The notes under the pieces: generated by a model
The model's input: only the letters and a program-made list of their open reading frames with translations
Told to the model about the DNA's origin: nothing
Databases searched by the model: none
Translations under genes and position numbers: made by a program
Shown: positions 1 to 64,000 of the stretch, piece by piece
Layout of the letters: each line of letters starts with the position of its first letter
How positions within the stretch are numbered: the first letter of the stretch is position 1
DNA from: a virus
Taxonomy: Duplodnaviria > Caudoviricetes
Length of the DNA stretch: 64,000 nucleotides
Reading direction: 5' to 3' (one strand)
IMG/VR virus record: IMGVR_UViG_3300037067_022526
Span: 32,001 to 96,000 of that record

Positions 1-5
1 GGGCA

Positions 6-1715
6 ATGTCTAACTGTATACGAAAGAGCCGGGTTTCATCAGATCTTTCTATGCAAGAGATTGTTTTGGGGTGTCTCAAAGAATATCAGGATGGCCAAGA
101 TTACCAAAATACAGAATGGCATGCTAAATATGCCCAAACTGTCAAGGCAGAACCTTTATTGTTTAATGAAGCACACCTGCTGCTTTTGGCGGAAATCGGT
201 AAGCAAAATAACATACCGACACACGTAGAAAATATTAGAAGATTATCGGAATCACTACAAGAGAACGAAATAGACGACTCGGTTATTAGTAAAGTTTTGT
301 CTCATATCGACACTCTTGGGAATTTACTTCAGCAGGAGGTAACTGATACCCGCCCTTTTAAGGTTTCTGCGGCCCTACCAAAAACAGCTAAATGGGATTG
401 GTTACGTAGGCTCAACCCATTTGGAAAGGGTCGTAGCACGCAACAGACAGAGTCTAGCGAAGTGGAGTCTGATGATAAGAAGGCTTTATCAGAGGTTAAC
501 TTAATCCTCGATAAAATTACTTCAATTACACAAATTGGATATCAAACTAAGCACACCATCAATAGGTTGAAGTCGGTAAAAGACTATCTGGCTGGTGTTT
601 CTCAATATAGAAAAAATCAAGGCACTGTATCAGATACAGATAGGATTGTAGCCCGTAGACTATCTAAAGCAATCGGCAATTTGGATCAAAATTCTTGGAC
701 CAAAAATATCAGAATATTGCAAGAGCTAAAATGGTCTACTGAAAACCAAAAAGTTCAATCACCAGCCATCAAAAAGTATCTTAACATATCCCAAAAACTA
801 GCTGATGATCTTTTAAATAATATTGATGTTATTTACGATGAATTGGAAAATATTAACGATACCATGCGGTCATTACGTAAAAGAGAGTCTGTTACTGGCC
901 AGCGTGGATTTGGATATTCGAATCAAGGCGAAGCGACATCGTCTGAAATAGAATCACTTCAGCAAATAGTTGACTATATAAGCCAGAACCCGCTGGACAC
1001 TAGGGCACATACATTAGCGCAGCGGTCCATTGGCAGAATAACCGACCTATTATATGGAGCGGGGGATGAAATTTCTTATCAATCACCCGCGAATATTCGA
1101 GAACAACTTGAAGAGCTTAAGCAAAGCATACAAACGCCGTCGCCCGCACCGGCACCGGCACCGGCCGCATCAGCAACTACACCTGCACCGGCAGCTCAAC
1201 CAAGTGTTTCTGGAGTTCGGGCTCCACCGCCCAAAGTCACCACAGATACTGCCAAGGTAGATATAATTGCAAAACATTTGGCTGGGTTAATATCCGCAAA
1301 AGAGTTTAATGCCGAACAAGTGCAAACAGTTATTATGGCCATTGCTAAGAATTTAGACAAGTCTTCGCCGATTGTGAATATATTAGAACAAGTATCAAAT
1401 AAGTTAGAATCAAGCAGGGAGAAAAATATAACTTCTGTGCAGAAGTCTAAGACAACTGTACCAATTACTACTCCGATTTCAGTTCCTGGACCTAAAAATC
1501 CCACAAGCCCACTTATAGGTCCTGCCGCAGAGATGCCACCTATTGCGCCACCTACAGTTGCTTCTAAAGTCCCGTTTATTATTAGATTGGCCGATGCAAT
1601 TGATCAAGTGGATAGTGAAGTGGCTAATATTATAGATGAATATATCGAAGGACACATTGACGAAATAGACGCTGCAATTAAATTGCCTAATTATAGTGTT
1701 TTAATTAAAGAATAA
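6..1715 (+). CDS. Hypothetical, probable virion/head protein
   Basis: 569-aa ORF with Pro/Ala linkers; C-terminal IRLADAIDQVDSEVANIID resembles the C-terminal motif of ORF 17270; lies upstream of the head genes. Confidence 0.6.
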   Translation: MSNCIRKSRVSSDLSMQEIVLGCLKEYQDGQDYQNTEWHAKYAQTVKAEPLLFNEAHLLLLAEIGKQNNIPTHVENIRRLSESLQENEIDDSVISKVLSHIDTLGNLLQQEVTDTRPFKVSAALPKTAKWDWLRRLNPFGKGRSTQQTESSEVESDDKKALSEVNLILDKITSITQIGYQTKHTINRLKSVKDYLAGVSQYRKNQGTVSDTDRIVARRLSKAIGNLDQNSWTKNIRILQELKWSTENQKVQSPAIKKYLNISQKLADDLLNNIDVIYDELENINDTMRSLRKRESVTGQRGFGYSNQGEATSSEIESLQQIVDYISQNPLDTRAHTLAQRSIGRITDLLYGAGDEISYQSPANIREQLEELKQSIQTPSPAPAPAPAASATTPAPAAQPSVSGVRAPPPKVTTDTAKVDIIAKHLAGLISAKEFNAEQVQTVIMAIAKNLDKSSPIVNILEQVSNKLESSREKNITSVQKSKTTVPITTPISVPGPKNPTSPLIGPAAEMPPIAPPTVASKVPFIIRLADAIDQVDSEVANIIDEYIEGHIDEIDAAIKLPNYSVLIKE

Positions 1716-1853
1716 AAAGGTTATGTTGAAAATTTATGTCAATATATTAAAGACTAGTAAATGCGAAATGGTGTATTCGCATAAAAAATATGTTTCCCCA
1801 AAGGGCAATTGCTCTCCCTTGAAGGAATTACAATTGGTTAATAGGAGAAAATC

Positions 1854-2555
1854 ATGAAATTTATTAGCAACAGAATTGTCAATCCAGCTGGCAACAGCCC
1901 GTCATTCGACGATTGGGTAAAACAATTCCTAAAAGAAGCCAGCGACAAGACTGCTGGTCGCGAAGCCGCACCTGAACAGGACGGCGATTCTAGAGGGCAG
2001 GGTCGTGGTCAAGTTATCAACACCGAAGGTGAGGAGGATATGACCAATAATCCTGAATGCCCCGAAGAAGAAATAAGTGCCAGAAAAGATACTGGTGGCA
2101 CTACAGACCAGAAAAAGGAAAAGAAAGAAGCCAGCTGTGGCAAAGAAATGGGCGAAAGCGACGATGCGGGCAAGGTAACCGAGGATCACACCGAGGCCAG
2201 TCCTGGCGATGACGCAAATCCAGAACCAAAAGTTCTAATCAACAATGATCCCAATTATCAGAAGGGCGAATCAGTTGATGGCAAAAAGAACAAGAAAGAA
2301 AAGAAGACAGAATCGAATCTCAAAGTTAGATTCCAAAAAATAGCTACTATGGATCGCATTAGCAAGCTGGTTCTTTTCGCATCCTTATCATCCAACAAAG
2401 AATATCTGATTGGCACAACGCCACTTGGATACGTCGAGGCGATGACTGGATTAAAATTTGCCAACATGACTTCTGAGGAAAAAGAGTGGTTCAAAGATTT
2501 TTGGCTTACCATGTATCCCGCAGAATATGTCGAGCAAATGGTCAAAGATCGATAA
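1854..2555 (+). CDS. Hypothetical acidic protein, probable head component
   Basis: AGGAG RBS; KEAS, KTAG and KIAT motifs. Confidence 0.65.
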   Translation: MKFISNRIVNPAGNSPSFDDWVKQFLKEASDKTAGREAAPEQDGDSRGQGRGQVINTEGEEDMTNNPECPEEEISARKDTGGTTDQKKEKKEASCGKEMGESDDAGKVTEDHTEASPGDDANPEPKVLINNDPNYQKGESVDGKKNKKEKKTESNLKVRFQKIATMDRISKLVLFASLSSNKEYLIGTTPLGYVEAMTGLKFANMTSEEKEWFKDFWLTMYPAEYVEQMVKDR

Positions 2556-2573
2556 ATAACGAGGATTAAAATC

Positions 2574-2981
2574 ATGATTATTCCCGCAGGGAAACATAAA
2601 CACCAAGTTAATCAGGGTGGTCGCAAAAATGAGACCATTATGGACAGTGACATATTTAGTAAATTGGCAGCCGAACTTGGAGCTGTCAAAGATCCAATAG
2701 ACAAACCAGAGGTATCCATAGAAAATCCACAACCAGAACGACCTGACCCATCTGGCTCATCTGACCCATCGATACAAAATGCCGTCGAACAAGGCACTTT
2801 GGCACAGAATGCGCCGCCGAAGCCAGCAGAATCACCTAAATTAGACTGGAAAACTGTTGCGGCCCAAGTCGAAGATTTCGTACAAAAAATTTCAAATGGC
2901 ACTCTTGAGGTAAAAGACCAAAAAAGAGGGCCCGATGGCACATGGACTATAACATTCGGACCAATAGGAGTGGCAAGATAA
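2574..2981 (+). CDS. Hypothetical protein
   Basis: GAGG RBS; its TAA overlaps the next ATG (TAATG). Confidence 0.55.
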   Translation: MIIPAGKHKHQVNQGGRKNETIMDSDIFSKLAAELGAVKDPIDKPEVSIENPQPERPDPSGSSDPSIQNAVEQGTLAQNAPPKPAESPKLDWKTVAAQVEDFVQKISNGTLEVKDQKRGPDGTWTITFGPIGVAR

Positions 2982-3979
2982 TGAAGCTGTCAGGACATTC
3001 ATATAGCAATGACGTATTCGACAGTCTTATGGATAACATTCAAAGTGACGTTATTTATAAAACAAATAAAGTGAGTTCATCAGATTCCCCAATCTCAAGC
3101 ATGGACGTATTTTCTTCCATTACTGAGAACGATTTGCAAGAGATACGGGAAGATATGCGAGGGGATATTATAAACGAACTGCAATTTGCTGCAGATAAAG
3201 CAAACGTTGTCATAGCAAAAGATGATGTCGTTAGGTTTGCAAAAGATGCAGAAAAAGATGGACTAAGAGGCAAAGAGCTTGAACGTGCAGCCCAAAAATT
3301 CTGTAATAAGATTTCCAGCGCAATTGCTCCACCACAAAGTTCATCCCGCAATTCGTCTGAATTACTGCTTACTGCTAATAACTCAGCAGTTATACCTGCC
3401 GGTTACAATCCAGAGCACGGACCCAGTGATTCTAAAACTGGCGGTTATATGGGTATGTCTCAGAATCCTAATACAATTTGGGACTCTGACGCATTAGATA
3501 TTCTTGCACAGAAACAAGCAGGCGATGAACAAATAAAAGAGTCCAAGAAAAATATGGAAGAATTTAAGAAATCTCAGAAAGAGCAGTATTGGGATGAAAT
3601 TCAAAAGCAGGGATCCGATGCTAATGTACTAAAAGAAAAAGTAGCGTCGGTTGCTAATGTTTCAACGTCCGAATCCAGCGCTGGGAACCAGAATCTTCCG
3701 TCCAATTCTATGAGTATTTTTAGTAATGATAGGGATTTTTCCAATATACCAGATTCTACAACGGGTGAATCGATCAAGAAGTCAGCACAGGAAAGAGCCA
3801 ACAAAAAAGAGGCATCTAAATCTGAATGGAATAAAGTTGAACCTGCCAAAAAGGTTGACAATCTCGGCATATTAGATACTCCAGAATCAAAGAATACTAT
3901 TAAAAAGAACAGCCATAGAGAATCTGTTGACCAACTTTTTGAGGGGCTTCTTGAAGCCGGATTCAATCCAGAGAGCTAA
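2981..3979 (+). CDS. Hypothetical protein (start reassigned to ATG 2981)
   Basis: AGGAG about 10 nt upstream and TAATG coupling to the previous ORF. Confidence 0.65.
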   Translation: MKLSGHSYSNDVFDSLMDNIQSDVIYKTNKVSSSDSPISSMDVFSSITENDLQEIREDMRGDIINELQFAADKANVVIAKDDVVRFAKDAEKDGLRGKELERAAQKFCNKISSAIAPPQSSSRNSSELLLTANNSAVIPAGYNPEHGPSDSKTGGYMGMSQNPNTIWDSDALDILAQKQAGDEQIKESKKNMEEFKKSQKEQYWDEIQKQGSDANVLKEKVASVANVSTSESSAGNQNLPSNSMSIFSNDRDFSNIPDSTTGESIKKSAQERANKKEASKSEWNKVEPAKKVDNLGILDTPESKNTIKKNSHRESVDQLFEGLLEAGFNPES

Positions 3980-6233
3980 ACGTGTGTTTAATTTGGCAAA
4001 AATTTCAGCTGTCACTCCTGACAATGCTGCCAGAGAAGTAAGAGATGCATTAGACGATACTGAAGATACGCTTAGAAATCAGCAGAATGCCGAAAATGCC
4101 GCAAGTACCAATGATATTGAAAATTCAATTGGTCCCGAAGAACGAGCCACTTTAGATCAATATAGAATTTCTAATTTAGTCAAATCAATTCAACAAATTC
4201 TCTCAGACGATAAATACAGAACAATATCTGCTGCTGTGTATGCAAGGCCAGAGATACAATCTCTTATTGAGTACCAAAATCCCACGGTATTATTGGATAA
4301 AATTAAATCTATGGGGTTGGAAGGTGCAGCAGCAACTCTTGATGCAAGATCTAACGCCCTTGTGCAGCCCCAATTATTGAAAGCTTATTTTGATAGAATG
4401 GCCAGAATACTTGAACGACAAAATCGCAATTTACCTCCGGGCACCATGACTGGGTCTCCCACAGTACAGGGTCTGCCCGCACGAGCATTTAATGCAAAAG
4501 AAATAAGGAGGGGGCAGGTGGAGGCCCCAGATCCGGTGAATGAATTAGACAAGGGAATGTTTATTACGAAGTACCTCCCGATTTTGATTGCCTATAATGC
4601 TAATGATGCAAATAGTCAAGAAAGTATTTTATCAAATGAGGCAAAAAAGGAAATTTTAAGAAAGGTCAGTCGTGGGCTGGAAAATGATGCAAACGATGCA
4701 ATTGAAGCCGTACAACAAATGGACCCAATTAATGACGCTGAAAAGGCCAGAAATCGATTAGAAATATTATATGAAGTATTTATCGCACCGGCCGCTTTTG
4801 ACCCATCAAATACTATGGAGCCTGTAATGAGCACAAAAAATCCAAAAGGTATCATAGCTTTTAACCTTTCAGAATACATTCTGAATAACAAAGCAGAGAC
4901 AAGAGAAACGATGGTAAAAACTGCCGCTGATCAATTCGGGCAGCAATATTTGCTATATGGCCCAACAGAAAAACGTGTTTGTCCCAAGCTTAGAGGCAAA
5001 GGTGGTGGTCAACCTGGAAGCGGTGATGTTGTTTCAGAATATGTCTGTAGACATCACTGTTTAGATGGTATAGTTATTGATGACAATAAAACTATTTGTG
5101 GTGAAGCTCTTTGGCGCGCTAATGTGATGGACAAATATTCCCGCGAATATGTGGACAAGGATGGCAATATAGTTGGCGGATACTTGAATAAGAGATTTGA
5201 AATCAATCGCAATGTACCGGAAGAAAACAAAATGCGATTAAAGCCCGGCGAGATAAGAAAACCGCGTCCACCAGAGATGGGCAACTTGGAATCTCGTATG
5301 CAGGCAATGCGTGCAGCCGAAGGTAAAAAGCGTGGGTATCGTCCAGACACAAACACTGGAGACCCCTTCCGATGGGACACCGATGTAGACCAGAACAATG
5401 TCGAACAAACCCAAGCAGAAAGAGACCGAAGAGAAGAAGCCAGCGGACATAAAACAGTTCAATATACTGATAAGAATAAAATAGAAAATAATCCCAAGAA
5501 AGCGTTTAATCTAAAATCCGTTAAAACTGCCCAAACATTTGAAGATATCAAGTATGATTTTACATCTGGGCAAGAGAAAGCTCGGCAAATGAGTACTGAA
5601 GAATTGCATTTTGCTCTGAAAGATTTAAGAGAAGTAATTAAAATACAAGAAGACGCTCGTCGTGCGGGACATCATGTGCCTAAATTGGGGTATTATTGGG
5701 ACGAACTTCATACTTATGCTCAAGAATTAAAAAACAGACAAAATGCCAATAAATCAAAACAACCTTTAGTGGAACGAACTCCAGAACAAGATGAGTTTGA
5801 ATCGATGTTTGAACCTGAATCTAAATCTAAATCTAAATCAATGCCAACCGACGTAGTTCCCGGTTCTGGTGAAAAACCTAAACCAATGCCATATGGCGGC
5901 GAGCCATATACTGATGAAGAAATGGGACTAGACCAATATACTAAAGACCCATTTGGATATGAACTTTGGGAATGTCCTCGATGTGGAAATACAATAAGCG
6001 AAAAAGATACTAATAAGCACGGGAAAATATTTGATGAGGAGATAGATCTCCATAAATCAAATTGTGGTGATTACGAAGGCCCAATTAACGAACAAGACAG
6101 ATTTAATTTAAGACCAGATTTATATGAACAGCACGAATCGTCTAATAAAACTCCGGTCAAAACTTCTTTTAATCTCAAAGAAGCCAAATCCACCAAGATG
6201 GATAAATTATTAAATATTAAAAAAAAAATTTAG
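3927..6233 (+). CDS. Hypothetical virion protein with repeated xFNLK/KTAQ motifs; probable -1 frameshift extension to 6469
   Basis: 768-aa ORF (start uncertain) ending at an A10 run; the -1 frame stays open for 80 codons. Confidence 0.7.
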   Translation: MTNFLRGFLKPDSIQRAKRVFNLAKISAVTPDNAAREVRDALDDTEDTLRNQQNAENAASTNDIENSIGPEERATLDQYRISNLVKSIQQILSDDKYRTISAAVYARPEIQSLIEYQNPTVLLDKIKSMGLEGAAATLDARSNALVQPQLLKAYFDRMARILERQNRNLPPGTMTGSPTVQGLPARAFNAKEIRRGQVEAPDPVNELDKGMFITKYLPILIAYNANDANSQESILSNEAKKEILRKVSRGLENDANDAIEAVQQMDPINDAEKARNRLEILYEVFIAPAAFDPSNTMEPVMSTKNPKGIIAFNLSEYILNNKAETRETMVKTAADQFGQQYLLYGPTEKRVCPKLRGKGGGQPGSGDVVSEYVCRHHCLDGIVIDDNKTICGEALWRANVMDKYSREYVDKDGNIVGGYLNKRFEINRNVPEENKMRLKPGEIRKPRPPEMGNLESRMQAMRAAEGKKRGYRPDTNTGDPFRWDTDVDQNNVEQTQAERDRREEASGHKTVQYTDKNKIENNPKKAFNLKSVKTAQTFEDIKYDFTSGQEKARQMSTEELHFALKDLREVIKIQEDARRAGHHVPKLGYYWDELHTYAQELKNRQNANKSKQPLVERTPEQDEFESMFEPESKSKSKSMPTDVVPGSGEKPKPMPYGGEPYTDEEMGLDQYTKDPFGYELWECPRCGNTISEKDTNKHGKIFDEEIDLHKSNCGDYEGPINEQDRFNLRPDLYEQHESSNKTPVKTSFNLKEAKSTKMDKLLNIKKKI

Positions 6234-6490
6234 TAAGTAGTCGAGTCAATTCTCTCAAAAATAGCACAATAAAAATTGCTGCTAGTTCTAATTTATTAGC
6301 TTTGTTCAATGGCGACGAAGAAGCACTCGAAGATTTTATTGAGTGCCTAAATCCTAAAGAATTAAGTATAATACAGAGGATTCAAGATGGAGACGCAGAT
6401 CAGCTACGCGTATTCGTAATGCAAATTCAACAAGATGTTGATGAGACTGCTAAATCGTTAGCTATGTAATAAATTGAAAATGAGGTAAAA

Positions 6491-9400
6491 ATGGGAAATA
6501 TTATACTGCCCGATGACCCAAACTGGAAGCAACCATTAATTATGGGAGACCCATTCGAACAAGGTCTCACTCCTAAATCGGCCCAAGAAAAAAGAAATAA
6601 AGAATTTGATAAACAGCGTGAATCTGAGGGAAATGTTTTTAAGTATGCGAATAGTGCAGTAGCACATCATCCTGAACCCTGGTTGAAAAATGCCCAAGTA
6701 ACTGGCGTGTCAAATATGATGACGAACCCAATGTGGTTCTCACCACTGCATACACCTCAGAATTGGCAAATAGCGAGCAAGAGACGTGAAATTTACCAAT
6801 GGAGCTACGTGACCAGTGACAAAAACCCTTGTTATTTGGTTAATTATGGGGATTTTTCCTTAGACGACATAAAAAATGTATATACAAAATGGCAGAATAA
6901 TTTTGCGGATAGAGGTAAAATGTATATACAAAATGACAAAGGCAAGAAGGCGAAGCCCGACATTTGCACTAAGCGATATGTTGAGAAAAAAGCCAATCGT
7001 ATAAAAGTATTAGGCAATCCTCATCCCATCGAAGTAACTCATGACCATAAATGTATAGTTATTAAACGAGAGGATGTAAAATGCCCAAAGGGCATTAGCA
7101 GATCCAAAAATTGTATTTTTCAAGCATGTTCTCCGACCTGCGAAAGAGTCAAATGCAAAGACTACGAGAATAAAAACTATAATATCTCTACCATTAATGC
7201 CGAGGATGTCAAGAAAGGCGACTATGTATTATGTCCATTTCCAACCGAAGTTAAAGAAAGCATTATAAAAACTAAAGAACAAGCTCGATTTGCTGGACAT
7301 TTAGCATCAGACGGATGGATATCTCAAAATAATTTTCCGATAACCAATGTTTGTATGCATCCGGATGAAACTGAATACGTTTTGTCATCTGTATCTCCAG
7401 TTTTTGAGTCTTTTGGTGCTGTTGTAAAACAAGAGTCTTTTGGAAATAATAAAGTAGTAGTTGTCAGAAGCGGGAAAAAATCCTTGCATGAATATAGCAG
7501 TAAATTAGTTAAAGGCAAAAACACGGATAAACATTTTACTGAAGAAGTAATGCTTTTAAACCCAGAACTACAAAAACACGTTTTAGGGGCTTATATACAA
7601 TCAGACGGATCATTTAATAAAACAATAGAACAAATAGAAATAACAACTGTTTCTAAACATTTGGCATATCAATTGCAGATAATGTGCTATCGTAATAAAA
7701 TCCTGGCATTTTGTAGTAAACAACCACGTAGACAAGGAAAAGGGTCGTTTAAAACAACAAATCTGGAATATTATATAGTTAGCATTCCCAAGACATTTGT
7801 ATATACATTACAAGATTATGTTCCAGGTAAAATTCCGGAACGTATATACAAACCTCAGCAAAAGTTAGGTGGTAGTTCGGGTGTTAATTTTATCAAAAAT
7901 GGGAAAAATATCAGTAGAATCTATAATAGATTCTTTTGGAAAAATTATGTCGTAACCCCTGTGGTATCAAACACTTCATTTGACTATAAAGGTGATGTAT
8001 ATGATATAAGGGTACCACCTACTCACGCAATAACCGCCAACGGCATAGCTATTCATCAATGTAGGTTTTTCTACGATTGTTTCACTCCGGATAATTTAGT
8101 TTTAATGGCAAATGGAACCGAAAAATCGATTAGCCAAATTGTTCCAGGAGATATGATCGTAGCCGGTGACGGAAGCATACAGCAAGTAAATAATGTTTTC
8201 AGAAGATGGACTAAAGAAAAAGTTCTTAGTATTCATGTTGCCGGGTCGAATATTCCAATTAAATGTACGACTAATCATAGAATTCCACGAGTATCTAAAG
8301 AATCATGGCAACAAAGTTGTGAAACAACCCCATCCGAGCGAAGAAAACGAGAAAGAAAAGAATCATTTGGAGAAACATCGCTAGAAGAAACATTCGATTC
8401 AGCCGACACTTTGTCCACAAGTTCGTATCTTTTTACTCCGCAATCTTCAATTGGAACTGGAATGGGTTGGGATTTACGAAAATGCTATCTATTAGGTGCT
8501 TTCACTGCAGAAGGAAGTTATTTTTATTACAATTATAAACCTACAAATAAACACACTCCAAAAGGTGTAAGATTTTCCATAAATTCAAATGAGATAGGTG
8601 ATGAAAATAAATTTGGAAATAGAATACAAAATTATTTATCAATCTTCCAAAATCATAAAGTTAGTACAACATATAACGGAAATTGTGCCGAAATAAGAGC
8701 TACTGATAAAAATCTAGCAAATGAAATAATGGAGTTTTGTGGGCATGGAGCAACCCAAAAAAGCATAACTGGTCAATTCATATCACAAGCAAACAAGGAA
8801 GAACTGCTTTCATTTTTAGCTGGATTTATTGATGGAGATGGTTGTTATAGTACTACTATGGGATGTCAGATCATTACTCATAGTGATGATCTGGCATCAC
8901 AAATTGCTTTTATCTGTGAGAAATTGGGTATTACATTTTCGACAACAACCACTAACAATATTAGAAAAAATAATAACTTTAAGGGACACAATATACGTAT
9001 TTCTCGATTCGCATGTGAAATCTTAAAGCCTTATTCGGTTAAAATTAATAATTTAGACACAAATCATACTAAATTTAGAGAATATCTGTTTATCAATAAC
9101 AAGTTGTATCGAAAAGTTAATAAGATATCTGAGTCAACCTATGAGGGGTGGGTATATGATTTGGAAATTGATAAAGTCCATAGTTATTGCGTAAACAGAT
9201 GTGTTGTTCATAATTCGGAGCCGAAGGTCGCTGCTGCAATAGACTTCTACTGCTTTACTCCTGATACTCAAATACTAATGTCCGATGGAACTCAAAAGTC
9301 TATTTCTTCTATTATGCCTGGTGAAATAGTGCGATCACATACTGGAAAAGCGAATAAAGTATTGAGAACTTTTAGCAGGCAATCCAGTGAAGATATTTTA

Positions 9401-12400
9401 AAAATTACTTATGCCGGTGTATTGTGTGGGAAGTTGAAACTTACACTTGGACATAAGGTCTTAACAGAAAAGAATGGTGAAATTAAATACGTTCAAGCTC
9501 AGGAATTACAAGTGGGTGATTATCTTCTTACTCCTTGTGGTTATGATGCTGAAGGTGAATGGGAAAATGGATTAGTTGATGATTTTGCATATCTTGTAGG
9601 TGTATACGCAGCAGAAGGCTGTGGTATGCCGTATGAACACATATCAAATAGAGGAAGAATTATAAGTTATTATAAGGGCGTTAAATTTGCCATATCACAA
9701 GAAGAACAGAGTTTTTGTGATACCATTGTGGAAAAAATAAAGATACTTTATGGTGATTGTAAGATTTCTTTAGTACCGGATAAAAATTCTAAAAAATTAG
9801 AAATTCGAGTATATGGCAGATCAATTGCAGATGATTTAATAGGTATTTGTCCAGGCACATCGAGTGATGGCACAAAAAGAATAATTCCACACATTATAAA
9901 AAACTGGAATGCCCGTCAAATGGCATCTTTCGTTTCTGGATTTTATGATGGCGATGGCTGTTATCAAAATAATGCTCCCACAGTTGGACTGGGTGTTTGC
10001 AAGCGATTACTTGAACAAGTAGCTAATATACTTGACAGGTTAGGCATAGAATATACATTTGCGAAAAGAAGACCGACTGGATTGGGAAGACAACAAGTTT
10101 ATATTGTGAGTATTCCTCGACGAGAAATGCCAAAGTTTACACACTTGTCAGCCAAAAAGATCATCTGGAACTCATATAATCAGCATTTCCGCCGCAATTG
10201 GTCAATATTCAAAAAAGGCAAGTATGTATATAGAGCGATAATAAAAATAGAGCAATCTCCATATGATGGTGCTCTGTATGATATGGAAGTTGAGAATGAC
10301 CACTCATATGTGGTAAACAGGATAAGCGTATCCAATAGTCGCTTTCCCATGAATGGCTTCAAACTTGAATGTAAAGATCCTAAAATACTCAAGTTTTTCG
10401 AGCATAAAGCAGCTAAGCGCCTAAGCCTTAACGAAAACTGCAAAATGATATCCAGTGAATGTCACATGCTGGGCGATGTATTCATACACATGGACGTTGA
10501 ATGTCCAGTGTGCCAAGGTATTGGGGTTAACCCAGATTCCGGTGAAATTTGCAACCATCCCGGAGGTAACTTTAAAAAGATGCGCATACTCAATCCAGAT
10601 TGGATTGAAGTGCAACAAAACATTATGGCAGATGAGCCAAGTATAGTTTTCGTACCCGACGAAGAGCTTAAACGTATAGTATTCTATAAACAACCTAAAA
10701 ACATATATGACAGAATACCTAATGCAATTAAATCTCTGGTGTTACAAAACAAACCTATCCCATTAAGCAACAGAACAACATCGCATTTGAAATATATGCC
10801 TGTGCCTTATGGCACTTATGGCACATCACTGATCAGAAGATTGTTCACTACTCTAGCTTATAAGACTAAAATTATGACTGCTAACTGGATAGTCGCCGAG
10901 CGATTGATTCTGCCAGTTCGTGTTGTGCAAATAGGTAGCGATGATAGACCAGCAACAAGTGCTGACATAGCCGATGTCCAGCAGCAATTAGCTGCAACTG
11001 CTAATGACCCTAATTTAACCATTGTGACCCACCATAACTTCAAGTACGAGTGGTACGGCGCTTGTCATGATGATCAGACAGAAGTTCTAACTGATACTGG
11101 ATTCAAGACTTATGACCAAGTTGATATCACAAAAGACAAGATTTGTATATACAATCTAGAAGAAAATAAGACAGAATGTATATACGCCACAGATAAATAT
11201 GTCTACGACTATGATGGTGAGATGATCCATTTCCACAATAGAAGACTAGATATATTAGTTACTCCAAATCATAAAATGCTATATCGATGGAGTAATAAAG
11301 ATTCATGGAAAACTGAGGAAGCATCTGAACTAAAATGTTCTACCAGATTGCTTGGAGCAGCAAAATTTGAGGGGTTTATTAAATCTGGTGGATCTATTTA
11401 TGCAAAAGAGGATAAGTATTACGTAAGAATAGGTGACAGCAGTATTGAATTGAGCAAATTCTGTAAATTTATTGGATATTACCTGTCAGAAGGAACATTG
11501 AATAACAAAAAGAGTAATTATCATGTAGCAATTTACCAGAATACCTCTAAAGAGTGCTTCTCTGATATCGAAGACACTATGAGTGATATGGGGTTCCATG
11601 TTACTGAGTATGCGGATAATCGAAATCCTGATGATTGCAGATTTATTATATCAAATAAGGAATTGGTAACATTTATTAATGAGCATTTTAAACATGGTTC
11701 ATTGAATAAAACCATTCCTAATTGGATTAAAAATTTGCCGCGGAATTATTTAAAGTTGATATTTAATTCTATGATTAATGGTGATGGATATAGGCATCCA
11801 ACTGTTAATACTGAGAGCTTTACTTATACGACTGTTTCTAAGTCTTTGGCTGATGATATACAAGAAATTGCTTTTAAGTGCGGTTATTCTACCTGCATTC
11901 GTAAAGCAAAGAAACCTGATTATAAATCATTCGGTAAAAATACAATATACAGAGTCCACATAAGCATGGGTAAATTCTCTAATGGCAGTTATCCAATTGT
12001 ACGAGAAAAAGATATTACCAGAGTTCCATATAAAGGTAAAGTATGGTGTTTCACAGTTCCTACTGGATTCTTTGTGACTCGCCGTAATGGTAAAATCACT
12101 ATCCAGGGTAACAGCGGCAAAATATTGCAAATAACTCAGGAAATGGAGTATATAGGTAAAGAAATACTCGACGGATTTATGCTAAACCAGTCACTACTGA
12201 ATGGGGAGATGTGTATTCCCGAAACTGACAAGATGTTAACAAAATCTGGATTAAAAAATCTTAATCAAATAGACAAAGATGATGAGATTGCGACATTCAA
12301 TAAAGAAACAGGGATGTTGGAATATCAAAAACCAACCGAGATTCATGTATACGACTGGAATGATGATCTGATTCATTTCCGGACCGATCGTATTGATTTT

Positions 12401-15400
12401 GCTTGTACGCCAAATCATCGAATGTTATATCAAAAAAGAGACAGCGATAAGTGGATTGTGGATACTGCAGATAAAGTATCTGATCGTGTCAAATTCCGAA
12501 AACGAGTTAATTGGTTGGGAGGTGAAGTCCCAGAAAATGTCATTGTTGGTGACAATGAGATTTCCGTAGATCAATATGTTGCCCTCATGGCATATTATGT
12601 AACCGAAGGATATACTCGCAAAGAGAGCAGAACCGCTCGCAAGACTTATAAACAGCCGATATCATTATGCGTATATCAATCTGTAAAAGGCAAGGGATAT
12701 AATGATGTTTGTGAGTTATTCGAATCTCTGCCATACAAATATTCTCATGACGAAAAACACGATTCATTTGCAATTCATAACAAAACATTAGCTATGTATC
12801 TACAAATGGAATGTGGAGATGGCAGTTATAATAAACACTTGCCGGATTGGGTAAAAGAATTGCCAAGACCGTATCTGCAGAAATTATTGCGACACATGAT
12901 TAATGGAGATGGTTCAATTAGAACAAGAGATCGAGGTGAGCCAAAACAATATTATGTGTATTATACTCGTAGTAGGCAATTAAATGCAGACATTCTAGAA
13001 GTTGCGTTAAAGTGTGGATATTGGCCGCGTTATCGATATAGCGAGAAGCGTGGGTATGAACTCGCATTTTCGGATTATGATCTTAACAAAGAAACTTTGC
13101 CGCTTGAATCCAAAAAGTATAAGACCATAACTCGTCTTCCATATAAAGGTAAAGTTTGGTGTGTTACTGTTCCTAATGGATTTATAATCACTGAACGAAA
13201 TGGTAAATTAAGCATCCATTCGAATTCGGGCTACCAAAGTGCTCAGGTTGGTGTTGAAACACTTATTCGACGTATTGAGTCCTGGAGACACACCCTAGCC
13301 GAATGGATACAAGAACGTATATTTAAACCCATAGCTGAAATGCAGGGATTTATTGATAACGAAGAGAGCGAAGAAATAGGAGAATTATCCTTTATATATC
13401 CTGAAATCAAATGGAATGATTTGAATCTAAAAGATAAAACTCAATACTTCCAATTGCTTAACCAATTGCATGACAAACAACTTATTTCTTCTCAAACCTT
13501 ATTAGAAGAGATGGATTTCAAATGGGATCAGGAAGTCAAGCGTATGCGATACGAGCAAGCACAAGCTGGTCCTATGGGTATGGGTGCGGGGCTGGGAGGC
13601 GCAGCCGGTGGTGCCGGTGGTATGCCTTTGGGCGGAGGCGGTGGAGGTGCTGGTGGTCCTCCAATGCCAGGCGAAGGTGCTCCAGGTATGGCAGGTGGCG
13701 TAGGTGGTATGGATATGGGCATGGGTGGTGGAGGTATGCCAGGTGCAATGCCTGCCACAGCAGGAGCTGGTGGCAAAATAATGAAGCCTGGCAAAGAGAA
13801 AAAATTTGAACAGCAGAAAACAGATGGACAAATGATGAATGCCATGCCTGTTAAACTAACAAGTATCGAGCAGAAGGTGGCCGATACCTTAGTTGGTTTA
13901 AGCCAGATGTATCGCATAAACCCGCAGAAAATAAGAGTTCAATTTCCAGTACAAAATCCTCACGGAGGCCCGCCTTATCAGCTAGATTTTGCATTGCCTG
14001 ATTTAAAACTTAATGTCGAGTGCTTATTACCTGGTGCTGTAATAGAAACAGATAATGGATACAAAAAAGTTGAGGATGTTTTATCATCAGATAAATTATT
14101 TGACAAATATGGCAAACATACTAAAATTGTGCATAAATTTGTTCAAGAATATGATGGGGAAGTTGCCAAAATTTGCGCTATAGGAATGTTTAATCTGGAT
14201 GTAACTTCATCGCACAAGTTGTGGATTTCTAAGCCCAAGAAAACCAGAGTAGTTCGCGATGAGCCCCGGATAACACGAACAAGAGAATATTTGCAACCGG
14301 ATATACCACAATTTATATGCGTTAAAGAAGCAGAAGTTGGTGACTATGTAATAATTCCTAAGCGAAAGACCAATAGCACTTCTCGCATTATAAACTTACA
14401 ACAATATATAACTAATAATTGTAAAAAGATTCCAGAGCAAATAAATCTTGATATTAAAACATCTAGATTGCTAGGGATCTATGTTGCTGAGGGATGTGCA
14501 TCTGATAGCGGCTCAATTGTATTTTCGTTTTCAGAAAATGAAAAGGATTACATTAATGAGACAGAAACATTGATGGATGAAATTTTTGGAATTAAATTAG
14601 GAAAGATTTATTTTGGAAAGGGAGCAGCGCGGGTATATTTTCAGAGCACTCCATTATCTAAGTTCTTCAATGAAGTATGTGGTAAGTATGCTAGAAATAA
14701 AAAAGTTCCTAGTATGATGTTTAATACCAGTGAAGAAAACATTAAATCCTTTATTCAAGGAGTGATGGATGGAGACGGGTGCATGCGGAATGAGTCGGAA
14801 TGGCGTATTCAGACATCTTCAAAATCATTAGCTTTGGGTATACAGCAACTTTGTGCTACTATTGGAATCTGGGCACCTATTGTTATTAGTAGGATTGATG
14901 GGACATATAATATTCGAGGGCGAAGTGGTATTCAACATTCGCTTTTTGAAATTACAATAAATTGGAATCCACGAAAGAGAAGATATCGCGAAGATGATGA
15001 TTATTTCTATATTCCAATTAGAAAAATAATATTTTCGTCATACAGTGGAATTAGATATAATTTCGAAACAGAAGACCATTCTTATTGTGTAAATAACATG
15101 GTTTCAAAAAATTGCGATGGTGACATATGGCACAGTAATCCTGAGCAGGCGTCCGATGATCAGAAACGAGATAATACTTTAGCCCAACGCGGATGGACTG
15201 TTTTACGGTTTGATGATAAGGCAATTGAAGAGACCCCACAAGCAGTGAGAAATACTATCGGTAAATTTATTAACGCGATTCTAGAAAGCAAAAAATCGAA
15301 AACTGCATCTACCGATGAATTTGGTGCTGCAAAGTTATATACTGCTAAATCAGGAGAGATCTATGATTTAAGGGACGAATATAATAAATTCGTTAAAACG

Positions 15401-15502
15401 AAATTTTCCGGGGAATCCTTCGGAGGCGATGCTCAACAACAAGAATCGTCGTTTTCTAAAGCTAAATATACCTCAGTTAAAAGTGAGGAGTTTAAACAGT
15501 AA
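6491..15502 (+). CDS. Portal protein with six inteins and a C-terminal DUF559/Vsr-like nuclease domain
   Basis: Joined exteins (about 791 aa) read REIYQW-CRFFYD-SEPKVAAAIDFY-SRFP...YGTSLIRR...IFKPIAE...IKWNDLNL, which is portal-like; lies upstream of protease and capsid genes; C-terminus LDFALPDLKLNVE-CDGDIWH...RDNTLAQRGWTVLRF. Confidence 0.8.
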   Translation: MGNIILPDDPNWKQPLIMGDPFEQGLTPKSAQEKRNKEFDKQRESEGNVFKYANSAVAHHPEPWLKNAQVTGVSNMMTNPMWFSPLHTPQNWQIASKRREIYQWSYVTSDKNPCYLVNYGDFSLDDIKNVYTKWQNNFADRGKMYIQNDKGKKAKPDICTKRYVEKKANRIKVLGNPHPIEVTHDHKCIVIKREDVKCPKGISRSKNCIFQACSPTCERVKCKDYENKNYNISTINAEDVKKGDYVLCPFPTEVKESIIKTKEQARFAGHLASDGWISQNNFPITNVCMHPDETEYVLSSVSPVFESFGAVVKQESFGNNKVVVVRSGKKSLHEYSSKLVKGKNTDKHFTEEVMLLNPELQKHVLGAYIQSDGSFNKTIEQIEITTVSKHLAYQLQIMCYRNKILAFCSKQPRRQGKGSFKTTNLEYYIVSIPKTFVYTLQDYVPGKIPERIYKPQQKLGGSSGVNFIKNGKNISRIYNRFFWKNYVVTPVVSNTSFDYKGDVYDIRVPPTHAITANGIAIHQCRFFYDCFTPDNLVLMANGTEKSISQIVPGDMIVAGDGSIQQVNNVFRRWTKEKVLSIHVAGSNIPIKCTTNHRIPRVSKESWQQSCETTPSERRKRERKESFGETSLEETFDSADTLSTSSYLFTPQSSIGTGMGWDLRKCYLLGAFTAEGSYFYYNYKPTNKHTPKGVRFSINSNEIGDENKFGNRIQNYLSIFQNHKVSTTYNGNCAEIRATDKNLANEIMEFCGHGATQKSITGQFISQANKEELLSFLAGFIDGDGCYSTTMGCQIITHSDDLASQIAFICEKLGITFSTTTTNNIRKNNNFKGHNIRISRFACEILKPYSVKINNLDTNHTKFREYLFINNKLYRKVNKISESTYEGWVYDLEIDKVHSYCVNRCVVHNSEPKVAAAIDFYCFTPDTQILMSDGTQKSISSIMPGEIVRSHTGKANKVLRTFSRQSSEDILKITYAGVLCGKLKLTLGHKVLTEKNGEIKYVQAQELQVGDYLLTPCGYDAEGEWENGLVDDFAYLVGVYAAEGCGMPYEHISNRGRIISYYKGVKFAISQEEQSFCDTIVEKIKILYGDCKISLVPDKNSKKLEIRVYGRSIADDLIGICPGTSSDGTKRIIPHIIKNWNARQMASFVSGFYDGDGCYQNNAPTVGLGVCKRLLEQVANILDRLGIEYTFAKRRPTGLGRQQVYIVSIPRREMPKFTHLSAKKIIWNSYNQHFRRNWSIFKKGKYVYRAIIKIEQSPYDGALYDMEVENDHSYVVNRISVSNSRFPMNGFKLECKDPKILKFFEHKAAKRLSLNENCKMISSECHMLGDVFIHMDVECPVCQGIGVNPDSGEICNHPGGNFKKMRILNPDWIEVQQNIMADEPSIVFVPDEELKRIVFYKQPKNIYDRIPNAIKSLVLQNKPIPLSNRTTSHLKYMPVPYGTYGTSLIRRLFTTLAYKTKIMTANWIVAERLILPVRVVQIGSDDRPATSADIADVQQQLAATANDPNLTIVTHHNFKYEWYGACHDDQTEVLTDTGFKTYDQVDITKDKICIYNLEENKTECIYATDKYVYDYDGEMIHFHNRRLDILVTPNHKMLYRWSNKDSWKTEEASELKCSTRLLGAAKFEGFIKSGGSIYAKEDKYYVRIGDSSIELSKFCKFIGYYLSEGTLNNKKSNYHVAIYQNTSKECFSDIEDTMSDMGFHVTEYADNRNPDDCRFIISNKELVTFINEHFKHGSLNKTIPNWIKNLPRNYLKLIFNSMINGDGYRHPTVNTESFTYTTVSKSLADDIQEIAFKCGYSTCIRKAKKPDYKSFGKNTIYRVHISMGKFSNGSYPIVREKDITRVPYKGKVWCFTVPTGFFVTRRNGKITIQGNSGKILQITQEMEYIGKEILDGFMLNQSLLNGEMCIPETDKMLTKSGLKNLNQIDKDDEIATFNKETGMLEYQKPTEIHVYDWNDDLIHFRTDRIDFACTPNHRMLYQKRDSDKWIVDTADKVSDRVKFRKRVNWLGGEVPENVIVGDNEISVDQYVALMAYYVTEGYTRKESRTARKTYKQPISLCVYQSVKGKGYNDVCELFESLPYKYSHDEKHDSFAIHNKTLAMYLQMECGDGSYNKHLPDWVKELPRPYLQKLLRHMINGDGSIRTRDRGEPKQYYVYYTRSRQLNADILEVALKCGYWPRYRYSEKRGYELAFSDYDLNKETLPLESKKYKTITRLPYKGKVWCVTVPNGFIITERNGKLSIHSNSGYQSAQVGVETLIRRIESWRHTLAEWIQERIFKPIAEMQGFIDNEESEEIGELSFIYPEIKWNDLNLKDKTQYFQLLNQLHDKQLISSQTLLEEMDFKWDQEVKRMRYEQAQAGPMGMGAGLGGAAGGAGGMPLGGGGGGAGGPPMPGEGAPGMAGGVGGMDMGMGGGGMPGAMPATAGAGGKIMKPGKEKKFEQQKTDGQMMNAMPVKLTSIEQKVADTLVGLSQMYRINPQKIRVQFPVQNPHGGPPYQLDFALPDLKLNVECLLPGAVIETDNGYKKVEDVLSSDKLFDKYGKHTKIVHKFVQEYDGEVAKICAIGMFNLDVTSSHKLWISKPKKTRVVRDEPRITRTREYLQPDIPQFICVKEAEVGDYVIIPKRKTNSTSRIINLQQYITNNCKKIPEQINLDIKTSRLLGIYVAEGCASDSGSIVFSFSENEKDYINETETLMDEIFGIKLGKIYFGKGAARVYFQSTPLSKFFNEVCGKYARNKKVPSMMFNTSEENIKSFIQGVMDGDGCMRNESEWRIQTSSKSLALGIQQLCATIGIWAPIVISRIDGTYNIRGRSGIQHSLFEITINWNPRKRRYREDDDYFYIPIRKIIFSSYSGIRYNFETEDHSYCVNNMVSKNCDGDIWHSNPEQASDDQKRDNTLAQRGWTVLRFDDKAIEETPQAVRNTIGKFINAILESKKSKTASTDEFGAAKLYTAKSGEIYDLRDEYNKFVKTKFSGESFGGDAQQQESSFSKAKYTSVKSEEFKQ
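6803..8059 (+). mobile_element. Intein 1 with LAGLIDADG endonuclease (Ser start, His-Gln end)
   Basis: Block B VTHDH; GHLASDG and GAYIQSDG; ends VYDIRV...GIAIHQ/C. Confidence 0.8.
8078..9214 (+). mobile_element. Intein 2 with LAGLIDADG endonuclease
   Basis: CFTPDNLVLMANG...TTNH...FLAGFIDGDG...VVHN/S. Confidence 0.92.
9251..10336 (+). mobile_element. Intein 3 with LAGLIDADG endonuclease
   Basis: CFTPDTQILMSDG...TLGH...FVSGFYDGDG...ISVSN/S. Confidence 0.9.
11063..12112 (+). mobile_element. Intein 4 with LAGLIDADG endonuclease
   Basis: CHDDQTEVLT...TPNH...GYYLSEG...MINGDG...ITIQGN/S. Confidence 0.9.
12212..13225 (+). mobile_element. Intein 5 with LAGLIDADG endonuclease
   Basis: CIPETDKMLT...TPNH...YYVTEG...MINGDG...SIHSN/S. 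Confidence 0.9.
14021..15112 (+). mobile_element. Intein 6 with LAGLIDADG endonuclease, inside the Vsr-like domain
   Basis: CLLPGAVIET...TSSH...GIYVAEG...GVMDGDG...MVSKN/C. Confidence 0.9.
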
Positions 15503-15771
15503 ACTACTCCAGTCTAAAGACCGGGAGCTTGTGAGTGATGGAACACAACGTAAGAGTTTACTAGACTAAGAAGAAAGGAGACTATTATTCTACGTTAAGA
15601 GAACTACAATCACCCCGGAACGCCACCCTAATTCCAGGCTCTGAGCTAGAACCATTTAATAGCACGTTATTCTAGTTAATAGCTAAGTTTTCTTAACATT
15701 GTCGAAGGGTAGTATATTAGAGGTTTTCATAGCACCCACTTATCGTAAAGCTATGAAATTTTGGAGTTTAT
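15499..15771 (+). ncRNA. omegaRNA scaffold of IsrB
   Basis: About 270-nt non-coding stretch directly upstream of a PLMP-RuvC ORF, starting with the typical IS-end hairpin; 3' end approximate. Confidence 0.7.
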
Positions 15772-16806
15772 ATGTTTTTCGTACCAGTAGTAGATCAGAA
15801 CAATAATCCACTAATGCCTACAACTTTATTAAGAGCTAAGAGATGGGTTAATTCTGGCAAAGCTACTCCATTCTATAAGAAAGGTATATTTTGTGCTAGA
15901 CTCAACGTAAAGACACCAAACACTCATAAACAAGAAATTGTGGTAGGCATCGATCCTGGCTCTAAACGAGAAGCCTACACAATTAAATCAGAAGCTCACA
16001 CTTATCTAAATATTCTAACAGAAACGCCTGACTGGGTTAAAGATGCTGTAGAGCGACGTAGGAACATGCGTAGAGCTAGAAGATTCAGAAACACACGTTA
16101 TCGTGAAGCCAGGTTTGATAACAGAAAATCAAAGAAATTAGCCCCTAGCACAAAAGCCAGATGGCAACTCAAATTAAATATATGTAAGTGGCTAGAGAAA
16201 ATTTTCCCAATAACACACTATGTAGTAGAAGATATTAAAGCTAAGACTTGGAAGAATGCCAAGAAATGGAATGTAAGTTTCTCTCCATTAGAAGTAGGCA
16301 AACAGTGGTTCTATGAAGAAATAAAACAACTAGGCATCTTAGAAACCAAGCAGGGATATGAAACCAAAGAATTAAGAGATAATGCTGGTTTGAAAAAAAG
16401 TAGTTCTAAGCTAGACGATAAATTTGAGTGCCACAATGTAGATAGTTGGGTATTGGCTAACTGGTTAGTAGGTGGGCACGTAAAACCAGATAACACTTCT
16501 ATTATTAAGCTAGTACCTCTTAGGTTTCATAGAAGACAATTGCACGCTTTGCAACCTTCGACTGGTGGAGCAAGGAAACCTTATGGTAGTACTAGGAGTT
16601 TGGGGTTAAAACGAGGTAGTTTAGTTAAACATAAAAAGTATGGTTTGTGCTACGTTGGTGGTACAATGAACGACAGGATTAGCGTGCATTCATTGAACGG
16701 TGGTAAGAGGCTGGCTCAGAATGTGAGGGTGGAAGATTGTGAATTTAGAACTTATTTAAGCGAAAGGAGAAGTCGTCTTCCCTCTACGGGGGTTAAATCT
16801 CTGTAG
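15772..16806 (+). CDS. isrB: IsrB RNA-guided nickase (IscB-like, no HNH)
   Basis: N-terminal PLMP; RuvC-I GIDPGSK; Arg-rich bridge helix RRNMRRARR; RuvC-II VVEDI; RuvC-III HNVDS; 344 aa with no HNH insert. Confidence 0.85.
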   Translation: MFFVPVVDQNNNPLMPTTLLRAKRWVNSGKATPFYKKGIFCARLNVKTPNTHKQEIVVGIDPGSKREAYTIKSEAHTYLNILTETPDWVKDAVERRRNMRRARRFRNTRYREARFDNRKSKKLAPSTKARWQLKLNICKWLEKIFPITHYVVEDIKAKTWKNAKKWNVSFSPLEVGKQWFYEEIKQLGILETKQGYETKELRDNAGLKKSSSKLDDKFECHNVDSWVLANWLVGGHVKPDNTSIIKLVPLRFHRRQLHALQPSTGGARKPYGSTRSLGLKRGSLVKHKKYGLCYVGGTMNDRISVHSLNGGKRLAQNVRVEDCEFRTYLSERRSRLPSTGVKSL

Positions 16807-16825
16807 TTTCTAGACGGCGATTTTT

Positions 16826-17233
16826 ATGATTATAATTGAAGCCGGGCGCAGACGAATTAAAGATAAAGGAATTAAGTGGAGTGAAGACTACGGCGAAAAA
16901 TCCGAAGAAGTAAAAAAGCGGTTCGAGAAAATTTTGCCTGGATCTTATTTTAGGTGGGTCGGCAAGGACTATGAAGATGCCTGCATGAGATATGTTGTGG
17001 TTGGACCCGCTATTTCAAAACGCGAAGGCAAAGCATTTTTTGCTGGCAATAAGAAGATGCCTAATAATCCCAAGAAGAAAGCATTCAGCCCGTCGGGAAA
17101 GTATTTTCCTACTCTTGGTTCTGCCCTGAGATATGCAAATGATATGTGGGGAGTTTCAATGCCCAAAAATGCTGGTAAATATACTCGTATAGATTTACAA
17201 GGTATTGATATACCAAAACACGTTAAGGGATAA
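16826..17233 (+). CDS. Hypothetical basic protein
   Basis: 135-aa ORF starting exactly at the right junction of the element. Confidence 0.7.
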   Translation: MIIIEAGRRRIKDKGIKWSEDYGEKSEEVKKRFEKILPGSYFRWVGKDYEDACMRYVVVGPAISKREGKAFFAGNKKMPNNPKKKAFSPSGKYFPTLGSALRYANDMWGVSMPKNAGKYTRIDLQGIDIPKHVKG

Positions 17234-17269
17234 GCAGGATTTGACAGTATTTGTTAGGTATAGAATATC

Positions 17270-20200
17270 ATGGCTCAACAGAATGAAAATTTCAAAAAAT
17301 ATTTAATTAATGAGGGAATGTCTCGCATATCATCCAAGATGCGAAAGATAGCATCCAAGTTAAAAAATGCAGATGTTAAGTCTATCTTATTAAAGGAAGC
17401 AGACGATCGGCTTAGCAAATTGTCGGCCCTTTCCAAAGAAAGTATGGCGTGGAATACCGGATACACCGGACTTGATTCTGCAACCGTAAATCTTGAATGG
17501 CAAATGCCTAACTTGGGCGATAAGGCACAAAAGATTAAAGCAGCCATTGAAGAAAAATTTATGCCTTACATGAAAGCAGATTTGATTGGGGCGTCCGGTA
17601 AAAAGCGACAACATAAAGTCCAGGGCGGATTTGTAGTTGAAAATTTAGACCCTGAAACTGGAAATATAGTTCCAGAGTTTAATCCTACTTTAGTGATGCG
17701 GTTTTTGTATCGCAGAAATATAGTTCCAATGCAAAAAGAAGATGCTGAATCAAATAATCGAGCCACAGAGGCCATTTCAACTGTCGATCAGTTTTTACAG
17801 CAATCCGGGGTATCGGACTACTCGCTGATGGACTTTATTCGAACACTTGAAAACGAAGATGTCGGATTAACTGCATATTTTCACACCTCACAAGGGAGCG
17901 CTGAGAAAGGTCTTAATTTTTCTCATTCTGAATTGAGGGCCTTTTTTGATGACCAGAAAAATAAATCGTCGCAGTATGGCATGTTGCCTGGAAACATAAA
18001 TTCAAGGTATTTCTTTGCTCAACATGCTGAGAGAAATCGAGTTTATGAATCAGATAGTACTAACCCTTCCGGCTCTATATTTTTATCTAGAACGAAAGAA
18101 TATAGAAGACGATTTCCGATAGAGTCAGTAGACCAAATCAAATTGCCCAGTGATTTAATGCGGGCTATTGCTCGTAAAGTTCGAGATGGATTCGCATTAA
18201 ATGCCAATACTCTTTGGCGTGATATTCAAACAACTCAAAGTAAATATATTGAAAAAATGGGGATTCAAGATCCTACTGCTATGCAATCTCATTATCGACA
18301 AATGTTTGACCGTATTAACAAAACATTTTATGATGGTATGAGAGAGCAAAAAGCACAGAAAGGGGATCCTGCTGTTGAGGATGATTTTACATGGGGAAAA
18401 ACACCACATGGTTATCGACAAGGGTTAGTGGCTACTAGAACTGGCAAGGCATATAAGTCCGAGCTTACAGTAGAAGAACTGCGATTAATGTTAAAAAATT
18501 GTACGTCGGATATGCTTGACTATTATAAATCAGTTACACAGCCCCAAAATACGGATCAAGTAGAGTCACAATTTTCATCTGAATATGCTCCGTTTCTTGG
18601 GGTCAAAGATCCACAACAACGGGATGAGATTAGAAACTCTTTTACGGTGCCAAAACACAAAATGAATTATTCTAGTAATGGCATGGATACAGACCCAACA
18701 ACTGCGGCCGGGGTTAGGACTTTGGCTATTCCTGCATTAAGGAAACTACCACCAACCAATTTTAACGATGGAACAATTATTTTTGACAGAGACAATGGGA
18801 ATTTGGGCCGTCAACAAATAACCAAAAACTGGATAAATCCCAGCGGTGGTGGATTATCGCGGATAGTCATAGAATTCGGTCCTTGGGCCACAAAAGTATT
18901 GCAATCATTATCTCAACAAACAGATTTCTTTAAAAACAAACCATATACTGCTGGTGCTGCAAGGGCTATTTCGATATTCAATCGGACCAATGCGGAATCA
19001 GTGTTTGATGTAATCAGAGAATACCAAAATGATTGGAATAGATTTAAATCTGAATATCTCGGACAGTCTTTTGTTAATGAATTGAGACTTTACTATAAAT
19101 ATTTGTCGTCTAAAGATCCAAATCCAGTAAAGGATGCTATTTCGCAGTATCAAAAAACCGGTGATTGGAATGAATTTTCCAGAGCAGTCCGACATTTAAT
19201 TCCAACCAAAGATACCGATGTATCAACCACAATGGACGAGAATGGATTCAGGACATTTTGTCAATATGGATATCAAATTGCCAAATTAATGGATTATGTA
19301 TCATGCTTAATGAATGCTGCATGTTTAGAACAGCTCGAAAGCAGATTAGATAAAAAGAAAAAGGATCCATCTCCGGTAGCAGAACAAATATTTGGGCGAA
19401 AATATTCATCGAGTTCAGGAAAAGGTAATGGCGGTCAGGTGATGATAGGCATTCGGTATGCCTATAATGCCCCAGAAGTTGTAGATGAAAATGAAATAAA
19501 TCCAGATGGTTTCGAATATGGCAAGCATGTAATGAATCTAATCAAAATAGAAAGAAAAAGAAGGCACGATGCCTATCGCATCAAAGGTCCGACTTACAGA
19601 CAAACATCTCACTGGGAAAATCTTGGACAGAAGTCAATTGATACAGGTGAGACCACGGTTCCTGTGGGCGAACACTTGCCATTACCAGGGCAAACCCAAG
19701 AAATGCAAGTTAATCCTATGATAGAACCCACCACAAAAGTAATCAAAGTAGTTGAGAACCTTGAGTATTTCATTGGTGAGGCCGGCAGTGCCGAGGGCAT
19801 GTTGAGGGATCTTGAGAGAGGTACCGACTGGAATAAAGTGCTAGATAGTTTTCTTCGTCGATATCCTAATCTTGAAAGCAGTATTAATGTTTTAATTTCG
19901 CCCATCAACGCCAGATTTGATCTTCTAGAAGTTGCCGCCAAGAAAGCCATAGATAATGTCAGAAAACAGTTGGAGAAGGAAATTGAAACGTCTGGGCAGC
20001 AAGTTGCTGTTGAGGTAATCGTTCATCACGATGATGGCCGAGAGGAAGTTTTATCAACTGATAAAATTGATTCTGATGTCCAACAACTACAATCGCAGGA
20101 CATTGAAATTCCTCAAGGATTCGATGAAACAACAGAGATTCCTGCTGCACCCGTTGAGGATACTGGGAAATATGAAACAGGCATACCAAGCGAAGTTACA

Positions 20201-20491
20201 TCGACACCAGCAGCTCAGCCACCAGTTCCATCTCCACAAGAACCAGCGGAAATGCTTCCTACTCCCATACAGCAACCCCAATCTCCAATACCGGGGTCAG
20301 GCGGAAAGGTTAAAAAACCAGATGGTAGGCAGTTAAAGAAACCAAATGTCAATAGAGGTTTTGGTCCTACGGGTTCTGTATTTCAACGGATGAGTAAAAT
20401 AGCATCCGAGCTAGACCGCAGAGGACTAGATGTATTAGCAGATAAAATTGACTTCATCAATTCCGAGTTGCAGAGAATCGCGAGGAAATAA
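17270..20491 (+). CDS. Large hypothetical virion protein
   Basis: 1073 aa; KIAS motifs at both ends; C-terminal KIASELDRRGLDVLADKID. Confidence 0.7.
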   Translation: MAQQNENFKKYLINEGMSRISSKMRKIASKLKNADVKSILLKEADDRLSKLSALSKESMAWNTGYTGLDSATVNLEWQMPNLGDKAQKIKAAIEEKFMPYMKADLIGASGKKRQHKVQGGFVVENLDPETGNIVPEFNPTLVMRFLYRRNIVPMQKEDAESNNRATEAISTVDQFLQQSGVSDYSLMDFIRTLENEDVGLTAYFHTSQGSAEKGLNFSHSELRAFFDDQKNKSSQYGMLPGNINSRYFFAQHAERNRVYESDSTNPSGSIFLSRTKEYRRRFPIESVDQIKLPSDLMRAIARKVRDGFALNANTLWRDIQTTQSKYIEKMGIQDPTAMQSHYRQMFDRINKTFYDGMREQKAQKGDPAVEDDFTWGKTPHGYRQGLVATRTGKAYKSELTVEELRLMLKNCTSDMLDYYKSVTQPQNTDQVESQFSSEYAPFLGVKDPQQRDEIRNSFTVPKHKMNYSSNGMDTDPTTAAGVRTLAIPALRKLPPTNFNDGTIIFDRDNGNLGRQQITKNWINPSGGGLSRIVIEFGPWATKVLQSLSQQTDFFKNKPYTAGAARAISIFNRTNAESVFDVIREYQNDWNRFKSEYLGQSFVNELRLYYKYLSSKDPNPVKDAISQYQKTGDWNEFSRAVRHLIPTKDTDVSTTMDENGFRTFCQYGYQIAKLMDYVSCLMNAACLEQLESRLDKKKKDPSPVAEQIFGRKYSSSSGKGNGGQVMIGIRYAYNAPEVVDENEINPDGFEYGKHVMNLIKIERKRRHDAYRIKGPTYRQTSHWENLGQKSIDTGETTVPVGEHLPLPGQTQEMQVNPMIEPTTKVIKVVENLEYFIGEAGSAEGMLRDLERGTDWNKVLDSFLRRYPNLESSINVLISPINARFDLLEVAAKKAIDNVRKQLEKEIETSGQQVAVEVIVHHDDGREEVLSTDKIDSDVQQLQSQDIEIPQGFDETTEIPAAPVEDTGKYETGIPSEVTSTPAAQPPVPSPQEPAEMLPTPIQQPQSPIPGSGGKVKKPDGRQLKKPNVNRGFGPTGSVFQRMSKIASELDRRGLDVLADKIDFINSELQRIARK

Positions 20492-22390
20492 ATGTTTGAG
20501 AAAAAAGCAACATTTAGTTTAATAGAGATTGAAGCTCTTAACGTTCCAAAATTCAACGATGGATTATTTGTTGACCAAAACCTATCTTTAACTCCGGGTA
20601 TACTGGAATCTACGGTTAAAAAAATCAAAACCGCATCCAAACAGGCTAATTTTACTGTTGATGGCGATAATACAGAATTCGATTTAGAAGCAGAGATCAA
20701 ATCACATCCAAGTTCTCTATACGTTAAATGCTTTGCGATCAAAGCAGATGAGCCGAATGATAATGGCGATTATTTCAGTGAAGAAGAATTAAAGAAATCA
20801 TACGGAACTTTTGTTGGAGTGCCTGTATTTACAAACCACAACAATACAGATGCAGAGCAAGCAAGAGGAAAGGTAGTTCATTCTTGGTGGGATAACGATC
20901 GGAATGGTATCATGATCATTGCCAGAGTGGATTCAGAAGCCTATCCGCAATTAGCTCGCGGCATCAAAGAAAACTATATTATGTCTACAAGTATGGGAGC
21001 ATCTCGTGGACATGATTTGGTCAGTATGGCAGATGGATCTAAAAAACGAGTCGATGAATTGCAGGTTCATGATTTAGTTATAACTCATACTGGTAAAACC
21101 GAGGCAGTCTTTGCAATATGCAGAACACACCTACACGATAAACTTTATCATATCAAATGGGTAGGGAATCCTACAGGATTGGCACTTAGCCACGAGCATC
21201 CGGTTTTAATACTAAAAAAGAATCTTGTCAATACCGATCCTCACAGAAAATCCGGAGATAAAGATTCCATACCTGCTGAATTCGTTGAGGCGTCAAAAAT
21301 TGAAGGAGGTGATTACGTTCTGGAATTCATTAGTAATCACCAAAAGTCTGAAAAATTAAAATTCGATTCATTCTATTACAAAAAGTATATAGCACATAGG
21401 GTCGAAGAAGTTATTTGCATTAACAATGAGGAGCTGACTTATTATGTTCAAATAGGCGAGAATGATGACGAGAACAGCGATCATAGCTATATATTGAATG
21501 ATATAGCGACCCACAATTGCCAGGTTTTGTATAGTCTTTGTTCTATTTGCCACCAAAAAGCCGAGACACCTGAAAATTACTGCAGCCACATCAAGGACAG
21601 AAAGACTCGGAAAATTTCTGCGAAGAAAGTTACATGTCAATATCATAAAAGTGGTGGCGATGGACCGTGCCCAATTTGTGGTTGTGAAGAAGATGATCCG
21701 TCAAAATTTGAAGTCACCGATAAACAGGCATTCGAATATAACTATGGCATCAAATTTATAGAAAATTCATTTGTAGTTAACCCTGCTTGTCATGAATGCG
21801 GTGTAACAGAAGTTATCGATCCGCAAGTCTTTTTATCAAAGGCTGCTGACATACAACGCAGACTGCCAATTCTTTTAAAGTCGGCATCTCAAACGGAAAT
21901 AATGTGCTCAGATCGGGGATGTATTAAATTAGCTGGGCAAAAAGAGCTAGATAGCCTAGGACAAGCCCTTGACCTAATAACATCTGTGTCTCAGTCAATG
22001 TTGAGCCAAAAAGATATGCTCGATTTGGAATTTTTGAGTGATTTAGTTAAAGTTTTGGCTGATCTACAAGAAGTTATTGACGTTTTAACACAGCAAGGAT
22101 ATGGAAGGTTGGGTGAAAATTCCACATCTACGACAGAGACAGGAGAAAAAGTCCAAAATGCAGTTCAAACCCCTTCGACTCCTTCTCCGACACCCGGTAG
22201 GGTGTCTACGGGGCCAGCAGGCGAGGCCGGCACGGTAACATCACCTCTGGCATCTAAAAGACTAGATATGTCTAAAATATCTGGTTCGGTTTTGTTTCCG
22301 ACTAAAACACCAGAAATTGAAAACAAAATTGCACAAAATACAAAAAATCTTCTAAATTTGGCATTTAAAATTTCCAAAAAATCCAAATAG
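20492..22390 (+). CDS. Prohead (capsid maturation) protease with mini-intein and Cys-rich region
   Basis: NDNGDYF...VFTNH...RGKV...TSMG/C...CSIC fits HK97/assemblin-type His/Ser protease motifs; lies between portal and capsid genes. Confidence 0.75.
   Translation: MFEKKATFSLIEIEALNVPKFNDGLFVDQNLSLTPGILESTVKKIKTASKQANFTVDGDNTEFDLEAEIKSHPSSLYVKCFAIKADEPNDNGDYFSEEELKKSYGTFVGVPVFTNHNNTDAEQARGKVVHSWWDNDRNGIMIIARVDSEAYPQLARGIKENYIMSTSMGASRGHDLVSMADGSKKRVDELQVHDLVITHTGKTEAVFAICRTHLHDKLYHIKWVGNPTGLALSHEHPVLILKKNLVNTDPHRKSGDKDSIPAEFVEASKIEGGDYVLEFISNHQKSEKLKFDSFYYKKYIAHRVEEVICINNEELTYYVQIGENDDENSDHSYILNDIATHNCQVLYSLCSICHQKAETPENYCSHIKDRKTRKISAKKVTCQYHKSGGDGPCPICGCEEDDPSKFEVTDKQAFEYNYGIKFIENSFVVNPACHECGVTEVIDPQVFLSKAADIQRRLPILLKSASQTEIMCSDRGCIKLAGQKELDSLGQALDLITSVSQSMLSQKDMLDLEFLSDLVKVLADLQEVIDVLTQQGYGRLGENSTSTTETGEKVQNAVQTPSTPSPTPGRVSTGPAGEAGTVTSPLASKRLDMSKISGSVLFPTKTPEIENKIAQNTKNLLNLAFKISKKSK
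20999..21517 (+). mobile_element. Mini-intein (173 aa, Ala at position 1, no endonuclease)
   Basis: ASRGHDLVSMADG aligns with CFTPDNLVLMANG of intein 2; SHEHP block B; ends IATHN/C. Confidence 0.85.
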
Positions 22391-22554
22391 TCATCCCTTC
22401 ACGTCGGATTACACACATTTTATTAGAGGAATATTCCTTTGTTTTTTCGAATAGGAGAAACATATTGGAATATACTTCGACATACCATGTGACGAACATC
22501 TTACAGCAATTAGGTTGCTGCTTAAATTACAGTACATTTACAAGGAGATAGCAA

Positions 22555-25500
22555 ATGCTGGATGCCAAAACTAGACAAGCTCTTGCTGAAAAACTTCAGG
22601 GGCACATCAAGAAGGCGAGTTCGAATGTCTCTACAAAAGTAGAAGCCGAAAGAGGTGATTATAAGATAGTTTTAACTGCTGACAAAATTACCCAACTATA
22701 TAAAGGACAAACAGTTGGGACTATACGAGTTGCCGAACTAGATGAAGACACAATTGGATACATTAACTCCAATCCCGATGAATCAGCAAGAACAATGTTG
22801 GATGGTTTCCGAGAGAATTTTGATATTGATGAATTTGAGAAAACAGCAGCACATTCCACGCAAAACGAAGATACATATCAAAAGGTAACCCAAAAACAGC
22901 TCGATGACCAAAAAATTACTCTGCACCCACGAACTGATGAACATTACAAAAACATAACCCAAAAACAGATTCCAGAACATGGTCAGCGTCCAGGAACGTA
23001 TGAATATACCACAGAAGCACAATTAAGGGAAGAGCGCGAAACTTTTTATGGAGCTTCCAGAACCAGTGGTGATTGGAAACAGGAAGACCGGAACGTTGTA
23101 ACCGAAGGGCAGTTCGATGAAGGTGTGAATACTTATAGTGATATCGGGGAGACCAACAGAGGTGAAATAGGCGCGAATTATGACGGTGGCTTAGATAAGC
23201 AGTGGAAGCAAATTGGCGAAAAACAGCTCATGGAGTTGCTTAAGAGCCATGAATGGACTGAACCATTAACAATCACAGAAGGCAAAGACCAGCTAAGCAA
23301 GCAGGATGGCGAATTAGCGCGGCTTACGGCTGAAGTAGCAAATAATATTGTTAAGGAATCTTTAAATACTTTAGGCAAGACAGTTCTGGCGGCAGGGATT
23401 ACACCCAAAGAGTTGGCCGGAATTGTTCAAAGGCTTATTTCGCATGAAAGTAAATACAGCGTTTTGGCAAATGTTATCGCCAATTATAAACCATCCGATG
23501 TGGCAGCGATTAATCGCAAAGTTGCCAAAGCACAAGTATTTGGCAAGACCGCAAATACTGGTGCCGATTGGTCACCATACTTGGCTGCGGATGTTTTGAT
23601 TCGGCAGCTGTCAAAACTAGCATATGCTCCACAGTATATCGTGGACGGGCTAGTAGCACTATCAGAACAGGACCTTGAAGGAAAGATATCAGAGGCGTGC
23701 GAGCATTGTTTAAACGCCAAAGAAGAGGACAAGAAGGCAAATTCAAGTGTTGATATATTTCGCAAGGTTATCGCAGAGCCAGTAAAACCCACCAAAGATG
23801 TTACAGTTGGCGACGATTCCGACGGTATGTATGCCTATAAAGGGCTAATTTCAGAAGTGTCCGCAAGCACAAGTGATCGGAAGAAGTTTGCAGATGCAGC
23901 AGCCACATTGGCCAAAGCCAAAGTTGCAGAAACCACTGGAAAAGAGTTAGAGTTGATTCCGCAGTCTATTGATGTCAATGAAGATGACGGACATTTTGAG
24001 GTCATCCTGATTGACGCGAAGAAAAACGAAGAAACCCTAAAAGTACGAGCCGAGAAGCGACGTACTATGGTTAAGGAAGCCCAGATGGGAGGAGCTGGCG
24101 GAATGCCTCCGGCTGCTGGCCCAGAAATGGGAAATCCAGCCGCGCCTCCGGGCGGCGGTGATATGGGTATGCCACCTCCTGGTGAAGCTTTGTCACAGGC
24201 TCCTCCTGCTGAAACACCAGATGTAGAAGAGACCACAGGCGAGCCGCAACCTCCGGGTTCTGTTTGTCCGGTTTGTGGGTCGAATGATGTTGACGTAGAT
24301 AATGGTGAATTTCGATGCAATAATTGCGGCGGTGAAGGCAATATCTCTGTCCGCATGGAAGTTTCCAAGTGGCCAGAGACCATACAGGAAACCGAAGAAC
24401 AAGGCGATGAGGGATTCGGACTCGGGGCAGAAGAAGAATCTTCTGCCGCAGCCAGTGAAGAGGGGCTTGGTGGTGAAGGTGGTCCAATGGGTGGCGAAGG
24501 TGAAGGAGCCACATTACCCAATGTCCCCGTTGGGGCGTCTGTTAAGGTTCGAGACATTTTGAAGAAAACGGCTCAATCCAATTTAAATCCATATTTAGCC
24601 TCTGTCGTGAGAATTACACCTGTAGTTTTGGAGAAGATTAAAGCCGAAAATATTAAGATTGGTAGCGTTTGTCCCAATTGTGGTGGACATAATACCGATC
24701 TATTAAAGTCAGAATTTCGCAAAGGTCAGGATGGCATTTGTTGGGATTGCTTGCAGGAATATAACATGCAAGTTCGTTCTGCGAAGAACCAGAAACATAG
24801 AGTTTATGCTCAGTATGTCTGGAAGCCAAACAAGATAGCAGAGTCAGAGTGTGATGGGTGCAACCGGTTAAAGGCTGCATTTATCCAGTCTTTGGAAAAC
24901 TATGGAATTAATTGGAATAAATTTGCTAATACACGAACAGTAAAAGAACAGGGCGATATTATTCTTAAGATGGCAAAAGCCGGTGCTCTCGATTTGTCTG
25001 ATGGCCTCAAAGCCACATTGCCACTAGAGAAAGTCGCAGCCAGCCCACGGTGGAAGGGATATGACAAACTTGACAAATTCCCATCCTCTTCGTGCTTGGA
25101 GCGAATATCTCGTAGATTTGGCGAAAATGCCACATCCATGAGTGGTCCATGCCAGGGCAAACCACTGGCAGAGTGTGTATGTGGACAATTGGAACAGCTA
25201 AAAATTTATTCCGATGGTCTTGCTGCCAAAGTGGCATCAACATATATGAGCAACGATCCTATGATTCATAGTCCAGTTAAAACGTGTATTGCTATGTTTG
25301 TAAAGGATGATTACAACTTTGATGATGCCTGCACAATCTGTGAAGGTCTGCGGGCAGCTCATGCAAGCATAGAAGATTTGGTGATAGAAGCAATTGCTCA
25401 AATTGGTCCATCGCCAAGACTCAAAATGCCTAAACCAATGGCTCCCAAGCCAATGGCTCCTAAACCAATGGATATGAGCACTCCGACAGCAAAGCCGATG

Positions 25501-27945
25501 GGTATGCCAGGTGGTAATGCTGCACCAGTAGGGCCAAAGCCAATGCCCGCACCAACCAAACCGATGGGTATGGATGGCGGATCGCCAATGTCTCCCAAGC
25601 CAATGGATTTGGAAAATGATATTCCCGATCCAATGGACGAGCCTGTAAGTGAAGACCCAATGATCGAGAGTGACCCAACAGGTGGTGCGTCTCCAATTGA
25701 AGATGCAACAAGTATTGGAGATGACTTATCGGGCGGGGAGGAATTTTCCGATGATTTCGGAACCGATGATATCGATCTAGGATTCGGTGGCGCAGGCGAA
25801 GGCGACATGGGAATGGGAGAAACAGTAACCCTCGAAATACCCGCCGAAGCAGTCGATGCTATTCAAACCTTATTTGATGCATTGCAGGGTCAAATAGGTG
25901 CCGTAGACACAACTGGTGACTTAGATATGGGAGAAGTAGGCGACATCGGAGAGCCAGATTTGGGTCTTGAAAACGGTGGCGACGAAATTCCAGGGATCGA
26001 GGAAACTGAAGATTCTGGAATTCCAGGATTAATGGAAGATCAGGGCGAGGAAATACCGGGTGTTGAGGATGATTCAGTTGAACACGAAGAGTCCGAAACT
26101 CCCGCAGAAGAGATAGAAGAGCATTTGCCAGGCGGCGAAGAATCTGGTGATACCGAATCAGAGACAGAAGCAGATGAAGGTTCTGATAAACCAGATTTCC
26201 TCAAAGGCGATGATGATACCGATGACGATGGTGACGATGATGGACCAGATGGTGGTGGTGGTAAGCCAGTTATCAAGAAGCACACCGAGGATAAGGGATG
26301 TGCAGCACCAATGTGTCAGAAATCCGAAAGCGAAGAAGGACAGGAAAAGGTTGCTTCTCTGGACAGATTCCTAAGTGGAATGAAAACCGGAACCATGAAG
26401 CGGACTCAAGATGCTCTTGACAGCCTTTTTGATGGGATTATACGACAAGCAGAACTTGGCAAAGAAGCCAAAGAAGCAGATGATGTCAAAAAGGTAGAAT
26501 ATAAGGAAAATAAGGAGGGTGATAAAGTTAAGGTTAAACCCGCCCAGGATGCCGAAGGCATTGGTAAAATACAAGATAAAGGCAAAATAGGGCACGAAGA
26601 AAAATTCGATGCCAAAAAGCCAGATGTGCCCCGTGAAAAGCAATTGCTTGGAGACGAGGGTAAAGATATGGGAGTTAGTGAGTCGGAGGATTTGCCAACA
26701 GTGCCTCATGGCGGTTCCCTAATGGACGGGGAAGAACACTACAAGCCAGAACAAGGCAACGTACTTGATGGGAATCAAGGTGGCAAGAAAGCGTCTTCGA
26801 AGTCTAATGTTAAAATAGCAGCCGCATCATGTAAATGCGGAAATCCAGTTTGCAAATGCAAATGCAAAGAAGGCGGGGAATGCACCTGCAAGCCAAACAA
26901 GGAAGCAAAGAAGCAGAAAGGTGTAACTTACGAAGGCAAGCATTATGATACAAATCCTTGGGCCGTTTGCCATACTACCGTGGACAAAAAGGAAGATCCA
27001 GATAAGTATGAGCGGTGTGTCCAAGATGTCAAAGAAAAATCCGCAGATATGCCCAAAAAGGAGAAAGATATGGCTCAAGCAGAGAGCAACAAAAATGTAA
27101 AAACTGCCAAGGTTTGGACGATAGCCGAAGGGCACAAACACTATAGTGCTCTCTCGAAGAAAGCCGCATCTGGACAGACCACAGTTAAGCTACAGGACGG
27201 AATAACATACTCGTTAATGCGAGATCAAAATCAGAATTTTATACTGATTGCACAAAATTCTGATGAAATAATAAAGGAATCACAGACAGTTACGGTGAAT
27301 AGAGTAAAAAGTCTAGAAGATGATCCTGATATTAACCAATCTTCTGGGCCAGGAAAAGGCAAGGTTAAAGGTAACCAAACGCACAGCCTTGCAGTTGATG
27401 AAAAGAAGCCGAGCGAAGGAATGAGTGAACCATCGATACCGGAAGCACCTGATGGTGGACAATTAAAACGAGAACACACTTACGACAATAAACTCGATAT
27501 GCCAGAGATTCCAGCAGGTGGTGGAATGAATTCCGAATACGACAAGAATGAGAAGAATACCCCTGAAAAACAGGATCAAATGCTAGGAAAGAATAACGAA
27601 ACATACGCAACAGATGACAGTGAGGCCATTAAATTAGCATCAAGATTAGCAAAAGCAAACTTGATCACACTTGACGAAATACCCGATAAGGTTGCAATGT
27701 TCAGACGCTTTACACCAGAACAAATGAAAGACTACGAAGATCTTTTGAAGAAAGCAAGTACGAGCAAGGGAATGCAAAAGGAAGCGTCAGTACCAGATAC
27801 TGAAGTTCCAAATATGACCAAGAGCCCCACTGAGAGTGAACCAACTCTTCAAGAAGGCATCCAGTCATTGTTTAAACTAGAACAAAGAAACAAAGATTAT
27901 GAGCGCTATTCTAGTGAAAGAGGCGATCATCGATTGTTTCACTAA
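22555..27945 (+). CDS. Giant acidic scaffold/inner-head protein with Zn ribbons
   Basis: 1796 aa, low complexity (KPM repeats, D/E tracts), CxxC pairs, many KxA(S/Q/A) motifs; lies between protease and capsid genes. Confidence 0.6.
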   Translation: MLDAKTRQALAEKLQGHIKKASSNVSTKVEAERGDYKIVLTADKITQLYKGQTVGTIRVAELDEDTIGYINSNPDESARTMLDGFRENFDIDEFEKTAAHSTQNEDTYQKVTQKQLDDQKITLHPRTDEHYKNITQKQIPEHGQRPGTYEYTTEAQLREERETFYGASRTSGDWKQEDRNVVTEGQFDEGVNTYSDIGETNRGEIGANYDGGLDKQWKQIGEKQLMELLKSHEWTEPLTITEGKDQLSKQDGELARLTAEVANNIVKESLNTLGKTVLAAGITPKELAGIVQRLISHESKYSVLANVIANYKPSDVAAINRKVAKAQVFGKTANTGADWSPYLAADVLIRQLSKLAYAPQYIVDGLVALSEQDLEGKISEACEHCLNAKEEDKKANSSVDIFRKVIAEPVKPTKDVTVGDDSDGMYAYKGLISEVSASTSDRKKFADAAATLAKAKVAETTGKELELIPQSIDVNEDDGHFEVILIDAKKNEETLKVRAEKRRTMVKEAQMGGAGGMPPAAGPEMGNPAAPPGGGDMGMPPPGEALSQAPPAETPDVEETTGEPQPPGSVCPVCGSNDVDVDNGEFRCNNCGGEGNISVRMEVSKWPETIQETEEQGDEGFGLGAEEESSAAASEEGLGGEGGPMGGEGEGATLPNVPVGASVKVRDILKKTAQSNLNPYLASVVRITPVVLEKIKAENIKIGSVCPNCGGHNTDLLKSEFRKGQDGICWDCLQEYNMQVRSAKNQKHRVYAQYVWKPNKIAESECDGCNRLKAAFIQSLENYGINWNKFANTRTVKEQGDIILKMAKAGALDLSDGLKATLPLEKVAASPRWKGYDKLDKFPSSSCLERISRRFGENATSMSGPCQGKPLAECVCGQLEQLKIYSDGLAAKVASTYMSNDPMIHSPVKTCIAMFVKDDYNFDDACTICEGLRAAHASIEDLVIEAIAQIGPSPRLKMPKPMAPKPMAPKPMDMSTPTAKPMGMPGGNAAPVGPKPMPAPTKPMGMDGGSPMSPKPMDLENDIPDPMDEPVSEDPMIESDPTGGASPIEDATSIGDDLSGGEEFSDDFGTDDIDLGFGGAGEGDMGMGETVTLEIPAEAVDAIQTLFDALQGQIGAVDTTGDLDMGEVGDIGEPDLGLENGGDEIPGIEETEDSGIPGLMEDQGEEIPGVEDDSVEHEESETPAEEIEEHLPGGEESGDTESETEADEGSDKPDFLKGDDDTDDDGDDDGPDGGGGKPVIKKHTEDKGCAAPMCQKSESEEGQEKVASLDRFLSGMKTGTMKRTQDALDSLFDGIIRQAELGKEAKEADDVKKVEYKENKEGDKVKVKPAQDAEGIGKIQDKGKIGHEEKFDAKKPDVPREKQLLGDEGKDMGVSESEDLPTVPHGGSLMDGEEHYKPEQGNVLDGNQGGKKASSKSNVKIAAASCKCGNPVCKCKCKEGGECTCKPNKEAKKQKGVTYEGKHYDTNPWAVCHTTVDKKEDPDKYERCVQDVKEKSADMPKKEKDMAQAESNKNVKTAKVWTIAEGHKHYSALSKKAASGQTTVKLQDGITYSLMRDQNQNFILIAQNSDEIIKESQTVTVNRVKSLEDDPDINQSSGPGKGKVKGNQTHSLAVDEKKPSEGMSEPSIPEAPDGGQLKREHTYDNKLDMPEIPAGGGMNSEYDKNEKNTPEKQDQMLGKNNETYATDDSEAIKLASRLAKANLITLDEIPDKVAMFRRFTPEQMKDYEDLLKKASTSKGMQKEASVPDTEVPNMTKSPTESEPTLQEGIQSLFKLEQRNKDYERYSSERGDHRLFH

Positions 27946-28020
27946 TAGTTTCTCGTAGTTAGAGACTATATGCCTTCCCCCAAAAAGGGAAGTGAATCAT
28001 AATAAACAAGGAGATAATAA

Positions 28021-28701
28021 ATGGCTCTTATAGAAGTATACCATGTTGTAGCGTCTAATCTTCCAATAGATCCAGATGTAACAACAGACATACCACAAGG
28101 TAGTATTATTGGTTTGAATCACGATGCCAATGTGGTTTTTGCCGATGCGGCTGCTGCCGTTAATGTACTACCTATCGGTATCGCCGGCGATTCTCGTTCG
28201 ACCGGAACCTCTTATACTCCTGAGTCTGGCTCTTCTCTGACTCGTGTGCCTGCGGTTCAAACCGATGGTGCCTTAATTATGGGTGCTTATGGTGCTGCAA
28301 GCAGACGCACACAAAACAGAGTAGCCGATCAGGGCAACGAGGTTCTTGCTAGTTGCAAGATGACTTGTTATCACTCAGGCGGTGAGTTCTGGACAGATCA
28401 GTATGAATTAGTCCAGGCCAATGCACACGACCTATGCGAGTATGTTCCGGGCGAACTACTGTACTGCTCGGCATCCGATGAGACCGTTGGCGCCGAAGAA
28501 GCCGCAGCTGGCGAAACAGCAGCTCGCGCAGGACGATTTACCGATAACCCTGTCACCAACTTTATTGTTGGTATGACAGTTCAAACACCGACTGCGTATC
28601 CAAGCGGTGTTCCAGGAACAGATGTAGGATTTACCGCTTTGCCAGAGGGTGGAAACTCTTTGTCCTACGGCACATTTCTACATGCCAAACTAACCCTATA
28701 A
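28021..28701 (+). CDS. Putative capsid decoration/cement protein
   Basis: 226 aa, Gly/Ala/Val-rich, strong RBS, directly before the capsid gene. Confidence 0.55.
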   Translation: MALIEVYHVVASNLPIDPDVTTDIPQGSIIGLNHDANVVFADAAAAVNVLPIGIAGDSRSTGTSYTPESGSSLTRVPAVQTDGALIMGAYGAASRRTQNRVADQGNEVLASCKMTCYHSGGEFWTDQYELVQANAHDLCEYVPGELLYCSASDETVGAEEAAAGETAARAGRFTDNPVTNFIVGMTVQTPTAYPSGVPGTDVGFTALPEGGNSLSYGTFLHAKLTL

Positions 28702-28776
28702 GGTTAGTCGATAGAAATAGTAATTGGTCTATTATATATCTTTAGATTCTAATAGACAGATAAAGGAGTTAATTAA

Positions 28777-29646
28777 ATGTTAGACAAGACAAAACTTACT
28801 AATGCCCAGAAAGAGGCAATCATAGCCCAGGCATTGAACACTGACGAGGGTAGAGTTGCTCTAGCGCAAGCTATGGTCGAGCCTATTCGTCGGTCCCTGG
28901 AATACCAGGCGGTAGGACGCAAGCTCCTGTTGGTAGACGAGCTACCCCAGGGTGCTTTGGCCCGTTACGAGCGCGACGTGAGCGCAATTGGCCATATAGT
29001 TGCTCGCCGTGGTGCTGTGCCCGATCAGATTCAGGAAGGTGAAGAAATTCTCGTTCCGACATTCGAAATCGCTGCAAATCCACAGGTTCGTTTGTCTGAG
29101 ATTAAGGCTCGCCGGTTTTACATTGTAGACAGAGCCCAGATCAAAGCCAAAGAAGCAATCCAGAAAGAGGAAGATGCGAACATCTTCTCGGCTCTAATTG
29201 CTGCTGTGGATACCCGTGGTGATCAGATTGTGACCAACTTTGGTTCGCTATCTCCTGCTTCACTTAATACTGCTTTCCGCTTTATTGAGCAGCACGACCT
29301 AGTTGCAACCAAGATCGTCGTTCATGCCAACCAGTATGCGGGTATCCGTGTATTTGGCAAGGACTTCTATGACGAAGCAAGCACTCGCGAGATTCTCACC
29401 AGTGGTTTGTTCGGTCACTTGTGGACGGCAGATATCCACGTTTCAAGCAAAATGGATCCTGATGTAGTGTTGGTAGTAGCATCTCCTGACACAGTCGGGG
29501 CTTTTCCAATTCGCCAGGATATAACAGTTTTGCCTGCAGACGATCCAAAGAAATTGCGGCTCGGCTGGGTTATTTATGAGGAAGTAGGAATTGTGGTAGT
29601 CAACGACTACGCAGTGAGCAAGATCGAAGTTGGTCTAGCTACCTAA
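28777..29646 (+). CDS. Major capsid protein (HK97 fold)
   Basis: LAQAMVEPIRRSLEYQAVGRKLLLVDELPQG...PTFEIAANP...LGWVIYEEVG; strong RBS; followed by a terminator. Confidence 0.85.
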   Translation: MLDKTKLTNAQKEAIIAQALNTDEGRVALAQAMVEPIRRSLEYQAVGRKLLLVDELPQGALARYERDVSAIGHIVARRGAVPDQIQEGEEILVPTFEIAANPQVRLSEIKARRFYIVDRAQIKAKEAIQKEEDANIFSALIAAVDTRGDQIVTNFGSLSPASLNTAFRFIEQHDLVATKIVVHANQYAGIRVFGKDFYDEASTREILTSGLFGHLWTADIHVSSKMDPDVVLVVASPDTVGAFPIRQDITVLPADDPKKLRLGWVIYEEVGIVVVNDYAVSKIEVGLAT

Positions 29647-29681
29647 TCCTAACCTAACGTAGTCAGTAATAAGTAGTTATG

Positions 29682-29724
29682 AAGGGTGTAGCATTTTAAA
29701 GGGTGCTACACCCTTTTATTTTTT
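29682..29724 (+). terminator. Rho-independent terminator
   Basis: AAGGGTGTAGCA-loop-TGCTACACCCTT followed by a T-rich tract. Confidence 0.85.
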
Positions 29725-29834
29725 CAAAATTATTTCTTCATAGATGATATTACCTTGTATAATGTATTATGAAGCAGTGCTAAAATGTATATACATTGGC
29801 ATTTGCTGGTATTGTATATACAATTGGAGATAGT

Positions 29835-31700
29835 ATGGCGGAAAGAAAAATATTTAATTTCAAATCAGAGATGCTCGTAGACCTGACTATTAAAAATGAG
29901 GGATATCATCCTGATACATTTGGCAGGACTTCGAATAAGTTTATATGGGCTACTTGTAGATTTTGCGGAGAACCATCTCGTATACGCAAGGGGCATTTTA
30001 TTAAGAAAGGTTCAGCTTGCCATAAAGAATGCCGATTCAAAGAACAAAGCATTTCAGGATCACCCTTTGCCGATCCAGAAGTCAAAGAAAAAACTCGACA
30101 AACCAACCTTGCTAGATATGGTGTGGAACATGCCAGCCAGAATAAAGAAATAGCCAAGAGGATATCTCAAAGCCGTATGACTGAAGAAAGTAAAGCCAAA
30201 TCTGCAAACACTAATTTGGATAGATATGGTGTTGTGAATCCCTTTCAATCAGAAGAAATCAAAGAAAAATGCAAACAAACCAACCTAGAGAAATATGGCA
30301 CAGAGCATGCCATGCAAAGCGATGAGATCAAAAAGAAAACCATTGAAACTCTGAAATCTAAGTATGGTGTTGACAATTTAGCCAGTATTCCGGGAGCGAA
30401 AGATAAAAAAATACTAACCAATATGGAACGATATGGTTGTGAAAACCCGATGCAGAGTGAAGAGATAAAGAGCAAAACAAAAGATACAAATATTAGCAAA
30501 TACGGTGTATCGAATCCAATGCAAAATGAATCAATACGACAGAAAGCCTACGAGACCAATATTGAAAAATACGGATATCCACATGCTCTACAAAACAAAG
30601 ACATTATGGCATCTGCGACCGCGTCATTCAAAAAATCAGTCATTGCAAACGAAAGCGGAAAATTTAATCTATCTAATGCTCTTCGAGGCAATAAATTCTG
30701 GGAAGCCATGAAAGAAGGAAAATCCATAAAACAACTATGCGAAGAATTTGATTTACAAGCCAATAGTTTAGGTGCTCGGCTTCTTAATCCTGAATTTGCT
30801 CAGCTTTATTATAACACTTATACCTTTCCCAAAAATCAAATGCAACGAGATGTGATGAATGAAATTCAGAAATATCCGATTACTATTATTTTTAATGATC
30901 ATAGAACAATTAAACCATTTGAGTTAGATATTTATTTTCCAGATAATAATTTTGCAATAGAATTTAATGGTAATTTCTGGCATTCTGAAGCATATCTATC
31001 ACAAGATAAAGCGAAAACTAAACATATAAATAAAACCAGACTATGTCAGGAAAAAGGCGTTCGTCTTTTTCATATTTTTGAACATCAATGGATTAAACGT
31101 AGATTTCAAATACTTAATTTCATTAAAACTATTTTAGGTGTTAATTCTATTAAAATAGCAGCTCGTAAATGTACTATAACAGAAGATATGTGCAAGAAAT
31201 TTTATGACGATAATCACATACAAAGTTGGGGTAAAAGAACTATCAAATGTTTTAACCTTGTTTATAATAATGAGATAGTTGCAAGTATGTCTGCTGCCTC
31301 TCATCATCGTCAGAATGTTGATAAGAATGCCATAGTTCTTAATAGGTTATGTTTTAAAGACGGCGTTAATGTTCAGGGTGGATCAACTAAACTATTTAAA
31401 CATTTCATTGACTGGGCCAAATCTGAGGGCTATAATAAAATTATTTCATGGTCTGACAACTGCTGGACCGATGGTGGTATATATAAAGTTCTGGGATTTA
31501 CGTTAGAAGAAGAATATGGTCCCGATTACTTTTATTGGGATAATAAAAACAGAATTACCAGATCTAAACAGAGTCAACAGAAGAAGAAAACCGGTTGTCC
31601 AGAAGATATGACCGAACGAGAATGGTGCATCCAAAATAATTTATATCGCGTTTGGAACTGCGGTAAAAAGAAATGGATCTTTAATCTTGTGGAGAAATGA
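29835..31700 (+). CDS. Free-standing Hef-like/PD-(D/E)XK endonuclease with tandem (K/R)YG(V)xN repeats
   Basis: About seven TNLxKYGVxNPxQ-type repeats; ELDIYFPDNNFAIEFNGNFWHS nuclease motif; GGAG RBS before ATG 29835. Confidence 0.7.
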   Translation: MAERKIFNFKSEMLVDLTIKNEGYHPDTFGRTSNKFIWATCRFCGEPSRIRKGHFIKKGSACHKECRFKEQSISGSPFADPEVKEKTRQTNLARYGVEHASQNKEIAKRISQSRMTEESKAKSANTNLDRYGVVNPFQSEEIKEKCKQTNLEKYGTEHAMQSDEIKKKTIETLKSKYGVDNLASIPGAKDKKILTNMERYGCENPMQSEEIKSKTKDTNISKYGVSNPMQNESIRQKAYETNIEKYGYPHALQNKDIMASATASFKKSVIANESGKFNLSNALRGNKFWEAMKEGKSIKQLCEEFDLQANSLGARLLNPEFAQLYYNTYTFPKNQMQRDVMNEIQKYPITIIFNDHRTIKPFELDIYFPDNNFAIEFNGNFWHSEAYLSQDKAKTKHINKTRLCQEKGVRLFHIFEHQWIKRRFQILNFIKTILGVNSIKIAARKCTITEDMCKKFYDDNHIQSWGKRTIKCFNLVYNNEIVASMSAASHHRQNVDKNAIVLNRLCFKDGVNVQGGSTKLFKHFIDWAKSEGYNKIISWSDNCWTDGGIYKVLGFTLEEEYGPDYFYWDNKNRITRSKQSQQKKKTGCPEDMTEREWCIQNNLYRVWNCGKKKWIFNLVEK

Positions 31701-32878
31701 TGCGAAAAAATTCATCAATAATTTTAAGAATTAGCCAAGAAGATAACTTGCTATTAGATGTTAAATCTAAAATACTTAAAACTAATAAGTCCCAACTGTT
31801 GTTAAATGGGGCATTTAATTATTGGAATGGTAGCGATAAAGAGTGGTCAGATAAGTTGCTTAAACTATACCAAGAGAGTGATACAAATAAATCCCACATA
31901 GTTAATATGGTATTCGCATACTATCGCAGAACAGGGTATCCTCACCGCAAATTATCTAATCAGGATATGATTAAAATTATGCACACTTTATCTTCCACTA
32001 AGAATCCACTGATAGGTAATGACCATTTGCAGACCAACAATGTGGGTATACCCGTAGCTAGTTGTTTCCACCCTCATATGATGAAAGTGCGATGCCTATC
32101 CAGGTATTTGTCTCCCTCAGAATTATATAATAACGACGAAAAGTTTAAAGACGCCATCAATCGTTGTTTTGAATTGGGTAACAAACCAAACGAAGCGAAT
32201 ATTCGCCGTATCCTCCGCACTCGTGACGGTGTCCGTAGTGCAGTTAATTTTAAGCCAGTTATAGCTAAATATATTTATCAGAACTATGCCCCCACCGGAG
32301 GTAAGGTCCTCGACCCTTGCGCTGGCTACGGTGGCAGACTAACCGGACTTATCTCTACTAATAAAAACCTTCTCTATCACGGTATAGACCCCTGCCCAGA
32401 GACCACAGTGGGTAACACCCAACTAGCAGCCTTCTATTCCCGCCTATACGAACCCATAACTAAAGAATTGCAGTGGAAGTTTAGGTTTCGTCACGATTTA
32501 GGTTGCGCAGAGGATGTCTTGCCCACTTTGCCAGATAAAGAATATGATTTGGTCTTTACTTCGCCACCTTATTTTAATGTAGAACAATATGACACTTTGC
32601 CTAATCAGAGCTACCTCAGATATCCTGATTATGAGTCCTGGCGGGATAAATTCTTATCTGTTTTAATCAAAGAATCTTGCCGGGTCTCCAAGCAGTATGT
32701 AGTATTAAATGTTAAAAACTATAAGAGCTATCCGATAGCAGACGATGCTCTAAAGTTTGCGGAGCAAATGGGATATGGAATACATAAGACTTACCAAATG
32801 AGATTAGCCAATAGCGAATTTCACAGAAGAGAGAGTGAACCGACATATCATGTTGAACCTATTTATGTGTTGTTGTGA
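31697..32878 (+). CDS. Amino-DNA methyltransferase (N4-C or N6-A) with possible N-terminal RHH-like segment
   Basis: Motif I VLDPCAGYGG and motif IV FTSPPYF. Confidence 0.85.
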   Translation: MMRKNSSIILRISQEDNLLLDVKSKILKTNKSQLLLNGAFNYWNGSDKEWSDKLLKLYQESDTNKSHIVNMVFAYYRRTGYPHRKLSNQDMIKIMHTLSSTKNPLIGNDHLQTNNVGIPVASCFHPHMMKVRCLSRYLSPSELYNNDEKFKDAINRCFELGNKPNEANIRRILRTRDGVRSAVNFKPVIAKYIYQNYAPTGGKVLDPCAGYGGRLTGLISTNKNLLYHGIDPCPETTVGNTQLAAFYSRLYEPITKELQWKFRFRHDLGCAEDVLPTLPDKEYDLVFTSPPYFNVEQYDTLPNQSYLRYPDYESWRDKFLSVLIKESCRVSKQYVVLNVKNYKSYPIADDALKFAEQMGYGIHKTYQMRLANSEFHRRESEPTYHVEPIYVLL

Positions 32879-33239
32879 TTCACTCCCCTCCCCTTCATAG
32901 AGGAGAATCACCGATAATTGGGTGTTACCCACTACGGTTTCGTTGCAATTCACTCCCCTTTTCAGGGGAGAAACACCGTGGCATAAGGAGAAACAGCAGT
33001 GGCAAAGGTTGCAATTCACTCCCCTTTTCAGGGGAGAAACACCATTGGCGCATTGTTCTGTTGCCATGTCGTTGTTGCAATTCACTCCCCTTTTCAGGGG
33101 AGAAACACCCATCGAGTGATGTAGCGGTGAAAGCGTCGGTTGCAATTCACTCCCCTTTTCAGGGGAGAAACACCTTTATCTTTGCTGCTGCGTGGCCGTG
33201 GCCGTTGCAATTCACTCCCCTTTTCAGGGGAGAAACACC
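32872..33239 (-). CRISPR. CRISPR array 1: five identical 36-bp repeats plus one degenerate terminal repeat, five spacers of 29-30 bp
   Basis: + strand repeat GTTGCAATTCACTCCCCTTTTCAGGGGAGAAACACC at 32942, 33008, 33074, 33139, 33204; degenerate copy 32872-32912. Confidence 0.97.
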
Positions 33240-33350
33240 CGAGCACTCATAACTTGATATAATTCAGCACCTTATGAGTATTCAGGGTCACAAATTTTGA
33301 GTCGCCCAATTCACTTTTCAAAGAACACTTCCCATTTTCTACGAATTCTC
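33240..33350 (-). promoter_or_regulatory. CRISPR leader 1
   Basis: Near-duplicate of 36162-36275; contains the inverted repeat ACTCATAA/TTATGAGT. Confidence 0.75.
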
Positions 33351-33380
33351 AGTATATTGTACTTGCTCTGCTGCTAAAAG

Positions 33381-35687
33381 TCAAATCAATTCTTCCATGT
33401 ATCCCAAAAATTCAGTATCGTATTTTCCTGACCACACACACATTCCAGGTATTTTTTCATAGGGTTTAGTATAGTTTAAAATCGTTTTAATATTGCCTTC
33501 GAAAATTTGTACACTATTTCTAACTATATCTGTCGATGTTGGATATTCGATATTATCTATGTTTTCTGGTTTAACTATAACAGTTATTTTATTATTAGGT
33601 ATAACCTGATAAATGTCACCAACATCTTTCATGTATTTTTTTTGTTCAAAGCTCATTAAGCTCCCGATTGTAACAACTTTGTTATTTAAATTGCCAACTA
33701 CATTAAGATTGCCTATTTCATCTTCCATTGCTTCTGCGCAATGTTCTGGTCCTATTTTTCCGAGAGCGTAATATTCTCGAAAAATTTTTGCTCCATCTCT
33801 GAATTCTTTGTTTTCAGTAAAATCATCTAAATCTAACTCGAAAACGTATAGTGTGGAATCATTAAAGACATTATCTCGATTGATTCGACCAGCCAATTGC
33901 AAAGCACTATTTAAATTGCAGTTTTCTCTGAAACCATTTCTGAAAGAAATGTTTATTCCAGATTCTATGCACGATGTTGCAATTAATATGAAATTCTCAT
34001 CGGAACTTAATCGTGATTTGATATCTTCTAATATGACCTCTCGATCTGTAGCACAAAGTGCTGTGGACATGTGTAATACATGTTCACGCCCAATTATCTT
34101 TGATATTGTTTTTGCAACCAATGCTGCGTTTTTGACAGTGTTAAAAACCGCTACTACCGGACCTTTGCTGCGCTCATTTATAACAGCATTACAAATTTGG
34201 GGTAAAGATAGTTTATTCCAATGCCCGTTATCTTGTATGCCGCCTAATTGCTTTATTGTAACTCTGGATTTTTCTTGTTTAAGAGTTATCTCTGAAATCT
34301 CTGGTGGAACTATAGATGGGACATTATAATCAAAACCATCTAAGACATATTTTCTAAATCGCTTGATTTCCCAAGGCTTCGTCATAGACCCAGACACAAA
34401 CAGTACTCGGCATCCCATATTTTCAACTAACCATTTTAAGTAATATAATGTAAGTGGCCACAATTTTGAGGGCAGGCAACAATGAGACTCGTCAAAAATA
34501 ATGAATTTACCGGCTAAATTGAGATACTTTCTAAGCTTTTTAGGTGTGTATCCAGCCAAAGTTTCACAAAATTGTACTGCGGTTGTGCAGGTAATTGGAC
34601 AATTCCATGTCTGTGTATAAAGTTTTGCGGATAGATCATGTTCAAAATCTACTCCAAGATGATGCTCTGCAACGGTTAATTTATCATCTTCTTCGGGCAA
34701 AACAATTGCTTTTCTATAAGTGTCTGCAGTTTGGCTAATAATATTAGTATAAGGTGCAACATAAATTATACCTGACATATTATTAGTATTAACAGTATGT
34801 AAAGCATATGCCAAAGATGATAAAGTTTTGCCATTACCAACTTCACTAGCAAGATATGTAAATGATGCGGAAATTTCTGAATGTCTACACGATTGATATA
34901 TAGCTTGCCTTATTTTGTTCCTCTCGGTTTCTGCTGAAAAGCTACTAACATATTTATCTAGTTGTAGTAATCTTTCATTTGCTTTTATTGGGATTGTGTC
35001 TTCTACTATGAAGTTCTTGTAATTTTTAGCAGTGTCATAGTAGTCTGCTGTTACGAGTACGCTTAATGCTAATCTTGATAGTGGAGCACTAATATTCTTG
35101 TTATAATTCATTCCGCTTTTCAGAGGAGAAACACTTAGGGGTTCAACTAAATTTATTTCTTTTTTATGAAGTTCCATTAGCTTGTCTAATTTTGCATCGA
35201 CATATTCGCTCATGAGCATGTCTGTTTCTTTTACCCACGGACATCTTTCCCCTAGTAAATTATTATCTCGAAGGTCATCGTATAGATTTTTTTGGTATCC
35301 GAGATGATGAGCGAAAACAAGCCATGCTGCGTACCTATATTGATCTGATAAAGACATGTTCCCGTTTTGTGCTGCCTTGTCACATTGACTTATCAGATAA
35401 GACACACCGGCATCAACATGATTTGGCATTTTACAATTTAATACTTTACCACTTAAAACCATTTGACAATAAGGATCAAGCTTCCCTGTGTCATGGTACA
35501 AAATTGCGGTTAATAAATGACATTTTAGAAAATTATAATGATCTTCTGATATGAATGATTTTAATTTTTCTATTTCTTGCTCTGCTTTTAAGTATACACC
35601 AGATATATGATCAATAAAAGATTGTTCTGGAATGTTTCTTTCCAAATCTGCTGAATGGGCTAAGTTACAATTCACTCTACTTTTCAT
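33381..35687 (-). CDS. cas3: Cas3 HD nuclease-helicase
   Basis: AHS...H...YHDTGK HD domain; VGNGKT; IFDESH; ATSCIESGINI; QLAGRINR. Confidence 0.93.
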   Translation of the reverse strand: MKSRVNCNLAHSADLERNIPEQSFIDHISGVYLKAEQEIEKLKSFISEDHYNFLKCHLLTAILYHDTGKLDPYCQMVLSGKVLNCKMPNHVDAGVSYLISQCDKAAQNGNMSLSDQYRYAAWLVFAHHLGYQKNLYDDLRDNNLLGERCPWVKETDMLMSEYVDAKLDKLMELHKKEINLVEPLSVSPLKSGMNYNKNISAPLSRLALSVLVTADYYDTAKNYKNFIVEDTIPIKANERLLQLDKYVSSFSAETERNKIRQAIYQSCRHSEISASFTYLASEVGNGKTLSSLAYALHTVNTNNMSGIIYVAPYTNIISQTADTYRKAIVLPEEDDKLTVAEHHLGVDFEHDLSAKLYTQTWNCPITCTTAVQFCETLAGYTPKKLRKYLNLAGKFIIFDESHCCLPSKLWPLTLYYLKWLVENMGCRVLFVSGSMTKPWEIKRFRKYVLDGFDYNVPSIVPPEISEITLKQEKSRVTIKQLGGIQDNGHWNKLSLPQICNAVINERSKGPVVAVFNTVKNAALVAKTISKIIGREHVLHMSTALCATDREVILEDIKSRLSSDENFILIATSCIESGINISFRNGFRENCNLNSALQLAGRINRDNVFNDSTLYVFELDLDDFTENKEFRDGAKIFREYYALGKIGPEHCAEAMEDEIGNLNVVGNLNNKVVTIGSLMSFEQKKYMKDVGDIYQVIPNNKITVIVKPENIDNIEYPTSTDIVRNSVQIFEGNIKTILNYTKPYEKIPGMCVWSGKYDTEFLGYMEELI

Positions 35688-36161
35688 GGAAGAAACACCT
35701 CAATAGTAAGACTTTCAGTTGTAATTCACTCCACTTTTCAAAAGGGGAGAAACACCACGCCCGCCGATCTTTCCGCCGTCGGTTCCGTTACAATTCACTC
35801 TCTTTTTTCAGGAGAGAAACATCAAGTGTCAGCGTCATGTTGCAAGTCTTTCAAAAAATTAGTTGTAATTCACTCCCCCTTTCGGGGGAGAAACACCTCG
35901 TGATTTATGTTACCTATGCACTCGGCGGTTGCAATTCACTCCCCCTTTCGGGGGAGAAACACCTATACCCGAGTGGGGTACAGAAGTTGGCGTGTTGCAA
36001 TTCACTCCCCCTTTCGGGGGAGAAACACCCCCGCTCGTATAACATACCGTAACTGCCAGGTTGCAATTCACTCCCCCTTTCGGGGGAGAAACACCCGTCC
36101 TGAGAATCAAGCAATGCTAGGTCTAGTTGCAATTCACTCCCCCTTTCGGGGGAGAAACACC
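35664..36161 (-). CRISPR. CRISPR array 2: five canonical and three degenerate repeats
   Basis: GTTGCAATTCACTCCCCCTTTCGGGGGAGAAACACC at 35928, 35994, 36060, 36126 (one-base variant at 35862); degenerate copies at 35664, 35718, 35787. Confidence 0.95.
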
Positions 36162-36275
36162 CGAGCACTCATAACTTGGTATAATTCAACACTTTATGAG
36201 TGTTTAGGGTCACAAATTTTGAGATATTTGGTTTACTTTTCAAAGAACGCCTCTCGTTTTTTGCGAATTCTAGCT
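36162..36275 (-). promoter_or_regulatory. CRISPR leader 2
   Basis: Homologous to leader 1; IHF-like ATTCAACACTTTA. Confidence 0.7.
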
Positions 36276-37250
36276 CAGATCATGTACTTCAAAACTGAAT
36301 CCACATTCCGCAGCATTGGGTACATTGTAATCACTTAGACATATTGGTTTGTCGTTTTTTGCAGTAGGCTTAAGATTATTTATAAATTCAGTTTCTTTGA
36401 AACTTCCAATAGTATTAGAATGGTCTGCCCACCAAACATGTTGTAAATTCATCGAACCCGATGGACGTGCACACGAAGACGATGTTTCGAAAATATGTGG
36501 TAGTATTTTCTTAAGAATATCAATATCTTCTTGGGCAGCATTGGTCAGATGGGCACAATGCGGGTTGACGGAAATTAGTTGATAATACATGCCGTGACGA
36601 ATAAATTTTAGCGCATTTGGACCTATATCTCCAGAAGGATCTTTATCTTTGATCGTTCTTCCTGTATCTGTTGCCAGATGATCTGCGCTTAATGGCGACT
36701 TTTTTGTAACACTTGCCTCGATAATTTCCACTGGCGCAATTGAACACCCGACACCAATCGAAACACATCCAGTACGAACAAATCGAGGTTCTTCTTTCTT
36801 TTCCTTCTCTAGCCCATCTGGTAGAGCTGTTGTTCCGAAAATCCTGACATCAAAATATCGATTTAAAAAGGCTTCAGGGTCAGACTTGGCTAGCGCCATT
36901 GCTTTTCTGGCACATTCAAGCTCTGATGTTCCAGCGTACCCTTTGTTGCGGCTTTCAAATACATACAATCGTTCAGGGTCAAGATTGTCTCTCTTTACAA
37001 AATCCTTGAAAACCGGATTATCATGATCGGACAAGAAATCCCTGATCTTCCTTTTAATAGACATTGGTGATACCCACCCATATCCATCTGGAAATGTGCG
37101 TGGAGCATTTCCTACATCCGGGTCTCCGTTGGGATTTCCACAAATTACTTCATACACTAGCATTCCAACACTGCGATTCAATTGATACATTTTTTTCTCC
37201 AAAGTTGAATTTTCTGTTACGATCGTTTCTGATTTAATTGACTTATTCAT
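36270..37250 (-). CDS. cas7: Cas7 (Csd2, type I-C)
   Basis: GNPNGDPD...NAPR, SIKRKIRD, YFDVRIFG; start moved to ATG 37250 behind a GGAG RBS. Confidence 0.93.
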   Translation of the reverse strand: MNKSIKSETIVTENSTLEKKMYQLNRSVGMLVYEVICGNPNGDPDVGNAPRTFPDGYGWVSPMSIKRKIRDFLSDHDNPVFKDFVKRDNLDPERLYVFESRNKGYAGTSELECARKAMALAKSDPEAFLNRYFDVRIFGTTALPDGLEKEKKEEPRFVRTGCVSIGVGCSIAPVEIIEASVTKKSPLSADHLATDTGRTIKDKDPSGDIGPNALKFIRHGMYYQLISVNPHCAHLTNAAQEDIDILKKILPHIFETSSSCARPSGSMNLQHVWWADHSNTIGSFKETEFINNLKPTAKNDKPICLSDYNVPNAAECGFSFEVHDLS

Positions 37251-37716
37251 TGTTTTCTCCATTCGGATTTTCCACAGACACTTTTTCAAGATCAACACCG
37301 ATCTCTGACTTGACTGATTTTGGCGACCTATAAGCATATCCCATTTCCAGGAGTATTTTATAAATATCAGGATCAAACTCATTAAATTGGTTAACGCTCT
37401 TAAATTGATTATTATGTAAATCAGGCATTATATTCATAAGTTTACTAATTATTTCTTTATATTCTCTGATTGGCAAATAACCATGTTTATATGGCTCTTT
37501 TTCTTTGCGAATATAATTTTCTGCCCAACATTCGTACTTAGAAAAGTTTCCTATAAATGTTCCTAGCGCTCGTTTTGGAAATTTATATGCTTGCTGTATA
37601 TATTCTTGTCCGATAAGCTTTTGAGGTTCATTTATCCCTCTACTCTTAAAATATATTCGGTGAATATTGTTTGCTTGACTAAATAATTGTCCCATTAAAA
37701 ACGGCACACTGTTCAT
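37243..37716 (-). CDS. cas11: Cas11c, translated internally in frame from cas8c
   Basis: Internal AAGGAG-N6-ATG just before NSVPFLMGQLF, the arrangement known for type I-C. Confidence 0.65.
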   Translation of the reverse strand: MNSVPFLMGQLFSQANNIHRIYFKSRGINEPQKLIGQEYIQQAYKFPKRALGTFIGNFSKYECWAENYIRKEKEPYKHGYLPIREYKEIISKLMNIMPDLHNNQFKSVNQFNEFDPDIYKILLEMGYAYRSPKSVKSEIGVDLEKVSVENPNGENNE

Positions 37717-39186
37717 GATCATCTCCTTTGTAAAACCATTTTTACTCAAAACAATCCCCGAAATTGGCACCAGCCATTGCCGTTCATACGGCATTTTTTC
37801 TAATTTACCATCAGAACACTCAATTAGCATTTTGGTATGATTTTTTGCAAATATGCGAGTAACTTTTTTAATTGCTTTTTCGTTTTCGAAAAAGAAGTCG
37901 TATATATCTGAAATTGTTATATACTCTCGCTCTATAATAGATGATATTTTATTACGATCATTTTTCCATATTTTATTAATACATTTAGAAAAATTAGAAA
38001 TAGTTGGCGGGAGAAATTTGCCTTTGCAAACAAATTTAGACGGACGAGTTGATGTTCCGGATACCCATTTGTTTACACAATTAGCAATATTTTTTCCATT
38101 CATTTCTTTATGATATTTAATTTGACACGCACCATTTTTGGGTATAAATAGGACAAAAATTGAACATTGAAATGGTGTTTTATTAATCTCACCGTTTAAC
38201 ATGTGAACAATCTTTTTGCCCTCTGCCTCCCATTGTTCAATATCCATTTGGTTGGATTCTTCTGTTCGACCCTCAATCCAGTCAGATGAAGGTGATAGAG
38301 TAGTAATAACCAAATCTCTTCCGTTGTCTTTTTGGATATAATACCAGAGACCATTTCGAGTGCCTTCTTTTCCTAAATTGTTATAATAAAAATTCTCAGA
38401 TACAATAGAATTGATGATTTTCAGTATTTGTTTGCGAGTAGAATTTCCGATTTTGCACGCATTTACACCAGACATGCCAAATCGTTCATAGCATTCATTA
38501 TCCTCATTTTTAGAATAAAGTTTTATTGTGCCGACGCCGCAAGGGAGCTTGGTTTCAAATGTTTTTGATTTATTTTCCCACCCATCGGCAGGATTGTTGA
38601 GTATGTCGATATCGATAGATGAGTTTGTTTGTTTAGAAATAAGCCAATCATTCACCACCTTCATTGACTCACTATTTTGAACCTTATTGGAAAATTTTAA
38701 TTGTTTCCAATCTGGAATGTCTAGAGAAAAATAACAACTTTTGATCTTTTTATCTTGTTGTGAAATAAAGTCATCTAATTTGTTCATTAAAGCATTTGGA
38801 TCAATTCGAGATAATCTATTGGATAATTCTTTGAAAGCACAAAACCTATCTTGATCATCTATATGTTTAGATATATCGGAATGGCAATATAAATGATGTT
38901 TAATTCCATTCAGTCTTTTCTTAGAATCTTTATTAGTGTCATATTTGAAAGTAAATCCAGATGCAAAATTAGAGTATTTAAAATATCTAAGATCGGAAGC
39001 AGACTCAGACTCAAAAGGTTCGATAGCGATATCAAGATTCTTATCAATTAATATAAGAAAACGTTGACCGTTATTATTTTTGGGCATTTGTGGATGCCAC
39101 GTTGTATCGTTTGTGTTTGATAAATCCCCAATATTCAGACCCCAGCTTTTTAAACTTTCTTCAATTGATAATATTTCATGCAACAT
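37243..39186 (-). CDS. cas8c: Divergent Cas8c large subunit
   Basis: Position between cas5 and cas7; 647 aa; C-terminal PFLMGQLFS helical domain. Confidence 0.7.
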   Translation of the reverse strand: MLHEILSIEESLKSWGLNIGDLSNTNDTTWHPQMPKNNNGQRFLILIDKNLDIAIEPFESESASDLRYFKYSNFASGFTFKYDTNKDSKKRLNGIKHHLYCHSDISKHIDDQDRFCAFKELSNRLSRIDPNALMNKLDDFISQQDKKIKSCYFSLDIPDWKQLKFSNKVQNSESMKVVNDWLISKQTNSSIDIDILNNPADGWENKSKTFETKLPCGVGTIKLYSKNEDNECYERFGMSGVNACKIGNSTRKQILKIINSIVSENFYYNNLGKEGTRNGLWYYIQKDNGRDLVITTLSPSSDWIEGRTEESNQMDIEQWEAEGKKIVHMLNGEINKTPFQCSIFVLFIPKNGACQIKYHKEMNGKNIANCVNKWVSGTSTRPSKFVCKGKFLPPTISNFSKCINKIWKNDRNKISSIIEREYITISDIYDFFFENEKAIKKVTRIFAKNHTKMLIECSDGKLEKMPYERQWLVPISGIVLSKNGFTKEMIMNSVPFLMGQLFSQANNIHRIYFKSRGINEPQKLIGQEYIQQAYKFPKRALGTFIGNFSKYECWAENYIRKEKEPYKHGYLPIREYKEIISKLMNIMPDLHNNQFKSVNQFNEFDPDIYKILLEMGYAYRSPKSVKSEIGVDLEKVSVENPNGENNE

Positions 39187-39203
39187 TTTTAATCTCCATT
39201 TAA

Positions 39204-39887
39204 TTATTTATTTAAATTTTCGTTTTCAAACTTTAGAATTCCATTGGCTGCGATTACTTTCTCGGGACCAAGTTGTAAAATTCCATGAGCGATTCGCAAA
39301 GTTTCTGTTATTGGAAATTGCATAATATATCCATTTTTTTTGTCAAAATATTGTAGGACATATCCGTGTAAAATTTCATTATAATCAGAAATTATGGGAG
39401 TTATAGGTAATCCGACATAATCAGAAAAAAAGTCGCTCGGACCAAGTGTCGGCATTCGATAATATTGTTCTTTACTTAATCGACGATAAAATTGATCGCG
39501 ATATGAATGGGCACAATTAATATGTGCGTATTTTGGGTGAGGTGGTTCTACGGTAGACCTTTTGGCGGTTGCACAAATTTGAAATCTAGGGCGAAGCAAA
39601 GCTGTAGCTTTTATTTGACATGCATTTCCATCTCTTTTCTGTCCTTCTTTTCGAATTGATGACCACGAATTAAAAGCATAATCTAAATATTCTGGTCGGT
39701 GACATATCCCGATAGCTTCTATTTGTATGGATGCACTTTTAACTCTTAAAATTGACTGCATTATACCAAATGCCGCAGTGGGCGTAGGAACTGGATAACT
39801 ACATGGTTCTGATCCGCTATCAGGTCTGGCGAACATGCCTATGGGTCCGCCAACCTCGAATATGATTCCGTAAGATTTCTGGTACAT
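39204..39887 (-). CDS. cas5: Cas5 (Cas5d-like, type I-C)
   Basis: FEVGGPIGMFARPD...SYPVPTPTAAFGIMQSI; AAGGAG RBS before ATG 39887. Confidence 0.9.
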   Translation of the reverse strand: MYQKSYGIIFEVGGPIGMFARPDSGSEPCSYPVPTPTAAFGIMQSILRVKSASIQIEAIGICHRPEYLDYAFNSWSSIRKEGQKRDGNACQIKATALLRPRFQICATAKRSTVEPPHPKYAHINCAHSYRDQFYRRLSKEQYYRMPTLGPSDFFSDYVGLPITPIISDYNEILHGYVLQYFDKKNGYIMQFPITETLRIAHGILQLGPEKVIAANGILKFENENLNK

Positions 39888-39906
39888 TCTGAATCTCCTT
39901 TCAAAC

Positions 39907-39935
39907 AATTATAACCTTAGCGTGATGGGAAGTCA
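39907..39935 (-). promoter_or_regulatory. sigma70-type promoter of the cas operon
   Basis: TTGACT-N17-TATAAT on the minus strand. Confidence 0.8.
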
Positions 39936-39973
39936 AGCGAGAGATATTAGATTTTTTAAAAATATTCGTGGCC

Positions 39974-40002
39974 TTGACAATTTACGTAGCAGGCAATATA
40001 AT
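39974..40002 (+). promoter_or_regulatory. Consensus sigma70 promoter, divergent from the cas promoter
   Basis: TTGACA-N17-TATAAT. Confidence 0.85.
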
Positions 40003-40011
40003 GGATTGTAA

Positions 40012-40046
40012 GATGTTTCTCCCCTAAAAAGGGAGTGAATTGCAAC
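40012..40046 (+). repeat. Solitary CRISPR repeat
   Basis: GATGTTTCTCCCCTAAAAAGGGAGTGAATTGCAAC, in crRNA-sense orientation. Confidence 0.9.
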
Positions 40047-40068
40047 GTGATGATGTCGAGGAAATCAG

Positions 40069-40353
40069 ATGTGGAATTTGACAGAACACGCAAAACCGGT
40101 CACCGGAGAAGAATCTTTAGTAATTTATACTTGTCCGCAATTTCTTGAGGACGAACATCCTGGTATATATTACATACACGAAGCATACTGTATACACAAT
40201 GGTTTCTGTCGTTATTACCCGGATGAAGGTTGGTTCTGTGGGGATAATAAAATGCCAGAACCCGTAGCGTGGATCCGTCCCGAAAAATTGTTAGAGTATT
40301 TTTTGACGCAACTACCCAGCAAAGATCAGTCAGCTACAACACCTTTCAGATAA
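40069..40353 (+). CDS. Hypothetical protein, paralog of 45268..45519
   Basis: MWNLTEHAKPV...WFCGD.KMPEP.AW.RPEKLLE shared with the paralog. Confidence 0.75.
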   Translation: MWNLTEHAKPVTGEESLVIYTCPQFLEDEHPGIYYIHEAYCIHNGFCRYYPDEGWFCGDNKMPEPVAWIRPEKLLEYFLTQLPSKDQSATTPFR

Positions 40354-41252
40354 TCAGATATCGCAGTCCTGATGATATCTACGTAAGAAATTTCACAGTC
40401 ATTTTCATATGCTTGCTTGCGGGCAACTCTTTTTAATTGTTCTAATTGATCACTCAAAATTCGGATGCTGATTGTGATATTCTCAACGACATTTTGAAAT
40501 TTCGACCCAAATTCACATCCGAAATCGCCATCAGACATATGTTGGTTTTCTTGCCGCAGCATCTCTTCGGTATAATCGGTATTCACTTCCCATGTGGGTA
40601 GTTGGCATATCAACCTGTAATCAGGTGCAGTTGAAATTAAATTATATAATAAATCGCCTTTGCGCCTTGGTGACGAGACTATAATAGTTCGTGATTCATG
40701 CACTCCGTCATGTTTGAAGTCGGCAGTGCTGGGAATCAATGCATTATAAATTCTATCACCCGACTGCCCTGGAAATGACGCGATCTCATTGAATACAAGA
40801 GTGAAATATCGCTTGCCCAGGAGATTTGAACTATTGGCGTGAGCAACCATTAAACAAATGTATCCTGATCGATTCCGCCTTGGCAACCAAATTTTGTTCT
40901 GCTCTATTTTGGTTATCTCATCTCGAAAATACTCAGATCGAGTAACAAGCAGTTTCAACTCCGTGAAGAAAGATCTTGCCTCCTCTGCACTATTACAAAC
41001 AGCAAGCTGATAAATCGTGTCCTGGTTTGGGATATTATAATATTCAAACGGATTTGGTATTTCTAATAGTCGCCGTGTCTCTGCCAGTAGCAGCAGTGTA
41101 GCAAGATAATCCTTTCCGCTACGTCTTCCCAAAACGGCAACTAACTCTCGGTATTGTCCAATATAGAAGTTGGACATGATTTCTTTTAACCTCGGATATA
41201 ACTTAATGTTAGGTGTAATTAAATATTGCTCGATAAATTCCATTGAAGTCAT
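40326..41252 (-). CDS. Terminase large-subunit ATPase-like domain fused to a C-terminal ribbon-helix-helix
   Basis: GRRSGKD Walker A; LVFNEIASF Walker B variant; IVSSP motif III; LPTWEVN; EFGSKF; then TISIRI...YVDIIRTAISDYL; start ATG 41252 behind AAGGAG. Confidence 0.75.
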   Translation of the reverse strand: MTSMEFIEQYLITPNIKLYPRLKEIMSNFYIGQYRELVAVLGRRSGKDYLATLLLLAETRRLLEIPNPFEYYNIPNQDTIYQLAVCNSAEEARSFFTELKLLVTRSEYFRDEITKIEQNKIWLPRRNRSGYICLMVAHANSSNLLGKRYFTLVFNEIASFPGQSGDRIYNALIPSTADFKHDGVHESRTIIVSSPRRKGDLLYNLISTAPDYRLICQLPTWEVNTDYTEEMLRQENQHMSDGDFGCEFGSKFQNVVENITISIRILSDQLEQLKRVARKQAYENDCEISYVDIIRTAISDYLKGVVAD

Positions 41253-41357
41253 AAAAAGCTCCTTTCTACTAATACTTACTTCGCTGTCATAATTATTTCC
41301 TGTAAGAATTATGACAAAATTTACCACATAATACATTATACAGCGCAGGAGATGTGG

Positions 41358-41583
41358 AATGTTTCTTCAATGAAGTGAATTGCAACTTGACAACTCCCAC
41401 AGCCAGCAGTATAATGAGCCGTAAGATGTTTCTCTTTTGAAAAGAGGAGTGAATTACACAACATGGTAGTGTGGATTTTACTCATCAATGCCATACTTTG
41501 TGCATTATTCTTCTTTTTCGGCGTTTTCTGCGGATGGAGTTTAAGCTCGGATATAGATGTTTCTCCCCTGAAAAGGGGAGTGA
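41358..41583 (+). repeat. Cluster of three degenerate CRISPR repeats with an embedded promoter
   Basis: Copies at 41358-41386, 41425-41462 and 41556-41583. Confidence 0.8.
41387..41415 (+). promoter_or_regulatory. Consensus sigma70 promoter
   Basis: TTGACA-N17-TATAAT. Confidence 0.85.
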
Positions 41584-41840
41584 TAAAAAATCATATTGCT
41601 GCCGGACAGAAGGGTGCAGAGCTTTTGCGTAATAAATTTGGACTTATTAATATAGAAACCAGATCGGAAAGATACCCCGAGTCCCAAAGTATATCTCCGC
41701 AAAAGGCCCTAGATTTATTAAATGTATCTTGTGTTTGGATATCCAAACCATCTCTTAATGTTGTCATAGAGACATCGACAGGGAATTACCGAGTGAGATT
41801 CAGTGAATTTGACCGATACTTTTTATGCGGAGACAAATAA
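41463..41840 (+). CDS. Hypothetical protein with N-terminal transmembrane helix
   Basis: Hydrophobic N-terminus; RBS supplied by a repeat; contains a repeat fragment. Confidence 0.5.
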   Translation: MVVWILLINAILCALFFFFGVFCGWSLSSDIDVSPLKRGVIKNHIAAGQKGAELLRNKFGLINIETRSERYPESQSISPQKALDLLNVSCVWISKPSLNVVIETSTGNYRVRFSEFDRYFLCGDK

Positions 41841-41842
41841 AC

Positions 41843-42055
41843 ATGACCGAACAAGAGATGAAAATTGCTTTAGAGTGGGTTAAAGAATCCGAAAATACTA
41901 ATGAATATTGCGAGCGTAATCTTTTAATTGACGCCCTAAGACAATTAGAATTTGACCCGCCTGATATAAATAAAGCACAGCAAAGACTTCGAGAATTAAT
42001 TCCGTTAGGTGAACCTTATCATTTAGTTATTCCGCCTGATTTTGTGAAGGAATGA
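41843..42055 (+). CDS. Hypothetical protein
   Basis: GGAG RBS before MTEQEM. Confidence 0.55.
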   Translation: MTEQEMKIALEWVKESENTNEYCERNLLIDALRQLEFDPPDINKAQQRLRELIPLGEPYHLVIPPDFVKE

Positions 42056-42366
42056 TTATGTCTTATATTCACGAATTAAATTTCCGCAAAGTATTTGGTC
42101 TTTGCGAAGGATGGGTTATTTTACAAACAAAGAATGATTTTATGTCAATATCGGAATTATGTAGAGAAGCTAATGTGCTAGATCCGCCTTTGCCTAAAGA
42201 ATATCCTTGTTTGGCTCGGTTCTGGCGAGATGAGGTTGCAGAGGAACCCCATTTGAACGCAATTTATGTCGGTATTTATGATGCCAGTGAATTCCTTAAA
42301 TCGGCTGGTTTTATTGTTGAAGTTGGCGAGGAACGCAGAAAACGAGTCGATACCGAAGGATGGTAA
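42052..42366 (+). CDS. Hypothetical protein
   Basis: ATGA-coupled ORF. Confidence 0.55.
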   Translation: MIMSYIHELNFRKVFGLCEGWVILQTKNDFMSISELCREANVLDPPLPKEYPCLARFWRDEVAEEPHLNAIYVGIYDASEFLKSAGFIVEVGEERRKRVDTEGW

Positions 42367-42386
42367 AACAACAATAGGAGAAATAT

Positions 42387-43439
42387 GTGTTAATTGAAAT
42401 TGATTCAAAACTAAGTGCCCCACATGATCATTTGCCCACTGTTAATGCCTTAGATGCAATTAAAGCCAAAGTTACGGGGTATCATGTTGAATGCCATTCA
42501 GAGATGGGTAAACTTGTAGGCAAGAAATCTCGTGGTTCTACAAAATCCACTGTTCCATTCAATATGCACGGATTATTTGGTGCAATGTTGAGGGCATATT
42601 ATGACCACCGTAAATTAATTATCTCTCCAGATATGATTTGGAATACTATTGTTCAGGGTTTATCTTTGCATGTGTTTATGAATCCAGAAGATATGCGTAG
42701 TAAATTTGTAAAACATCAAGATAAAATAACCCTTAAAGTGCGGCGAGATGATTTCGTCAAAGGTGGTGTTAATCCTTGGCCAGAAGTTTTTGAAACATTC
42801 AACTCGTTGATTGCAGAGCACATCGGAGATCGAGCGCAACAACTCGTGCCCAATTTTTCCACAACTGGCCAATTAGAAAGAGCAATTCACCATGTTGCTT
42901 TAATGGACTCAGTTCAATCTTATTTTAAGTTTGAGGTCTATACACTCTGCGGTATACCATTTGTTGAACTTGAAGGCACGAGAGAAGACTGGAATAACTT
43001 GAATGAGCGAGCCAAATCTCTAAGCGACATAATTCCGGCGTGGTGGAAGGATCCGCTATTAGAAACATGTCAGACTTTTTATGATGCAGCATGCGGTAAA
43101 GTTGACATTAAACAGTGGAAATCTATATTTAAAGAAGAATCAATTGGAAGTGGCAGTCCAGAAATTACGGGATGGGCTTTAAATTTATGTCCATATTTAT
43201 ACGACAGATACGGTAAAACACATTATCCGAATCCCAATCTCGTCGGTGGTAGGTCATATATTACTTCTGAGAATTTGCCAAGTGGTGTATCACAAGTGCC
43301 ATTTGAGTGGTTTTATTATGAGCAAGTGTTTCACATGCAATTTGTTGGTGGATTTATGGGTATAATTGAGAACGATGACTTTTCTGTTCGTCCACAATTT
43401 GGATGGGCCATTGTTGAATCGGAAGAAGGATTGCTTTAA
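42387..43439 (+). CDS. DUF4419-family protein
   Basis: AYYDHRKLIISPDMIW, PNFSTT and CGIPFVELEGTREDW motifs. Confidence 0.75.
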   Translation: MLIEIDSKLSAPHDHLPTVNALDAIKAKVTGYHVECHSEMGKLVGKKSRGSTKSTVPFNMHGLFGAMLRAYYDHRKLIISPDMIWNTIVQGLSLHVFMNPEDMRSKFVKHQDKITLKVRRDDFVKGGVNPWPEVFETFNSLIAEHIGDRAQQLVPNFSTTGQLERAIHHVALMDSVQSYFKFEVYTLCGIPFVELEGTREDWNNLNERAKSLSDIIPAWWKDPLLETCQTFYDAACGKVDIKQWKSIFKEESIGSGSPEITGWALNLCPYLYDRYGKTHYPNPNLVGGRSYITSENLPSGVSQVPFEWFYYEQVFHMQFVGGFMGIIENDDFSVRPQFGWAIVESEEGLL

Positions 43440-43441
43440 AT

Positions 43442-43627
43442 ATGATTGGGTTTGAGTGGAATTATTGTGGAGTATGTGGATGTCGGTTAGCCCCTGACGA
43501 TTTTGATGGTATTTGTTGGGATTGTGACCGCAAATGTCGTATTTGTGGTTGCGAGCTTTCGGATGAAAATACTGGTACGATTTGCCCTGTCTGCGGAGAA
43601 TTAGAATCTCGACTGGAGATCACATGA
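43442..43627 (+). CDS. Small double Zn-ribbon protein
   Basis: Four CxxC pairs in 61 aa. Confidence 0.55.
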   Translation: MIGFEWNYCGVCGCRLAPDDFDGICWDCDRKCRICGCELSDENTGTICPVCGELESRLEIT

Positions 43628-44004
43628 ACGTAAAATGGCGTAATAGTGGTAAATTTGACAAAGAAGCAATAAATAGAGGCTCTCAGCCTATATTTCTTCC
43701 AACTATAATATTCAGCATCATAGCCTATTTGTATTTCGGTTGGATATCAGTGATACTTATAATTCTCGCTGGTGTCATTGCTATATATTTTATAGGTAAA
43801 CATACTAAATCAATGTATTGCTCAAAGCATGATTGCCCTATAGAGGAAAGACATTGGGATTTTTACGATGTAGAATATTATTGTCCGACATGTCATGAAA
43901 AAGAAGTGAAGGAATACAAACAACAAGTAAGAGAAGCACGTATATCTGAGTATGCAGAAGGTGCCCGCAGGGCGCTATTAGAGCAGGATCGAGATTATAC
44001 CTAA
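43624..44004 (+). CDS. Membrane protein with Cys/His cluster (tandem paralog 1)
   Basis: Two hydrophobic helices; CSKHDC...CPTC. Confidence 0.65.
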   Translation: MNVKWRNSGKFDKEAINRGSQPIFLPTIIFSIIAYLYFGWISVILIILAGVIAIYFIGKHTKSMYCSKHDCPIEERHWDFYDVEYYCPTCHEKEVKEYKQQVREARISEYAEGARRALLEQDRDYT

Positions 44005-44066
44005 TTTAACCATCGAAGAATGTTTGAAATTATTAGAGAAAAATTAGAATCTCGACTGGAGATCAC

Positions 44067-44348
44067 ATGAACGTGACATGGCGTAATAGTGGTAAATTTG
44101 ACAAAGAAGCAATAAGCAGAGGATGTAGATTTATGATGCTTCCAGTTGTAATGTCCAGTATTATAACTTATATGTACTATGGTTGGATACCACCAGTAAT
44201 AATAGTTTCTGTTGGTATAATATCTGTTTATTTTATGGGTAAACATACTAAATCAATGTATTGCCCAAAACATGATTGTCTCATAAAGGAAAGACGTTTT
44301 GATTTTTATGATGTAGAGTATTATTGCCCGAAATGCTCGAAGAGGTGA
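44067..44348 (+). CDS. Membrane protein with Cys/His cluster (tandem paralog 2)
   Basis: DNA-level duplicate of 43624, including upstream sequence. Confidence 0.65.
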   Translation: MNVTWRNSGKFDKEAISRGCRFMMLPVVMSSIITYMYYGWIPPVIIVSVGIISVYFMGKHTKSMYCPKHDCLIKERRFDFYDVEYYCPKCSKR

Positions 44349-44415
44349 AAAATTATGTCTAATTCTGAATTTTGTCGTAGAATGGGATTGTCGGGAGTAA
44401 TTTAAAGGAGAAAAA

Positions 44416-44892
44416 ATGACATCTGAAGCAATTATAAATCGTAAGAAATATGCTCATCGCCTTGGATTTTGGTACATTAATGTATTAACAGCAGTTCAAT
44501 CTATGGGATATTCAGAGGAAGAATCCAAGCAAATTTGCACTGAGGCTGGTATTGACTGGGAAAAAGATGTAGAACAAACAAAAAATGAATATATAGTACG
44601 ATCGAACCAGTCCCGGCAAAAGCAACAAAAAAGGTATTCTAAATATCAGAGTGAATTAGAAACTCAGTTGACTAAACAACAACTCGATATATTAGATCAA
44701 CTTAGAACTTTTAAATCTATACTATGTAAAGAAAATGAAATAGCAGATTCTCTTGTGTCTTTAGGATTAGCCCGCAAACTAGATGATGGATATTATGATC
44801 GTGGTGAACAAGCATGGGAAAAATATAATGCAGAGTTAGCAGAGATGAAAAAACTAAGCCTAAAAGAATTAATAAAGAAAATGGATGAATAA
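44416..44892 (+). CDS. Hypothetical protein
   Basis: AAGGAG RBS; 158 aa. Confidence 0.65.
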   Translation: MTSEAIINRKKYAHRLGFWYINVLTAVQSMGYSEEESKQICTEAGIDWEKDVEQTKNEYIVRSNQSRQKQQKRYSKYQSELETQLTKQQLDILDQLRTFKSILCKENEIADSLVSLGLARKLDDGYYDRGEQAWEKYNAELAEMKKLSLKELIKKMDE

Positions 44893-45037
44893 AATGGCAA
44901 CCGAACCGTGTAATTTACCAATGATTAAGATGATGTGGCACTTGGGGTTTCTGCGGTTGTTGGTAGAAAAAGAGTTCGGCAGAAGTAGCAGTTTAACTAT
45001 ACGACAGTTGAGTGGCGGTGCCGCCTCGGAGTGAAAA

Positions 45038-45280
45038 ATGAACGCGTTGCTTGTCGGCAAGAGAGAAGAGGACGGTCAATTCCATGTTTACCACATGGCA
45101 CTTTATCCCGAGACCCCAACTCAGGTTGACATAGACGATCTCCGTCGAGAATTATCTGAAACCCCAGAATTTGGACTGATGGACAGAATAAGCGAAATGG
45201 AAATACGAGCCACAGTGCTGAGACCAGAGGCGGGACAGCCGCCACCGGAAAACAAGGAGAGTGAAAAATGTGGAACTTGA
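45038..45280 (+). CDS. Hypothetical protein
   Basis: GGAG RBS. Confidence 0.5.
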   Translation: MNALLVGKREEDGQFHVYHMALYPETPTQVDIDDLRRELSETPEFGLMDRISEMEIRATVLRPEAGQPPPENKESEKCGT

Positions 45281-45519
45281 CCAAGAATGCGAAGCCTGTC
45301 TCGGGTGAGGATTCTCTCGTAATTTATTTTCACCCGCAAATTGGTCATTATATTCACGATGGCTTCTGTCGATACTTTCCACCTTATGACAGTCGTGAAG
45401 GCAAATGGTTTTGTGGTGACGATGAAATGCCTGAGCCGATTGCGTGGATGCGTCCTGAGAAGCTGCTTGAGTTCTTTCTGGTAACTAGTGCAGGACAGCC
45501 GCCGCTGGAAAACACATAG
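45268..45519 (+). CDS. Hypothetical protein, paralog of 40069..40353
   Basis: Sequence similarity to the paralog; AAGGAG RBS. Confidence 0.7.
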   Translation: MWNLTKNAKPVSGEDSLVIYFHPQIGHYIHDGFCRYFPPYDSREGKWFCGDDEMPEPIAWMRPEKLLEFFLVTSAGQPPLENT

Positions 45520-45527
45520 GATATTGT

Positions 45528-45764
45528 ATGACTGAAATCATTGATTTTTGGCTCGCATCTCCACGCCTGAATAAGACTAAATATCTTGAAAAACATTTTG
45601 GCGGTAAATGGAAATACGATGGCATGGCCTCGTGGTGGTGCGATGATGGCAAACGGCACGTATCAAGAACGGCGTCATGCTATTGCGATGATAAGTGTAA
45701 TCATCTGCCACATTATTATCTTTATGAGGACACAGAAGCAAGTATAATTACGTGGCAGGTGTAG
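45528..45764 (+). CDS. Hypothetical protein
   Basis: ORF in a co-directional run. Confidence 0.5.
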   Translation: MTEIIDFWLASPRLNKTKYLEKHFGGKWKYDGMASWWCDDGKRHVSRTASCYCDDKCNHLPHYYLYEDTEASIITWQV

Positions 45765-45767
45765 CGC

Positions 45768-46280
45768 ATGAGTGGTATGCTAATTGTTGATTTTTCTCGT
45801 CAGTCCGACATGGACGACCTGAAGATGCGTTTCAAAAAACTTGCCCCCGATGGTGGTAACTTAATCCCTCCTCACATTGAAGGCGAACCACCGGAATCTC
45901 GAAAGAGTGGTTTGCGTATAGAAATACCCGATAAAATCTGGGGTAAAAAAGTTGTTACTTTTGAATACGCCATTTGGGATCAGTGGTCGGCAGAATTTGC
46001 TTTCTTTTTTGGACTTGAGATTATCAAACGATATAAAATCAAGCGCATTGGGTGGGATTGTATTGGATGGTGCAAGACAACCGATGATTATAAGAAAACA
46101 CGCAACTTCGAATTGCGTAGATTCGCTACAAGATATATGTCTCCCGATAATCGCAAGATAGAGTTTTCTTTTTTGAACCGTGTTTGTCGCACATTTAAGA
46201 GGGCCGCCAAAAGATTTTTCGACGGGGATGGATCTGATTTGATTCTAAAGGAGCAAACTAATGCAATGGTCAACACATGA
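45768..46280 (+). CDS. Hypothetical protein
   Basis: 170-aa ORF. Confidence 0.55.
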   Translation: MSGMLIVDFSRQSDMDDLKMRFKKLAPDGGNLIPPHIEGEPPESRKSGLRIEIPDKIWGKKVVTFEYAIWDQWSAEFAFFFGLEIIKRYKIKRIGWDCIGWCKTTDDYKKTRNFELRRFATRYMSPDNRKIEFSFLNRVCRTFKRAAKRFFDGDGSDLILKEQTNAMVNT

Positions 46281-46444
46281 CATTCAGACGGTTTTACTCA
46301 TATTTCGAAGGATAGTCGAAGACTACAAAATAGAAAAAGAATGTCCATACTGTTATACTCACAACAAAAATCTGATTGATGGACACGCTAGTGGTTGTCT
46401 TTTTAGAGACTGGCTTATAAATAACTCGATAGAATTGACAAACA

Positions 46445-46756
46445 ATGCGAAGACCTGATAGAATAGAACCATTTCTGGGCATCCTTGGTAATATCTGGAA
46501 AAACAATCCAGAATTAAGATTTGGACAATTAATCTCTCTTGCTTTTGGTTTGTTTTCCGGACAAACATATGATGGTCGATTATGGCATGTAGAAGATGAC
46601 GATTTTCTTGAGCGGCTGATGGAAAATATGTCTATATCTAGAGATAATCTTACTAAACCAGAAATAGAGCAACGATTAGCAGAATTAAAAGAACCAATTC
46701 GAGGAGAAATTATGGATTTGGCTATATTTGAAGGCGAAGACTGGAGATTAAAATGA
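46445..46756 (+). CDS. Phage hypothetical protein (MRxPxRI...W...P.LRFGQL type)
   Basis: N-terminal motif common in small phage proteins. Confidence 0.6.
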   Translation: MRRPDRIEPFLGILGNIWKNNPELRFGQLISLAFGLFSGQTYDGRLWHVEDDDFLERLMENMSISRDNLTKPEIEQRLAELKEPIRGEIMDLAIFEGEDWRLK

Positions 46757-47043
46757 CAGATTATTCAACTCATAAATGGACCGAAGCAGATCACGCTCGT
46801 TGGGACAGGGCATGTGGAGTGAGTGAAAAAGAAATTGCTCGACGCCAAGAGAAAAGGCGTAAATTAAAAGAGAAGGCAGATGCCCTAGTTAATCCATACG
46901 AAAATGTTTGTGATCATTGTGGTAAAACTTTCATCTCGAAATTTTCCTATAAATATTGTGGTAATATTCGTGGTTGTCTTAATGATGAGTCGGGCGAAAC
47001 CCGTAAAGAAATGGATGAACTTCTCAGCAATTGGAGTAAGTGA
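46753..47043 (+). CDS. Hypothetical Zn-finger protein
   Basis: CDHCGKTF...YC...C. Confidence 0.5.
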   Translation: MTDYSTHKWTEADHARWDRACGVSEKEIARRQEKRRKLKEKADALVNPYENVCDHCGKTFISKFSYKYCGNIRGCLNDESGETRKEMDELLSNWSK

Positions 47044-47314
47044 AATGGAAAAGATAGGTGTGATGATTGTTAGTGAAAACGAGCATTTACTTTTGGATGC
47101 AGTGCAGTTTCTGAAAGAAGAGTTCCAGCAGCCAGAGTATCCAGAAGATGATAACTATGATAAAGGATGGAATGATGGACGGAAAACATTGGCAGCGGAA
47201 ATCTTAGAGAAATTAGGTCTCTACGACATGGTGCCCAAGAATTGCGTAAGTGGCTGGAATCCGCCAGAAAGAAGAGACGAAGGATAACCATCGCCTAAGG
47301 TCGTATATTAGTCC

Positions 47315-48166
47315 ATGAAACGTTTTAACTGGCTTCAAAAAATTGCAGCGAGTATTTGTAAAACTGCCTCTATAACTTTCAGTATACAGGGTTCTGGACG
47401 TATATCTCAACCCAAAACACTTCAATCTATTTGCCATGATATTGATCAGCTTATTGGTGATACCTATCCCCGGTCGTGGATTGTGGATGGTTTGTTGAAC
47501 AATACTATAGTTCCAGATGCTCCTCAGTGGGATGATCTTATGGGTAATATTAATTGGTATGTCCCTGCTCAGGTTGATCCATCGGAAGTTGAGCCATATA
47601 TTTCAATGGCTATTAAAGAACTTGCTCTTTTGGGTATCGATATTCAAGCCAGCCAAAAATCACGATCAAGAATGATGCATCCACATGCCTACAAAATCGT
47701 ACTTCAGGTCAGAAATAATGAAACTCAGAACATAGAAAAAATACCAAAATTAAATCTGGCAAATGGTAATGCTGGTACAATTCTGGAATTGCTTGGGTTA
47801 TCTAAACAGCAGACTCAAGACAGTCCTCTTGGTCCACTAAGCGGCCCCGAAGATCCCGAAGGACAAGTAACTGCACAAGATTTACTTCGGCGTATTAAAC
47901 AGGCTTACGGACGTATTCAGTCTGCCATTCGACCGCCTCAGGGAGGTTTTCTGAATCAAAATCAGCCCGAAGAAAATCCTTACGCCATTGACTCTCCTTG
48001 GTCACAGCAGGAAGAACAAGAAAATGTGCCTGGTGCAAAATGGACAGATCAGGGTATGGACCAAGATAAAATCTGGGAAATATTAAATGCTCTGGAAGAA
48101 ATGGCATTTACAGCTAGCCGATTGCAATTAGACAAAAATAAACCAGCGATCATTCAATGGGGATAA
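47315..48166 (+). CDS. Hypothetical, probable virion protein
   Basis: N-terminal FNWLQKIAASICKTAS; candidate late promoter upstream. Confidence 0.65.
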   Translation: MKRFNWLQKIAASICKTASITFSIQGSGRISQPKTLQSICHDIDQLIGDTYPRSWIVDGLLNNTIVPDAPQWDDLMGNINWYVPAQVDPSEVEPYISMAIKELALLGIDIQASQKSRSRMMHPHAYKIVLQVRNNETQNIEKIPKLNLANGNAGTILELLGLSKQQTQDSPLGPLSGPEDPEGQVTAQDLLRRIKQAYGRIQSAIRPPQGGFLNQNQPEENPYAIDSPWSQQEEQENVPGAKWTDQGMDQDKIWEILNALEEMAFTASRLQLDKNKPAIIQWG

Positions 48167-48173
48167 TTAATCC

Positions 48174-48202
48174 TTGACATATGCGTAATTTGGCGGTATA
48201 AT
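48174..48202 (+). promoter_or_regulatory. Consensus sigma70 promoter
   Basis: TTGACA-N17-TATAAT. Confidence 0.75.
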
Positions 48203-48655
48203 ACTAGTAGTGCGGCATGTCGTAAAGCCTGCACCAAAATCCATGCCAGGATGTTTGTTGCTCGCCACTGCACTAACCGTAATTCTGACGAGCCGTATTG
48301 CCTTAATTAAAGGCATCCAGGTAATTCGATCATGCCGCACTGCCTTGGCCAAAAAATGGAGTAAAAACCACATGAGTAATCGAATCAATGTTGTTCTTGA
48401 AGATGACAATGCAACGTGTTTGAATCTTCTGAGAGAAACTAATCCCAAGTGGTCAACCGAGACCATTGTACGGGAAGCCCTTGAGATGTATTGGACGTTG
48501 CAAAACCAATTCAACCAAGGATTTGTCACCGTTAAGGTGCATAGTCCCTACACAAATCAAGAACATCAGATGCATATTGTCAACATGCAATGCGGCAGTC
48601 CATATCATGAACCGAGGAGTGGTTGCTGTGAAGATTTGCCCACAAAAGCGGGAGA

Positions 48656-48910
48656 GTGACAATGTATTGTCCCCTTTGTGGATCTGAATTGGAAATTCAT
48701 GATCTTCCGCCAAGACCAGAAATAGACTGGGAATTGGAAGGCGAAGAATTGGAAAAACAAATTGAATTGAATGCCAATTATCCCGAAAGGAAAGAATGCA
48801 CCTGTCCCAAGGGCTGTTTTGGTAAGGATTATCCATTGTATTTCCACCATCCGCTGGGTGGAATTGATACTGCCCCCGGAGATAGTTGGTCATTGAGTTG
48901 GGTTAAGTAA
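48656..48910 (+). CDS. Hypothetical Zn-binding protein
   Basis: CPLC...CTC...C. Confidence 0.5.
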   Translation: MTMYCPLCGSELEIHDLPPRPEIDWELEGEELEKQIELNANYPERKECTCPKGCFGKDYPLYFHHPLGGIDTAPGDSWSLSWVK

Positions 48911-48923
48911 CTAACTGGGGTAA

Positions 48924-49631
48924 GTGAAAATGTATATTAAAGATGGATCAAATATTGATTACGGCAGTAAGGAACCTATGAAAAATAGGTATTCATGGGG
49001 ATGGCTAGGATCAAAAATCTCCTGGGAAAGTAGGGGATGGAAAGATATTGAACTCAAAAATAAAGTCATTAATCGGCTAAAAGAGATAGACGACGCATTC
49101 GAATGGGAAACCAGTTCATTTGATGGCAAACAATACAGAAAACCAACTTATCAAGTAATGCACCATATGGGGTCTCATGAATGTGAAATATGTGGGGCTC
49201 GAACTCGCAAAGAAAAAACAAAAGCCGCTAAAAATTATCGAGAGTGGATGTCCATACAATCCCAGCAGGAGAATAAACCTGAGACTATTAAAAATTTCAA
49301 TGGTAGCCATATCATATATTACAATGGGTTAGAATTTCGTTGTCCTGCTGGTGTTTATCACTATATAGAAGAACATGATTATAATCCTGGTCCAAAAGTT
49401 ATCGATGCTATTTTTAATGGTCGAGTAGCAACCTCTGATGAAATTGATGGTAAAATCAGAGAAGAAATGCACAAAATGGCAGAAGAAATTGGACGTAAAA
49501 ACGCAGAGGAAGCAGCCGCCAGAGAAGCAGCCAAATCTCCGGAACAAAAACAATATGAGTCTTGGGTTAAAACCAAAATCGAACAATTGCGCAAATCAGG
49601 TGCTATCATTGGTAGTGTAGAGAAAGAATAG
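48924..49631 (+). CDS. Hypothetical protein
   Basis: GSHECEIC...PAGVYHYIEEHDYNP. Confidence 0.6.
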   Translation: MKMYIKDGSNIDYGSKEPMKNRYSWGWLGSKISWESRGWKDIELKNKVINRLKEIDDAFEWETSSFDGKQYRKPTYQVMHHMGSHECEICGARTRKEKTKAAKNYREWMSIQSQQENKPETIKNFNGSHIIYYNGLEFRCPAGVYHYIEEHDYNPGPKVIDAIFNGRVATSDEIDGKIREEMHKMAEEIGRKNAEEAAAREAAKSPEQKQYESWVKTKIEQLRKSGAIIGSVEKE

Positions 49632-49641
49632 GAGAAATAAA

Positions 49642-49899
49642 ATGCAGAAGTGGTTGGAGACAAAACTGAAGTTCTTACCTCAAGATAAGATGTCCTCTCG
49701 GTATCACGATCATGGGACGCACAGTAGCTGTCAATCTGGTGGAGAACTGGTTTTTATTTGGGAGATGGAACGGGCAACAAAACTCGGAATTCAAGGTGAT
49801 CCGTGGGTAGAGATTGGAGCCATTATTAAAGAAATTGCTTATGCTCGGAACGACGAAGGTTTGGTAGATATTGTTGGTTCTCGATATATATATATTTAA
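49642..49899 (+). CDS. Hypothetical protein
   Basis: AGGAG RBS. Confidence 0.5.
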   Translation: MQKWLETKLKFLPQDKMSSRYHDHGTHSSCQSGGELVFIWEMERATKLGIQGDPWVEIGAIIKEIAYARNDEGLVDIVGSRYIYI

Positions 49900-50242
49900 G
49901 CCAAATCCTGAATATCCAGAGGGTATCAATGGCGGTCTAACTCCAAAAATGTTACGATCCATCTCTAATAGAATTCGGAAGAGCGAAGTTCATCCACTGA
50001 CCGAAAATGGTGTATAATATTGTACCAAATAGAAGAACAATTAAGGGAGAAAACCGATGAAGTTTAGTATTAATACTGAGAAGATTAAAATTGAGATTGA
50101 AGTTCCGAACTGTTAGAATGTAGAAATGTTTCGGCACATCGACGATCTTATCAGGTACATTTTGTCAGAGCTTTAGGAGCAATCTGCCGCTTGTTGTGAA
50201 AAGTATGAAGAACAACTGGAGCCACAATAAAAGGAGCCCGAA

Positions 50243-50479
50243 ATGTATAAGATTCAAGAAAAACCAGATCCAGATATAATCGTTGGGGATAATCCTGCAC
50301 CGACCCATGATCCCATTGTCACCCTGAAAGATGAGTACGGCGGGGTAGCACATATCATAAATGACGATCACTGCTACGTATTGGTTTTGGGAAGTGTAGA
50401 TTCTTCTCATTTCAAGTCTGTGAAGCATTGGTTCCCCGAAGCTGTTGAGGCAATGAGGATGTTGCCTACACCAGAATAG
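50243..50479 (+). CDS. Hypothetical protein
   Basis: AAGGAG RBS. Confidence 0.55.
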   Translation: MYKIQEKPDPDIIVGDNPAPTHDPIVTLKDEYGGVAHIINDDHCYVLVLGSVDSSHFKSVKHWFPEAVEAMRMLPTPE

Positions 50480-50938
50480 AGTTTGCGGGCCGCCGACCGC
50501 AAAAACAGAGAAAGACGAAGCACAATATCCCAAGGAGAGTAAATATCATGTCAATTCTACCTACAACCCCAAAAGATATTAGAGAAGGACAATTGGTTTG
50601 TGTTGCACAGAATTTAAACCTAACATTTAGTGTCGAAATTGTCACTCCATCATACGCCCGACTCTCGGATGGTAATTGGTATTCTAAAGACAATTTACAC
50701 AAAGTTGTCGAGTAAGGAAGAAATTGTGTACTTTGATTTAAAAACAGATTATTATGGTTGGCCCATTGAACATATTATTGGTCATCCTGTTTCCAATTGG
50801 ACACGACACATTATTCAACTGCTTCGGAAATGGCTCCATTTACACAAAGTTGAAAATAAGAAGATATAGTTGTCAAAAAAGGTATGAACAATAATTGTTC
50901 CGAATTATAACTTCGGTAATCTTTAACAGGAGAAATGT

Positions 50939-51307
50939 ATGTCATACGGACCAGTATCCCTCTCAGAATTAGCGACAACGGACATTGTTGCTCCAAGCGC
51001 TCCAACTTTTGTCACGATTGGACAAATAGACAATCTAACCATTCGGGCCTTAGTTGCGATTCCAACCACAGATGCAACTGGTGGTGCTTTAACTGGATTG
51101 GCCAAATTGACTGTTGTAACAGCAGTTATGTCGGGAGGCCAAAGCCCATTTGTTGGCCTTAGTATGGATGAAATCTTAGCATTGCCCGGTATAAATGCGG
51201 TTCATGTTGACCTGGTGGAAGCCGAAGCCGGCACACAGGTAGAAGTTGTTCTGCCGATAGTTAATCTAGGCGGGTTCCAGGCACTGGCTGCTGCTTGCAG
51301 TGATTAA
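50939..51307 (+). CDS. Hypothetical protein, possibly structural
   Basis: AGGAG RBS; Ala/Val/Thr-rich; followed by its own hairpin. Confidence 0.65.
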   Translation: MSYGPVSLSELATTDIVAPSAPTFVTIGQIDNLTIRALVAIPTTDATGGALTGLAKLTVVTAVMSGGQSPFVGLSMDEILALPGINAVHVDLVEAEAGTQVEVVLPIVNLGGFQALAAACSD

Positions 51308-51317
51308 GATTTAATTT

Positions 51318-51356
51318 AATTGGGGGCAAGAGAATTTATTTCTCTTGCCCCCAATT
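51318..51356. terminator. Perfect 16-bp hairpin, probable terminator
   Basis: AATTGGGGGCAAGAGA / TCTCTTGCCCCCAATT. Confidence 0.65.
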
Positions 51357-51451
51357 GAGTGTAATAATGTTTGGACCTGTTAGTATATCTCAGCTCAAAA
51401 CAAGAAAACGGCCCTGGCTTCGCTTTATTCTACATATATTATACCTGATAA

Positions 51452-51979
51452 TTGCCTGAATGCCTGAGCACAATGAGTAGAATCACAGCCAAATTTTTGC
51501 GGCAACAGTATCAGACCATTTCAAAACAATACAAAATATATATAAAAGAATTTCCATCGTATATAATAAAAAAATCAACCGAAGAAAATTCGTATGGTTT
51601 TATACTTCGATACAAAAACAATAAAATAGAAATGTTTATTGACAAATCTCATCCTAATTATAGAAAAATTGTTACTCTCTATCACGAAACTGGACATGTT
51701 CGGTGCATTAGAAACAATTGTTTTTGCATAAAATATATCATGAAAATGTATAATATACGAAATAGAATTTATCAAGAAAAACATGCTATAGAGTTTTCTT
51801 TACGACAATTAATAGATAACGAAATGATCAAAAGTTTAAGAGACGAAATAATCGCCATCAAAGTTTTGTCTAAAGGTAATATAGACGACGGGATTTATGC
51901 TACTGCATCCAAAATGGTCATGCGAACCAAACTGTGGCGAGAGGCAATTGCACTTCTAAAAAAGGCATCTCGATTGTAG
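51452..51979 (+). CDS. HExxH metallopeptidase-like (ImmA/IrrE-like) protein
   Basis: TLYHETGH with a downstream Glu (QEKHA); start uncertain. Confidence 0.5.
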   Translation: MPECLSTMSRITAKFLRQQYQTISKQYKIYIKEFPSYIIKKSTEENSYGFILRYKNNKIEMFIDKSHPNYRKIVTLYHETGHVRCIRNNCFCIKYIMKMYNIRNRIYQEKHAIEFSLRQLIDNEMIKSLRDEIIAIKVLSKGNIDDGIYATASKMVMRTKLWREAIALLKKASRL

Positions 51980-52039
51980 TTTTTCTTGCATTCTCCTCGA
52001 AAATGCAATACAATACCATTAGAGGAGATAGAACCGAGT

Positions 52040-52090
52040 GTCACGTTAGACGTGATTAAGCAGTATATTCTGGATCAAAGAGGAGTATAA
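52040..52090 (+). pseudogene. Remnant of IS200/IS605 tnpA 3' end
   Basis: Translates as VTLDVIKQYILDQRGV*, resembling the YIxxQ catalytic-Tyr helix of Y1 transposases. Confidence 0.5.
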
Positions 52091-52091
52091 C

Positions 52092-52463
52092 GTGAAAGTA
52101 GAACTAAAAACTGGTTGTGACCGTTTCGACCCCAGATACGTAATCCAAGACGACGATGGCAAAGTAGTCGATGACGCTCAGGGATGGGGTTACAAGAGCA
52201 AACAAAAAGCCTACAAGGCAATGTGGTATAAGTTTAGTGGGGGCAAGCAAAAAGTATCTGAAAGCATCAATAAGAAGAATGAGTTCTTCAAGCAACACAC
52301 TGGTCTCGAAAAGTTTCTCAACAGAATATATGAGAATAATTTCAAAGAAATTGCCAGAGGTGAAGTAACTGATGAGAACATTCTAGAAGAGATCAAAGAG
52401 AAATTCGGGATTGATATGCCCAAAGAATATTTGGGTGGTCCAGAGTACAAGAAGAGAAAATAA
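52092..52463 (+). CDS. Hypothetical protein
   Basis: GAGGAG RBS; GTG start. Confidence 0.6.
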   Translation: MKVELKTGCDRFDPRYVIQDDDGKVVDDAQGWGYKSKQKAYKAMWYKFSGGKQKVSESINKKNEFFKQHTGLEKFLNRIYENNFKEIARGEVTDENILEEIKEKFGIDMPKEYLGGPEYKKRK

Positions 52464-52766
52464 GTGCTTTTGACGTTTGAAGTTAAACACAACAGAGATG
52501 AAGAGAATAAAATGACACCAATTAGAGAATGTTCAGCAGAGGAACGAATGTTGCGAGCATTGCTTGCAATCGAATATATATTAAGCGGAGACGCTTTGCC
52601 TGAAAGCGCGGAAGAAGTCCAAAAGAATGCCGAATTGATTCGAAAGATAATGTCTGACATATACTGCATTGCCCACGCTGGACACGGACAGTGCTGCGAA
52701 GGCGGTATAAGCAAATGGTTAGATTTAATCGAAAAATGCGAAAGTCATCTGGATGCGAAGATATAA
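52464..52766 (+). CDS. Hypothetical protein
   Basis: ORF in a co-directional run; start uncertain. Confidence 0.45.
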   Translation: MLLTFEVKHNRDEENKMTPIRECSAEERMLRALLAIEYILSGDALPESAEEVQKNAELIRKIMSDIYCIAHAGHGQCCEGGISKWLDLIEKCESHLDAKI

Positions 52767-53020
52767 TGTGGAAACTACACTGTCCTAGTTGTGGGCAAAA
52801 AATAAATAAAGCCGAAGTAATTCCAATATATAAAACTGTTACAGTATCTAGTGACTATTTTGGCGACTGGATGGATAAAAATAGGACTACTGTTCCCAAA
52901 AACAAGAGTAAACCAATAAAAGAACAGCGGTTCGTGTATAATAAAGCAACGTGTTTTCCGTGTGAATGTGAAGTAGACGAACGTGAACTGATAGCAAAAA
53001 ATGAGGGAGAAAATGTCTGA
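52766..53020 (+). CDS. Hypothetical Zn-ribbon protein
   Basis: TAATG-coupled MWKLHCPSCG...CFPCEC. Confidence 0.5.
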   Translation: MWKLHCPSCGQKINKAEVIPIYKTVTVSSDYFGDWMDKNRTTVPKNKSKPIKEQRFVYNKATCFPCECEVDERELIAKNEGENV

Positions 53021-53489
53021 AAATAAGATATCAGGAGAATTGTCACCTGTTATACTAATCAGGATAGGTAGTGATGATATAGCAACTGTCGCTGATCTTG
53101 ACAACGTCATTAAGTATGTGCAAGAACATAATTCACCGCCTAAAGATGGTGAGATAATTGGACAATCAGGATTTCCTATCCCAATCAATATTAGCAAAGT
53201 TAATCGATCCCCCACTCCCGGTATGTTACTTGTTAAAGTTGGCAACGAAACTCGGCCAGCAAGCGCAGATGACATTAAAAAAATACAACAAGAGTTATGT
53301 GATTTTCTGAAGGATAATAATGAAGCAACCATAGTCACATATCATAATATGGAAATGAAATGGCTACCTATCGATGGCACATCTTTTAAGGAATCGCTGC
53401 CGCAAACACTTTTTGTATCTGGACATTTAACCCCGGATGACAAAGAGTGGGCGAATAAAATGCTTGCAGATCCAGCTGTGGAATCGTAA
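53001..53489 (+). CDS. Hypothetical protein with an internal repeat resembling a portal segment
   Basis: IRIGSDDIATVADL and VKVGNETRPASADDIKKIQQEL resemble portal VQIGSDDRPATSADIADVQQQL. Confidence 0.6.
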   Translation: MREKMSENKISGELSPVILIRIGSDDIATVADLDNVIKYVQEHNSPPKDGEIIGQSGFPIPINISKVNRSPTPGMLLVKVGNETRPASADDIKKIQQELCDFLKDNNEATIVTYHNMEMKWLPIDGTSFKESLPQTLFVSGHLTPDDKEWANKMLADPAVES

Positions 53490-53812
53490 TGAGTTATTGG
53501 ATATTTCCATTAATATTCCTCATTATATTTGAGTCTATCGCAGATATTTTTGCCAAAGAATATGCTATTAGACGACAATTCCACTTAGCATCAATATCAA
53601 TTCTGCTCTATATTATTTGTAGTAGTTTTTGGTTAATTGCGCTTCGCAATGGAGCAGAATTATCTAGGGGTGCTGTGCTATTTTCAGTTGCAAGTGCCAT
53701 TTTGGCCTGTTGTATAGGTGTCGGATATTATCGAGAGCAGTTGACAATCACCGAATGGATTGGTATACTATTAGGTCTGGCTTCAATTGGATTGTTAATC
53801 AAACATGCATAA
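53489..53812 (+). CDS. SMR/DMT-family small membrane transporter-like protein
   Basis: 107 aa, four hydrophobic helices, Glu in helix 1, YREQL...WIGILLG. Confidence 0.6.
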   Translation: MSYWIFPLIFLIIFESIADIFAKEYAIRRQFHLASISILLYIICSSFWLIALRNGAELSRGAVLFSVASAILACCIGVGYYREQLTITEWIGILLGLASIGLLIKHA

Positions 53813-54530
53813 GATAATCCATGGCGACTGTATAACCGAATTAAAAAATATACAATCGGATTGCATCGACTTAATTATTACAGATCCTCCCTTCAATATT
53901 AAGAAAAAATATAATTCTTATGCTGATAATAAAAGCAAAGATGAATACCTAAAATGGTGTGAAATTTGGTTATCTGAATGTATTAGAGTATTAAAAAATG
54001 GTGGATCACTTTATCTTATTAACTATCCAGAGAATAATGCATATCTTATGCCATTTCTAGATAAGCACTTAACGTTCAAACGGTGGATGACTTGGCACTA
54101 TCCTGTTAATACTGGCATGTCTCCAACTAACTATACCCGTAGCCAACACTCGATTTTATTCTATATCAAAGGTAAAAAACCTAAAACATTTAATAAAGAT
54201 GACATAGCAGAGCCCTATCGTAATCCCACTGACAAAAGAATAATTCAACGCGTAAAAGATGGCAGCAAAGGAAAGACCCCCTACGATGTCTTCCATCTCA
54301 ATTTAGTTAAGAATGTCAGCAGAGACAAGACTGAACATCCGTGTCAAATCCCCGTTCCATTATTGGAAATTTTTATAAAAGCCAGCTCTAATCCTGGAGA
54401 TATTGTGTTAGATCCATTTGGGGGCAGTTTTTCAACTGCTCGTGCAGCAAAAAATTTAGGCAGAAATTCTATAAATATTGAGTTGGATAAAAAATATTGT
54501 GAAATAGGTGAACGACGACTCAAAACATAA
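53805..54530 (+). CDS. DNA methyltransferase, beta class (N6-A/N4-C)
   Basis: IITDPPFN precedes HPCQIP and VLDPFGGSFST. Confidence 0.9.
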   Translation: MHKIIHGDCITELKNIQSDCIDLIITDPPFNIKKKYNSYADNKSKDEYLKWCEIWLSECIRVLKNGGSLYLINYPENNAYLMPFLDKHLTFKRWMTWHYPVNTGMSPTNYTRSQHSILFYIKGKKPKTFNKDDIAEPYRNPTDKRIIQRVKDGSKGKTPYDVFHLNLVKNVSRDKTEHPCQIPVPLLEIFIKASSNPGDIVLDPFGGSFSTARAAKNLGRNSINIELDKKYCEIGERRLKT

Positions 54531-54574
54531 TAAAAGAGCAGACGCTGGCAAGTTTATTCAAGTAGGAGTAAAAA

Positions 54575-54904
54575 TTGGCTAAAAGAATTCCAACTGAAGA
54601 AGAAATCAAAAAATTTGGCATAATCGAAGGAGTAAATAATATTTATTATGTAATAACTTCATTTGGTGTGCTATCTAGAGTATACTGGATAAATGGAGAA
54701 CCAAAATACCACATAGGGGAGGAAATGCAAAACATACCTCGTATTTTAACTTGTAAATTACAAGGGCAGTACTTACGATATTTGGAGAAACAATTAGGGG
54801 TCGATTACATACAAAAGCTCGAAAAGGCGGGAATAAAAGTAGATATCCAATCGTCTAAAAGAGAACAAGGAGTTGTCGAAAAATTAGAGTATAATACCGA
54901 ATGA
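54575..54904 (+). CDS. Hypothetical protein
   Basis: AGGAG RBS; TTG start. Confidence 0.5.
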   Translation: MAKRIPTEEEIKKFGIIEGVNNIYYVITSFGVLSRVYWINGEPKYHIGEEMQNIPRILTCKLQGQYLRYLEKQLGVDYIQKLEKAGIKVDIQSSKREQGVVEKLEYNTE

Positions 54905-54931
54905 ATCGGATTAACAAACAAGGAGAAACAA

Positions 54932-55459
54932 ATGATTAAGGTTCGATGGGCAGTGCTGAGTGTTGCAGTATTGCTGGCAACTTCAACGGTTGCGATGGCA
55001 GACAGTTTTATGTTCAGCTTTAGCTTTGGAAGACCGATTTATACTTATGCAGAAGTAGCTTATGTTACTCCAGTTGTATACGAGCCTCCGGTGGTTGTAT
55101 ACGAGGAACCAGTAGTTGTATACGAGCCTCCAGTCGTAGTAACATACCTTCCACCGCCAACTAGATATGTTTATCCTGTGACTTTATACCATCCATGTCC
55201 AACTTATGTATTTAACTGGACAGTGTATCATCACGATCGGCCGTTTAATCATGGCAGGTTTAGTTATGAACACCGGCGATTTGTCCCTCGAACTGAAATT
55301 AGTCATCGTCCTGTCCACCAGCCCAGGATTGATGTTCAACGCAGCCAACGTATTGGCTCTCAGCACAGAATTGGTAGTCGTCCTGTTAGCCGTCAATCCG
55401 GGTTGAGTCATCGCCCTGGTTTAAGTCGGCGGTCTAACTCTGGTCATCGCGGCCGGTAA
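54932..55459 (+). CDS. Secreted low-complexity protein
   Basis: Signal peptide; VVYEPP repeats; Arg/His/Ser-rich tail. Confidence 0.6.
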   Translation: MIKVRWAVLSVAVLLATSTVAMADSFMFSFSFGRPIYTYAEVAYVTPVVYEPPVVVYEEPVVVYEPPVVVTYLPPPTRYVYPVTLYHPCPTYVFNWTVYHHDRPFNHGRFSYEHRRFVPRTEISHRPVHQPRIDVQRSQRIGSQHRIGSRPVSRQSGLSHRPGLSRRSNSGHRGR

Positions 55460-55486
55460 ATTGAGAACGGATTAACGTAGTTAAAA

Positions 55487-56734
55487 ATGAAAAATGAATC
55501 AAGTGGCTCTAATTTAGAGCCTCCCGAATCGGGTTGTAATAAAGTAAAATCAGAGGATTCAAAACCAGTAGAAGAAGACAAACCTCCTTCCACTGGTTTT
55601 GTTATATCTCCAAAATCTAATGAATTTCGTTGTCGATTGTCTAATGCCAGTATATCCGAATGGAATGATTGGCATTGGCAACTTCGGTCTCGTATTCGCA
55701 ACACAACGGGTCTATCAAATATTATTCAATTAACAGATGATGAGAAGAATGCCATTTCTCAGATAGGAGATCATTTGCCTGTTGGCATTACTCCGTATTA
55801 TGCATCTCTAATTGACCCAAACGATCCCGCTGATCCAATCAGAAAAATGATGGTTCCTGTTAGCACAGAACTTACTCGAACAGAGTTTGAGTCTGATGAC
55901 CCATTATCAGAAGAAAAGCACATGCCGGTGCCGGGGCTCGTGCACCGCTACCCGGACCGCGTGCTGTTCCTGGTCACGAACTTCTGCGCCACGTATTGCC
56001 GCTACTGCACACGCGCTCGGATGGTGGGCCAGACCGGCGAGTACCACTTCAACACGGACCAGTACCAGCAGGCCCTCGACTACATCGCCGCACACCCGGA
56101 GATCCGGGACGTGCTCCTGTCCGGCGGCGATCCGCTGACGATGATGGACGAGCGGCTGGAGTGGCTCCTGGAACGCATAAAAGCAATTCCTCATATTGAA
56201 ATGATTAGAATTGGTACCAAAGTGCCCTGTGTATTACCGCAAAGGATTACTTTAGAATTGTGCAATATGCTTCGTAAATACCATCCGTTATTTATCAGTA
56301 TCCATTTTATGCATCCAGTTGAAATCACACCAGAAGTTTCAAGGGCATGTTGTATGCTAGCTGATGCTGGTATACCACTTGGTAGTCAAACAGTATTAGC
56401 GTCTAGAATCAATGATGATTCTAAGACAATGAAAAAACTTATGCATGAACTTCTTAAAATACGCGTAAAACCATACTACATATACGCATGCGATCCGATT
56501 TCTGGTTCAGGACATTTTCGGACACCAGTTCAAAAGGGATTGGAAATCATATCTGGGATCCGTGGACATACCACCGGATATGGAGTGCCAACCTTCGTGA
56601 TTGATGCACCTGGTGGAGGCGGTAAAATACCAATAACTCCTGATTCTGTCATAGGTCATGATCCTAACTTTGTATTTCTGCGAAACTATGAAGGCAAGGA
56701 ATTTAAATATCCAGATCGACCCGTCGCTGTATAA
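55487..56734 (+). CDS. kamA: KamA-family radical SAM enzyme (lysine 2,3-aminomutase-like)
   Basis: WNDWHWQL, LVHRYPDRVL, CATYCRYC, LLSGGDPL, DAPGGGGKIP (PLP lysine). Confidence 0.92.
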   Translation: MKNESSGSNLEPPESGCNKVKSEDSKPVEEDKPPSTGFVISPKSNEFRCRLSNASISEWNDWHWQLRSRIRNTTGLSNIIQLTDDEKNAISQIGDHLPVGITPYYASLIDPNDPADPIRKMMVPVSTELTRTEFESDDPLSEEKHMPVPGLVHRYPDRVLFLVTNFCATYCRYCTRARMVGQTGEYHFNTDQYQQALDYIAAHPEIRDVLLSGGDPLTMMDERLEWLLERIKAIPHIEMIRIGTKVPCVLPQRITLELCNMLRKYHPLFISIHFMHPVEITPEVSRACCMLADAGIPLGSQTVLASRINDDSKTMKKLMHELLKIRVKPYYIYACDPISGSGHFRTPVQKGLEIISGIRGHTTGYGVPTFVIDAPGGGGKIPITPDSVIGHDPNFVFLRNYEGKEFKYPDRPVAV

Positions 56735-56766
56735 TGATATAGTGTCATTAGAGAACCAAATTAATA

Positions 56767-57747
56767 ATGCTATTTCTAAAAAAACTGAAACTTGTCAATT
56801 TTTGTAATTTTGAAAATTACGAAATCTCTTTTATTAAACCAAACGGAGAACCATATAAATACGTATGTTTCTTTGGGCCAAACGGCGTGGGCAAGTCTAC
56901 GCTGCTAGAATCTGTCTCCATGCTACCCGGTGACATATTCGGCAGGACAAGCCAATTTGTTTCTCAGGGATTACAAAAATATGTTCGGCACCCTGACTAT
57001 GATCCTACCTGGCAAAAAGTAACCGATGAAACCGAAAGAGAAATGTTTATTGAGGGAATTTATGATATTGATGGCAAAGAATATATAGTACAGATTAACC
57101 AGAATGGGTGGGTTCGCAATGATCTGTGTCCAATAGCAATAATTAATGAGAATGATGACGATGATGCTGAACAAAAATCAATGAGAAGTGGTCCTTGGAA
57201 GTCGGATCACCTGCTATACAGAAAGAGGATTTCATATTTCATAAAATCTGATTCTGACTTATCGATGAGTAAGTTTCAGTTACACTGGTCACAAAAAGAC
57301 GATTTTGAAAAAATTGTATCTCAAATCACTCGATTTCCATGCGAATGTTTGCCACCAAAAGGGCTAACTCCACAAGAGAGAGAGTTTTCTACTGACTTTG
57401 TTATTATTAAGAAAAATTATAGAATTCATTTTAAGCGCATGTCTGCCGGTGAACGTAAGATATGCAAATCATTTAGTGATATTTTTAACCTGATGCATTC
57501 ATTAAAATATCCCAAAGTCGGTGACCCGGTCATGGACAAATGGCCCAGATTATTGTTAATTGATAATGTGGAGATGCATGTATATTACGATCGGCATGTT
57601 CAAATGGTTGAATGTCTAAAAGAGATTTTTCAACATCAGCAGATTTTTGCCACAACTCATAGCGGTATCCTTATCAATCGATTTCTTCGTGGTGAAAATG
57701 ACAGGGAAAATGAATTAATGATTAACCTCGAAGAAGTCAACAACTAA
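56767..57747 (+). CDS. ABC/SMC-like ATPase
   Basis: GPNGVGKST; MSAGE signature; LLIDNVEMH; ATTHS. Confidence 0.8.
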   Translation: MLFLKKLKLVNFCNFENYEISFIKPNGEPYKYVCFFGPNGVGKSTLLESVSMLPGDIFGRTSQFVSQGLQKYVRHPDYDPTWQKVTDETEREMFIEGIYDIDGKEYIVQINQNGWVRNDLCPIAIINENDDDDAEQKSMRSGPWKSDHLLYRKRISYFIKSDSDLSMSKFQLHWSQKDDFEKIVSQITRFPCECLPPKGLTPQEREFSTDFVIIKKNYRIHFKRMSAGERKICKSFSDIFNLMHSLKYPKVGDPVMDKWPRLLLIDNVEMHVYYDRHVQMVECLKEIFQHQQIFATTHSGILINRFLRGENDRENELMINLEEVNN

Positions 57748-58132
57748 TATTCTAAATTATTTGAGCAATTCATCCTCTACGATAAAGACATAGAGGGATT
57801 TCTTGTTACTAAAAGGAAAGAACCGAATACCGGAGCAATTATAAGCACCAGGAGACATGCATTAGAGAGGTCAAGATATGTCCGTTATGAATGCTACTCA
57901 GACCGGAAATACGAACACGTCTACTTCTCGAATCCCTTCACTTCAAATTAATAATCTCTCAGAAGGACAAAATGTGATCGATTAGGTAAATTAGTTTTAA
58001 AAAGGAGGCACCAATGTTGCATAAAATTAAGAGACTATTTTGTGCTATGTTTCAGTTTGTGTTTCCCACCAAGAAAACTGAGCCTTCAAAACCTAATTTC
58101 CAGTTCATTTGTCCGATTTGCGGAAAAGAACA

Positions 58133-58510
58133 TTAGACCTCTTCATATCCATCAAATCCAGTATCGGCCAAATCATCTGGCTTTTTAAGGTTTGATATTA
58201 TAATATTTCTTGCAATTTTCCATTGTTTTACAGAATGTAATCGAAGTGTTTCGCCATCGGGTTCACTGTGATATTTAGCATCTCGACCAGCCGGAGTATT
58301 CTCCATGAATTCATTTCGAACATTGACTTCCTGATTAATGCCGTTTTTGATAACCTTGTCCCATAAATTAACTGTTCCATTGATAGCATCTTCGGGTAGA
58401 AAATTAACTGCCAATGTGTATAACAATATGCGGTCAAACATCTTCATGTATTTGCCGACAAATTGAATATCTGAGTCCTTTAATATTTCTTGAAGTTCTT
58501 TTCCGTCCAT
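58133..58510 (-). CDS. Hypothetical protein
   Basis: 125-aa ORF in a three-gene minus-strand run. Confidence 0.6.
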   Translation of the reverse strand: MDGKELQEILKDSDIQFVGKYMKMFDRILLYTLAVNFLPEDAINGTVNLWDKVIKNGINQEVNVRNEFMENTPAGRDAKYHSEPDGETLRLHSVKQWKIARNIIISNLKKPDDLADTGFDGYEEV

Positions 58511-58515
58511 TTTTG

Positions 58516-58728
58516 TTATCCCAGTGCTGTTTGATATCCGGTCCAGAAAATTTCTGCCATCTCTTTACTGATTGGTTGGTCACAAATTAGAAGTACTACT
58601 TGATCATCCGTGTGATCCACCAAGTGCATACCCTTAATAATACTTCCTTTATCGAGGAAATCCTGTATTTTATTTATTATTGTGCTTACGTCATTTTTGC
58701 AAACTACTGGTACAAGTTTCATAGCCAC
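58516..58728 (-). CDS. Hypothetical protein
   Basis: AAGGA RBS. Confidence 0.5.
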   Translation of the reverse strand: MAMKLVPVVCKNDVSTIINKIQDFLDKGSIIKGMHLVDHTDDQVVLLICDQPISKEMAEIFWTGYQTALG

Positions 58729-58733
58729 TTCCT

Positions 58734-59078
58734 TTATATTTTAGCGAATTCTGCTCTGAAAAGCAACTTCATTTCGCTTAATAGGACAATTTTATACAAA
58801 TGTTTAACTTTATAAATATACCAGTGTAAATCTGGAAATTTGTAAACTGCTCCTACGTTTAGTTCTTCGGGCTCAATTACGCCAGAAGTGATTATCTGCC
58901 AGTCTCTCCATTTGAGATCAAATTTTGACTCATGTTTTCGCATTTTTTCGGCTGCCCAATCCATCATTCTTTGCTCGGCGGTTTTTTCCTGCCTAACTTC
59001 TTTGGGGTCTAGAATATATATTGGCTCTCGCCTTTTTTGTAGTTCCTTCTCATTGGGTATATTATTTTTTTTTGACAT
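58734..59078 (-). CDS. Hypothetical protein
   Basis: AAGGA RBS. Confidence 0.55.
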   Translation of the reverse strand: MSKKNNIPNEKELQKRREPIYILDPKEVRQEKTAEQRMMDWAAEKMRKHESKFDLKWRDWQIITSGVIEPEELNVGAVYKFPDLHWYIYKVKHLYKIVLLSEMKLLFRAEFAKI

Positions 59079-59148
59079 AGAAGTTCCTTTTGTCTATATT
59101 ATACAATGCATTAGGTATAATATACTTATCAAAATAAGGAGATACAAT

Positions 59149-59571
59149 ATTCCCACATATGAGTATATATGCGATAAGTGCGGCCATTCCGAGGATATAA
59201 TTCATGCCATGTCGGACGTATCATTGCGAGATTGTCCGGAATGTGCCCACAACATGTCAAAACAGATAGGGATTGGGTATATAGCATCAAAGGGATTCAA
59301 GCCAACCCTCGCGGATATCAGAGAGGACAATCATTCTAAGAAAGTTAGTGATAAGGATCGAGCAATTAAAATGAGAAAGCGAGCATTTGGCCACGAGGCA
59401 GTGGGGGATCCTGTTTATACTCCCGACCCAAAACACATTGTCAAAAAGGGCAGAGTTCTTGGTGGACAGGATAAAGAAGTGGATAAACAGGAATTTATAA
59501 AATCAGCCGCCAAAGACCCTCTAATGGTTAAATTGGCAGAGGATGCCCTGAAACGAAGTTCTCAAAAATAG
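59149..59571 (+). CDS. FmdB-family zinc-ribbon protein with probable ATT start
   Basis: xPTYEYICDKCG...CPEC; AGGAG 7 nt before ATT. Confidence 0.75.
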   Translation: MPTYEYICDKCGHSEDIIHAMSDVSLRDCPECAHNMSKQIGIGYIASKGFKPTLADIREDNHSKKVSDKDRAIKMRKRAFGHEAVGDPVYTPDPKHIVKKGRVLGGQDKEVDKQEFIKSAAKDPLMVKLAEDALKRSSQK

Positions 59572-59582
59572 TAGGAAGTTTT

Positions 59583-61388
59583 ATGCATAACCGAACATTT
59601 TACGGCAAAAAGGTATGTATTATCATACCGTGTATGAACAGAATAGAAATCCTAATGCATACCCTTCCAAGGTGGCTAGAACAAATTTACGGGTCATACC
59701 AACTTATTATAGTAGATTATAGCTCACACCAAGAAATATATGGAGATATCCGCAAAATATGTTCTAGATACCAATGTGAGATAGATTATAATAATCCCAA
59801 ATCAGATAAAAAGGTAAATGTTATACGAATTAATAGAATGTCAAATTTTAATATGAGTCATGCTATTAATATCGGAATTAGAAATTCATCATCTGAAATA
59901 ATAAGCATAGCCGGATGTGAGACATCTCCTGCTCCTTTCTACCTTGAGTCTGTCATGATGACAGTAGACCATAATATATTTACAAGATGTCAGTTCGGAC
60001 GTTTATCTTTTCCTCGAAATGCGATTGAAGAAATTAATGGGTATCCCGAATTATTCGAATACTGGGGAGCAGAAGATGACATTGTGTCTAAATGCCTTGT
60101 CGTTAAAGGTATGTTTCTTCATGATTTAGACCCAATTTTGGCAGACAATATTTCACACCATGATTTTTCGTCTATTATCGGGGATCAATATAATAAATTC
60201 TCCCGCAATTATAATAGAGGCAGAATAGAAACAAAAACGGGATCTATCATCAATTTACAGAGATATTATTCATACCGACGACGCCATGGAATAATTAATA
60301 ACTATGGAAAAGCATATGGGGCAGACAAACCCATACTTGCAGATCCGTCTGAACAGGATGATACACCAATTGAATCAACTGTTGTTCCATCTAGAAAATC
60401 ATACATTGGGGCGCGGTTGGCTGTTGTTATTCCATGCATGAACAGGTTGGACAACTTATCTGTCACACTGCCCATGTGGTTTGAACAAGTCTATCATAAC
60501 AAGCAGATTGTCATTATTGACTATAACTCTGATATTCCAATATATAAAACAATCGAATCTATATGTGATTTGCATAAAAAAAGATTGTCATATAACAAAT
60601 TTGATTATGATGCTGATTGTGTTTTGTTTAGAATTAATGGTACTAAGTACTTCAATATTAGCCACGCATACAATTATTGCATATCTAAAATCTCATGTGA
60701 CATTATATCTACAACATGTGCCGATTCGTGCCCAAGGGACTATTATCTAGATTGTTGCGCCAACTTGATTGATGACCACCATTACACGCAATGTTACTGG
60801 GGATTACATACAATCACATATGAAAATTGGAAAAAGATTAATGGGCATCAAGAGATTATTGTTGGGTATGGAGTCGAAGATGAGGACTTTTCAACCAGAG
60901 CATCACTTATGGGTCTCTACCAAATAATATTGCCAGAACATTTGATTTTTAATATTCCCAACAATCCTGATACGCAGGGTGAAAACTACGAATTGAAAAA
61001 CATAAAGAATAGTGAAATAGTGAATCGAGCAAGATTGTATGAGTATATAGGAAAATTCGGATATACCGCCAATTATGGTTTGCCCATAGGAAATGATCAT
61101 CCAATTGATTTTGTTCCATTTGATCCGATTTCAGAGAAAAACCTAATTAAATTATCCGTGTGTTCTACTGATTCACTAGACAAATCCAACCCTCCTGACG
61201 GTATTTCATATAGTGAAATATATGATGTTTTTTACACATTCACAAAAGATTGGTTTGATTGGACATTGATTTGTGAAGTCAAAAAATCACAGATTTTTGT
61301 CCTGCCAAATAAGGACGAGAATATAGATAAATACCTGTTTATTTTATCTCAGAAAATAGCAAGAACTCAACAGGAGTTAATTCCTTGA
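59583..61388 (+). CDS. Glycosyltransferase with two tandem GT2/GT7-like domains
   Basis: Duplicated IPCMNR...DY(S/N)S...FN(M/I)SHA.N...ING..E...G.E.(D/E)D. Confidence 0.8.
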   Translation: MHNRTFYGKKVCIIIPCMNRIEILMHTLPRWLEQIYGSYQLIIVDYSSHQEIYGDIRKICSRYQCEIDYNNPKSDKKVNVIRINRMSNFNMSHAINIGIRNSSSEIISIAGCETSPAPFYLESVMMTVDHNIFTRCQFGRLSFPRNAIEEINGYPELFEYWGAEDDIVSKCLVVKGMFLHDLDPILADNISHHDFSSIIGDQYNKFSRNYNRGRIETKTGSIINLQRYYSYRRRHGIINNYGKAYGADKPILADPSEQDDTPIESTVVPSRKSYIGARLAVVIPCMNRLDNLSVTLPMWFEQVYHNKQIVIIDYNSDIPIYKTIESICDLHKKRLSYNKFDYDADCVLFRINGTKYFNISHAYNYCISKISCDIISTTCADSCPRDYYLDCCANLIDDHHYTQCYWGLHTITYENWKKINGHQEIIVGYGVEDEDFSTRASLMGLYQIILPEHLIFNIPNNPDTQGENYELKNIKNSEIVNRARLYEYIGKFGYTANYGLPIGNDHPIDFVPFDPISEKNLIKLSVCSTDSLDKSNPPDGISYSEIYDVFYTFTKDWFDWTLICEVKKSQIFVLPNKDENIDKYLFILSQKIARTQQELIP

Positions 61389-62113
61389 AAAAGTCTAACG
61401 TTTTAGTAGTGACGATGACTCATTCGAAACGACTGGAACATCTTCCTACAATTTTGCGGGAACTTAAAGAACAAACTTATTGTTGCGATTATTGCGTCTG
61501 GAACAACAGTGAACACAATATATTCTTCGACAATATAAGGGTTTTTCGTGGATTCAACGATCTCAACCCGATGCAGCGATTTGTGCCTGCCGTTATATCA
61601 GACTATGAGTATATTTTTTATTGTGATGATGATATTCGAGTGGGAAAACAATTTGTTGAATTTGCAATTTCATATTTATCCAATAGAAACTCGACAATTT
61701 TAGTAGCGGGTGGCAGCTTGATACTCAGGCCAACCGATGATGGCGGGTTTCAAAGAGATGAACATTGGGGAGTTTCAGAACTAAACAATAAAGAAATTCT
61801 AGTTGATATTGGTGCATCAGGATCGGTATTTTGCAAATCTAATTTGTTAAGGCCGGTTTTTATGGTACATATTCCATATGAAATTATGAGCACTGATATT
61901 GCAATGTCTGTTGCACATCATTTATATAACCATGGCGATCTAATAATACCTCCCCATGATGGTGATTCGACTCGTATGATAGAAAATTTTCATCCGTGGC
62001 ATTCAACCGGCAAGAACTCATCTCCTAATTTCACCAGTACTAAAAACGGTTTATTGCGGTATATTATTCAGACCACAAAATGGATTCCCCCATCATGGCA
62101 ACGAAAGCAGTAA
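61385..62113 (+). CDS. GT-A fold glycosyltransferase
   Basis: YIFYCDDDI DxD motif. Confidence 0.65.
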   Translation: MKKSNVLVVTMTHSKRLEHLPTILRELKEQTYCCDYCVWNNSEHNIFFDNIRVFRGFNDLNPMQRFVPAVISDYEYIFYCDDDIRVGKQFVEFAISYLSNRNSTILVAGGSLILRPTDDGGFQRDEHWGVSELNNKEILVDIGASGSVFCKSNLLRPVFMVHIPYEIMSTDIAMSVAHHLYNHGDLIIPPHDGDSTRMIENFHPWHSTGKNSSPNFTSTKNGLLRYIIQTTKWIPPSWQRKQ

Positions 62114-63048
62114 TTCTTCATTATGGTAGCAATGATTTTTCCGATGTATATCAGAATGCGTCTAGAATTTTAGATGAAGAATACAACATTCGATCTGTCT
62201 GTGCGCTAGATAATAAATCATTGGTTTCTCAGGTTAAGAATTTTCAAAAGAAATATCAGAAAGTATTGCTGGTTAGCCATGATTTGCTACCGTTTGACAC
62301 ACTGAAAGAATGTTTATTCGAGAATGTATATTATTTTGGTGGCCAAACTCTTTCAAAGCGACATCAGATCCAAACGCTTCGATCGTATAAAATAAATGTT
62401 CCAGAAGATATAGCATTTCCATCTGATATTAAAGATGTTTTTAGTAAACTCGGTAATCATGTAATTGCCGGTCCAGACACTTACGCGGCGTCATCTAACC
62501 AACTAATCAATTTTTTAGTGTATGACCCAGTAAAAAATAAGATAAAATACAAAAGGGCAGGGGATGATGACAACTCTGTTATGTTCGGAAAGTTTCATGA
62601 AATGTATTCATATGAATTCACTAATTGGAATAGATATTATTACACTAAATATGTTGGATCATCTGGTCCAATATATTGGCGGGCTAAAATTGAATCAATA
62701 TTCGGCGAATATATTATGGGGTATGTCATGGAATCGCATGAGAATGCTCCGTCGGCACCTTTTATTAGGCTCAACGAATCAATTATTACAGAGCCAACAG
62801 AAACAATGATCTCTCTGGGAAAGAAAATATCTTCTATAATGGCAACCGAACATCAATGTGGATTTATCAGTGTTGACATGGTATTGGATTGCCCGCCAAC
62901 ATTGGCCACCGAATCCAATATATTCGTTGTTGAGACTAATTTAATGTTGGTCGGACTTTACTACAATCCGTTTAAAGTCAATCGCAGCAATGGAATTGCA
63001 CTGGGATGCTACAACTTTTTAGAAAACCATATGAATTGCCCTGTATGA
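62080..63048 (+). CDS. Possible ATP-grasp-like protein
   Basis: C-terminal FISVDMV...FVVETN. Confidence 0.4.
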   Translation: MDSPIMATKAVILHYGSNDFSDVYQNASRILDEEYNIRSVCALDNKSLVSQVKNFQKKYQKVLLVSHDLLPFDTLKECLFENVYYFGGQTLSKRHQIQTLRSYKINVPEDIAFPSDIKDVFSKLGNHVIAGPDTYAASSNQLINFLVYDPVKNKIKYKRAGDDDNSVMFGKFHEMYSYEFTNWNRYYYTKYVGSSGPIYWRAKIESIFGEYIMGYVMESHENAPSAPFIRLNESIITEPTETMISLGKKISSIMATEHQCGFISVDMVLDCPPTLATESNIFVVETNLMLVGLYYNPFKVNRSNGIALGCYNFLENHMNCPV

Positions 63049-64000
63049 TTTATTATGCAAATAGAGATCCAGTCCAATATTTACAAAATAAGCCCGATTT
63101 GATTGACCACTCTATAATTTCGGTTGCTGGTGGGATGGGATATATTCACTTTTTGAATGAACATACTCAAAACCTGTTAGTGGTAGACAGAGACCAGCAA
63201 AACCTTGATTATAATCAACATATATGTGAATTAATACAGAATTCTAGTTCTCTTCAGGAATTTTGTACAACTATACGAGCACAGCAGCAAAATAGTGGTA
63301 TTAAAATATATTATGACTGCAACACAGACGTAACGCAACAACTAATGAGTTATCATTGGTATTTTGGGACCAATCATCCGTATTCTGCTTTTTATGATGA
63401 GAATTCTTTTGTTAAAATGAAAAGAAAAATTACATTGGCCAGATTCATATTAGCAGATTTGTCAAAGATTAATTATTCTCACTGGCAAAGGAATGCAACA
63501 TATGTATATGTTTCTAATGCAGATTGGAATATCTACAATAAATCTGATGGTATTTTACATCAAATTATTTCAAGCATGAAAATGAATTCTATTATATATT
63601 ATCGATCTTGGTATCGGTCTCTTACTCTCAGGCCCGGAATGCACCACATAGATGCTGCCGCAAAGTTAATACCGTATACGACCAATAGATCTATTACAGA
63701 AATCAAAACACATAACGGATATACATTTAAGACTGGCGAGTTACACGAAAAATCCAAGCGCATTTTGTGTTTCAACGAGCAGCCTACCCAGTCTGGAATA
63801 TGTGATTGTTTATTATATCACATTTCATTGGATAAATCTGACGATTATGAATTGGTTATTAAGAGCTATTTCAATGATATATTGGGATCCTATAAAAGAA
63901 TTATCATATTAGATCACAGCAGCAATGCCAGTGAAATTCAGTGGATAAAATATCTCAAAGATATTAATTTCCACTACTCATATCAATTATGTGGAATTGA
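63045..64000 (+). CDS. Partial ORF, possibly SAM-binding fold (runs off the window end)
   Basis: ATGA-coupled open frame; ISVAGGMG...VVDRD. Confidence 0.5.
   Translation, partial: MIYYANRDPVQYLQNKPDLIDHSIISVAGGMGYIHFLNEHTQNLLVVDRDQQNLDYNQHICELIQNSSSLQEFCTTIRAQQQNSGIKIYYDCNTDVTQQLMSYHWYFGTNHPYSAFYDENSFVKMKRKITLARFILADLSKINYSHWQRNATYVYVSNADWNIYNKSDGILHQIISSMKMNSIIYYRSWYRSLTLRPGMHHIDAAAKLIPYTTNRSITEIKTHNGYTFKTGELHEKSKRILCFNEQPTQSGICDCLLYHISLDKSDDYELVIKSYFNDILGSYKRIIILDHSSNASEIQWIKYLKDINFHYSYQLCGI

Follow-up and report, generated by a model that had tools for sequence, protein, structure and literature searches.

Introduction

What is a virus-borne CRISPR guide aimed at when its sequence resembles a gene of the virus itself, lying directly beside the array, and how would the carrier be spared? 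The question arises in a 64,000-nucleotide stretch of phage DNA (the window), which comprises bases 32001-96000 of a 137,762-bp IMG/VR record that has inverted terminal repeats and is rated a complete phage genome. The phage was detected in metagenomes from landfill and groundwater.

Results

A phage-borne type I-C system predicted to be complete for interference

Four cas genes are encoded on the minus strand of the window, and PADLOC profiles place all four in type I-C. These are cas5c (39204-39908; profile matches including PADLOC Cas5c, 4.6e-12), cas8c (37243-39186; 647 aa; PADLOC Cas8c, 8.6e-44 over residues 109-618), a Csd2-like cas7 of type I-C (36270-37382; PADLOC Cas7c, 1e-39) and cas3 (33381-35687; 768 aa; PADLOC Cas3c, 2e-91). 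The cas8c product gave no match in Pfam or NCBIfam. Cas3 is an HD nuclease fused to a helicase, and its HD, Walker A (GNGKT) and DESH motifs are intact. As judged from these profile matches, the phage-carried system is an interference-complete type I-C system consisting of Cas5c, Cas8c, Cas7c and Cas3c. Cas1, Cas2 and Cas4 (PF01867, PF09827 and PF01930) were absent across the 137.8-kb genome in a search for which control genomes were positive, and Cas6 (PF01881) was likewise absent across the whole genome. A missing adaptation module is usual in phage-borne systems (PMC7162821).

Organization of the two arrays

Repeat comparison delineated two arrays, both on the minus strand. Array 1 (32872-33239) has six repeats: five identical 36-nt repeats, separated by four spacers of 29-30 nt, occupy 32942-33239 and are followed by the 29-nt spacer 1 (32913-32941, minus strand), which has the sense of the mRNA of the neighboring methyltransferase gene, and a degenerate terminal repeat of 41 nt with a 5-nt insertion (32872-32912, minus strand). 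Array 2 (35664-36161) has eight repeats, five good and three degenerate, with four 30-nt spacers and three older odd-sized ones. The minus-strand leaders of array 1 (33240-33350) and array 2 (36162-36271) are conserved, being 93% identical over 98 nt. Because the conserved leaders lie on the right and the degenerate repeats on the left in both cases, the arrays are read from right to left. The first-pass annotation had called 32913-32941 the oldest spacer of array 1; this assignment holds, as the leader is located at the opposite end and the degenerate repeat at the end of spacer 1.

On the minus strand, the 36-nt repeat has a hairpin at its end, followed by GAATTGCAAC, an I-C-like handle. The terminal repeat of array 1 can still form a hairpin (-15.1 kcal/mol), which makes it plausible that spacer 1 yields a crRNA. 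Promoter-like sites near the array 1 leader (33384-33356 and 33321-33294) are consensus matches only. The stop codon of the methyltransferase gene (TGA, 32876-32878) does lie inside the degenerate terminal repeat, as had been pointed out earlier; a CA>TG change relative to the canonical repeat, which is open in that frame, creates this stop. Neither array differed between a landfill run from 2018, a groundwater run from 2022 and an ENA assembly. Thus, the arrays are static and give no sign of continuing adaptation, as expected without an adaptation module.

Repeat sequence also extends into cas3. The start of the gene (35687) and its first eight codons lie within the last degenerate repeat of array 2 (35664-35699, minus strand), which no longer folds (-1.2 kcal/mol). 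With its start inside an array 2 repeat, cas3 sits on the array 2 transcript. A further repeat-like sequence with 5-6 mismatches is found in frame inside the gene (35100-35135, minus strand), where it reads SVSPLKSGMNYN and corresponds to Cas3 residues 185-196, in the segment separating the HD region from the helicase region.

The oldest spacer of array 1 matches the adjacent methyltransferase gene

The plus-strand gene next to array 1 (31697-32878) is an open reading frame for a DNA methyltransferase of 393 aa, identified by DNA-methyltransferase matches in PHROGs, and combines an N6/N4 family methyltransferase with an N-terminal RHH/NikA-like part. The window protein itself falls below the Pfam threshold. 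Among its 301 homologues from phage and metagenome proteins, 21 of the 26 sampled match PF01555 (N6/N4 DNA methylase), the family profile matches PDB 2zie as well as N4-cytosine methyltransferases, and the invariant columns include DPCxG and SPP motifs.

Spacer 1, read on the minus strand, is identical at 24 of 29 positions to 32399-32427 (plus strand) of this gene and shares a 16-base exact core with it. The mismatches fall at spacer positions 3, 7, 8, 25 and 28, three of them within the first 8 nt, and positions 9-24 are exact. The spacer encodes ETVVGNTQL where the gene has ETTVGNTQL, with mismatches 3 and 25 being synonymous, and the 5' flank of the resident site (32396-32398) is CCA, not TTC; these features of the match all agree with the first-pass annotation. 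Together with its flank, the protospacer-like site (32396-32427, plus strand) encodes P-ETTVGNTQLA. The site lies in a conserved stretch of the family, HGIDP..T.VGN, between SAM-binding motif I and the SPPY motif.

Apart from this match, none of the 9-11 spacers has a self match at up to 8 mismatches in the 137.8-kb genome. The best result from 1000 shuffles of the spacer had 7 mismatches and was seen in 4 of the 1000, and the analytic expectation for the spacer 1 match is 3e-5 per spacer; these values rule out a chance match. The similarity stops exactly at the spacer borders, and this confinement fits an acquired spacer rather than a duplicated piece of the gene. In type I systems, several seed mismatches abolish interference, so the carrier very probably escapes cutting by the guide that it encodes.

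The methyltransferase gene (plus strand) and array 1/cas3 (minus strand) are convergent (31697-33239), and no terminator-like site was found between them. Read-through of the methyltransferase mRNA would yield antisense pre-crRNA; 486 nt downstream, the same transcript would carry 29 nt that are nearly complementary to part of its own coding region. Antisense action of the crRNA on the methyltransferase mRNA was considered and is excluded, since the crRNA and the mRNA have the same sense.

Relatives without the cassette at the methyltransferase site

Two relatives of the phage are known as contigs of 2.5-20 kb, and they are described as cassette-less at the methyltransferase site only. L007, a 20-kb NCBI contig, is collinear with the window from a gene for a 1796-aa protein to the methyltransferase gene, with a nucleotide identity of 86-87% upstream and 73-77% in the methyltransferase gene. 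A contig from landfill run X4 has the sequence of L026 and L027 (ENA and JGI), which are 90% identical to the window in the gene for a 289-aa protein and 89% identical in the methyltransferase gene. In both relatives, homology ends in the last codons of the methyltransferase gene and unrelated DNA replaces the array. The CRISPR-Cas block (~32866-41460, 8.6 kb) is, from this comparison of contigs, an insertion at a variable spot.

The other side of the gene differs among the relatives as well. A LAGLIDADG homing-endonuclease gene (L026:766-1761) takes the place of the DUF7487/GNAT gene of the window (29796-31700), and L007 has an extra LAGLIDADG open reading frame farther upstream. On the same contig comparison, both sides of the methyltransferase gene are swap sites.

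A further relative, reached through the 289-aa protein (P0158), is represented by about 20 contigs, all of which end just past the gene for this protein, before the methyltransferase gene, and contain no match to any spacer. No relatives were found in IMG/VR by way of the methyltransferase, Cas7 or the 1796-aa protein, and a search of short protein fragments for more methyltransferase alleles returned distant ones only.

Alleles of the relatives match the spacer better than the resident gene

Both relatives have alleles of the target site that are closer to spacer 1 than the resident one (24 of 29, flank CCA). The L007 allele is identical at 26 of 29 positions, with mismatches at 8, 25 and 28, a CCC flank and positions 1-7 identical. 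The L026/L027 allele, which is also that of the X4 contig, is likewise identical at 26 of 29, with mismatches at 9, 25 and 28, a CCC flank and positions 1-8 identical; its third codon is Val, as in spacer 1. With L007 as the outgroup, positions -1, +3 and +7 have changed in the carrier alone. The orthologous site of the carrier thereby has mutations at or next to the seed (three differences within positions 1-8, plus the -1 base), which we infer would prevent self-targeting. Between the carrier and L026, 4 of the 11 positions from -3 to +8 differ, compared with 1 of the next 21, and the flanking 14 and 50 bases are invariant. Since about 6% of the 11-nt windows in the methyltransferase gene contain as many differences, the concentration of carrier-specific changes in the PAM/seed window is only suggestive as a signal of self-protection.

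At positions 25 and 28, spacer 1 differs from all three alleles, which agree with one another there. These two differences are private to the spacer, so its source would be a fourth allele; position 8 ties the spacer to the L026 lineage. A spacer taken from a fourth allele near the L026 branch is the simplest history for these four sequences, and an origin from the resident gene followed by decay appears less likely. The Val and Ser encoded by spacer 1 both occur at the corresponding columns in methyltransferase homologues, which lends weak support, given an estimated chance of ~15% that random changes would do the same. Identity between the spacer and the alleles (83-90%) overlaps the span seen when the alleles are compared with one another over the whole gene (77-89%). 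Landfill metagenomes contain both the carrier phage and the L026-type allele.

The same comparison bears on an origin within the carrier lineage. An ancestor, or the adaptation complex of a host, might have taken the spacer from the resident methyltransferase gene, with the resulting autoimmunity relieved by changes in the gene (-1, +3 and +7) and in the spacer (8, 25 and 28), so that the guide is now inert. The site lies only 486 nt from its spacer, for which the chance of a random site in 137.8 kb is about 1% as estimated from the coordinates, and acquisition is favored next to an array. The carrier-specific changes at the PAM-adjacent base and in the seed, the degenerate repeat adjoining spacer 1, and a total of 5-6 differences, little above what a gene divergence of 11% allows, would also fit this account. 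However, because spacer positions 25 and 28 differ from three agreeing alleles, it is the spacer and not the gene that must have mutated there. The T at position 8, which gives Val as in L026, would have to be a coincidence (~7%, estimate). The phage lacks Cas1, Cas2 and Cas4, and the flank is not TTC. Taken together, we consider an origin from the resident gene unlikely.

Searches for a protospacer and the flanking sequence

A comparison with viral metagenomes had been proposed as a check on the spacer, and it did not deliver a perfect protospacer: the exact spacer is absent from IMG/VR, and no protospacer with at most one mismatch was found in IMG/VR, JGI metagenome contigs or short protein fragments. 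A codon-degenerate pattern for ETVVGNTQL(S) and a pattern spanning all known alleles each returned nothing from IMG/VR. The codon-degenerate pattern had four matches in JGI metagenome contigs, all of them outside methyltransferase genes, and these were dismissed as chance. Array 1 gave chance-level matches only against GenBank phages in distant mode (E=4), the newest spacers of both arrays (24-nt cores) were absent from IMG/VR, and the searches made with the other 8-10 spacers yielded no target. The closest protospacer-like sites for spacer 1 are the methyltransferase alleles, and not sequences unrelated to methyltransferases.

The expected PAM of type I-C systems is TTC. At the site matched by spacer 1, the 5' flank is a Pro codon (CCC or CCA) in every known allele, and the methyltransferase family never has Phe at this column. 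The canonical TTC therefore cannot occur at the site. Either a different PAM is recognized by this divergent Cas8c, or acquisition bypassed Cas4-type PAM selection and left a spacer that guides poorly or not at all. With its non-TTC flank, the system becomes a candidate for an unusual I-C PAM.

A proposed guide against sibling phages

We lean towards the view that spacer 1 derives from a non-resident allele of the phage's own lineage and that it excludes, or formerly excluded, sibling phages, with the seed mismatches protecting the carrier. Two earlier proposals are thereby retained in part. That the spacer targets the methyltransferase gene of a competing relative agrees with relatives that match at 26 of 29 positions with the seed intact, one of them sharing the Val codon; the lack of a perfect protospacer and of a TTC flank counts against it. 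That the resident gene escaped is consistent with the resident-specific changes at -1, +3 and +7, although their clustering reaches only the ~6% level.

Mechanistically, the array 1 leader would drive minus-strand transcription of spacer 1, and Cas5c would process the transcript; a perfect repeat would supply the 5' handle, and the terminal repeat, which still folds, the 3' hairpin. The crRNA would then be loaded into the phage Cas5c-Cas8c-Cas7 complex. Spacer 1 pairs far better with the methyltransferase gene of siblings that are cassette-less at the site than with that of the carrier, and Cas3 would destroy such co-infecting siblings (heterotypic superinfection exclusion) while sparing the carrier. 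Lacking Cas1, Cas2 and Cas4, the phage must either have inherited spacer 1 or have gained it with help from elsewhere. The spacer may by now be no more than the remnant of a past conflict, and any interference, even against the relatives, is putative.

Origin of the cassette

The static arrays and the missing adaptation genes also invite an explanation in which the spacer is of no use to the phage. Both arrays and the cas genes would have been captured from a host CRISPR locus, leaving spacer 1 as that host's memory of a phage of this lineage; the phage cannot acquire spacers itself, its arrays have stayed the same over years and sites, and the oldest spacers are the likeliest to predate a capture. 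The database comparisons, however, point away from a bacterial donor. None of 185,579 bacterial species representatives (GTDB) contains the repeat core; a 12-nt handle is all that recurs, for example in arrays of Microcoleus and Richelia. Close bacterial relatives of the cas proteins are lacking, and the nearest Cas7 (43% identity) is encoded on another phage-like contig, L013, with the same cas7-array layout. Capture from a host also leaves unexplained why the target is the gene directly beside the array. We regard such a passenger origin as distinctly improbable.

On L013 (JGI 3300002231), an array (L013:11033-11201) directly follows the gene for the 43%-identical Cas7 and has a similar repeat with a hairpin and GGATTACAAC. 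The contig has phage-like genes for SpoVR, a clamp loader, a sigma factor and an intein. L013 and the window system may belong to a family of phage-borne I-C variants. A search of phages with the 6-kb locus gave no match, clusters of the cas proteins contained no variants, and Rfam had no family match within 27800-42000.

Arrays in Microcoleus and Richelia MAGs (L016, L024 and L025) have two features in common with the phage repeat, the 12-nt 3' handle GTGAATTGCAAC and a CCCC/GGGG hairpin; their spacers are longer than those of the phage, with a period of 69-78. The common handle is a weak lead to a cyanobacterial host.

Solo repeats and the question of a regulatory guide

Four solo repeats (40011-40046, 41356-41386, 41425-41460 and 41556-41591) have their crRNA sense on the plus strand, opposite to the arrays, and the CRISPR-Cas block is consequently bounded by repeats of opposite orientation. 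Two of them lie directly behind perfect TTGACA-N17-TATAAT promoters, and each is followed by a plus-strand open reading frame. For the 14 nt that follow the solo repeats, the genome contains no meaningful second site. The repeats at 41425 and 41556 exactly bound a 97-nt stretch common to L007 (L007:13845-13941). This region is a plain 39-codon membrane open reading frame in L007; in the window, the second repeat fuses it in frame to an open reading frame of 125 aa. Inside the CRISPR-Cas block, between these promoter-repeat cassettes and far from the head genes, lies a gene for a 336-aa terminase-large-subunit-like ATPase (40326-41336, minus strand; phrog_2, 9e-11; precomputed MJ0330_N).

A repeat-like hairpin with a handle is also found at ~27965-28003 (plus strand), directly before the ribosome-binding site of the gene for a 226-aa protein (28021). 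It is kept in L007 (L007:5237-5272), where changes in the stem preserve pairing. Its conservation indicates that repeat-like elements in 5' UTRs are common to the relatives, even on a contig without cas genes.

Elements of this kind bring up a regulatory role for spacer 1, in which its crRNA would guide Cascade to the resident methyltransferase gene and tune methylase expression without cutting, in the manner of CreR/CreA. Spacer 1 is partially complementary to a neighboring gene and one of its flanking repeats is degenerate; the phage has solo repeats in several 5' UTRs, and repeat-derived regulatory RNAs are widespread (PMC10120712). In CreR/CreA and mini-array guides, however, the PAM and seed are kept, the distal part is degenerate and a promoter is targeted (Shmakov et al. 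2023, PMC10120712). Spacer 1 is like CreR/CreA in being a repeat-flanked guide partly complementary to a gene of the same locus, and unlike it in the pattern of matching, with a mismatched seed (3, 7 and 8), positions 9-24 matched, no PAM and a target in the middle of an open reading frame, ~700 nt from its start. The earlier suggestion that the guide binds without cutting is disfavored by this reversal of the known guides, and we consider a regulatory function very unlikely.

Discussion

Our preferred reading, a guide directed against siblings, places the locus among virus-borne guides that have already been described. Mini-arrays of the Saccharolobus portogloboviruses SPV1 and SPV2 act in interviral conflicts (Medvedeva et al. 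2019, PMC6858448), and phage and prophage mini-arrays were reported by Faure et al. 2019, as summarised in PMC6858448. In these cases, the virus-borne spacers match relatives, the orthologous site of the carrier is point-mutated and the targets are near the array, a proximity that was called unexplained (PMC6858448). The phenomenon itself is therefore already published (Medvedeva 2019; Faure 2019). The present phage resembles these examples in carrying a leader and array whose spacer matches relatives, in the mutated carrier site and in having an adjacent gene as the target. It differs from the mini-arrays, which are cas-less and rely on the host, in that the virus brings type I-C Cascade and Cas3. 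Unlike SPV1 and SPV2, no reciprocal or perfect target was found; the best relatives have three mismatches and a non-TTC flank.

Systems without Cas1, Cas2 and Cas4, with compact arrays and anti-phage spacers, have been described in large phages and include a type I-C variant (Al-Shayeb et al. 2020, PMC7162821). The system studied here shares with them the absence of Cas1, Cas2, Cas4 and Cas6, the expected Cas5d-type processing and the compact arrays (6 and 8 repeats). Its Cas3 is canonical and includes an HD nuclease, in contrast to the published I-C variant, where another helicase stands in for it (PMC7162821). The genome, at 138 kb, is below the 'huge' class, and the arrays, unlike those in PMC7162821, overlap gene ends (the methyltransferase stop and the cas3 start).

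The arrangement of guide and target also resembles another class of mobile element. Free-standing homing endonucleases of the T4-like kind lie as a cassette beside a gene and cut the allele of cassette-less relatives, the carrier allele being resistant. Here too, a cassette lies beside the gene, its specificity fits cassette-less relatives and point differences would make the carrier allele resistant. Unlike homing endonucleases, the system is RNA-guided, and Cas3 degrades DNA and makes no clean double-strand break. By this analogy, transfer of the cassette between siblings is hypothetical: Cascade-Cas3 would attack the methyltransferase gene of a cassette-less sibling beside the insertion point of the cassette, and recombinational repair from the co-infecting carrier would copy both the cassette and the resistant methyltransferase allele. 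That the guide and the resistant allele form a linked unit driving the 8.6-kb cassette into siblings by RNA-guided homing is a long shot in our judgment. If true, it would account for the frequent targeting of array-adjacent genes by virus-borne spacers.

The allele series of carrier, two relatives and spacer adds to the few virus guides that are aimed at a sibling's gene beside the array, and here the phage also carries the full type I-C interference machinery. Should the guide be active, the phage would fence off its host cell from close kin, and its own target would have to diverge, so that the guide may act as a force for speciation.

Follow-up and report, generated by a model that had tools for sequence, protein, structure and literature searches.

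[quoted passage not shown] Probably it is a working interference module of this distinct branch, as predicted from its genes, repeats and relatives. The source record of 137,762 bp is a phage genome, 100 % complete according to CheckV and classed in IMG/VR by its inverted terminal repeats; PHROG matches were to phage families, a head protease among them. All coordinates refer to the window, the stretch of 64,000 nucleotides from position 32,001 to 96,000 of this record. A preliminary description of the window had proposed an interference-only system without cas1, cas2 and cas4. This proposal holds for the complete genome, as a Pfam search of the whole record revealed no Cas1, Cas2 or Cas4; cas1 and cas2 are thus not located elsewhere on the contig. 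Pfam families of Cas6 were also absent from the complete genome. With effector genes and arrays on a phage genome that lacks Cas1, Cas2 and Cas4, the locus is one of the phage CRISPR-Cas systems without adaptation genes. Homologues of the DUF4419 protein of the phage occur in many phyla, even in animals, and give no clue to the host.

The gene order cas5-cas8-cas7-array-cas3-array had been recognized before and was confirmed, with all elements on the minus strand. The following features constitute the protein-coding part of the locus:

39908..39936, minus strand, promoter of the cas operon (TTGACT, 17 nt, TATAAT; 11 of 12 consensus positions)
39204..39887, minus strand, cas5c, 227 aa, presumed pre-crRNA endonuclease (PADLOC Cas5c 4.3e-12; Pfam Cas_Cas5d 2.1e-5)
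37243..39186, minus strand, cas8c, large subunit, 647 aa (PADLOC Cas8c 8.6e-44)
37243..37716, minus strand, predicted internal cas11c frame within cas8, 157 aa (AAGGAG, 6 nt, ATG at codon 491)
36270..37250, minus strand, cas7c, backbone subunit, 326 aa (Pfam Cas_Cas7 7e-42; PADLOC Cas7c 7e-40)
33381..35687, minus strand, cas3, 768 aa, fusion of HD nuclease and SF2 helicase (PADLOC Cas3c 2e-91; NCBIfam cas3_HD and cas3_core)

The four cas reading frames are intact and their motifs conserved, and the promoter is located about 20 nt upstream of the ribosome-binding site and ATG of cas5. For all four proteins the best PADLOC subtype model was type I-C, while Cas5, Cas7 and Cas3 scored under the curated cut-offs of NCBIfam, e.g., Cas7 reached 129.5 bits against cas_Csd2 with its cut-off of 182. 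By its sequence, Cas7 appears to be a member of the Csd2 family, as is characteristic of type I-C. The closest solved relatives of Cas5 were all type I-C Cas5c proteins (8g9t_N at 3e-6, 3vzi, 8dex, 7kha); the published positions of the Cas5d catalytic triad gave no confident alignment. In this genome without Cas6, Cas5c would take over the Cas6 role, a further characteristic of type I-C. Cas8 had no match in Pfam or NCBIfam; the Pfam family Cas_Csd1 matched distant relatives of the phage Cas8, not the phage protein itself. A fold search with an AlphaFold2 model of Cas8 (pLDDT 82, pTM 0.74) yielded type I-C Cas8c chains for all top ten PDB matches (8dfs_I at 3.9e-9, 8g9t_K at 6e-8). The PADLOC models and this exclusive match to type I-C Cas8c bear out the assignment to a divergent type I-C that had been made in the preliminary description. 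The internal start in cas8c predicts a Cas11c, again as in type I-C. An equivalent cas11 start with ribosome-binding site was present in four of five relatives examined, and the family profile over this part matched the solved Cas11c chains 7kha_K and 9jhb_B. In Desulfovibrio vulgaris, Cas11c corresponds to residues 489-612 of Cas8c (PMC7684278). The HD histidines and aspartate, GxGKT and DESH of Cas3 are invariant in four clade members, so that the gene probably provides the single Cas3 with HD nuclease and SF2 helicase expected for type I-C.

Two arrays, each with a leader, flank cas3:

36162..36271, minus strand, leader of array 2, duplicate of the array 1 leader
35862..36161, minus strand, regular part of array 2, five 36-nt repeats of the C-G stem variant and four 30-nt spacers
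35664..35861, minus strand, decayed trailer of array 2, three degenerate repeats (35787, 35718, 35664) at intervals of 38, 30 and 18 nt
33240..33349, minus strand, leader of array 1, duplicate of the array 2 leader
32872..33239, minus strand, array 1, five identical 36-nt repeats of the U-A stem variant with a degenerate terminal copy and five spacers

In array 1 the repeats start at 33204, 33139, 33074, 33008 and 32942, the terminal copy covers 41 nt (32872-32912), and the spacers have lengths of 29, 29, 30, 30 and 29 nt. The regular repeats of array 2 start at 36126, 36060, 35994, 35928 and 35862. Repeats of 36 bp and spacers of 29-30 bp, as reported earlier, were thus found in both arrays, and the duplication of the leaders was verified: the leader-proximal repeat and the adjoining leader are 93 % identical over 98 nt, a further 40 nt are 83 % identical. 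Both leaders share a weak promoter-like site; another one near the array 1 leader (33384-33356, 10/12) overlaps the cas3 stop. Missing from the earlier picture was that array 2 has no clean end, its last degenerate repeat holding the start codon of cas3. Together both arrays offer nine to ten usable spacers, and these are far higher in GC content than the phage genome. An Rfam scan of 32500-42000 revealed neither a CRISPR repeat family nor another RNA family.

Both repeat variants are predicted to fold into a hairpin with a 7-bp stem and a GAAA loop, at -15.7 kcal/mol for array 2 and -13.7 kcal/mol for array 1; in the last copy of array 2 the hairpin is lost (-1.2 kcal/mol). The one compensatory pair noted before was found as a difference of exactly two positions, which turns the closing pair U-A into C-G. 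Since compensatory stem changes occur between the two arrays and also in the loci L001 and L008, the hairpin is supported. Only the five leader-proximal repeats of array 2 are of the C-G variant, and every older copy has U-A. At its 3' end the repeat has 11 nt that resemble the 5' handle of type I-C and differ at two positions from L012 and L014, clade members with canonical repeats.

The relatives place the locus in its branch. In a tree of Cas7, 13 rows formed a clade with 100/100 support, apart from the rows annotated as canonical Csd2. All 11 sampled loci of this clade have the order cas5-cas8-cas7-(array)-cas3, in which cas3 comes behind cas7, and none has adaptation genes next to it; the loci with enough flanking sequence looked phage-like. 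The clade is deep, with protein identities of 25-45 %, and this architecture is retained in it. Spacer lengths vary with the lineage, namely 30, 32-34 or 36-40 nt: L012 and L014 possess canonical arrays with 32-nt repeats and 32-34-nt spacers, L011 and L016 combine 36-nt repeats with 36-40-nt spacers, and only L001 and L008 share the geometry of 36-nt repeats and 30-nt spacers. Neither of the latter two is an ordinary bacterial type I-C locus, an outcome that the preliminary description had considered for homologues of this geometry. Arrays of one related phage vary from sample to sample, and 21 regular repeats were counted in one relative. L002 is 100 % identical to the window and hence uninformative on array turnover. 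In IMG/VR, neither Cas7 by itself nor an alignment of three Cas7 sequences retrieved relatives, and a search with the 393-aa protein encoded next to the locus likewise gave none. A strict pattern of the repeat found no array in 185,579 species genomes or IMG/VR, and no bacterial array with this repeat was detected. A looser pattern of handle, gap and start detected one real array, L008; its matches in one Clostridia MAG and three metagenome contigs were a coding gene met by chance.

Canonical type I-C repeats have about 32 nt with a hairpin and an 11-nt handle, and are separated by spacers of 33-35 nt. The repeat-spacer period of 65-66 nt observed here equals the canonical one, the guide being 4-5 nt shorter than usual. 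The 36-nt repeat contains a 7-nt tail between guide and hairpin, therefore the distance from handle to hairpin is 36-37 nt (7+29/30 nt), equal to that of the canonical L012 and L014 (2+32/34 nt). The likeness to class 2 arrays (36-nt repeat, 30-nt spacer, as in type II or VI-B with Cas9 or Cas13) is one of geometry alone; the adjoining effector genes are of type I-C. The type I-C Cascade contains seven Cas7 (PMC7684278), and the preliminary description had suggested a shorter Cascade. This was not borne out: with the canonical handle-to-hairpin distance seven Cas7 would still fit. Spacer length varies by lineage in the clade, so a shorter complex is possible at most. Alternatively, the longer repeat tail would offset the shorter spacer and Cascade would keep its seven Cas7. 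This idea is weakened by those clade members in which 36-nt repeats alternate with 36-40-nt spacers, which reveal the 36-nt repeat as a clade trait untied to short spacers.

The search for targets yielded a single candidate site:

32399..32427, plus strand, site in the neighbouring gene of 393 aa that partly matches the oldest array 1 spacer (24/29 positions, 16-nt exact core)

Best matches of shuffled spacers reached just 18-20 positions. The 5' side of the partial match reads CCA; the PAM of type I-C is 5'-TTC. Beyond this match, the other spacers had none in the phage genome. Among 50,697 GenBank phage records, BLAST with both arrays detected no exact protospacer and nothing usable, the single match at E=0.4 being judged a chance event. 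Exact 23-nt cores of three spacers were absent from IMG/VR.

Copies of the repeat also occur outside the arrays:

35100..35135, minus strand, repeat-derived in-frame insertion inside cas3 (30/35 identical to the repeat)
40012..40046, plus strand, solitary repeat unit divergent from cas5, repeat-like with an intact 11-nt handle

The last degenerate repeat of array 2 contributes five extra N-terminal residues to Cas3. The in-frame copy constitutes a 9-residue insertion absent from three homologues, with a weakened hairpin (-5.4 kcal/mol). The solitary unit at 40012..40046 is preceded by a perfect promoter (TTGACA, 17 nt, TATAAT; 39974-40002), and two or three more units are located at 41360-41583. 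The sequences that follow the solitary repeats do not match the cas promoter or other sites of the genome even partially, so a circuit of the CreR/CreTA type is not claimed.

For a working module, the following course is envisaged. The arrays would be transcribed from the cas promoter as well as from the leaders, and Cas5c would cleave each 7-bp GAAA hairpin at its 3' base, with the 11-nt handle retained on the product. Copies of Cas7 would cover the guide of 29-30 nt, and Cas8c together with two Cas11c would complete the Cascade. Binding of matching DNA beside a PAM would recruit Cas3, which would shred the target, likely rival phages or other mobile DNA of the same host. Any further gain of spacers would require an integrase supplied in trans.

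How the arrays are filled, and whether they are filled at all, bears on two other readings. A Cascade with six instead of seven Cas7, combined with a host adaptation module of different type, e.g., of class 2, that supplies the arrays with 36+30 units, appears possible, yet not probable. The narrow spacer length suggests a ruler-type integrase, the same geometry recurs in L001 and L008, and the same effector architecture is served by lineage-dependent spacer lengths. The confinement of the derived C-G repeat to the leader end of array 2 fits writing in trans, as do the spacer lengths that vary with the lineage; PMC11656645 cites a precedent in type IV-A3, with acquisition through the type I-E machinery. 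Against such a donor stands the lack of any array with the phage repeat in the species genomes and IMG/VR, while the six-Cas7 part has to face the unchanged distance from handle to hairpin and the pairing of 36-nt repeats with longer spacers. For want of adaptation genes, the arrays may have become frozen relics. That the whole locus is inactive, its arrays inherited from an ancestor with adaptation genes and now in decay, is improbable. In favour of this, both arrays are short and the array 2 trailer degenerates into cas3; targets were found neither among the GenBank phages nor with the cores in IMG/VR, and the complete genome is devoid of adaptation genes. Four intact frames with conserved motifs, a near-consensus cas promoter and ten perfectly conserved repeats speak against decay; so do an architecture maintained over a deep clade, arrays that vary between samples of a related phage and a relative with 21 regular repeats.

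In a further reading, the module would serve mainly to control genes of the phage itself and not to destroy foreign DNA. Cas5c and Cascade would bind or cut the repeat-bearing cas3 message and the transcripts of solitary repeats that precede two neighbour genes, a reading we regard as unlikely. It would account for the cas3 start codon in a degenerate repeat, the second repeat-derived insertion in frame and the three or four sense-oriented units on the other strand (40012-41583), two of them directly behind perfect promoters. The nuclease and helicase motifs of Cas3 are all retained, however, and apart from the one match at 24/29 the regular spacers do not match the phage genome. The sequences behind the solitary units lack even a partial target in the genome, and in the relatives examined the cas3 start is not embedded in a repeat. 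Little credence is given to a joint reading, in which this type I-C branch has abandoned adaptation genes of its own, its arrays are written by the integrase of the current host and the repeat serves in this phage as a general RNA tag, with Cas5c or Cascade controlling the dosage of Cas3 and accessory genes. If true, host-written arrays would explain near-identical effectors with 30-, 32-34- or 36-40-nt spacers, and the tag would cover the start codon and in-frame insertion of cas3 as well as the promoter-driven solitary repeats heading two neighbour genes. A working interference module of the phage-borne branch remains the preferred reading.

With the canonical type I-C of D. vulgaris and Neisseria lactamica (PDB 7KHA, 8DEX, 8G9T; PMC7684278) the phage locus shares Cas5c as processing enzyme without Cas6, the Cas8c fold with an internal Cas11c start near residue 490, a Csd2-type Cas7, a single HD-helicase Cas3 and a hairpin repeat with a terminal 11-nt handle of almost identical sequence. 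It deviates from the canonical order cas3-cas5-cas8-cas7-cas4-cas1-cas2 in that cas3 is placed behind cas7, not ahead of cas5, cas7 and cas3 are separated by an array, and cas4-cas1-cas2 is missing. Further differences are the 36-nt repeat with a 7-nt tail before the hairpin, the 29-30-nt spacers and protein scores below the curated NCBIfam cut-offs. Phage CRISPR systems without adaptation genes, including a type I-C variant of huge phages, were reported by Al-Shayeb et al. 2020 (PMC7162821). Compared by description, that variant is likewise phage-borne, lacks Cas1, Cas2 and Cas6 and has a Cas5d-like Cas5. It differs in the replacement of Cas3 by another helicase, whereas the present phage has a true Cas3 with HD domain, and the present genome of 138 kb is below the 200-kb size class of the huge phages. 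In PMC11656645, Vibrio phage ICP1 (Seed et al. 2013) is described as using its type I-F system as a weapon. This phage-encoded type I system also has Cas3 and arrays, but it is of another subtype, has an adaptation module of its own and a known target, the PLE island of the host. That source also covers the plasmid type IV-A3 (Benz et al. 2024), a mobile-element system whose arrays grow despite missing adaptation genes; it differs in type, in DinG replacing Cas3 and in its known type I-E donor module.

Being compact, with four genes and a strong promoter, the module could lend itself to Cas3-based editing tools, and the locus provides a test case for spacer acquisition in trans. CRISPR systems are said to be rare in phages well under 200 kb (PMC11656645); the type I-C branch reaches such phages as well. 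The clade forms a natural series in which the same effector is combined with guides of 30 to 40 nt, useful for the study of how the length of Cascade is set. With this locus, the phage type I-C variant described in 2020 is seen as one aspect of a branch that is deep, recurrent and distinct in gene order.

The CRISPR locus lies on the minus strand, from 32872 to 39936; the window itself spans bases 32001-96000 of a virus record of 137,762 bp (CheckV completeness 100%, IMG/VR class inverted terminal repeats). Matches to PHROG families, including a head maturation protease, fit a tailed phage. In every point readable from the sequence, the preliminary description was correct. The locus is laid out as follows:

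39936-39908, minus strand: near-consensus promoter of the cas operon
39204-39887, minus strand: cas5
37243-39186, minus strand: cas8
36270-37250, minus strand: cas7
36162-36271, minus strand: leader of array 2, about 110 nt
35664-36161, minus strand: array 2
33381-35687, minus strand: cas3
33240-33349, minus strand: second leader copy, of array 1
32872-33239, minus strand: array 1

Neither Cas1, Cas2 and Cas4 nor Cas6 families were found in the complete genome. Both leaders conserve an inverted repeat of 8-9 bp around a 19-nt loop, adjoining the first repeat (33241-33300 and 36162-36222). On the plus strand its loop has an extended -10-like motif, from which transcription would run antisense to cas3 and cas7.

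Pfam and NCBIfam recognised the Cas proteins weakly: Cas5 was detected at 2e-5, Cas7 and Cas3 remained under the curated NCBIfam cut-offs, and Cas8 had no match at all in either collection. The PADLOC subtype models pointed unambiguously to I-C for all four proteins (Cas5c 4.3e-12, Cas8c 8.6e-44, Cas7c 7e-40, Cas3c 2e-91). An AlphaFold2 model of Cas8, obtained from an alignment of 31 Cas8 relatives (pLDDT 82, pTM 0.74), was compared to the PDB; each of the top ten matches was a Cas8c chain from the I-C Cascade of D. vulgaris or N. lactamica (best E 3.9e-9). The solved structures closest to Cas5 were I-C Cas5c proteins. Codon 491 of cas8 is an ATG with a strong ribosome-binding site upstream, a candidate internal cas11 start with 157 residues remaining. 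Four of five relatives examined have an equivalent start in cas8, and the Cas8 family profile aligns the candidate Cas11 part with solved Cas11c, which in D. vulgaris comprises residues 489-612 of Cas8c (PMC7684278). The HD residues, GxGKT and DESH of Cas3 are all retained. The earlier classification as a divergent I-C system holds on the subtype models, the Cas8 fold matches and the internal cas11 start: the locus is type I-C by protein content and departs from the canonical I-C operon in its gene order and the absent adaptation module.

The closest relative of Cas7 is only 43% identical. A full HMMER scan with Cas8 yielded 252 cluster representatives at E <= 0.001, 32 of them at E <= 1e-30, and the genomic contexts of eleven loci were inspected. 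All eleven have the order cas5-cas8-cas7, followed by an array and/or cas3 where the contig goes on, and in none was cas4-cas1-cas2 located next to cas7. The long contigs, of 216, 141 and 37 kb plus a set of 22-37 kb, are phage-like in look: they have small unnamed genes as well as genes for homing endonucleases, sigma factors and nucleotide metabolism; the lineage of locus L003 shares the cas7-array-cas3-array layout of the window. A Cas7 tree of 28 rows, with five weaker Cas7 matches omitted and a midpoint root for drawing only, placed the window locus and the inspected loci in a long-branched clade supported at 100/100, separate from the rows named type I-C Csd2 by their source. Array geometry varies inside this clade.

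Repeat plus spacer lengths of the related loci
Window locus, L001, L008: 36 + 29-30 nt
L012: 32 + 32 nt
L014: 32 + 34 nt
L016 (21 regular repeats): 36 + 36-40 nt
L011: 36 + 36, then 30 + 32 nt
L003, L015: irregular

Thus the tailed 36-nt repeat is a trait of the clade, the spacer length one of the lineage. In L001 (11020-11070), with the 36+30 geometry of the window, cas7 and the first repeat overlap at the end of the gene, with the stop codon inside the hairpin loop; as a leader is absent, this array must be co-transcribed with the cas genes.

In each array of the window, five 36-nt repeats are identical to one another. Array 1, beyond cas3, has spacers of 29, 29, 30, 30 and 29 nt and a degenerate terminal copy of 41 nt; array 2, between cas7 and cas3, has four 30-nt spacers and then three decayed repeats with 38-, 30- and 18-nt intervals. 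The two repeats differ in two positions, which change the closing U-A of the 7-bp stem in array 1 to C-G in array 2, the one compensatory pair noted beforehand, and share a GAAA loop. Compensatory changes among both arrays, L001 and L008 support the stem; no Rfam family matched the repeat. In crRNA sense, a 7-nt tail is followed by the stem with its four-base loop, the second stem half and an 11-nt 3' end, which differs in two positions from that of L012 and L014, clade members whose repeats have the canonical 32 nt. By this comparison of parts, the extra repeat length is located entirely in the tail, which separates the guide from the hairpin. The arrays have a unit period of 65-66 nt, the same as L014 and close to L012, and the distance from the 3' end (handle) to the hairpin is 36-37 nt versus 34-36 nt in these two. 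The canonical I-C Cascade contains seven Cas7 (PMC7684278); that of the window locus may have six or seven.

The ten regular spacers have a mean G+C of 52.5% versus 38.5% in the phage, a value reached by random sets of ten 30-nt genome stretches at a frequency of about 5e-5; most spacers therefore came from other DNA. BLAST of the spacers against GenBank phages gave no match, nor did three spacer cores tested against IMG/VR. The oldest spacer of array 1 is identical to the adjacent 393-aa gene in 24 of 29 positions with a 16-nt core (best identity of shuffled spacers, only 18-20); three of the five mismatches fall within guide positions 1-8, and CCA flanks the match on its 5' side. The simplest reading is an origin from the equivalent gene in a related phage, as would be in keeping with phage-phage rivalry. 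The phage may instead have taken the spacer from its own gene and then acquired escape mutations.

No other array with the window repeat was detected among 185,579 species (one genome each) or in IMG/VR, and in metagenomes L008 was the sole additional match. The derived C-G variant is found in precisely the five repeats of array 2 nearest the leader; U-A is kept in every older, degenerate or solitary copy. This is the pattern expected from leader-end addition after mutation and would be a sign that the arrays are not frozen; the variation of the L003-phage arrays from sample to sample was taken likewise. Between L003 and L005 (same related phage, different samples; about 12700-13650), an internal stretch of about 190 nt is replaced and four extra units are present at the cas3 end; with their very uneven repeats and spacer lengths, these arrays look more like products of recombination than of ordered acquisition. 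Type IV-A3 plasmid systems have spacers written by I-E machinery, according to work cited in PMC11656645. Writing by borrowed integrases would fit the C-G placement, the sample differences and the lineage-specific spacer lengths.

Repeat copies also occur outside the arrays. At the end of array 2, the final degenerate repeat (35664-35699, minus strand) has lost its hairpin; it holds in its loop the start codon of cas3 and adds to Cas3 five residues absent from homologues. A second copy (35100-35135, minus strand), identical in 30 of 35 positions, lies between the HD part and the helicase part without disrupting the frame and coincides with a nine-residue insertion; the HD-coding segment is thus flanked by copies 564 nt apart. 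Three or four solitary, sense-oriented units, in the stretches below, lie on the plus strand:

40012-40046, plus strand: solitary repeat unit
41360-41384, plus strand: solitary repeat unit
41424-41458, plus strand: solitary repeat unit
41555-41583, plus strand: solitary repeat unit

Two are directly behind perfect TTGACA-17-TATAAT promoters, before genes for 94-aa and 125-aa (membrane-like) proteins, and one, without the handle, is inside the 125-aa gene. Their stems keep pairing via compensatory and wobble changes. No guide-like match for a promoter-repression circuit was found after the solitary repeats. The copies outside the arrays point to phage messages as a possible further target of Cas5c or Cascade. 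Between the two cassettes of promoter and repeat, a 336-aa gene (40326-41336, minus strand) has a precomputed match to PF27249 (MJ0330_N) and otherwise no Pfam match. A DUF4419 protein (42387-43439, plus strand) has its nearest named homologues in, e.g., hemichordate animals, Planctomycetota and Myxococcota (37-45% identity), which is an atypical spread for a phage gene. About 2.3 kb past the window end (genome 98335-98405, plus strand), a solitary 32-nt canonical I-C-style repeat, unlike the phage's own, begins a few bases downstream of a TTGACT-17-TATAAT promoter and may act as an RNA anti-CRISPR against a host I-C system.

A phage-borne I-C variant is of a known kind: Al-Shayeb et al. described one from huge phages that lacks Cas6, its Cas5 being Cas5d-like and a different helicase standing in place of Cas3 (PMC7162821). 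According to the review PMC11656645, CRISPR systems are rare in phages below 200 kb. The window locus is a further variant within this known kind, with a true Cas3, the clade-wide non-canonical gene order, two leader-array copies flanking cas3 and a 36+30 array.

Follow-up and report, generated by a model that had tools for sequence, protein, structure and literature searches.

Large phages carry CRISPR-Cas systems of an interference-only type I-C variant (Al-Shayeb et al., 2020; PMC7162821), and the locus described here resembles those systems as they are set out in the available portion of that report: it resides on a phage genome, its Cas5 is Cas5d-like, Cas6, cas1, cas2 and cas4 are missing, and its arrays are compact. 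The same portion also reports Cas5 active-site residues that differ from those of canonical Cas5d. Unlike the systems described there, however, the present locus encodes a true HD-helicase Cas3, whose gene lies behind an array and takes its start from the last repeat; the available portion of the report describes no such cas3-behind-array layout. Also related are the CreR/CreA-type cr-like RNAs, which come from mini-arrays located by cas3 or by cas operons (Shmakov et al., 2023; PMC10120712; bioRxiv 10.1101/2023.03.10.532045). In both cases repeat-derived sequence lies near cas3 and is proposed to tune Cas expression. CreR and CreA, however, are trans guides partly complementary to a promoter, whereas the repeat described here would be a cis element that provides a translation start, and no spacer partly complementary to a promoter next to a PAM was found here. 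A repeat that forms the start of a cas gene is described in none of the papers that our literature search returned.

The window analysed here, a stretch of 64,000 nucleotides, corresponds to bases 32001–96000 of a virus record of 137,762 bp, which has inverted terminal repeats, is estimated to be 100% complete and represents a 138-kb phage. The same phage recurs with an identical cas locus: three further contigs and two metagenome runs, from groundwater and landfill, show 100% identity across the locus; among those identical copies, neither a form without array 2 nor spacer turnover was seen. On the minus strand, to which all coordinates below refer unless stated otherwise, the order is a promoter-like site, cas5, a gene in the Cas8c slot, cas7, leader 2, array 2, cas3, leader 1 and array 1. 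The promoter-like site of the cas operon (TTGACT-17-TATAAT, 39908–39936) scores 11/12 and is followed by the cas5 ATG at 39887, which has an AGGAG site next to it. The product of cas5 (39204–39887), a Cas5d/Cas5c-like protein and the presumed pre-crRNA endonuclease, matches PF09704 (E=2e-5), TIGR02593 (above the cut-off) and a type I-C Cas5 in the PDB (E=3e-6), the match to TIGR01876 being weak. The large-subunit gene (37243–39186, 647 aa) is cas8c-like by position only: its product has no match in the Pfam, NCBIfam or PHROGs profiles, and in relatives the same slot holds a gene of 571–632 aa. The Csd2-type cas7 (36270–37250) matches PF05107 (E=7e-42) and TIGR02589 (E=1e-37, below the curated cut-off). 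Finally, cas3 (33381–35687) codes for an HD nuclease and helicase of 768 aa with matches to DEAD, Helicase_C and Cas3-like_C_2; matches to the cas3_HD and cas3_core profiles fall below their cut-offs, and the residues of its HD and helicase motifs do not vary across the alignment.

Since Cas1, Cas2 and Cas6 have no match anywhere in the complete phage genome, we regard the system as interference-only and as a divergent, type I-C-like one. It has the Cas5c/Cas5d-type Cas5 without Cas6, the Csd2-type Cas7 and the HD and SF2 helicase Cas3 of type I-C, and its repeat has the 6–7 bp stem and the 11-nt 3' handle ending in ATTG(A/C)AAC that characterize this type, although the repeat length is 36 nt as against about 32 for type I-C, with spacers of 29–30 nt. 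The gene order, cas5-cas8-cas7-array2-cas3-array1, is not the canonical cas3-cas5-cas8c-cas7-cas4-cas1-cas2 followed by an array.

Degenerate terminal repeats are known from the trailer end of CRISPR arrays, and both arrays of this phage have them. Array 1, with leader 1 and a promoter-like site at 33384–33356 (together 32872–33384), has five intact repeats and a terminal repeat (32912–32872) that is degenerate yet forms a strong hairpin (−15.1 kcal/mol). Leader 2 (36162–36269) is a duplicate of leader 1; the duplication runs from about 36272/33350 onward, and the TTGACT-17-TACAAT promoter of leader 1 lies outside the common part and is absent from leader 2. The intact part of array 2 (R1–R5, 35862–36161) consists of five 36-nt repeats with 30-nt spacers, and the degenerate R6, R7 and R8 that follow are the decayed old end of the array. 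R6 (35787–35824) keeps its stem through a compensatory change (−6.1 kcal/mol), and R7 (35718–35756) is the last hairpin-bearing unit (−8.1 kcal/mol). An 18-nt last spacer (35700–35717) leads to the eighth unit, R8 (35664–35699). The trailer is irregular, with unit spacings of 73, 68 and 57 nt and a handle remnant at 35852–35839. Unlike the terminal repeat of array 1, R8 has no hairpin and carries a working-looking Shine–Dalgarno (SD) sequence and an ATG for the next gene.

Compared with the consensus of the array-1 repeats, R8 agrees at 31 of 36 bases, and at 15 of 18 in its 3' 18 nt. In a Hamming scan of shuffled 20-kb sequence, 18-mers with at least 14 of 18 matches occurred about 0.1 times, and a binomial estimate gives about 1e-9 expected 31/36 matches in the window. 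The repeat origin of R8 is real and non-random, far beyond chance. The minus-strand sequence given for this region in the preliminary description reads exactly as stated there, and its proposal that changes in the repeat both created the cas3 ATG and weakened the stem is borne out. R8 departs from the consensus at five positions (10, 13, 21, 22 and 33), all outside the stem base and the cleavage site. C13A converts CTG to ATG, the start codon of cas3. The substitutions at positions 10, 13, 21 and 22 fall in the arms of the stem, and these four abolish the hairpin: the predicted folding energy of R8 is −1.2 kcal/mol, worse than that of its own shuffles, as against −13.7 to −17.3 kcal/mol for intact repeats. 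The base of the stem is intact, as is the UGA that follows the cleavage site. A possible pairing of the 5' part of R8 with codons 14–18 of cas3 (35647–35634), which would hide the spacer between the SD and the AUG, was discarded, as over 99 nt the predicted fold does not surpass that of shuffled sequence (z = −0.09).

The cas3 ORF (35687–33381) opens at the ATG formed by positions 13–15 of the repeat (35687–35685). In the SD sequence GAGGTG (35701–35696), GGTG corresponds to repeat positions 1–4 and GA comes from the 18-nt spacer; the distance from GAGG to the ATG is 10 nt, and the spacing is similar at cas5 and at the 40069 ORF. R8 ends at 35664, after codon 8, and the next codons read L-A-H-S. 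Homology to other Cas3 proteins starts one codon past the end of the repeat, at this L-A-H-S, in an alignment with 11 homologues. R8 was said earlier to supply most of the SD, the ATG and the codons for MKSRVNCN directly before the conserved AHS; this is correct for four of the six SD bases, the ATG and codons 1–8, whereas the leucine that precedes AHS is not encoded by the repeat. That cas3 lies directly behind an array and takes its start from the last repeat is a real and unusual layout. Thus, a CRISPR repeat can become the ribosome-binding site, the start codon and the first codons of a gene.

Only two starts are possible for cas3, ATG 35687 and GTG 35675 (35675–35673), and both lie within R8, the ATG being the first possible start because of an in-frame TGA at 35702–35700 that is contributed by the last spacer. 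Translation from the GTG, with the upstream ATG incidental, would yield a protein beginning MNCNLAHS, nearer in length to the homologues, in which 2–5 residues precede AHS as against nine in this Cas3 when read from the ATG; moreover, the Cas3 of a related locus, L015, opens with ATG-AAT (M-N), much like the GTG-AAT found here. No SD-like sequence lies at a suitable distance from the GTG, however, while the in-frame ATG is the first start past the stop codon and has GAGGTG upstream. We therefore infer that cas3 starts at ATG 35687 and consider initiation at the GTG quite improbable; since the GTG is also encoded by the repeat, the core observation would in either case be unchanged.

To find closer relatives, viral contigs, phage GenBank records and genome contigs were queried with Cas3 and with the repeat. 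The nearest Cas3 relative has 44% identity, and no other array with the phage repeat was found in any of the three sets, a single Acinetobacter match being at chance level. Of 82 related loci examined, 78 have a Cas7 match, and in 73 of these cas7 directly abuts cas3 on its upstream side. A leader and array lie between cas7 and cas3 only in this phage and in two loci, L015 and L018, the latter located on a 527-kb viral contig. The preliminary description had suggested comparing the 5' ends of cas3 in relatives: the array-then-cas3 arrangement recurs in L015 and L018, but there cas3 begins past an intact repeat, its ATG lying 38 nt (L015) and 18 nt (L018) downstream of a last repeat that folds as well as a canonical one, in L015 through two compensatory pairs. 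In a quick tree, this phage, L015 and L018 fall into one clade of eight phage members (99% SH-aLRT). In the other five, cas7 and cas3 are neighbours and adaptation genes are absent from the vicinity; a leader-array module lies upstream of cas5 in one of them (L009) and downstream of cas3 in two others (L011 and L012), and the leaders have a common motif. The leader-array module is thus mobile in the clade. The simpler view that array 2 is a recent insertion was softened, because on the same quick tree the array-between layout can be explained within the phage clade about as parsimoniously by three losses as by three gains. A recognisable SD before cas3 is missing from all seven clade relatives, and in L009 a terminator-like hairpin directly precedes the cas3 ATG, which suggests that weak cas3 expression is a general property of the cas7–cas3 junction.

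Since a leader-array module sits between cas7 and cas3, the simplest reading is that cas3 forms the 3' end of a transcript comprising the cas operon and the pre-crRNA. Our scan for promoters covered sigma-70-like sites at a threshold of at least 9/12, with phage-specific promoters outside its reach, and called no such site on the minus strand from leader 2 to the cas3 ATG. Inside array 2, one terminator-like hairpin was called (35984–35962), a kind of call not enriched over shuffles. The gaps of 38 and 18 nt in L015 and L018, the only other loci with the array in this position, leave no room for a separate promoter and make co-transcription well supported; it is very probable, as first proposed, that cas3 lies on the pre-crRNA transcript behind seven repeats. 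The opposing view is that R8 is a neutral scar of recombination at an old array end, that cas3 has its own promoter, of a host or phage-specific type, within the degenerate trailer, and that transcription and processing of the array are irrelevant to cas3. The irregularity of the trailer, typical of decaying array ends, agrees with this, as do the AT-rich, promoter-like stretches that lie between array and cas3 in L020 and L030, two loci of more distant relationship in which an array likewise precedes cas3. A weak −10-like TACTAT, which could drive a cas3-specific transcript, is also present in the last spacer, 13 nt upstream of the ATG; it has no matching −35 element, however, and is under the threshold of the scan. 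With the short gaps in L015 and L018 also against it, we regard the neutral scar as improbable, though marginally less so than initiation at the GTG.

How might a message placed behind an array be released? Cleavage by a Cas5c enzyme takes place where the repeat stem ends on its 3' side and yields a 5' handle of 11 nt; BhaCas5c mainly recognises the base of the stem together with the three nucleotides that follow the cut, and the activity of Cas5c enzymes is said to depend on structure (PMC8524198). At the positions aligned with the Tyr/Lys/His triad, the phage Cas5 has L, S and Y. The N-x-A-H-S motif of Cas5 is invariant in the clade, and its histidine, His127, one residue off the triad position, is invariant in five clade members. 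With the canonical triad absent from the alignment, the processing activity of the phage Cas5 is one that we can only infer. In the arrangement that we favour, the transcript of cas5, cas8, cas7 and the pre-crRNA would start at the promoter-like site at 39936–39908, with a possible additional start at a weak promoter-like site in leader 2. The Cas5c-like protein would then cut the hairpin-bearing R1–R7 and so detach a cas3 mRNA with a predicted 5' end formed by the 11-nt handle of R7 (35728) and a 5' UTR of 41 nt. Ribosomes would bind at GAGGUG (35701–35696) and start at AUG 35687, at a site which the substitutions in R8, having created the AUG and removed the hairpin, would leave single-stranded. 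A cut in R8 would fall at 35675/35674, removing the AUG and splitting the GUG, so that both starts would be separated from the ORF. Loss of the hairpin would therefore plausibly help in two ways, by keeping the ribosome-binding site open and, probably, by preventing a cut between codons 4 and 5. Taken together, a decayed last repeat turned into the translation-initiation region of cas3, co-transcription of this gene with the array and detachment of its message by Cas5 form what is, in our judgement and by a modest margin over even chances, the correct explanation. The preliminary description had also proposed that synthesis of Cas3 is coupled to crRNA processing, possibly keeping Cas3 low or delayed relative to Cascade; as a hypothesis drawn from the layout, this is plausible. 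Engineered Csy4/Cas6f hairpins have reportedly been used, by Qi et al. in 2012, to cut operon transcripts into separately expressed units. As in that design, a repeat hairpin upstream of a gene would free its mRNA by cleavage; the Csy4/Cas6f design is synthetic, however, while the cas3 arrangement is natural and its processing would be the work of the Cas5 of the phage.

The stem base and the UGA are kept in R8, and Cas5 could for this reason still cut or bind it. This leads to a sharper form of the coupling idea, in which R8 is still a site for Cas5 or Cascade, and in which binding would cover codons 4–8, or cleavage at 35675/35674 would take away the AUG and break up the GUG; free Cas5 or Cascade would then repress the synthesis of Cas3, which would be made only from transcripts that escape. 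All five substitutions in R8 avoid positions 3–9 and 23–30 (the base of the stem, the site of cleavage and the start of the handle), in line with the recognition by BhaCas5c outlined above, and the U-G-A that follows the cut does not vary among all 14 units. Across nine degenerate units this core has five mismatches in 135 positions as against 51 in 189 elsewhere, although the limits of this core were chosen with the data in view, and for R8 alone the absence of all five substitutions from the core corresponds to p ~0.07. In the clade relatives, too, features of the cas7–cas3 junction, namely the missing SD sequences and the L009 hairpin, would weaken cas3 expression. Against such repression, R8 has no stable stem, whereas Cas5c is described as structure-dependent; the departure of the phage Cas5 from the canonical triad is a caveat to this reading as well as to the one that we favour. 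Recognition of R8 is the strongest of the alternatives, but we think it unlikely and prefer the explanation in which loss of the hairpin frees the start of cas3 from processing.

If processing by Cas5 does control the cas3 message, the locus would be a natural, self-contained setting of nuclease dose relative to the surveillance complex, relevant to the safe use of CRISPR weapons by phages and to compact type I-C tools. The layout is phage-specific, with cas3 at the putative tail of the pre-crRNA transcript in three of the eight clade members. Pipelines that mask arrays, or that drop repeat-like matches overlapping ORFs, would miss or mis-start such genes; the pipeline used in the search for CreR/CreA-type RNAs discarded repeat-like matches that overlapped ORFs (PMC10120712).

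Besides the two arrays, the phage has five repeat-derived units, and none occurs anywhere in the genome outside 32872–41591. One of them, of 36 nt, lies inside the cas3 coding sequence (35100–35135; 30/36), in frame (SVSPLKSGMNYN), where it lies in a variable loop in which this Cas3 has a 6-aa insertion relative to the 11 homologues; this copy is absent from the relatives examined. The other four are solitary units on the plus strand, and two of these directly follow 12/12 consensus promoters. A reading of such units as trans-acting guides was set aside, as neither the degenerate spacers nor the sequences after the solitary repeats have partial self-targets. The best matches of the three degenerate spacers across the 138-kb genome (23/37, 18/30 and 14/18) are at chance level, and the 23-nt spacer of a mini-array in L015 has no target within its 15-kb locus. 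Conceivably, the recognition core of the repeat doubles as a means of RNA control in cis, Cas5 or Cascade cutting or covering the cas3 AUG through the pseudo-repeat in which this codon is embedded. The dosage of Cas3 would then be set post-transcriptionally, by the balance of free Cascade proteins and crRNA. The core would be reused behind the two consensus promoters (40012 and 41425) and inside the cas3 coding sequence, so that several transcripts would be controlled alike; in L018 and L015, the cas3 mRNA would be in effect a 'last crRNA', with the 5' handle of a crRNA ahead of its AUG. Taken jointly, these propositions are tentative and, in our estimate, rather unlikely, slightly more so than recognition of R8 by itself. 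Promoter-plus-repeat cassettes are also carried by L015 and L009.

The intact repeats of array 2 (R1-R5, 35862-36161) have a C-G loop-closing pair, whereas a pair of the T-A type is found in array 1 (32942-33239) and in all degenerate units, that is, R6-R8 of array 2 (35664-35824) and a further copy internal to cas3. This distribution indicates that the array-2 trailer preserves the older form of the repeat. The copy internal to cas3 is a repeat-derived unit of 36 nt on the minus strand (35100-35135) that matches the repeat at 30 of 36 positions and is read in frame, its product being residues 185-196 of Cas3, SVSPLKSGMNYN. This segment lies in a variable loop of the HD domain, in which this Cas3 carries a 6-residue insertion relative to 11 homologues; the internal copy is absent from all of the relatives compared. 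The oldest spacer of array 1 (32913-32941, minus strand) matches the adjoining methyltransferase-like gene (32399-32427, plus strand) at 24 of 29 positions. The usual PAM of type I-C systems is TTC; the flank of this match, however, is CCA.

Repeat copies also lie directly behind promoters. On the plus strand, the window contains two regions (39974-40046 and 41358-41591) in which a single, isolated copy of the repeat lies about 10 nt or less downstream of a promoter matching the consensus at 12/12 positions and is itself followed by an ORF (ATG at 40069 and 41463, respectively). The first cassette and the cas promoter are arranged back to back. The second region includes a repeat copy with a short stem (41358-41386, plus strand) and, within its ORF, a perfect hairpin lacking the handle, the 11-nt 3' part of the repeat (41556-41583, plus strand). 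A promoter-then-repeat arrangement is also present in two related loci: in L015 (12504-12632), TTTACA-17-TATAAT precedes two repeats separated by a 23-nt spacer, and in L009, on the 141-kb relative (6062-6286), a promoter within a degenerate array tail precedes four repeat-like units located in the cas5 5' UTR. At the cas7-cas3 junction of L009, a GC-rich hairpin with a T run behind it (9955-10001) directly precedes the cas3 ATG and is possibly an attenuator between the two genes.

Elsewhere in the window, a match to the Rfam HEARO RNA (15499-15717, plus strand; 94 bits, above the gathering score) indicates that the phage carries a putative omega-RNA element of the IscB/HNH-associated type. 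A 336-residue minus-strand ORF (40326-41336), flanked by the two promoter-repeat cassettes, matches the large terminase (phrog_2, E=9e-11) over its ATPase portion only, and is distant from any packaging genes identified here.

Follow-up and report, generated by a model that had tools for sequence, protein, structure and literature searches.

Solitary CRISPR repeats directly behind consensus promoters beside the type I-C-like cas operon of a phage: candidate crRNA-mimic leaders

Introduction

Why should a phage that encodes its own CRISPR-Cas system also carry single copies of the CRISPR repeat outside its arrays, directly behind consensus promoters, ahead of small genes and beside the cas operon? 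The question is raised by the window analysed here, a stretch of 64,000 nucleotides (bases 32001-96000) taken from a complete phage record of 137,762 bp that has inverted terminal repeats (IMGVR_UViG_3300037067_022526). A first-pass annotation had taken these copies either for repeat-bearing 5' UTRs through which Cas5d or Cascade controls phage genes, or for sources of decoy crRNAs. Our answer is tentative. We give a probability of roughly 0.4 to the explanation that the promoter-repeat cassettes yield crRNA-mimic leaders, which would be bound by the phage Cas5 and Cas7 and thereby compete for Cas proteins.

Results

Genome setting of the cas genes and arrays

On the minus strand, cas5 is followed by a gene for the large subunit, cas7, a leader with array 2, cas3, and a second, homologous leader with array 1 (Table 1). 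Cas5, Cas7 and Cas3 match type I-C families, though with scores below the curated cut-offs, and the 647-aa large subunit in the place of cas8 returned no match in a family search. The phage holds a full interference set of Cas5, Cas8, Cas7 and a Cas3 with HD domain. Because no Cas1 or Cas4 family match was found anywhere in the complete genome, the system appears to be a divergent, interference-only relative of type I-C. Both arrays are built from 35-nt repeats and spacers of 30-31 nt. In crRNA sense the repeat reads GTGTTTCTCCCC, then TGAAAA or CGAAAG, then GGGGAGTGAATTGCAAC, which gives a 7-bp hairpin followed by an 11-nt handle. No credible target came to light when two array spacers were searched in IMG/VR and both arrays in the phage records.

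Table 1. Coordinates of the features discussed, counted from the first base of the window unless a genome position is given
Feature	Position	Strand	Description
Unit F	27969-28003		before the gene at 28021
CRISPR array 1	32872-33238	-	5 repeats and a degenerate terminal repeat
cas3	33381-35687	-	HD and helicase domains
Unit E	35100-35134		inside cas3
CRISPR array 2	35664-36160	-	5 good and 3 degenerate repeats; the last overlaps the cas3 start
CreR-like candidate	35787-35896	-	repeat 5, 38-nt pseudo-spacer (35861-35824), degenerate repeat 6
cas7	36270-37382	-	matches Csd2
cas5 (type I-C-like)	39204-39887	-	first in cas5-cas8-cas7; PF09704; solved type I-C Cas5 (PDB 8g9t), E 3e-6; TIGR02593
Putative pseudo-spacer target	39898-39914	-	TTA flank and TAATTGTTTGAAAG; overlaps the cas -10 box and start site
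cas operon promoter	39908-39936	-	TTGACT-N17-TATAAT; divergent from P_A
Promoter P_A	39974-40002	+	TTGACA 39974-39979, N17, TATAAT 39997-40002; 12/12 consensus positions
Solitary unit A	40008-40046	+	GTAAG 40008-40012 and repeat core 40013-40046; nhmmer E 2.9e-9; CM 45.6 bits
ORF94	40069-40353	+	small DUF551-like protein; starts 22 nt after unit A
Unit B	41359-41386	+	6-nt internal deletion, handle intact; nhmmer E 3e-4; CM 34.2 bits
Promoter P_C	41387-41415	+	perfect TTGACA-N17-TATAAT (TTGACA 41387-41392, TATAAT 41410-41415); paralogous to P_A
Solitary unit C	41421-41462	+	GTAAG 41421-41425 and repeat 41426-41462; nhmmer E 8.1e-6
ORF125	41463-41840	+	heads a run of small plus-strand ORFs
Unit D	41557-41590	+	array-1-type hairpin inside ORF125, handle lost; nhmmer E 1.1e-7
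Canonical-type unit	genome 98336-98400, outside the window		TTGACT-N16-TATAAT-N6-GTCGCGCCTTGATAGGCGTGTGGATTGTAAG

Cassettes and further repeat units

Two homologous cassettes of the form TTGACA-N17-TATAAT-N5-GTAAGATGTTTCT begin at 39974 and 41387, and all coordinates given for them in the first-pass annotation held when they were checked again. The copies also proved to be in crRNA sense as proposed, with the arrays and cas genes on the minus strand and the units on the plus strand. The first cassette does stand back-to-back with the cas promoter, and 37 bp separate the two -35 boxes. Unit A lies 120 bp from the cas5 start codon, and units B-D lie 1.5 kb away from it.

Unit A agrees with the repeat of array 1 at 32 of 35 positions and is isolated, with no repeat debris adjoining it. 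It combines a weak stem of 5-6 bp with an intact 11-nt handle (TGAATTGCAAC) and is followed by a Shine-Dalgarno (SD) sequence, GAGGAA, and the ORF94 start codon. Unit C has a 7-bp stem and a degenerate handle (TGAATTACAC). As had been noticed, it supplies its own GAGGAG (41444-41449, in the 3' arm of the stem) and its repeat ends directly before the ATG at 41463. Of the two further fragments noted at 41358 and 41556, the first was located at 41359 (unit B) and directly abuts the -35 box of P_C, and the second, at 41557 (unit D), shares 26 nt identical to the array-1 repeat.

A repeat profile run by nhmmer over the whole 138-kb genome added units E and F. By nhmmer and covariance model, units A and C, and also B, D, E and F, lie outside both arrays. 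All six non-array units compared with their surroundings (A, C, D, E, F and the repeat at the cas3 start) are co-directional with the local gene, and D and E are sense-oriented inside mRNAs and read in frame. Rfam gave no family in the cassette region. A lost middle repeat between C and D was sought, and no similarity was found where it would be expected; an extension of the A/C homology into the two ORFs came down to a single 11/13 stretch and was rejected as unreliable.

Genes downstream of the cassettes

Each cassette precedes a real gene, as had been claimed. ORF94 has a paralogue in the genome (45268-45519, 54% identity) with unrelated upstream sequence, and a homologue search returned nothing besides it. 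By predicted structure it resembles phage DUF551 proteins (Atlas match), its own model being of low confidence (pLDDT 63). ORF125 joins an N-terminal segment of 39 aa that is lineage-specific to a conserved C-terminal domain, with a homologue (P0029) of 67% identity over residues 37-122 in four Logan contigs (L022-L025). The 3' end of unit D is precisely where homology to these relatives sets in; there the window reads ...GGGGA followed by GTGATAAAAAATCAT and the relative reads ...TGG followed by GTAATCAAAAATCAT. Upstream, the relatives show a normal ribosome-binding site and neither repeat nor consensus promoter. Since the relatives are without them, P_C, units C and D and the first 39 codons belong to the CRISPR-bearing lineage alone, and unit D marks the edge of a region that the relatives do not have.

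Promoter rarity and a third unit of foreign repeat type

Promoters of this quality are rare in the phage. The pattern TTGAC(A/T)-N16-18-TATAAT occurs 10 times in the whole genome on both strands, where a back-of-envelope estimate puts the chance number at far fewer than 10. Behind three of these 10 near-consensus promoters, at a distance of 5-6 nt, comes a CRISPR repeat: unit A, unit C and a further unit that lies beyond the window. The cas promoter is itself one of the remaining seven. The unit outside the window does not mimic the phage's own repeat. It matches GTCGCGCCCCGTGCGGGCGCGTGGATTGAAAC, the canonical I-C repeat described from Legionella (PMC5071653), at 8/8 bases of the 5' end and 10/12 bases of the handle, and its handle overlaps the SD of a short leader ORF that precedes tRNA genes. 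No array of the canonical I-C repeat type was found in the phage genome, and decay of a resident array therefore cannot explain this unit. Since the third unit copies a different repeat family, the layout with a repeat at the transcript start must have arisen at least twice in this genome. Another IMG/VR phage (L069) likewise carries TATAAT-N6 followed by an I-C repeat.

RNA structure signals

Among 15 distinct sequences of the repeat family, two-sided changes occur in 5 of the 7 stem pairs. Stem cells are paired in 89.5% of cases, against 83.7% in shuffles, and none of 500 shuffles reached the observed value; the alignment for this comparison was fitted to the model, which favours structure. 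In unit C, three C-to-T substitutions in the 5' arm and one G-to-A substitution in the 3' arm all keep the pairing (4/4), by way of one two-sided change and two G-U changes, and the G-U pairs work only in plus-strand RNA. The folds of the other units differ in quality. Unit D folds with z = -4.0, while the hairpin of unit A is weak and no better than its shuffles (z = -0.5), and the 5' arm of unit A has an alternative predicted pairing with the SD of ORF94.

A CreR-like candidate in the tail of array 2

Position 6 of a guide goes unread in type I complexes. The seed search used for the solitary units (see Discussion), when applied to the array spacers, turned up a match that had not been anticipated. 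The pseudo-spacer in the tail of array 2 begins TAATTTTTTGAAAG, the minus strand at 39911-39898 reads TAATTGTTTGAAAG, and 13 of 14 PAM-proximal bases match, the sole mismatch falling at position 6. The putative target takes in the start site of the cas promoter and the final four bases of its -10 box, and the degenerate repeat behind the pseudo-spacer still folds. TTA, the flank of the target, belongs to the PAMs with which the I-C system of Legionella reached 95-99.5% interference (PMC5602111). Random 14-mers of equal AT content find 0.11 other such matches in the genome, which puts the probability that any of the 20 tested sequences would match the 40-bp target at well below 1 in 1000. The match might alternatively be explained by shared descent or by a protein-binding motif; the motif T-N-TTTGAAA(A)G has eight copies in the genome, seven of them within the 8.9-kb CRISPR locus, including both leaders.

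Relatives and conservation

The closest Cas7 (43% identity) is found in another intein-bearing phage contig (L017), where cas5, cas8, cas7 and the array follow in the same order and the repeat, GTGTATCTCTCATGTAAATGAGAGTGGATTACAAC, is homologous; no solitary unit was found in 10 kb upstream there. Another viral locus with an array (L030) also showed no solitary repeats. Among 50,697 phage records, blastn found nothing that matched the region, and the cassette pattern had no match in IMG/VR; the Cas5 query returned only itself from IMG/VR and a set of 5.8 billion proteins, and the repeat pattern gave only chance matches without hairpin in viral, metagenome and genome collections. Three independent assemblies of the phage (the others being L021 and L027) are 100% identical over the region and consequently carry no population variation signal.

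The first-pass annotation had held that lack of conservation in related phages would mark the cassettes as decayed array debris. The lack itself is borne out in part, as the cassettes are absent from L017 and from L022-L025, but these relatives are too distant to prove debris. With the nearest relatives distant and the assemblies identical, conservation neither supports nor excludes a function. The independent promoter-repeat unit of another repeat family and the hairpin-preserving substitutions argue against pure debris.

Discussion

Leaders that would compete for Cas proteins

In the explanation that we favour, host sigma-70 RNA polymerase would start about 4 nt before the crRNA-sense copy of the phage's own repeat, and the transcript would continue into ORF94 or into the ORF125 gene run. 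Phage Cas5 would recognise the leader by binding the hairpin base and handle, and would cut unit A, with its intact handle, at the stem base; Cas7 would then coat the RNA behind the handle. The products would be target-less crRNA mimics, rivals of the true crRNAs and of the CreR-like array-2 RNA for Cas5, Cas7 and Cas8. Such titration would be Racr-like and aimed at the phage's own system, and competition with the CreR-like RNA would relieve the autorepression of the adjacent cas promoter.

Competition of this kind would give a reason for the back-to-back arrangement of the cas promoter and a strong promoter-repeat unit. It is supported by the three of the ten strongest promoters that precede a crRNA-sense repeat, with the cas promoter as a fourth, and by the stem-preserving changes together with the shared direction of unit and gene in 6/6 non-array units. 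The phage encodes the type I-C Cas5 and Cas7 that the model calls for, and the CreR-like pseudo-spacer matches the cas promoter. Tested Racrs, moreover, inhibit cognate systems (PMC10651486), and in CreR circuits other crRNAs lift repression by competition (bioRxiv 10.1101/2023.03.10.532045). On the other side, a decoy made from the phage's own repeat would blunt its own interference too, the damaged handle of unit C and the weak hairpin of unit A fit the model poorly, and the nearest relatives are without the cassettes. Units B, C and D, furthermore, could be the remains of a third array; C and D are 131 nt apart, about two array periods, and D resembles a degenerate terminal repeat.

Control in cis of the genes that follow

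The first of the two proposals of the first-pass annotation, control in cis, is on the unlikely side. The repeat in the 5' UTR would serve as an operator for Cas5 or Cascade, and translation or stability would change when it is bound, coated by Cas7 or cut at the stem base, so that ORF94, the ORF125 operon, cas3 and others would follow the level of Cas5. The geometry speaks for it. In every leader-type unit the start codon stands 0-25 nt from the unit end, inside the expected footprint of Cas5/Cas7 (22 nt for A, 0-3 nt for C, with the cas3 start ATG in the loop, and likewise for F), although a compact phage genome would give tight spacing anyway. In the canonical-type unit the SD overlaps the handle. 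Cleavage of unit A would release the ORF94 SD with which its 5' arm can pair, whereas a cut in unit C, whose sole SD sits in the stem, would part that SD from the ATG, and the effects predicted for A and C differ in sign. The repeat-like units D and E are sense-oriented within mRNAs, but the handles of C and D are degenerate, and a limited literature search found no natural precedent for Cas5d-controlled mRNAs.

An extension of this idea, a post-transcriptional regulon of at least five mRNAs that respond to Cas5 or Cascade, in addition to autorepression of the cas promoter in the manner of CreR, strikes us as doubtful. It is just as doubtful that its members would be ORF94, the ORF125 operon, cas3, the gene at 28021 and, through the foreign repeat, the tRNA operon.

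Inert remnants of a decayed array

We also consider it rather unlikely that the promoters are ordinary early promoters and the repeats inert, tolerated leader sequence left over from a decayed third array and from one duplication of a promoter-repeat pair. Arrays do decay in place here and become overprinted by coding sequence, as the tail of array 2 entering cas3 and the in-frame units D and E show, and with neither cas1 nor cas4 in the complete genome the arrays cannot renew. The exact start of ORF125 homology at the end of D would fit the boundary of an island or array, the cassettes are absent in relatives, and the promoter and repeat shared by A and C point to one event. Simple decay accounts poorly for the exact N5-N6 placement, which is seen again with a foreign repeat family of which this genome holds no array, and for the four substitutions of unit C, all of which leave the stem paired. 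The uniform orientation bias across the units and the solitary position of A, with no repeat debris nearby, also weigh against it.

Guides against siblings or against the phage's own promoters

Two proposals treat the units as guides. In the first, which we regard as improbable, the handle and some 30 nt of the downstream gene would direct Cascade against sibling phages without the insertion; no more probable is its corollary, that the phage's own copy is spared because the repeat end (AAC) occupies the PAM position. The full interference set, Cas5, Cas8, Cas7 and Cas3 with HD domain, and the AAC flank of the self copy agree with such a weapon. No sibling allele of ORF94 was found, however, only the in-genome paralogue with its unrelated upstream sequence; the ORF125 relatives are without the N-terminal segment that would be the protospacer, and the handle of C is damaged. 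Unit B was considered separately as a guide against its own promoter and rejected, the flank being the repeat end AAC and not a PAM.

The second proposal, raised in the first-pass annotation, that sequence behind the repeats leads Cascade in CreR/CreA fashion to a partly matching phage promoter, is scarcely credible and, for targets within the phage, looks largely refuted: although unit A adjoins the cas promoter like many creR genes (bioRxiv 10.1101/2023.03.10.532045), a search with the 44 nt behind each unit against the whole genome, every sixth position ignored, gave units A-D no PAM-proximal seed of at least 8 bases near any phage promoter (the best match of the cas promoter to the sequence behind A is 6 nt with an AGC flank), no second pseudo-repeat follows A, and the tail of array 2 seems to fill the CreR role.

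Comparison with known systems

CreR/CreA and viral Cracr RNAs (bioRxiv 10.1101/2023.03.10.532045, 10.1101/2024.10.29.618823) resemble this locus in having degenerate repeats beside a cas promoter. The flagged cassettes differ from them in having neither a target match nor a second pseudo-repeat. The CreR-like candidate is a separate element 4 kb off, and its layout in the array-2 tail is complete, with a pseudo-repeat, a pseudo-spacer matching the cas -10 box and a second pseudo-repeat. The locus is also of interest as a small I-C variant that does without adaptation genes and carries a candidate regulator of its own.

Virus-borne mini-CRISPR arrays take part in conflict between viruses (Medvedeva et al. 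2019, as summarised in PMC11656645). Going by that summary, the likeness lies in the minimal CRISPR components carried by a virus, and units B and C formally make up a repeat-spacer-repeat. The 'spacer' between them differs, being 43 nt long where those of the arrays have 30-31 nt and being itself the promoter; a genome search with it matched only itself and found no target.

The closest counterparts are the viral solitary repeat units (SRUs) and the RNA anti-CRISPRs (Racrs), which disable cognate systems by sequestering Cas proteins (Camara-Wilpert et al. 2023, PMC10651486). Viral SRUs often lie immediately downstream of a promoter, their selection rule asks for a promoter within 250 bp upstream, and the type I-C unit RacrIC1 shares an operon with a protein-coding gene (PMC10651486). 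Here, too, a single repeat mimic in a phage stands directly behind a strong promoter, the hairpin and handle are kept, and the transcript can include a protein gene. The consensus promoters of both cassettes end 5 nt before GTAAG and the repeat, well inside the range of that rule, and sequence and structure are like those of a repeat from a defined subtype, the I-C assignment coming from Cas5, Cas7 and Cas3. The unit outside the window mimics the canonical I-C repeat in the way expected of a classic Racr. Units A and C depart from SRUs, first described as having no cas association, in that they flank the phage's own cas operon, copy its own repeat and form 5' leaders of coding genes instead of separate small RNAs.

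By these sequence-level criteria the cassettes are a cas-linked variant of the viral SRU/Racr class. Viral solitary repeats as decoys against host CRISPR and their promoter-proximal placement in phages are already known; what is new here is the cognate, cas-adjacent setting, the leaders of coding genes, the co-occurring foreign-type unit and the candidate CreR-like element. If the phage Cas5 binds or cuts the units, they would show, in a natural setting, an enzyme of CRISPR RNA processing coupled to gene expression; or else they would act as competitor RNAs that adjust a CreR-type loop of autorepression, a use of the solitary repeat akin to that of the Racrs and turned on the phage's own system.

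Gene content of the CRISPR-cas locus and its relatives

No match to the Cas1 or Cas4 families was found across the complete phage genome, and the system is therefore considered interference-only. The array spacers gave no credible target either in IMG/VR, for two spacers, or in phage records, for both arrays. At L017:11034-11201, on the contig of the nearest Cas7 relative, the 3' end of cas7 runs into the first array repeat, so that the stop codon lies in the repeat loop, and gene and array follow each other without an intervening leader. Many prophage-like contigs (L018, L019 and L028-L039) also carry a Cas7/Csd2-like gene, at 25-31% identity; among these fetched loci, none except L030 had a CRISPR array. 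In the two annotated contigs, L018 and L019, this gene adjoins small unknown ORFs, and no cas3 was called near it.

The gene that separates the two promoter-repeat cassettes has its true start at 41252, with AAGGAG as the Shine-Dalgarno (SD) sequence. Its context speaks against its being the packaging gene, despite the terminase-like match.

Features discussed in this part (window positions unless marked otherwise)
Feature	Position	Strand	Remark
Unit A, including its 5' extension GUAA	40008-40046		extension cassette-specific; predicted pairing with handle
Unit C, including its 5' extension GUAA	41421-41462		extension cassette-specific; predicted pairing with handle
Motif T-N-TTTGAAA(A)G	33324, 35857, 36246, 36961, 38828, 38942, 39907		in CRISPR-cas locus
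308-aa gene between the cassettes	40326-41252	-	match to the ATPase portion of the large-terminase family phrog_2 (E 9e-11)
Unit E	35100-35134	-	repeat-like, inside coding sequence (HD region of cas3)
Unit D	41557-41590	+	repeat-like, inside coding sequence (ORF125)
cas3-start repeat	35664-35698	-	repeat-like, inside coding sequence
Unit F	27969-28003	+	repeat-like hairpin with partial handle (TTCCCCCAAAAAGGGAAGTGAAT); intergenic gap before gene at 28021
CreR-like candidate, array 2 tail	35787-35896	-	pseudo-spacer match to cas promoter
Putative pseudo-spacer target	39898-39914	-	-10 box of the cas promoter plus its start site; 13/14 match
Promoter and canonical I-C repeat mimic	L020:137-201 = genome 98336-98400		past window end; TTGACT-N16-TATAAT-N6, then GTCGCGCC...GTGGATTGTAAG
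Promoter-proximal I-C solitary repeat, another phage contig	L069 (IMGVR_UViG_3300009875_000001), around 5580-5640		TATAAT-N6-GTCGCGCCTACAATGGGTGCGTGGGTTGAAAC

A CreR-like candidate and a clustered motif

The pseudo-spacer of the CreR-like candidate agrees with the cas promoter over its nucleotides 1-14, the sole mismatch being at position 6, and the match is flanked by TTA, a functional I-C PAM in Legionella (PMC5602111). A further pseudo-spacer match, at 38824 (+) within the large-subunit gene, has GGA as its flank. The T-N-TTTGAAA(A)G motif occurs eight times in the 138-kb genome; all copies except one fall within the 8.9-kb CRISPR-cas locus, and they include the leaders of both arrays, the cas 5' UTR and the array 2 pseudo-spacer.

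Repeat-like units in and before genes

Units E and D and the cas3-start repeat share one common reading frame of the repeat, which encodes the peptide (V)SPLK[R/S]G... In the 5' part of ORF125 (41463-41590), homology to 67%-identical relatives (L022:9867-10199) sets in precisely where unit D ends on its 3' side; unit D therefore marks the boundary of DNA absent from these relatives. Codons 1-39 comprise a hydrophobic helix and the repeat-encoded peptide, where the relatives have an unrelated 16-aa N-terminus instead. Unit F, whose closest counterpart is unit A, lies 10 nt upstream of the SD of the gene that follows it.

In the promoter-proximal units A and C, the GUAA extension could pair with the handle bases UUGC and UUAC, respectively, and the G-to-A change in the unit C handle turns a predicted U-G pair into U-A. 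Such pairing would form a second weak helix closing the entire repeat.

Solitary I-C-type repeats behind promoters

A short leader ORF takes its SD from the handle end of the I-C mimic; downstream of it come a terminator-like hairpin and tRNA genes. Its repeat family has zero arrays in this phage. The L069 repeat stands at the identical TATAAT-N6 spacing. The pre-tRNA unit is a classic Racr-type (viral RNA anti-CRISPR) unit.

Follow-up and report, generated by a model that had tools for sequence, protein, structure and literature searches.

The stretch of viral DNA analysed here (the window) comprises 64,000 nucleotides, bases 32001-96000 of a 137,762-bp IMG/VR virus record that is rated complete and carries an exact inverted terminal repeat of 127 bp at its ends. 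On the minus strand, positions 40326-41252 encode a 308-aa paralog of the large terminase subunit (TerL), in which a TerL-type ATPase-like domain is followed by a predicted ribbon-helix-helix (RHH) tail; the stop codon occupies 40326-40328. The start at 41252 agrees with the N-termini of all homologues, and a ribosome-binding site, GAAAGGAG, is located 6 nt before the ATG (41259-41266, minus strand). A longer frame of 336 aa reaching to 41336 (P0002) was rejected as a gene-caller extension across the operator-like sites described below, with both the ribosome-binding site and the homologue N-termini favouring the 41252 start. The first-pass annotation had drawn the same reading frame, and these two features support it. 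All the motifs quoted there were also found in the protein, namely GRRSGKD (aa 42-48), LVFNE (aa 152-156), SSP, LPTWEVN and EFGSKF.

The gene lies, as had been described, on the strand opposite to the head genes and is flanked by two promoter-repeat cassettes. Each cassette consists of a consensus promoter and a solo CRISPR repeat, and the two are found on the plus strand at 39974-40049 and 41387-41458. Downstream of the paralog, on its own strand, follow the genes of a type I-C CRISPR system in the order cas5c, cas8c, cas7 (Csd2), an array, cas3 and a second array; no cas1 was found in the genome. A CRISPR-associated role was considered, the gene heading the cas5-cas8c-cas7-array-cas3 cluster, and was rejected on the contexts of its relatives and on the promoter of cas5, which is its own (11/12, at 39936-39908). 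No Cas family was detected among the genes called around seven other family members, nor were CRISPR repeats beside them; genes found around such members include those for replication, for sugar nucleotides, for giant fibre-like proteins and for a DNA ligase. Since other family members occur without cas neighbours, the adjacency to the type I-C operon is taken to be incidental.

The ATPase-like domain and the phage's own TerL

The TerL-type ATPase-like domain spans aa 1-250 (40503-41252, minus strand). The protein matches phrog_2 (terminase large subunit, PHROGs) with an E-value of 9e-11, and its ATPase domain shares 38% identity with that of the phage's own TerL. Using tblastn against phage records, aa 4-252 were aligned with the N-terminal halves of annotated cyanophage TerLs (S-CBS4 and Ma-LMM01 gp118) at 25-28% identity. 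AF2 prediction from a 5-sequence alignment gave a pLDDT of 54 and was unusable; the model employed here was obtained from a 34-sequence alignment, with a pLDDT of 94.2. In Foldseek searches, the top PDB matches of this model were the TerL ATPase domains of P74-26, T4, Sf6 and HK97 (E 7e-10 to 1e-7), and its viral structure matches were terminases without exception. An N-terminal ASCE P-loop ATPase fold with a Walker A motif is present in both model and sequence. The structure prediction suggested with the first-pass annotation thus returned a TerL ATPase fold followed by a strand-helix-helix tail, and the assignment to the TerL type made at that stage stands on the profile match, the identity to the own TerL, the model and its structural matches together.

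Common family models contribute little to this assignment. A Pfam search with the whole protein and an NCBIfam search gave no match, and a PDB sequence search returned noise only. Precomputed annotation assigns the paralog and its relatives to Pfam PF27249 (MJ0330_N, the N-terminal P-loop domain of M. jannaschii MJ0330), a label also carried by 91% of the members of an ESM Atlas cluster of 318-aa viral proteins. This label is silent on the RHH tail, the Walker B change and the operator, and a literature search on MJ0330 yielded no paper.

Walker A reads GRRSGKD (aa 42-48; 41109-41129, minus strand). The GKD ending is not a defect of this protein: GKD is a trait of the clade, present in the phage's own TerL and in 30 of ~104 full-length relatives, so that genuine TerLs share it. 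The proposed change in Walker B is real. The motif reads LVFNE (aa 152-156; 40785-40799, minus strand), with Asn in place of the Asp that is invariant in 106/106 full-length TerLs, and it departs from the hhhhDE pattern of functional TerLs. Other ATP-site residues are retained, including the Q motif, the Lys and Args of Walker A, the catalytic Glu and the C motif. The chain ends at aa 308, ~50 aa past the ATPase fold, and the RNase H-like nuclease domain is missing, as had been stated before; a search with the C-terminal 267 aa of the phage's true TerL matched 82 relatives, all of full length, and none (0) of the short proteins. The paralog is therefore a TerL ATPase fold without nuclease, in which one key catalytic residue has been lost and the ATP pocket is otherwise kept.

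The true TerL was sought elsewhere in the genome, as had been advised, and was found by tblastn with the TerLs of Ma-LMM01 (gp118) and S-CBS4, which gave a match at genome positions 23895-25358 with an E-value of 2.6e-35. The full-length gene occupies genome positions 22461-25484; the window begins 6.5-9.5 kb further on, and the paralog is ~48 kb away. Its ORF comprises 1007 aa and is interrupted within the P-loop by a LAGLIDADG intein (VLGRR, intein aa 113-490, SGKD). Its Walker B reads LLLDE, thus with the DE pair, and it matches phrog_17415 with an E-value of 2.4e-19. The C-terminal domain (267 aa) shows homology to the corresponding region of annotated terminases; the nuclease assignment rests on this homology, since the C-terminal half of the protein gave no match when searched by sequence against the PDB. 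A 148-aa ORF in the small-terminase position overlaps the start of the true TerL, and a 612-aa ORF lies upstream of TerL in ~40 related loci, forming a conserved ORF612-ORF148-TerL module. The paralog lies outside this packaging module and is not the sole terminase-type ATPase of the genome.

Whole-genome scans with the Terminase_6N, Terminase_6C and TerL_nuclease models gave no match, and the only match in a phrog_2 genome scan was the paralog itself. The paralog was at one point considered as the only terminase of the genome, and this was dropped once tblastn with the cyanophage TerLs had revealed the true one; because of that finding, the missed matches of the common terminase models reflect blindness of the models and not absence of the gene. 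Two ORFs immediately preceding the portal gene, of 768 and 623 aa, were also checked as TerL candidates and rejected. The annotation of this phage is thus corrected: its real TerL is the 1007-aa gene with the intein, which escapes the common terminase models. The possibility, raised at the outset, that the paralog is half of a split functional terminase is contradicted by the presence of this full-length TerL, and tblastn found no second nuclease-like piece in the genome.

The predicted ribbon-helix-helix tail and the sites upstream of the gene

The RHH tail (aa ~255-308; 40329-40490, minus strand) was delineated from the model and the family alignment. In the AF2 model aa 253-266, which include the strand ITISIRI, are extended and are followed by helix A (267-284) and helix B (290-307), giving a strand-helix-helix arrangement. 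When aa 250-308 were predicted as a homodimer, a score of 0.68 was obtained, compared with 0.00 for the best of 3 controls; the score mark used for such predictions was reached by 20/30 solved same-chain pairs and by 1/23 solved single chains. The runs (n=3) agreed in at least 96% of contacts, with a partner pLDDT of at least 80. The predicted contacts 262-262 and 260-264 describe a symmetric antiparallel ribbon, and 297-297 packs helix B on helix B. RHH dimers are solved folds, and for this reason the prediction indicates likeness and not binding, and the predictor may be reproducing known structures.

Profile models gave matches below their thresholds, namely RHH_1 with 15.1 bits (cut-off 20.5; E 0.023) and CopG_antitoxin with an E-value of 0.012 (in 2/5 members), and the PDB profile match of the tail was 2k9i with an E-value of 1.3. 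The tails of the family follow the motif T-V-S-L-R-L, a helix I..LK.IAR and then D.DI.Y.DLIR.AI..Y, and one member has a canonical short-loop tail, RGYKNTNELIRKMINKHL. The ribbon residues T, S and R, which would face the bases, are conserved in the main clade. The last ~55 residues of the paralog are thus predicted to form an RHH dimer, and the earlier proposal of a C-terminal RHH domain is borne out at the level of prediction, by the strand and two helices of the model and by the homodimer score, with the curated models staying below threshold.

The same tail was found in two other settings in related phages: on its own, as a 59-aa gene that overlaps the beginning of a gene with an HNH motif, and N-terminally in a 410-aa protein that is otherwise unrelated. 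Both have their own upstream repeats. A travelling RHH module of this kind fits a regulatory tail that fixes the dose of an effector which may be harmful.

Upstream of the paralog, two tandem 16-bp palindrome-like sites were identified, which together read TGTCATAATT-N12-AATTATGACA. The first, TGTCATAATTCTTACA (41301-41316, minus strand), matches the palindrome TGTCATAATTATGACA at 14/16 positions, starts 64 nt before the ATG and overlaps a candidate -35 element, TTGTCA. The second, GGAAATAATTATGACA (41285-41300, minus strand), matches at 13/16, starts 48 nt before the ATG and overlaps a candidate -10 element, AATTAT. The promoter in question, TTGTCA-17-AATTAT, is weak, and the sites lie just downstream of a perfect TATAAT. 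The 10-mer TGTCATAATT occurs once per strand in the 137.8 kb genome, only upstream of the paralog. One further 13/16 site is found in the genome, inside a distant ORF, where ~1 would be expected by chance. These two tandem operator-like sites are new in this analysis, as features read from the sequence.

Five phages supplied the 300-nt upstream regions from which the motif was derived. At five other loci, sites matching at 13/16 positions or more start at -64/-48, -61/-45, -73, -63/-47 and -55 (here -64/-48), and in 58.8 kb of those other loci 7/7 such sites fall within -80 to -40. The consensus was drawn by eye from the same sites that were then counted, which makes the count partly circular; only the positional concentration is independent, since a fixed position across independent loci does not follow from the way the consensus was made. 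The sites also overlap plausible -35 and -10 elements, and therefore part of their conservation could be promoter sequence. In divergent family members, other palindromes are found at the same upstream place. That five other phages have the same motif in this position points to autorepression by the RHH tail at a putative operator.

Negative autoregulation is the simplest and most likely reading of these sequences, as in Arc, CopG and the RHH antitoxins. The likeness to RHH autorepressors (Arc, Mnt, CopG, omega and type II antitoxins) lies in the predicted antiparallel-ribbon dimer, in the repeated, palindromic sites over the gene's own promoter, and in the occurrence of the module before, or fused to, other effector genes. 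In contrast to these repressors, the RHH of the paralog is C-terminal to a 250-aa ATPase-like domain, its inter-helix loop is ~6 aa longer, its tail falls below the Pfam RHH thresholds and its sub-sites are 16 bp apart. The paralog had also been proposed to regulate the neighbouring promoters. This was not borne out as stated: the strong sites are confined to 41285-41316, no operator-like site was found in either promoter-repeat cassette or at the cas5 promoter, and the relatives occur without cas genes or repeats.

A family of short TerL-like proteins

A profile search over 1.84 billion representatives was carried out and gave 1908 relatives. Some 30 of them are short (283-371 aa; 31 rows of this kind in the search), with matches that run through the C-terminal tail, and more than 100 are full-length TerLs that match in the ATPase part only. 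It was found that Walker B is DE in 106/106 full-length rows, whereas the 27 RHH-bearing rows show NE (17), ND (3), SE (2), GE, CE, LE and DN (1 each) and DE (1). The Asp-Glu pair is hence altered in 26/27 RHH-bearing short forms versus 0/106 full-length TerLs. The remaining ATP-site columns, namely the Q motif, GRRSGK, the catalytic Glu, S-x-P, TWEVN and EFG, are conserved in the family.

When a tree was built from the ATPase columns, all full-length TerLs fell on one side of a branch with an SH-aLRT support of 93, and the RHH-bearing forms all lay outside it, on longer branches. From these positions, the paralog (P0001) is therefore not a recent copy of the phage's own TerL. A single clade of the RHH-bearing and non-DE rows was not rejected (p-AU 0.451), which is compatible with a single origin and does not prove it. 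Judged from these alignments, the paralog family is an old, conserved second TerL-like copy.

The paralog is absent from three complete phages of 460-550 kb that share the TerL type, and its co-occurrence with a full TerL is shown for this genome and for one 124-kb fragment (G011). Family members have varying neighbours, and often no adjacent gene shares their strand. The paralog is thus an accessory gene. A literature search on terminase paralogs with an RHH tail found nothing specific. On sequence comparison, the family appears to consist of terminase-ATPase-derived, RHH-fused and putatively self-regulated accessory proteins, for which PF27249 (MJ0330_N) is the only database label.

Possible roles of the paralog

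To our knowledge, no enzyme of tailed phages is more conserved than terminase, which is also a main target of bacterial immunity based on pattern recognition. Stand-alone forms of the terminase ATPase domain have only now come to notice, with T4 vs.8 as the example, and we know of none with an assigned function. With the TerL ATPase domains of P74-26 (7KS4/4ZNL), T4 gp17, Ma-LMM01 gp118 and S-CBS4, the paralog shares the fold, the Q motif, Walker A, the catalytic Glu, the C motif and TWEVN/EFG. Unlike TerLs, it has Asn for Asp in Walker B and a predicted RHH tail in place of the RNase H-like nuclease, lies outside the packaging module and is accessory.

According to the available part of one report, vs.8 is a stand-alone, nuclease-less TerL-ATPase-like protein of T4-like phages, found beside the true TerL over a restricted taxonomic range, and it activates EcAvs2 on co-expression (PMC13601566). 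By architecture and by that description, the paralog resembles vs.8 as a nuclease-less TerL ATPase paralog beside a true TerL, and vs.8 is its nearest published counterpart in kind. The two differ in that vs.8 keeps Walker A and Walker B whereas the paralog family has lost the Walker B Asp, and in the putative DNA-binding tail of the paralog, no counterpart of which is mentioned for vs.8 in the same part of the source (PMC13601566).

The paralog is tentatively read here as an accessory, non-motor TerL paralog, a self-repressed, ATP-binding mimic that acts on the packaging machinery, a reading that we hold to be quite possible, if somewhat short of probable. RHH dimers would bind the tandem 16-bp sites and repress transcription of the paralog's own gene, and such autorepression would make the gene a self-contained, dosage-limited cassette. 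Changes of the Walker B Asp are taken to abolish hydrolysis in other P-loop ATPases and in T4 gp17 mutants; by analogy with these, the ATPase-like domain would bind ATP with little or no hydrolysis. On this view the protein would mimic the terminase ATPase and exert its effect through binding, without translocating DNA. The likeliest target, and the weakest step of the proposal, would be the packaging machinery, that is, the TerL ring or the portal of the own phage or of co-infecting relatives, where an ATP-locked paralog subunit would brake or poison the motor. Such a poison would endanger the own phage too, which counts against a packaging target.

Among the alternatives, the one that survives best is an anti-defence protein directed against host sensors of terminase ATPases (Avs1-3 and Upx), which we consider unlikely. 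The nuclease-less, dimeric, ATP-bound mimic would occupy or mis-assemble the sensor, or the Asn variant would be a TerL-like protein invisible to it. The available part of the vs.8 report states that the TerL ATPase domain alone is recognised by EcAvs2 and Upx and that EcAvs2 reads terminase-bound ATP together with the Mg hydration shell (PMC13601566). The authors of that report suggest that vs.8 may be an anti-defence protein, yet this single tested case, as described there, triggers the sensor and does not block it (PMC13601566). The paralog family is fast-evolving, patchy and located in variable accessory regions, as would suit such a role; against it, PADLOC gave no match for the paralog, and known anti-defence genes are not consistently nearby.

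A packaging-site adaptor, similar to the small terminase, was also considered and appears improbable. Here the RHH would bind a pac-type site beside its own gene, and the ATPase-like domain would recruit TerL. The fusion of a site-specific DNA-binding tail (as predicted) to a TerL-like domain is in keeping with this, as is the uniqueness of the site pair in the genome, and in P22, SPP1 and P1 the gene of the recognition subunit contains or adjoins the pac site. However, the position expected for a small terminase is taken by the conserved ORF148, which overlaps the beginning of the true TerL gene, and the paralog is missing from the three complete phages with the same TerL type. The sites are moreover fixed at -48/-64 over promoter elements, like autoregulatory operators, and the record ends with their 127-bp inverted repeat are distant from them.

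A pure nucleotide-sensing transcription factor, acting on neighbours that include the cas operon or the promoter and solo-repeat cassettes, is very improbable. The RHH tail is combined with an intact nucleotide pocket, and the gene is situated between the cassettes and adjoins the cas5 promoter; but the cassettes and that promoter have no operator-like site, the sites of at least 13/16 in the genome being the two upstream of the paralog and the one in a distant ORF, no other family member adjoins cas genes, and cas5 is served by its own 11/12 promoter. That the paralog is itself a functional packaging ATPase, as a split-terminase half or as a phi29-like nuclease-less motor of an inverted-terminal-repeat genome, is hardly credible, because the full-length TerL with its DE Walker B and C-terminal domain, the altered Walker B Asp-Glu pair in 26/27 family members and the absence of the gene from complete relatives all contradict it, although the paralog is the only phrog_2 match in the genome and the record has 127-bp inverted terminal repeats.

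The preferred reading thus remains that of a self-repressed, ATP-binding mimic of the terminase ATPase acting on packaging. A more specific version, in which an ATP-locked, non-hydrolysing mimic kept at a constant low level by its RHH autorepressor would serve as a weapon or a shield, either poisoning the motors of co-infecting related phages or jamming the immune sensors of terminase ATPases, is possible but doubtful. To the stand-alone terminase ATPase copies, this family adds three features: the Walker B Asp is lost almost throughout, mostly through an isosteric change, with the ATP pocket otherwise retained; a predicted RHH tail is fused to the domain; and a conserved putative operator lies at the gene's own promoter. 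If the protein does interfere with packaging or with terminase sensing, the family would constitute a new class of conflict proteins in phages, with a core enzyme of virion assembly as their source.

The true large terminase and its neighbours

The full-length large terminase (TerL) of the phage is encoded about 48 kb from the short paralog, as a 1007-aa ORF on the plus strand at positions 22461-25484 of the whole record (genome coordinates hereafter; 2461-5484 of stretch L007), 6.5-9.5 kb ahead of the start of the window. Its Walker A loop is interrupted by a LAGLIDADG-type intein, which occupies residues 113-490 between VLGRR and SGKD. The protein was missed by all four of the Terminase_6N, Terminase_6C, TerL_nuclease and phrog_2 models; it was recovered by phrog_17415 and by tblastn using cyanophage TerLs as queries. 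Directly upstream lies a 612-aa ORF (genome 20213-22051, L007:213-2051), which has no Pfam or PHROG match; some 40 related loci in IMG/VR keep it immediately 5' of their TerL gene. Between the two is a 148-aa ORF (genome 22012-22458, L007:2012-2458), also kept by the nearest relatives, which may be the small terminase.

Variation in the paralog family and its RHH module

One distant member of the family, encoded on a contig of 278 kb (L088), has the ribbon T-V-T-M-R-L, and a perfect 18-bp palindrome, CATGAAGTTAACTTCATG, overlaps its start codon (L088:5985-6003), in the place where the operator-like TGTCATAATT-type sites would otherwise stand. The RHH module of the family was also found in two other settings. 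In a 461-kb DTR phage (L097:1492-2422), it makes up a gene of its own, coding for 59 aa, that overlaps the 5' end of a 253-aa HNH-motif gene. In another related phage it forms the N-terminus of a 410-aa protein without a recognisable domain (L104:421-1653, minus strand). The upstream repeats differ with the setting, being inverted TTACTTAAT for the 59-aa gene and three copies of TGTAATC for the 410-aa protein.

Phage-encoded CRISPR-Cas and the paralog locus

The phage carries a type I-C system on the minus strand (window 32862-39936), comprising cas5c, cas8c, cas7/Csd2, an array (~35650-36162), cas3 (HD and helicase) and a second array (32862-33240); the 137.8-kb genome as a whole has no cas1. 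In minus-strand sense, the CRISPR repeat consists of a stem-loop and the 11-nt handle TGAATTGCAAC. Beside the paralog, plus-strand cassettes (window 39974-40049 and 41387-41458, and also 41555-41583) pair a perfect TTGACA-17-TATAAT promoter with a lone CRISPR repeat, in crRNA sense, within ~8 nt after it. They precede ORFs 40069-40353 and 41463-41840, and the two 59-nt cassettes, 73% identical, form direct repeats on either side of ORF94 and the paralog.

Small plus-strand ORFs near this locus are present as duplicates in the window. The start of ORF94 (40069-40143) is repeated at 45268-45342 with 71% identity, and a 294-nt segment coding for a Cys-rich membrane protein occurs twice (43599-43892 and 44042-44335, 80% identity).

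Record ends and affinities

An exact 127-bp inverted repeat, either genuinely terminal or an artefact of assembly, is present at the termini of the record (genome 1-127 and 137636-137762). The major head protein (window 28777-29646, plus strand) shares 54% identity with gp27 of Bacillus phage G, whereas the terminases closest to the phage's own are those of cyanophages (Ma-LMM01, S-CBS4); the affinities of the phage are thus mixed.
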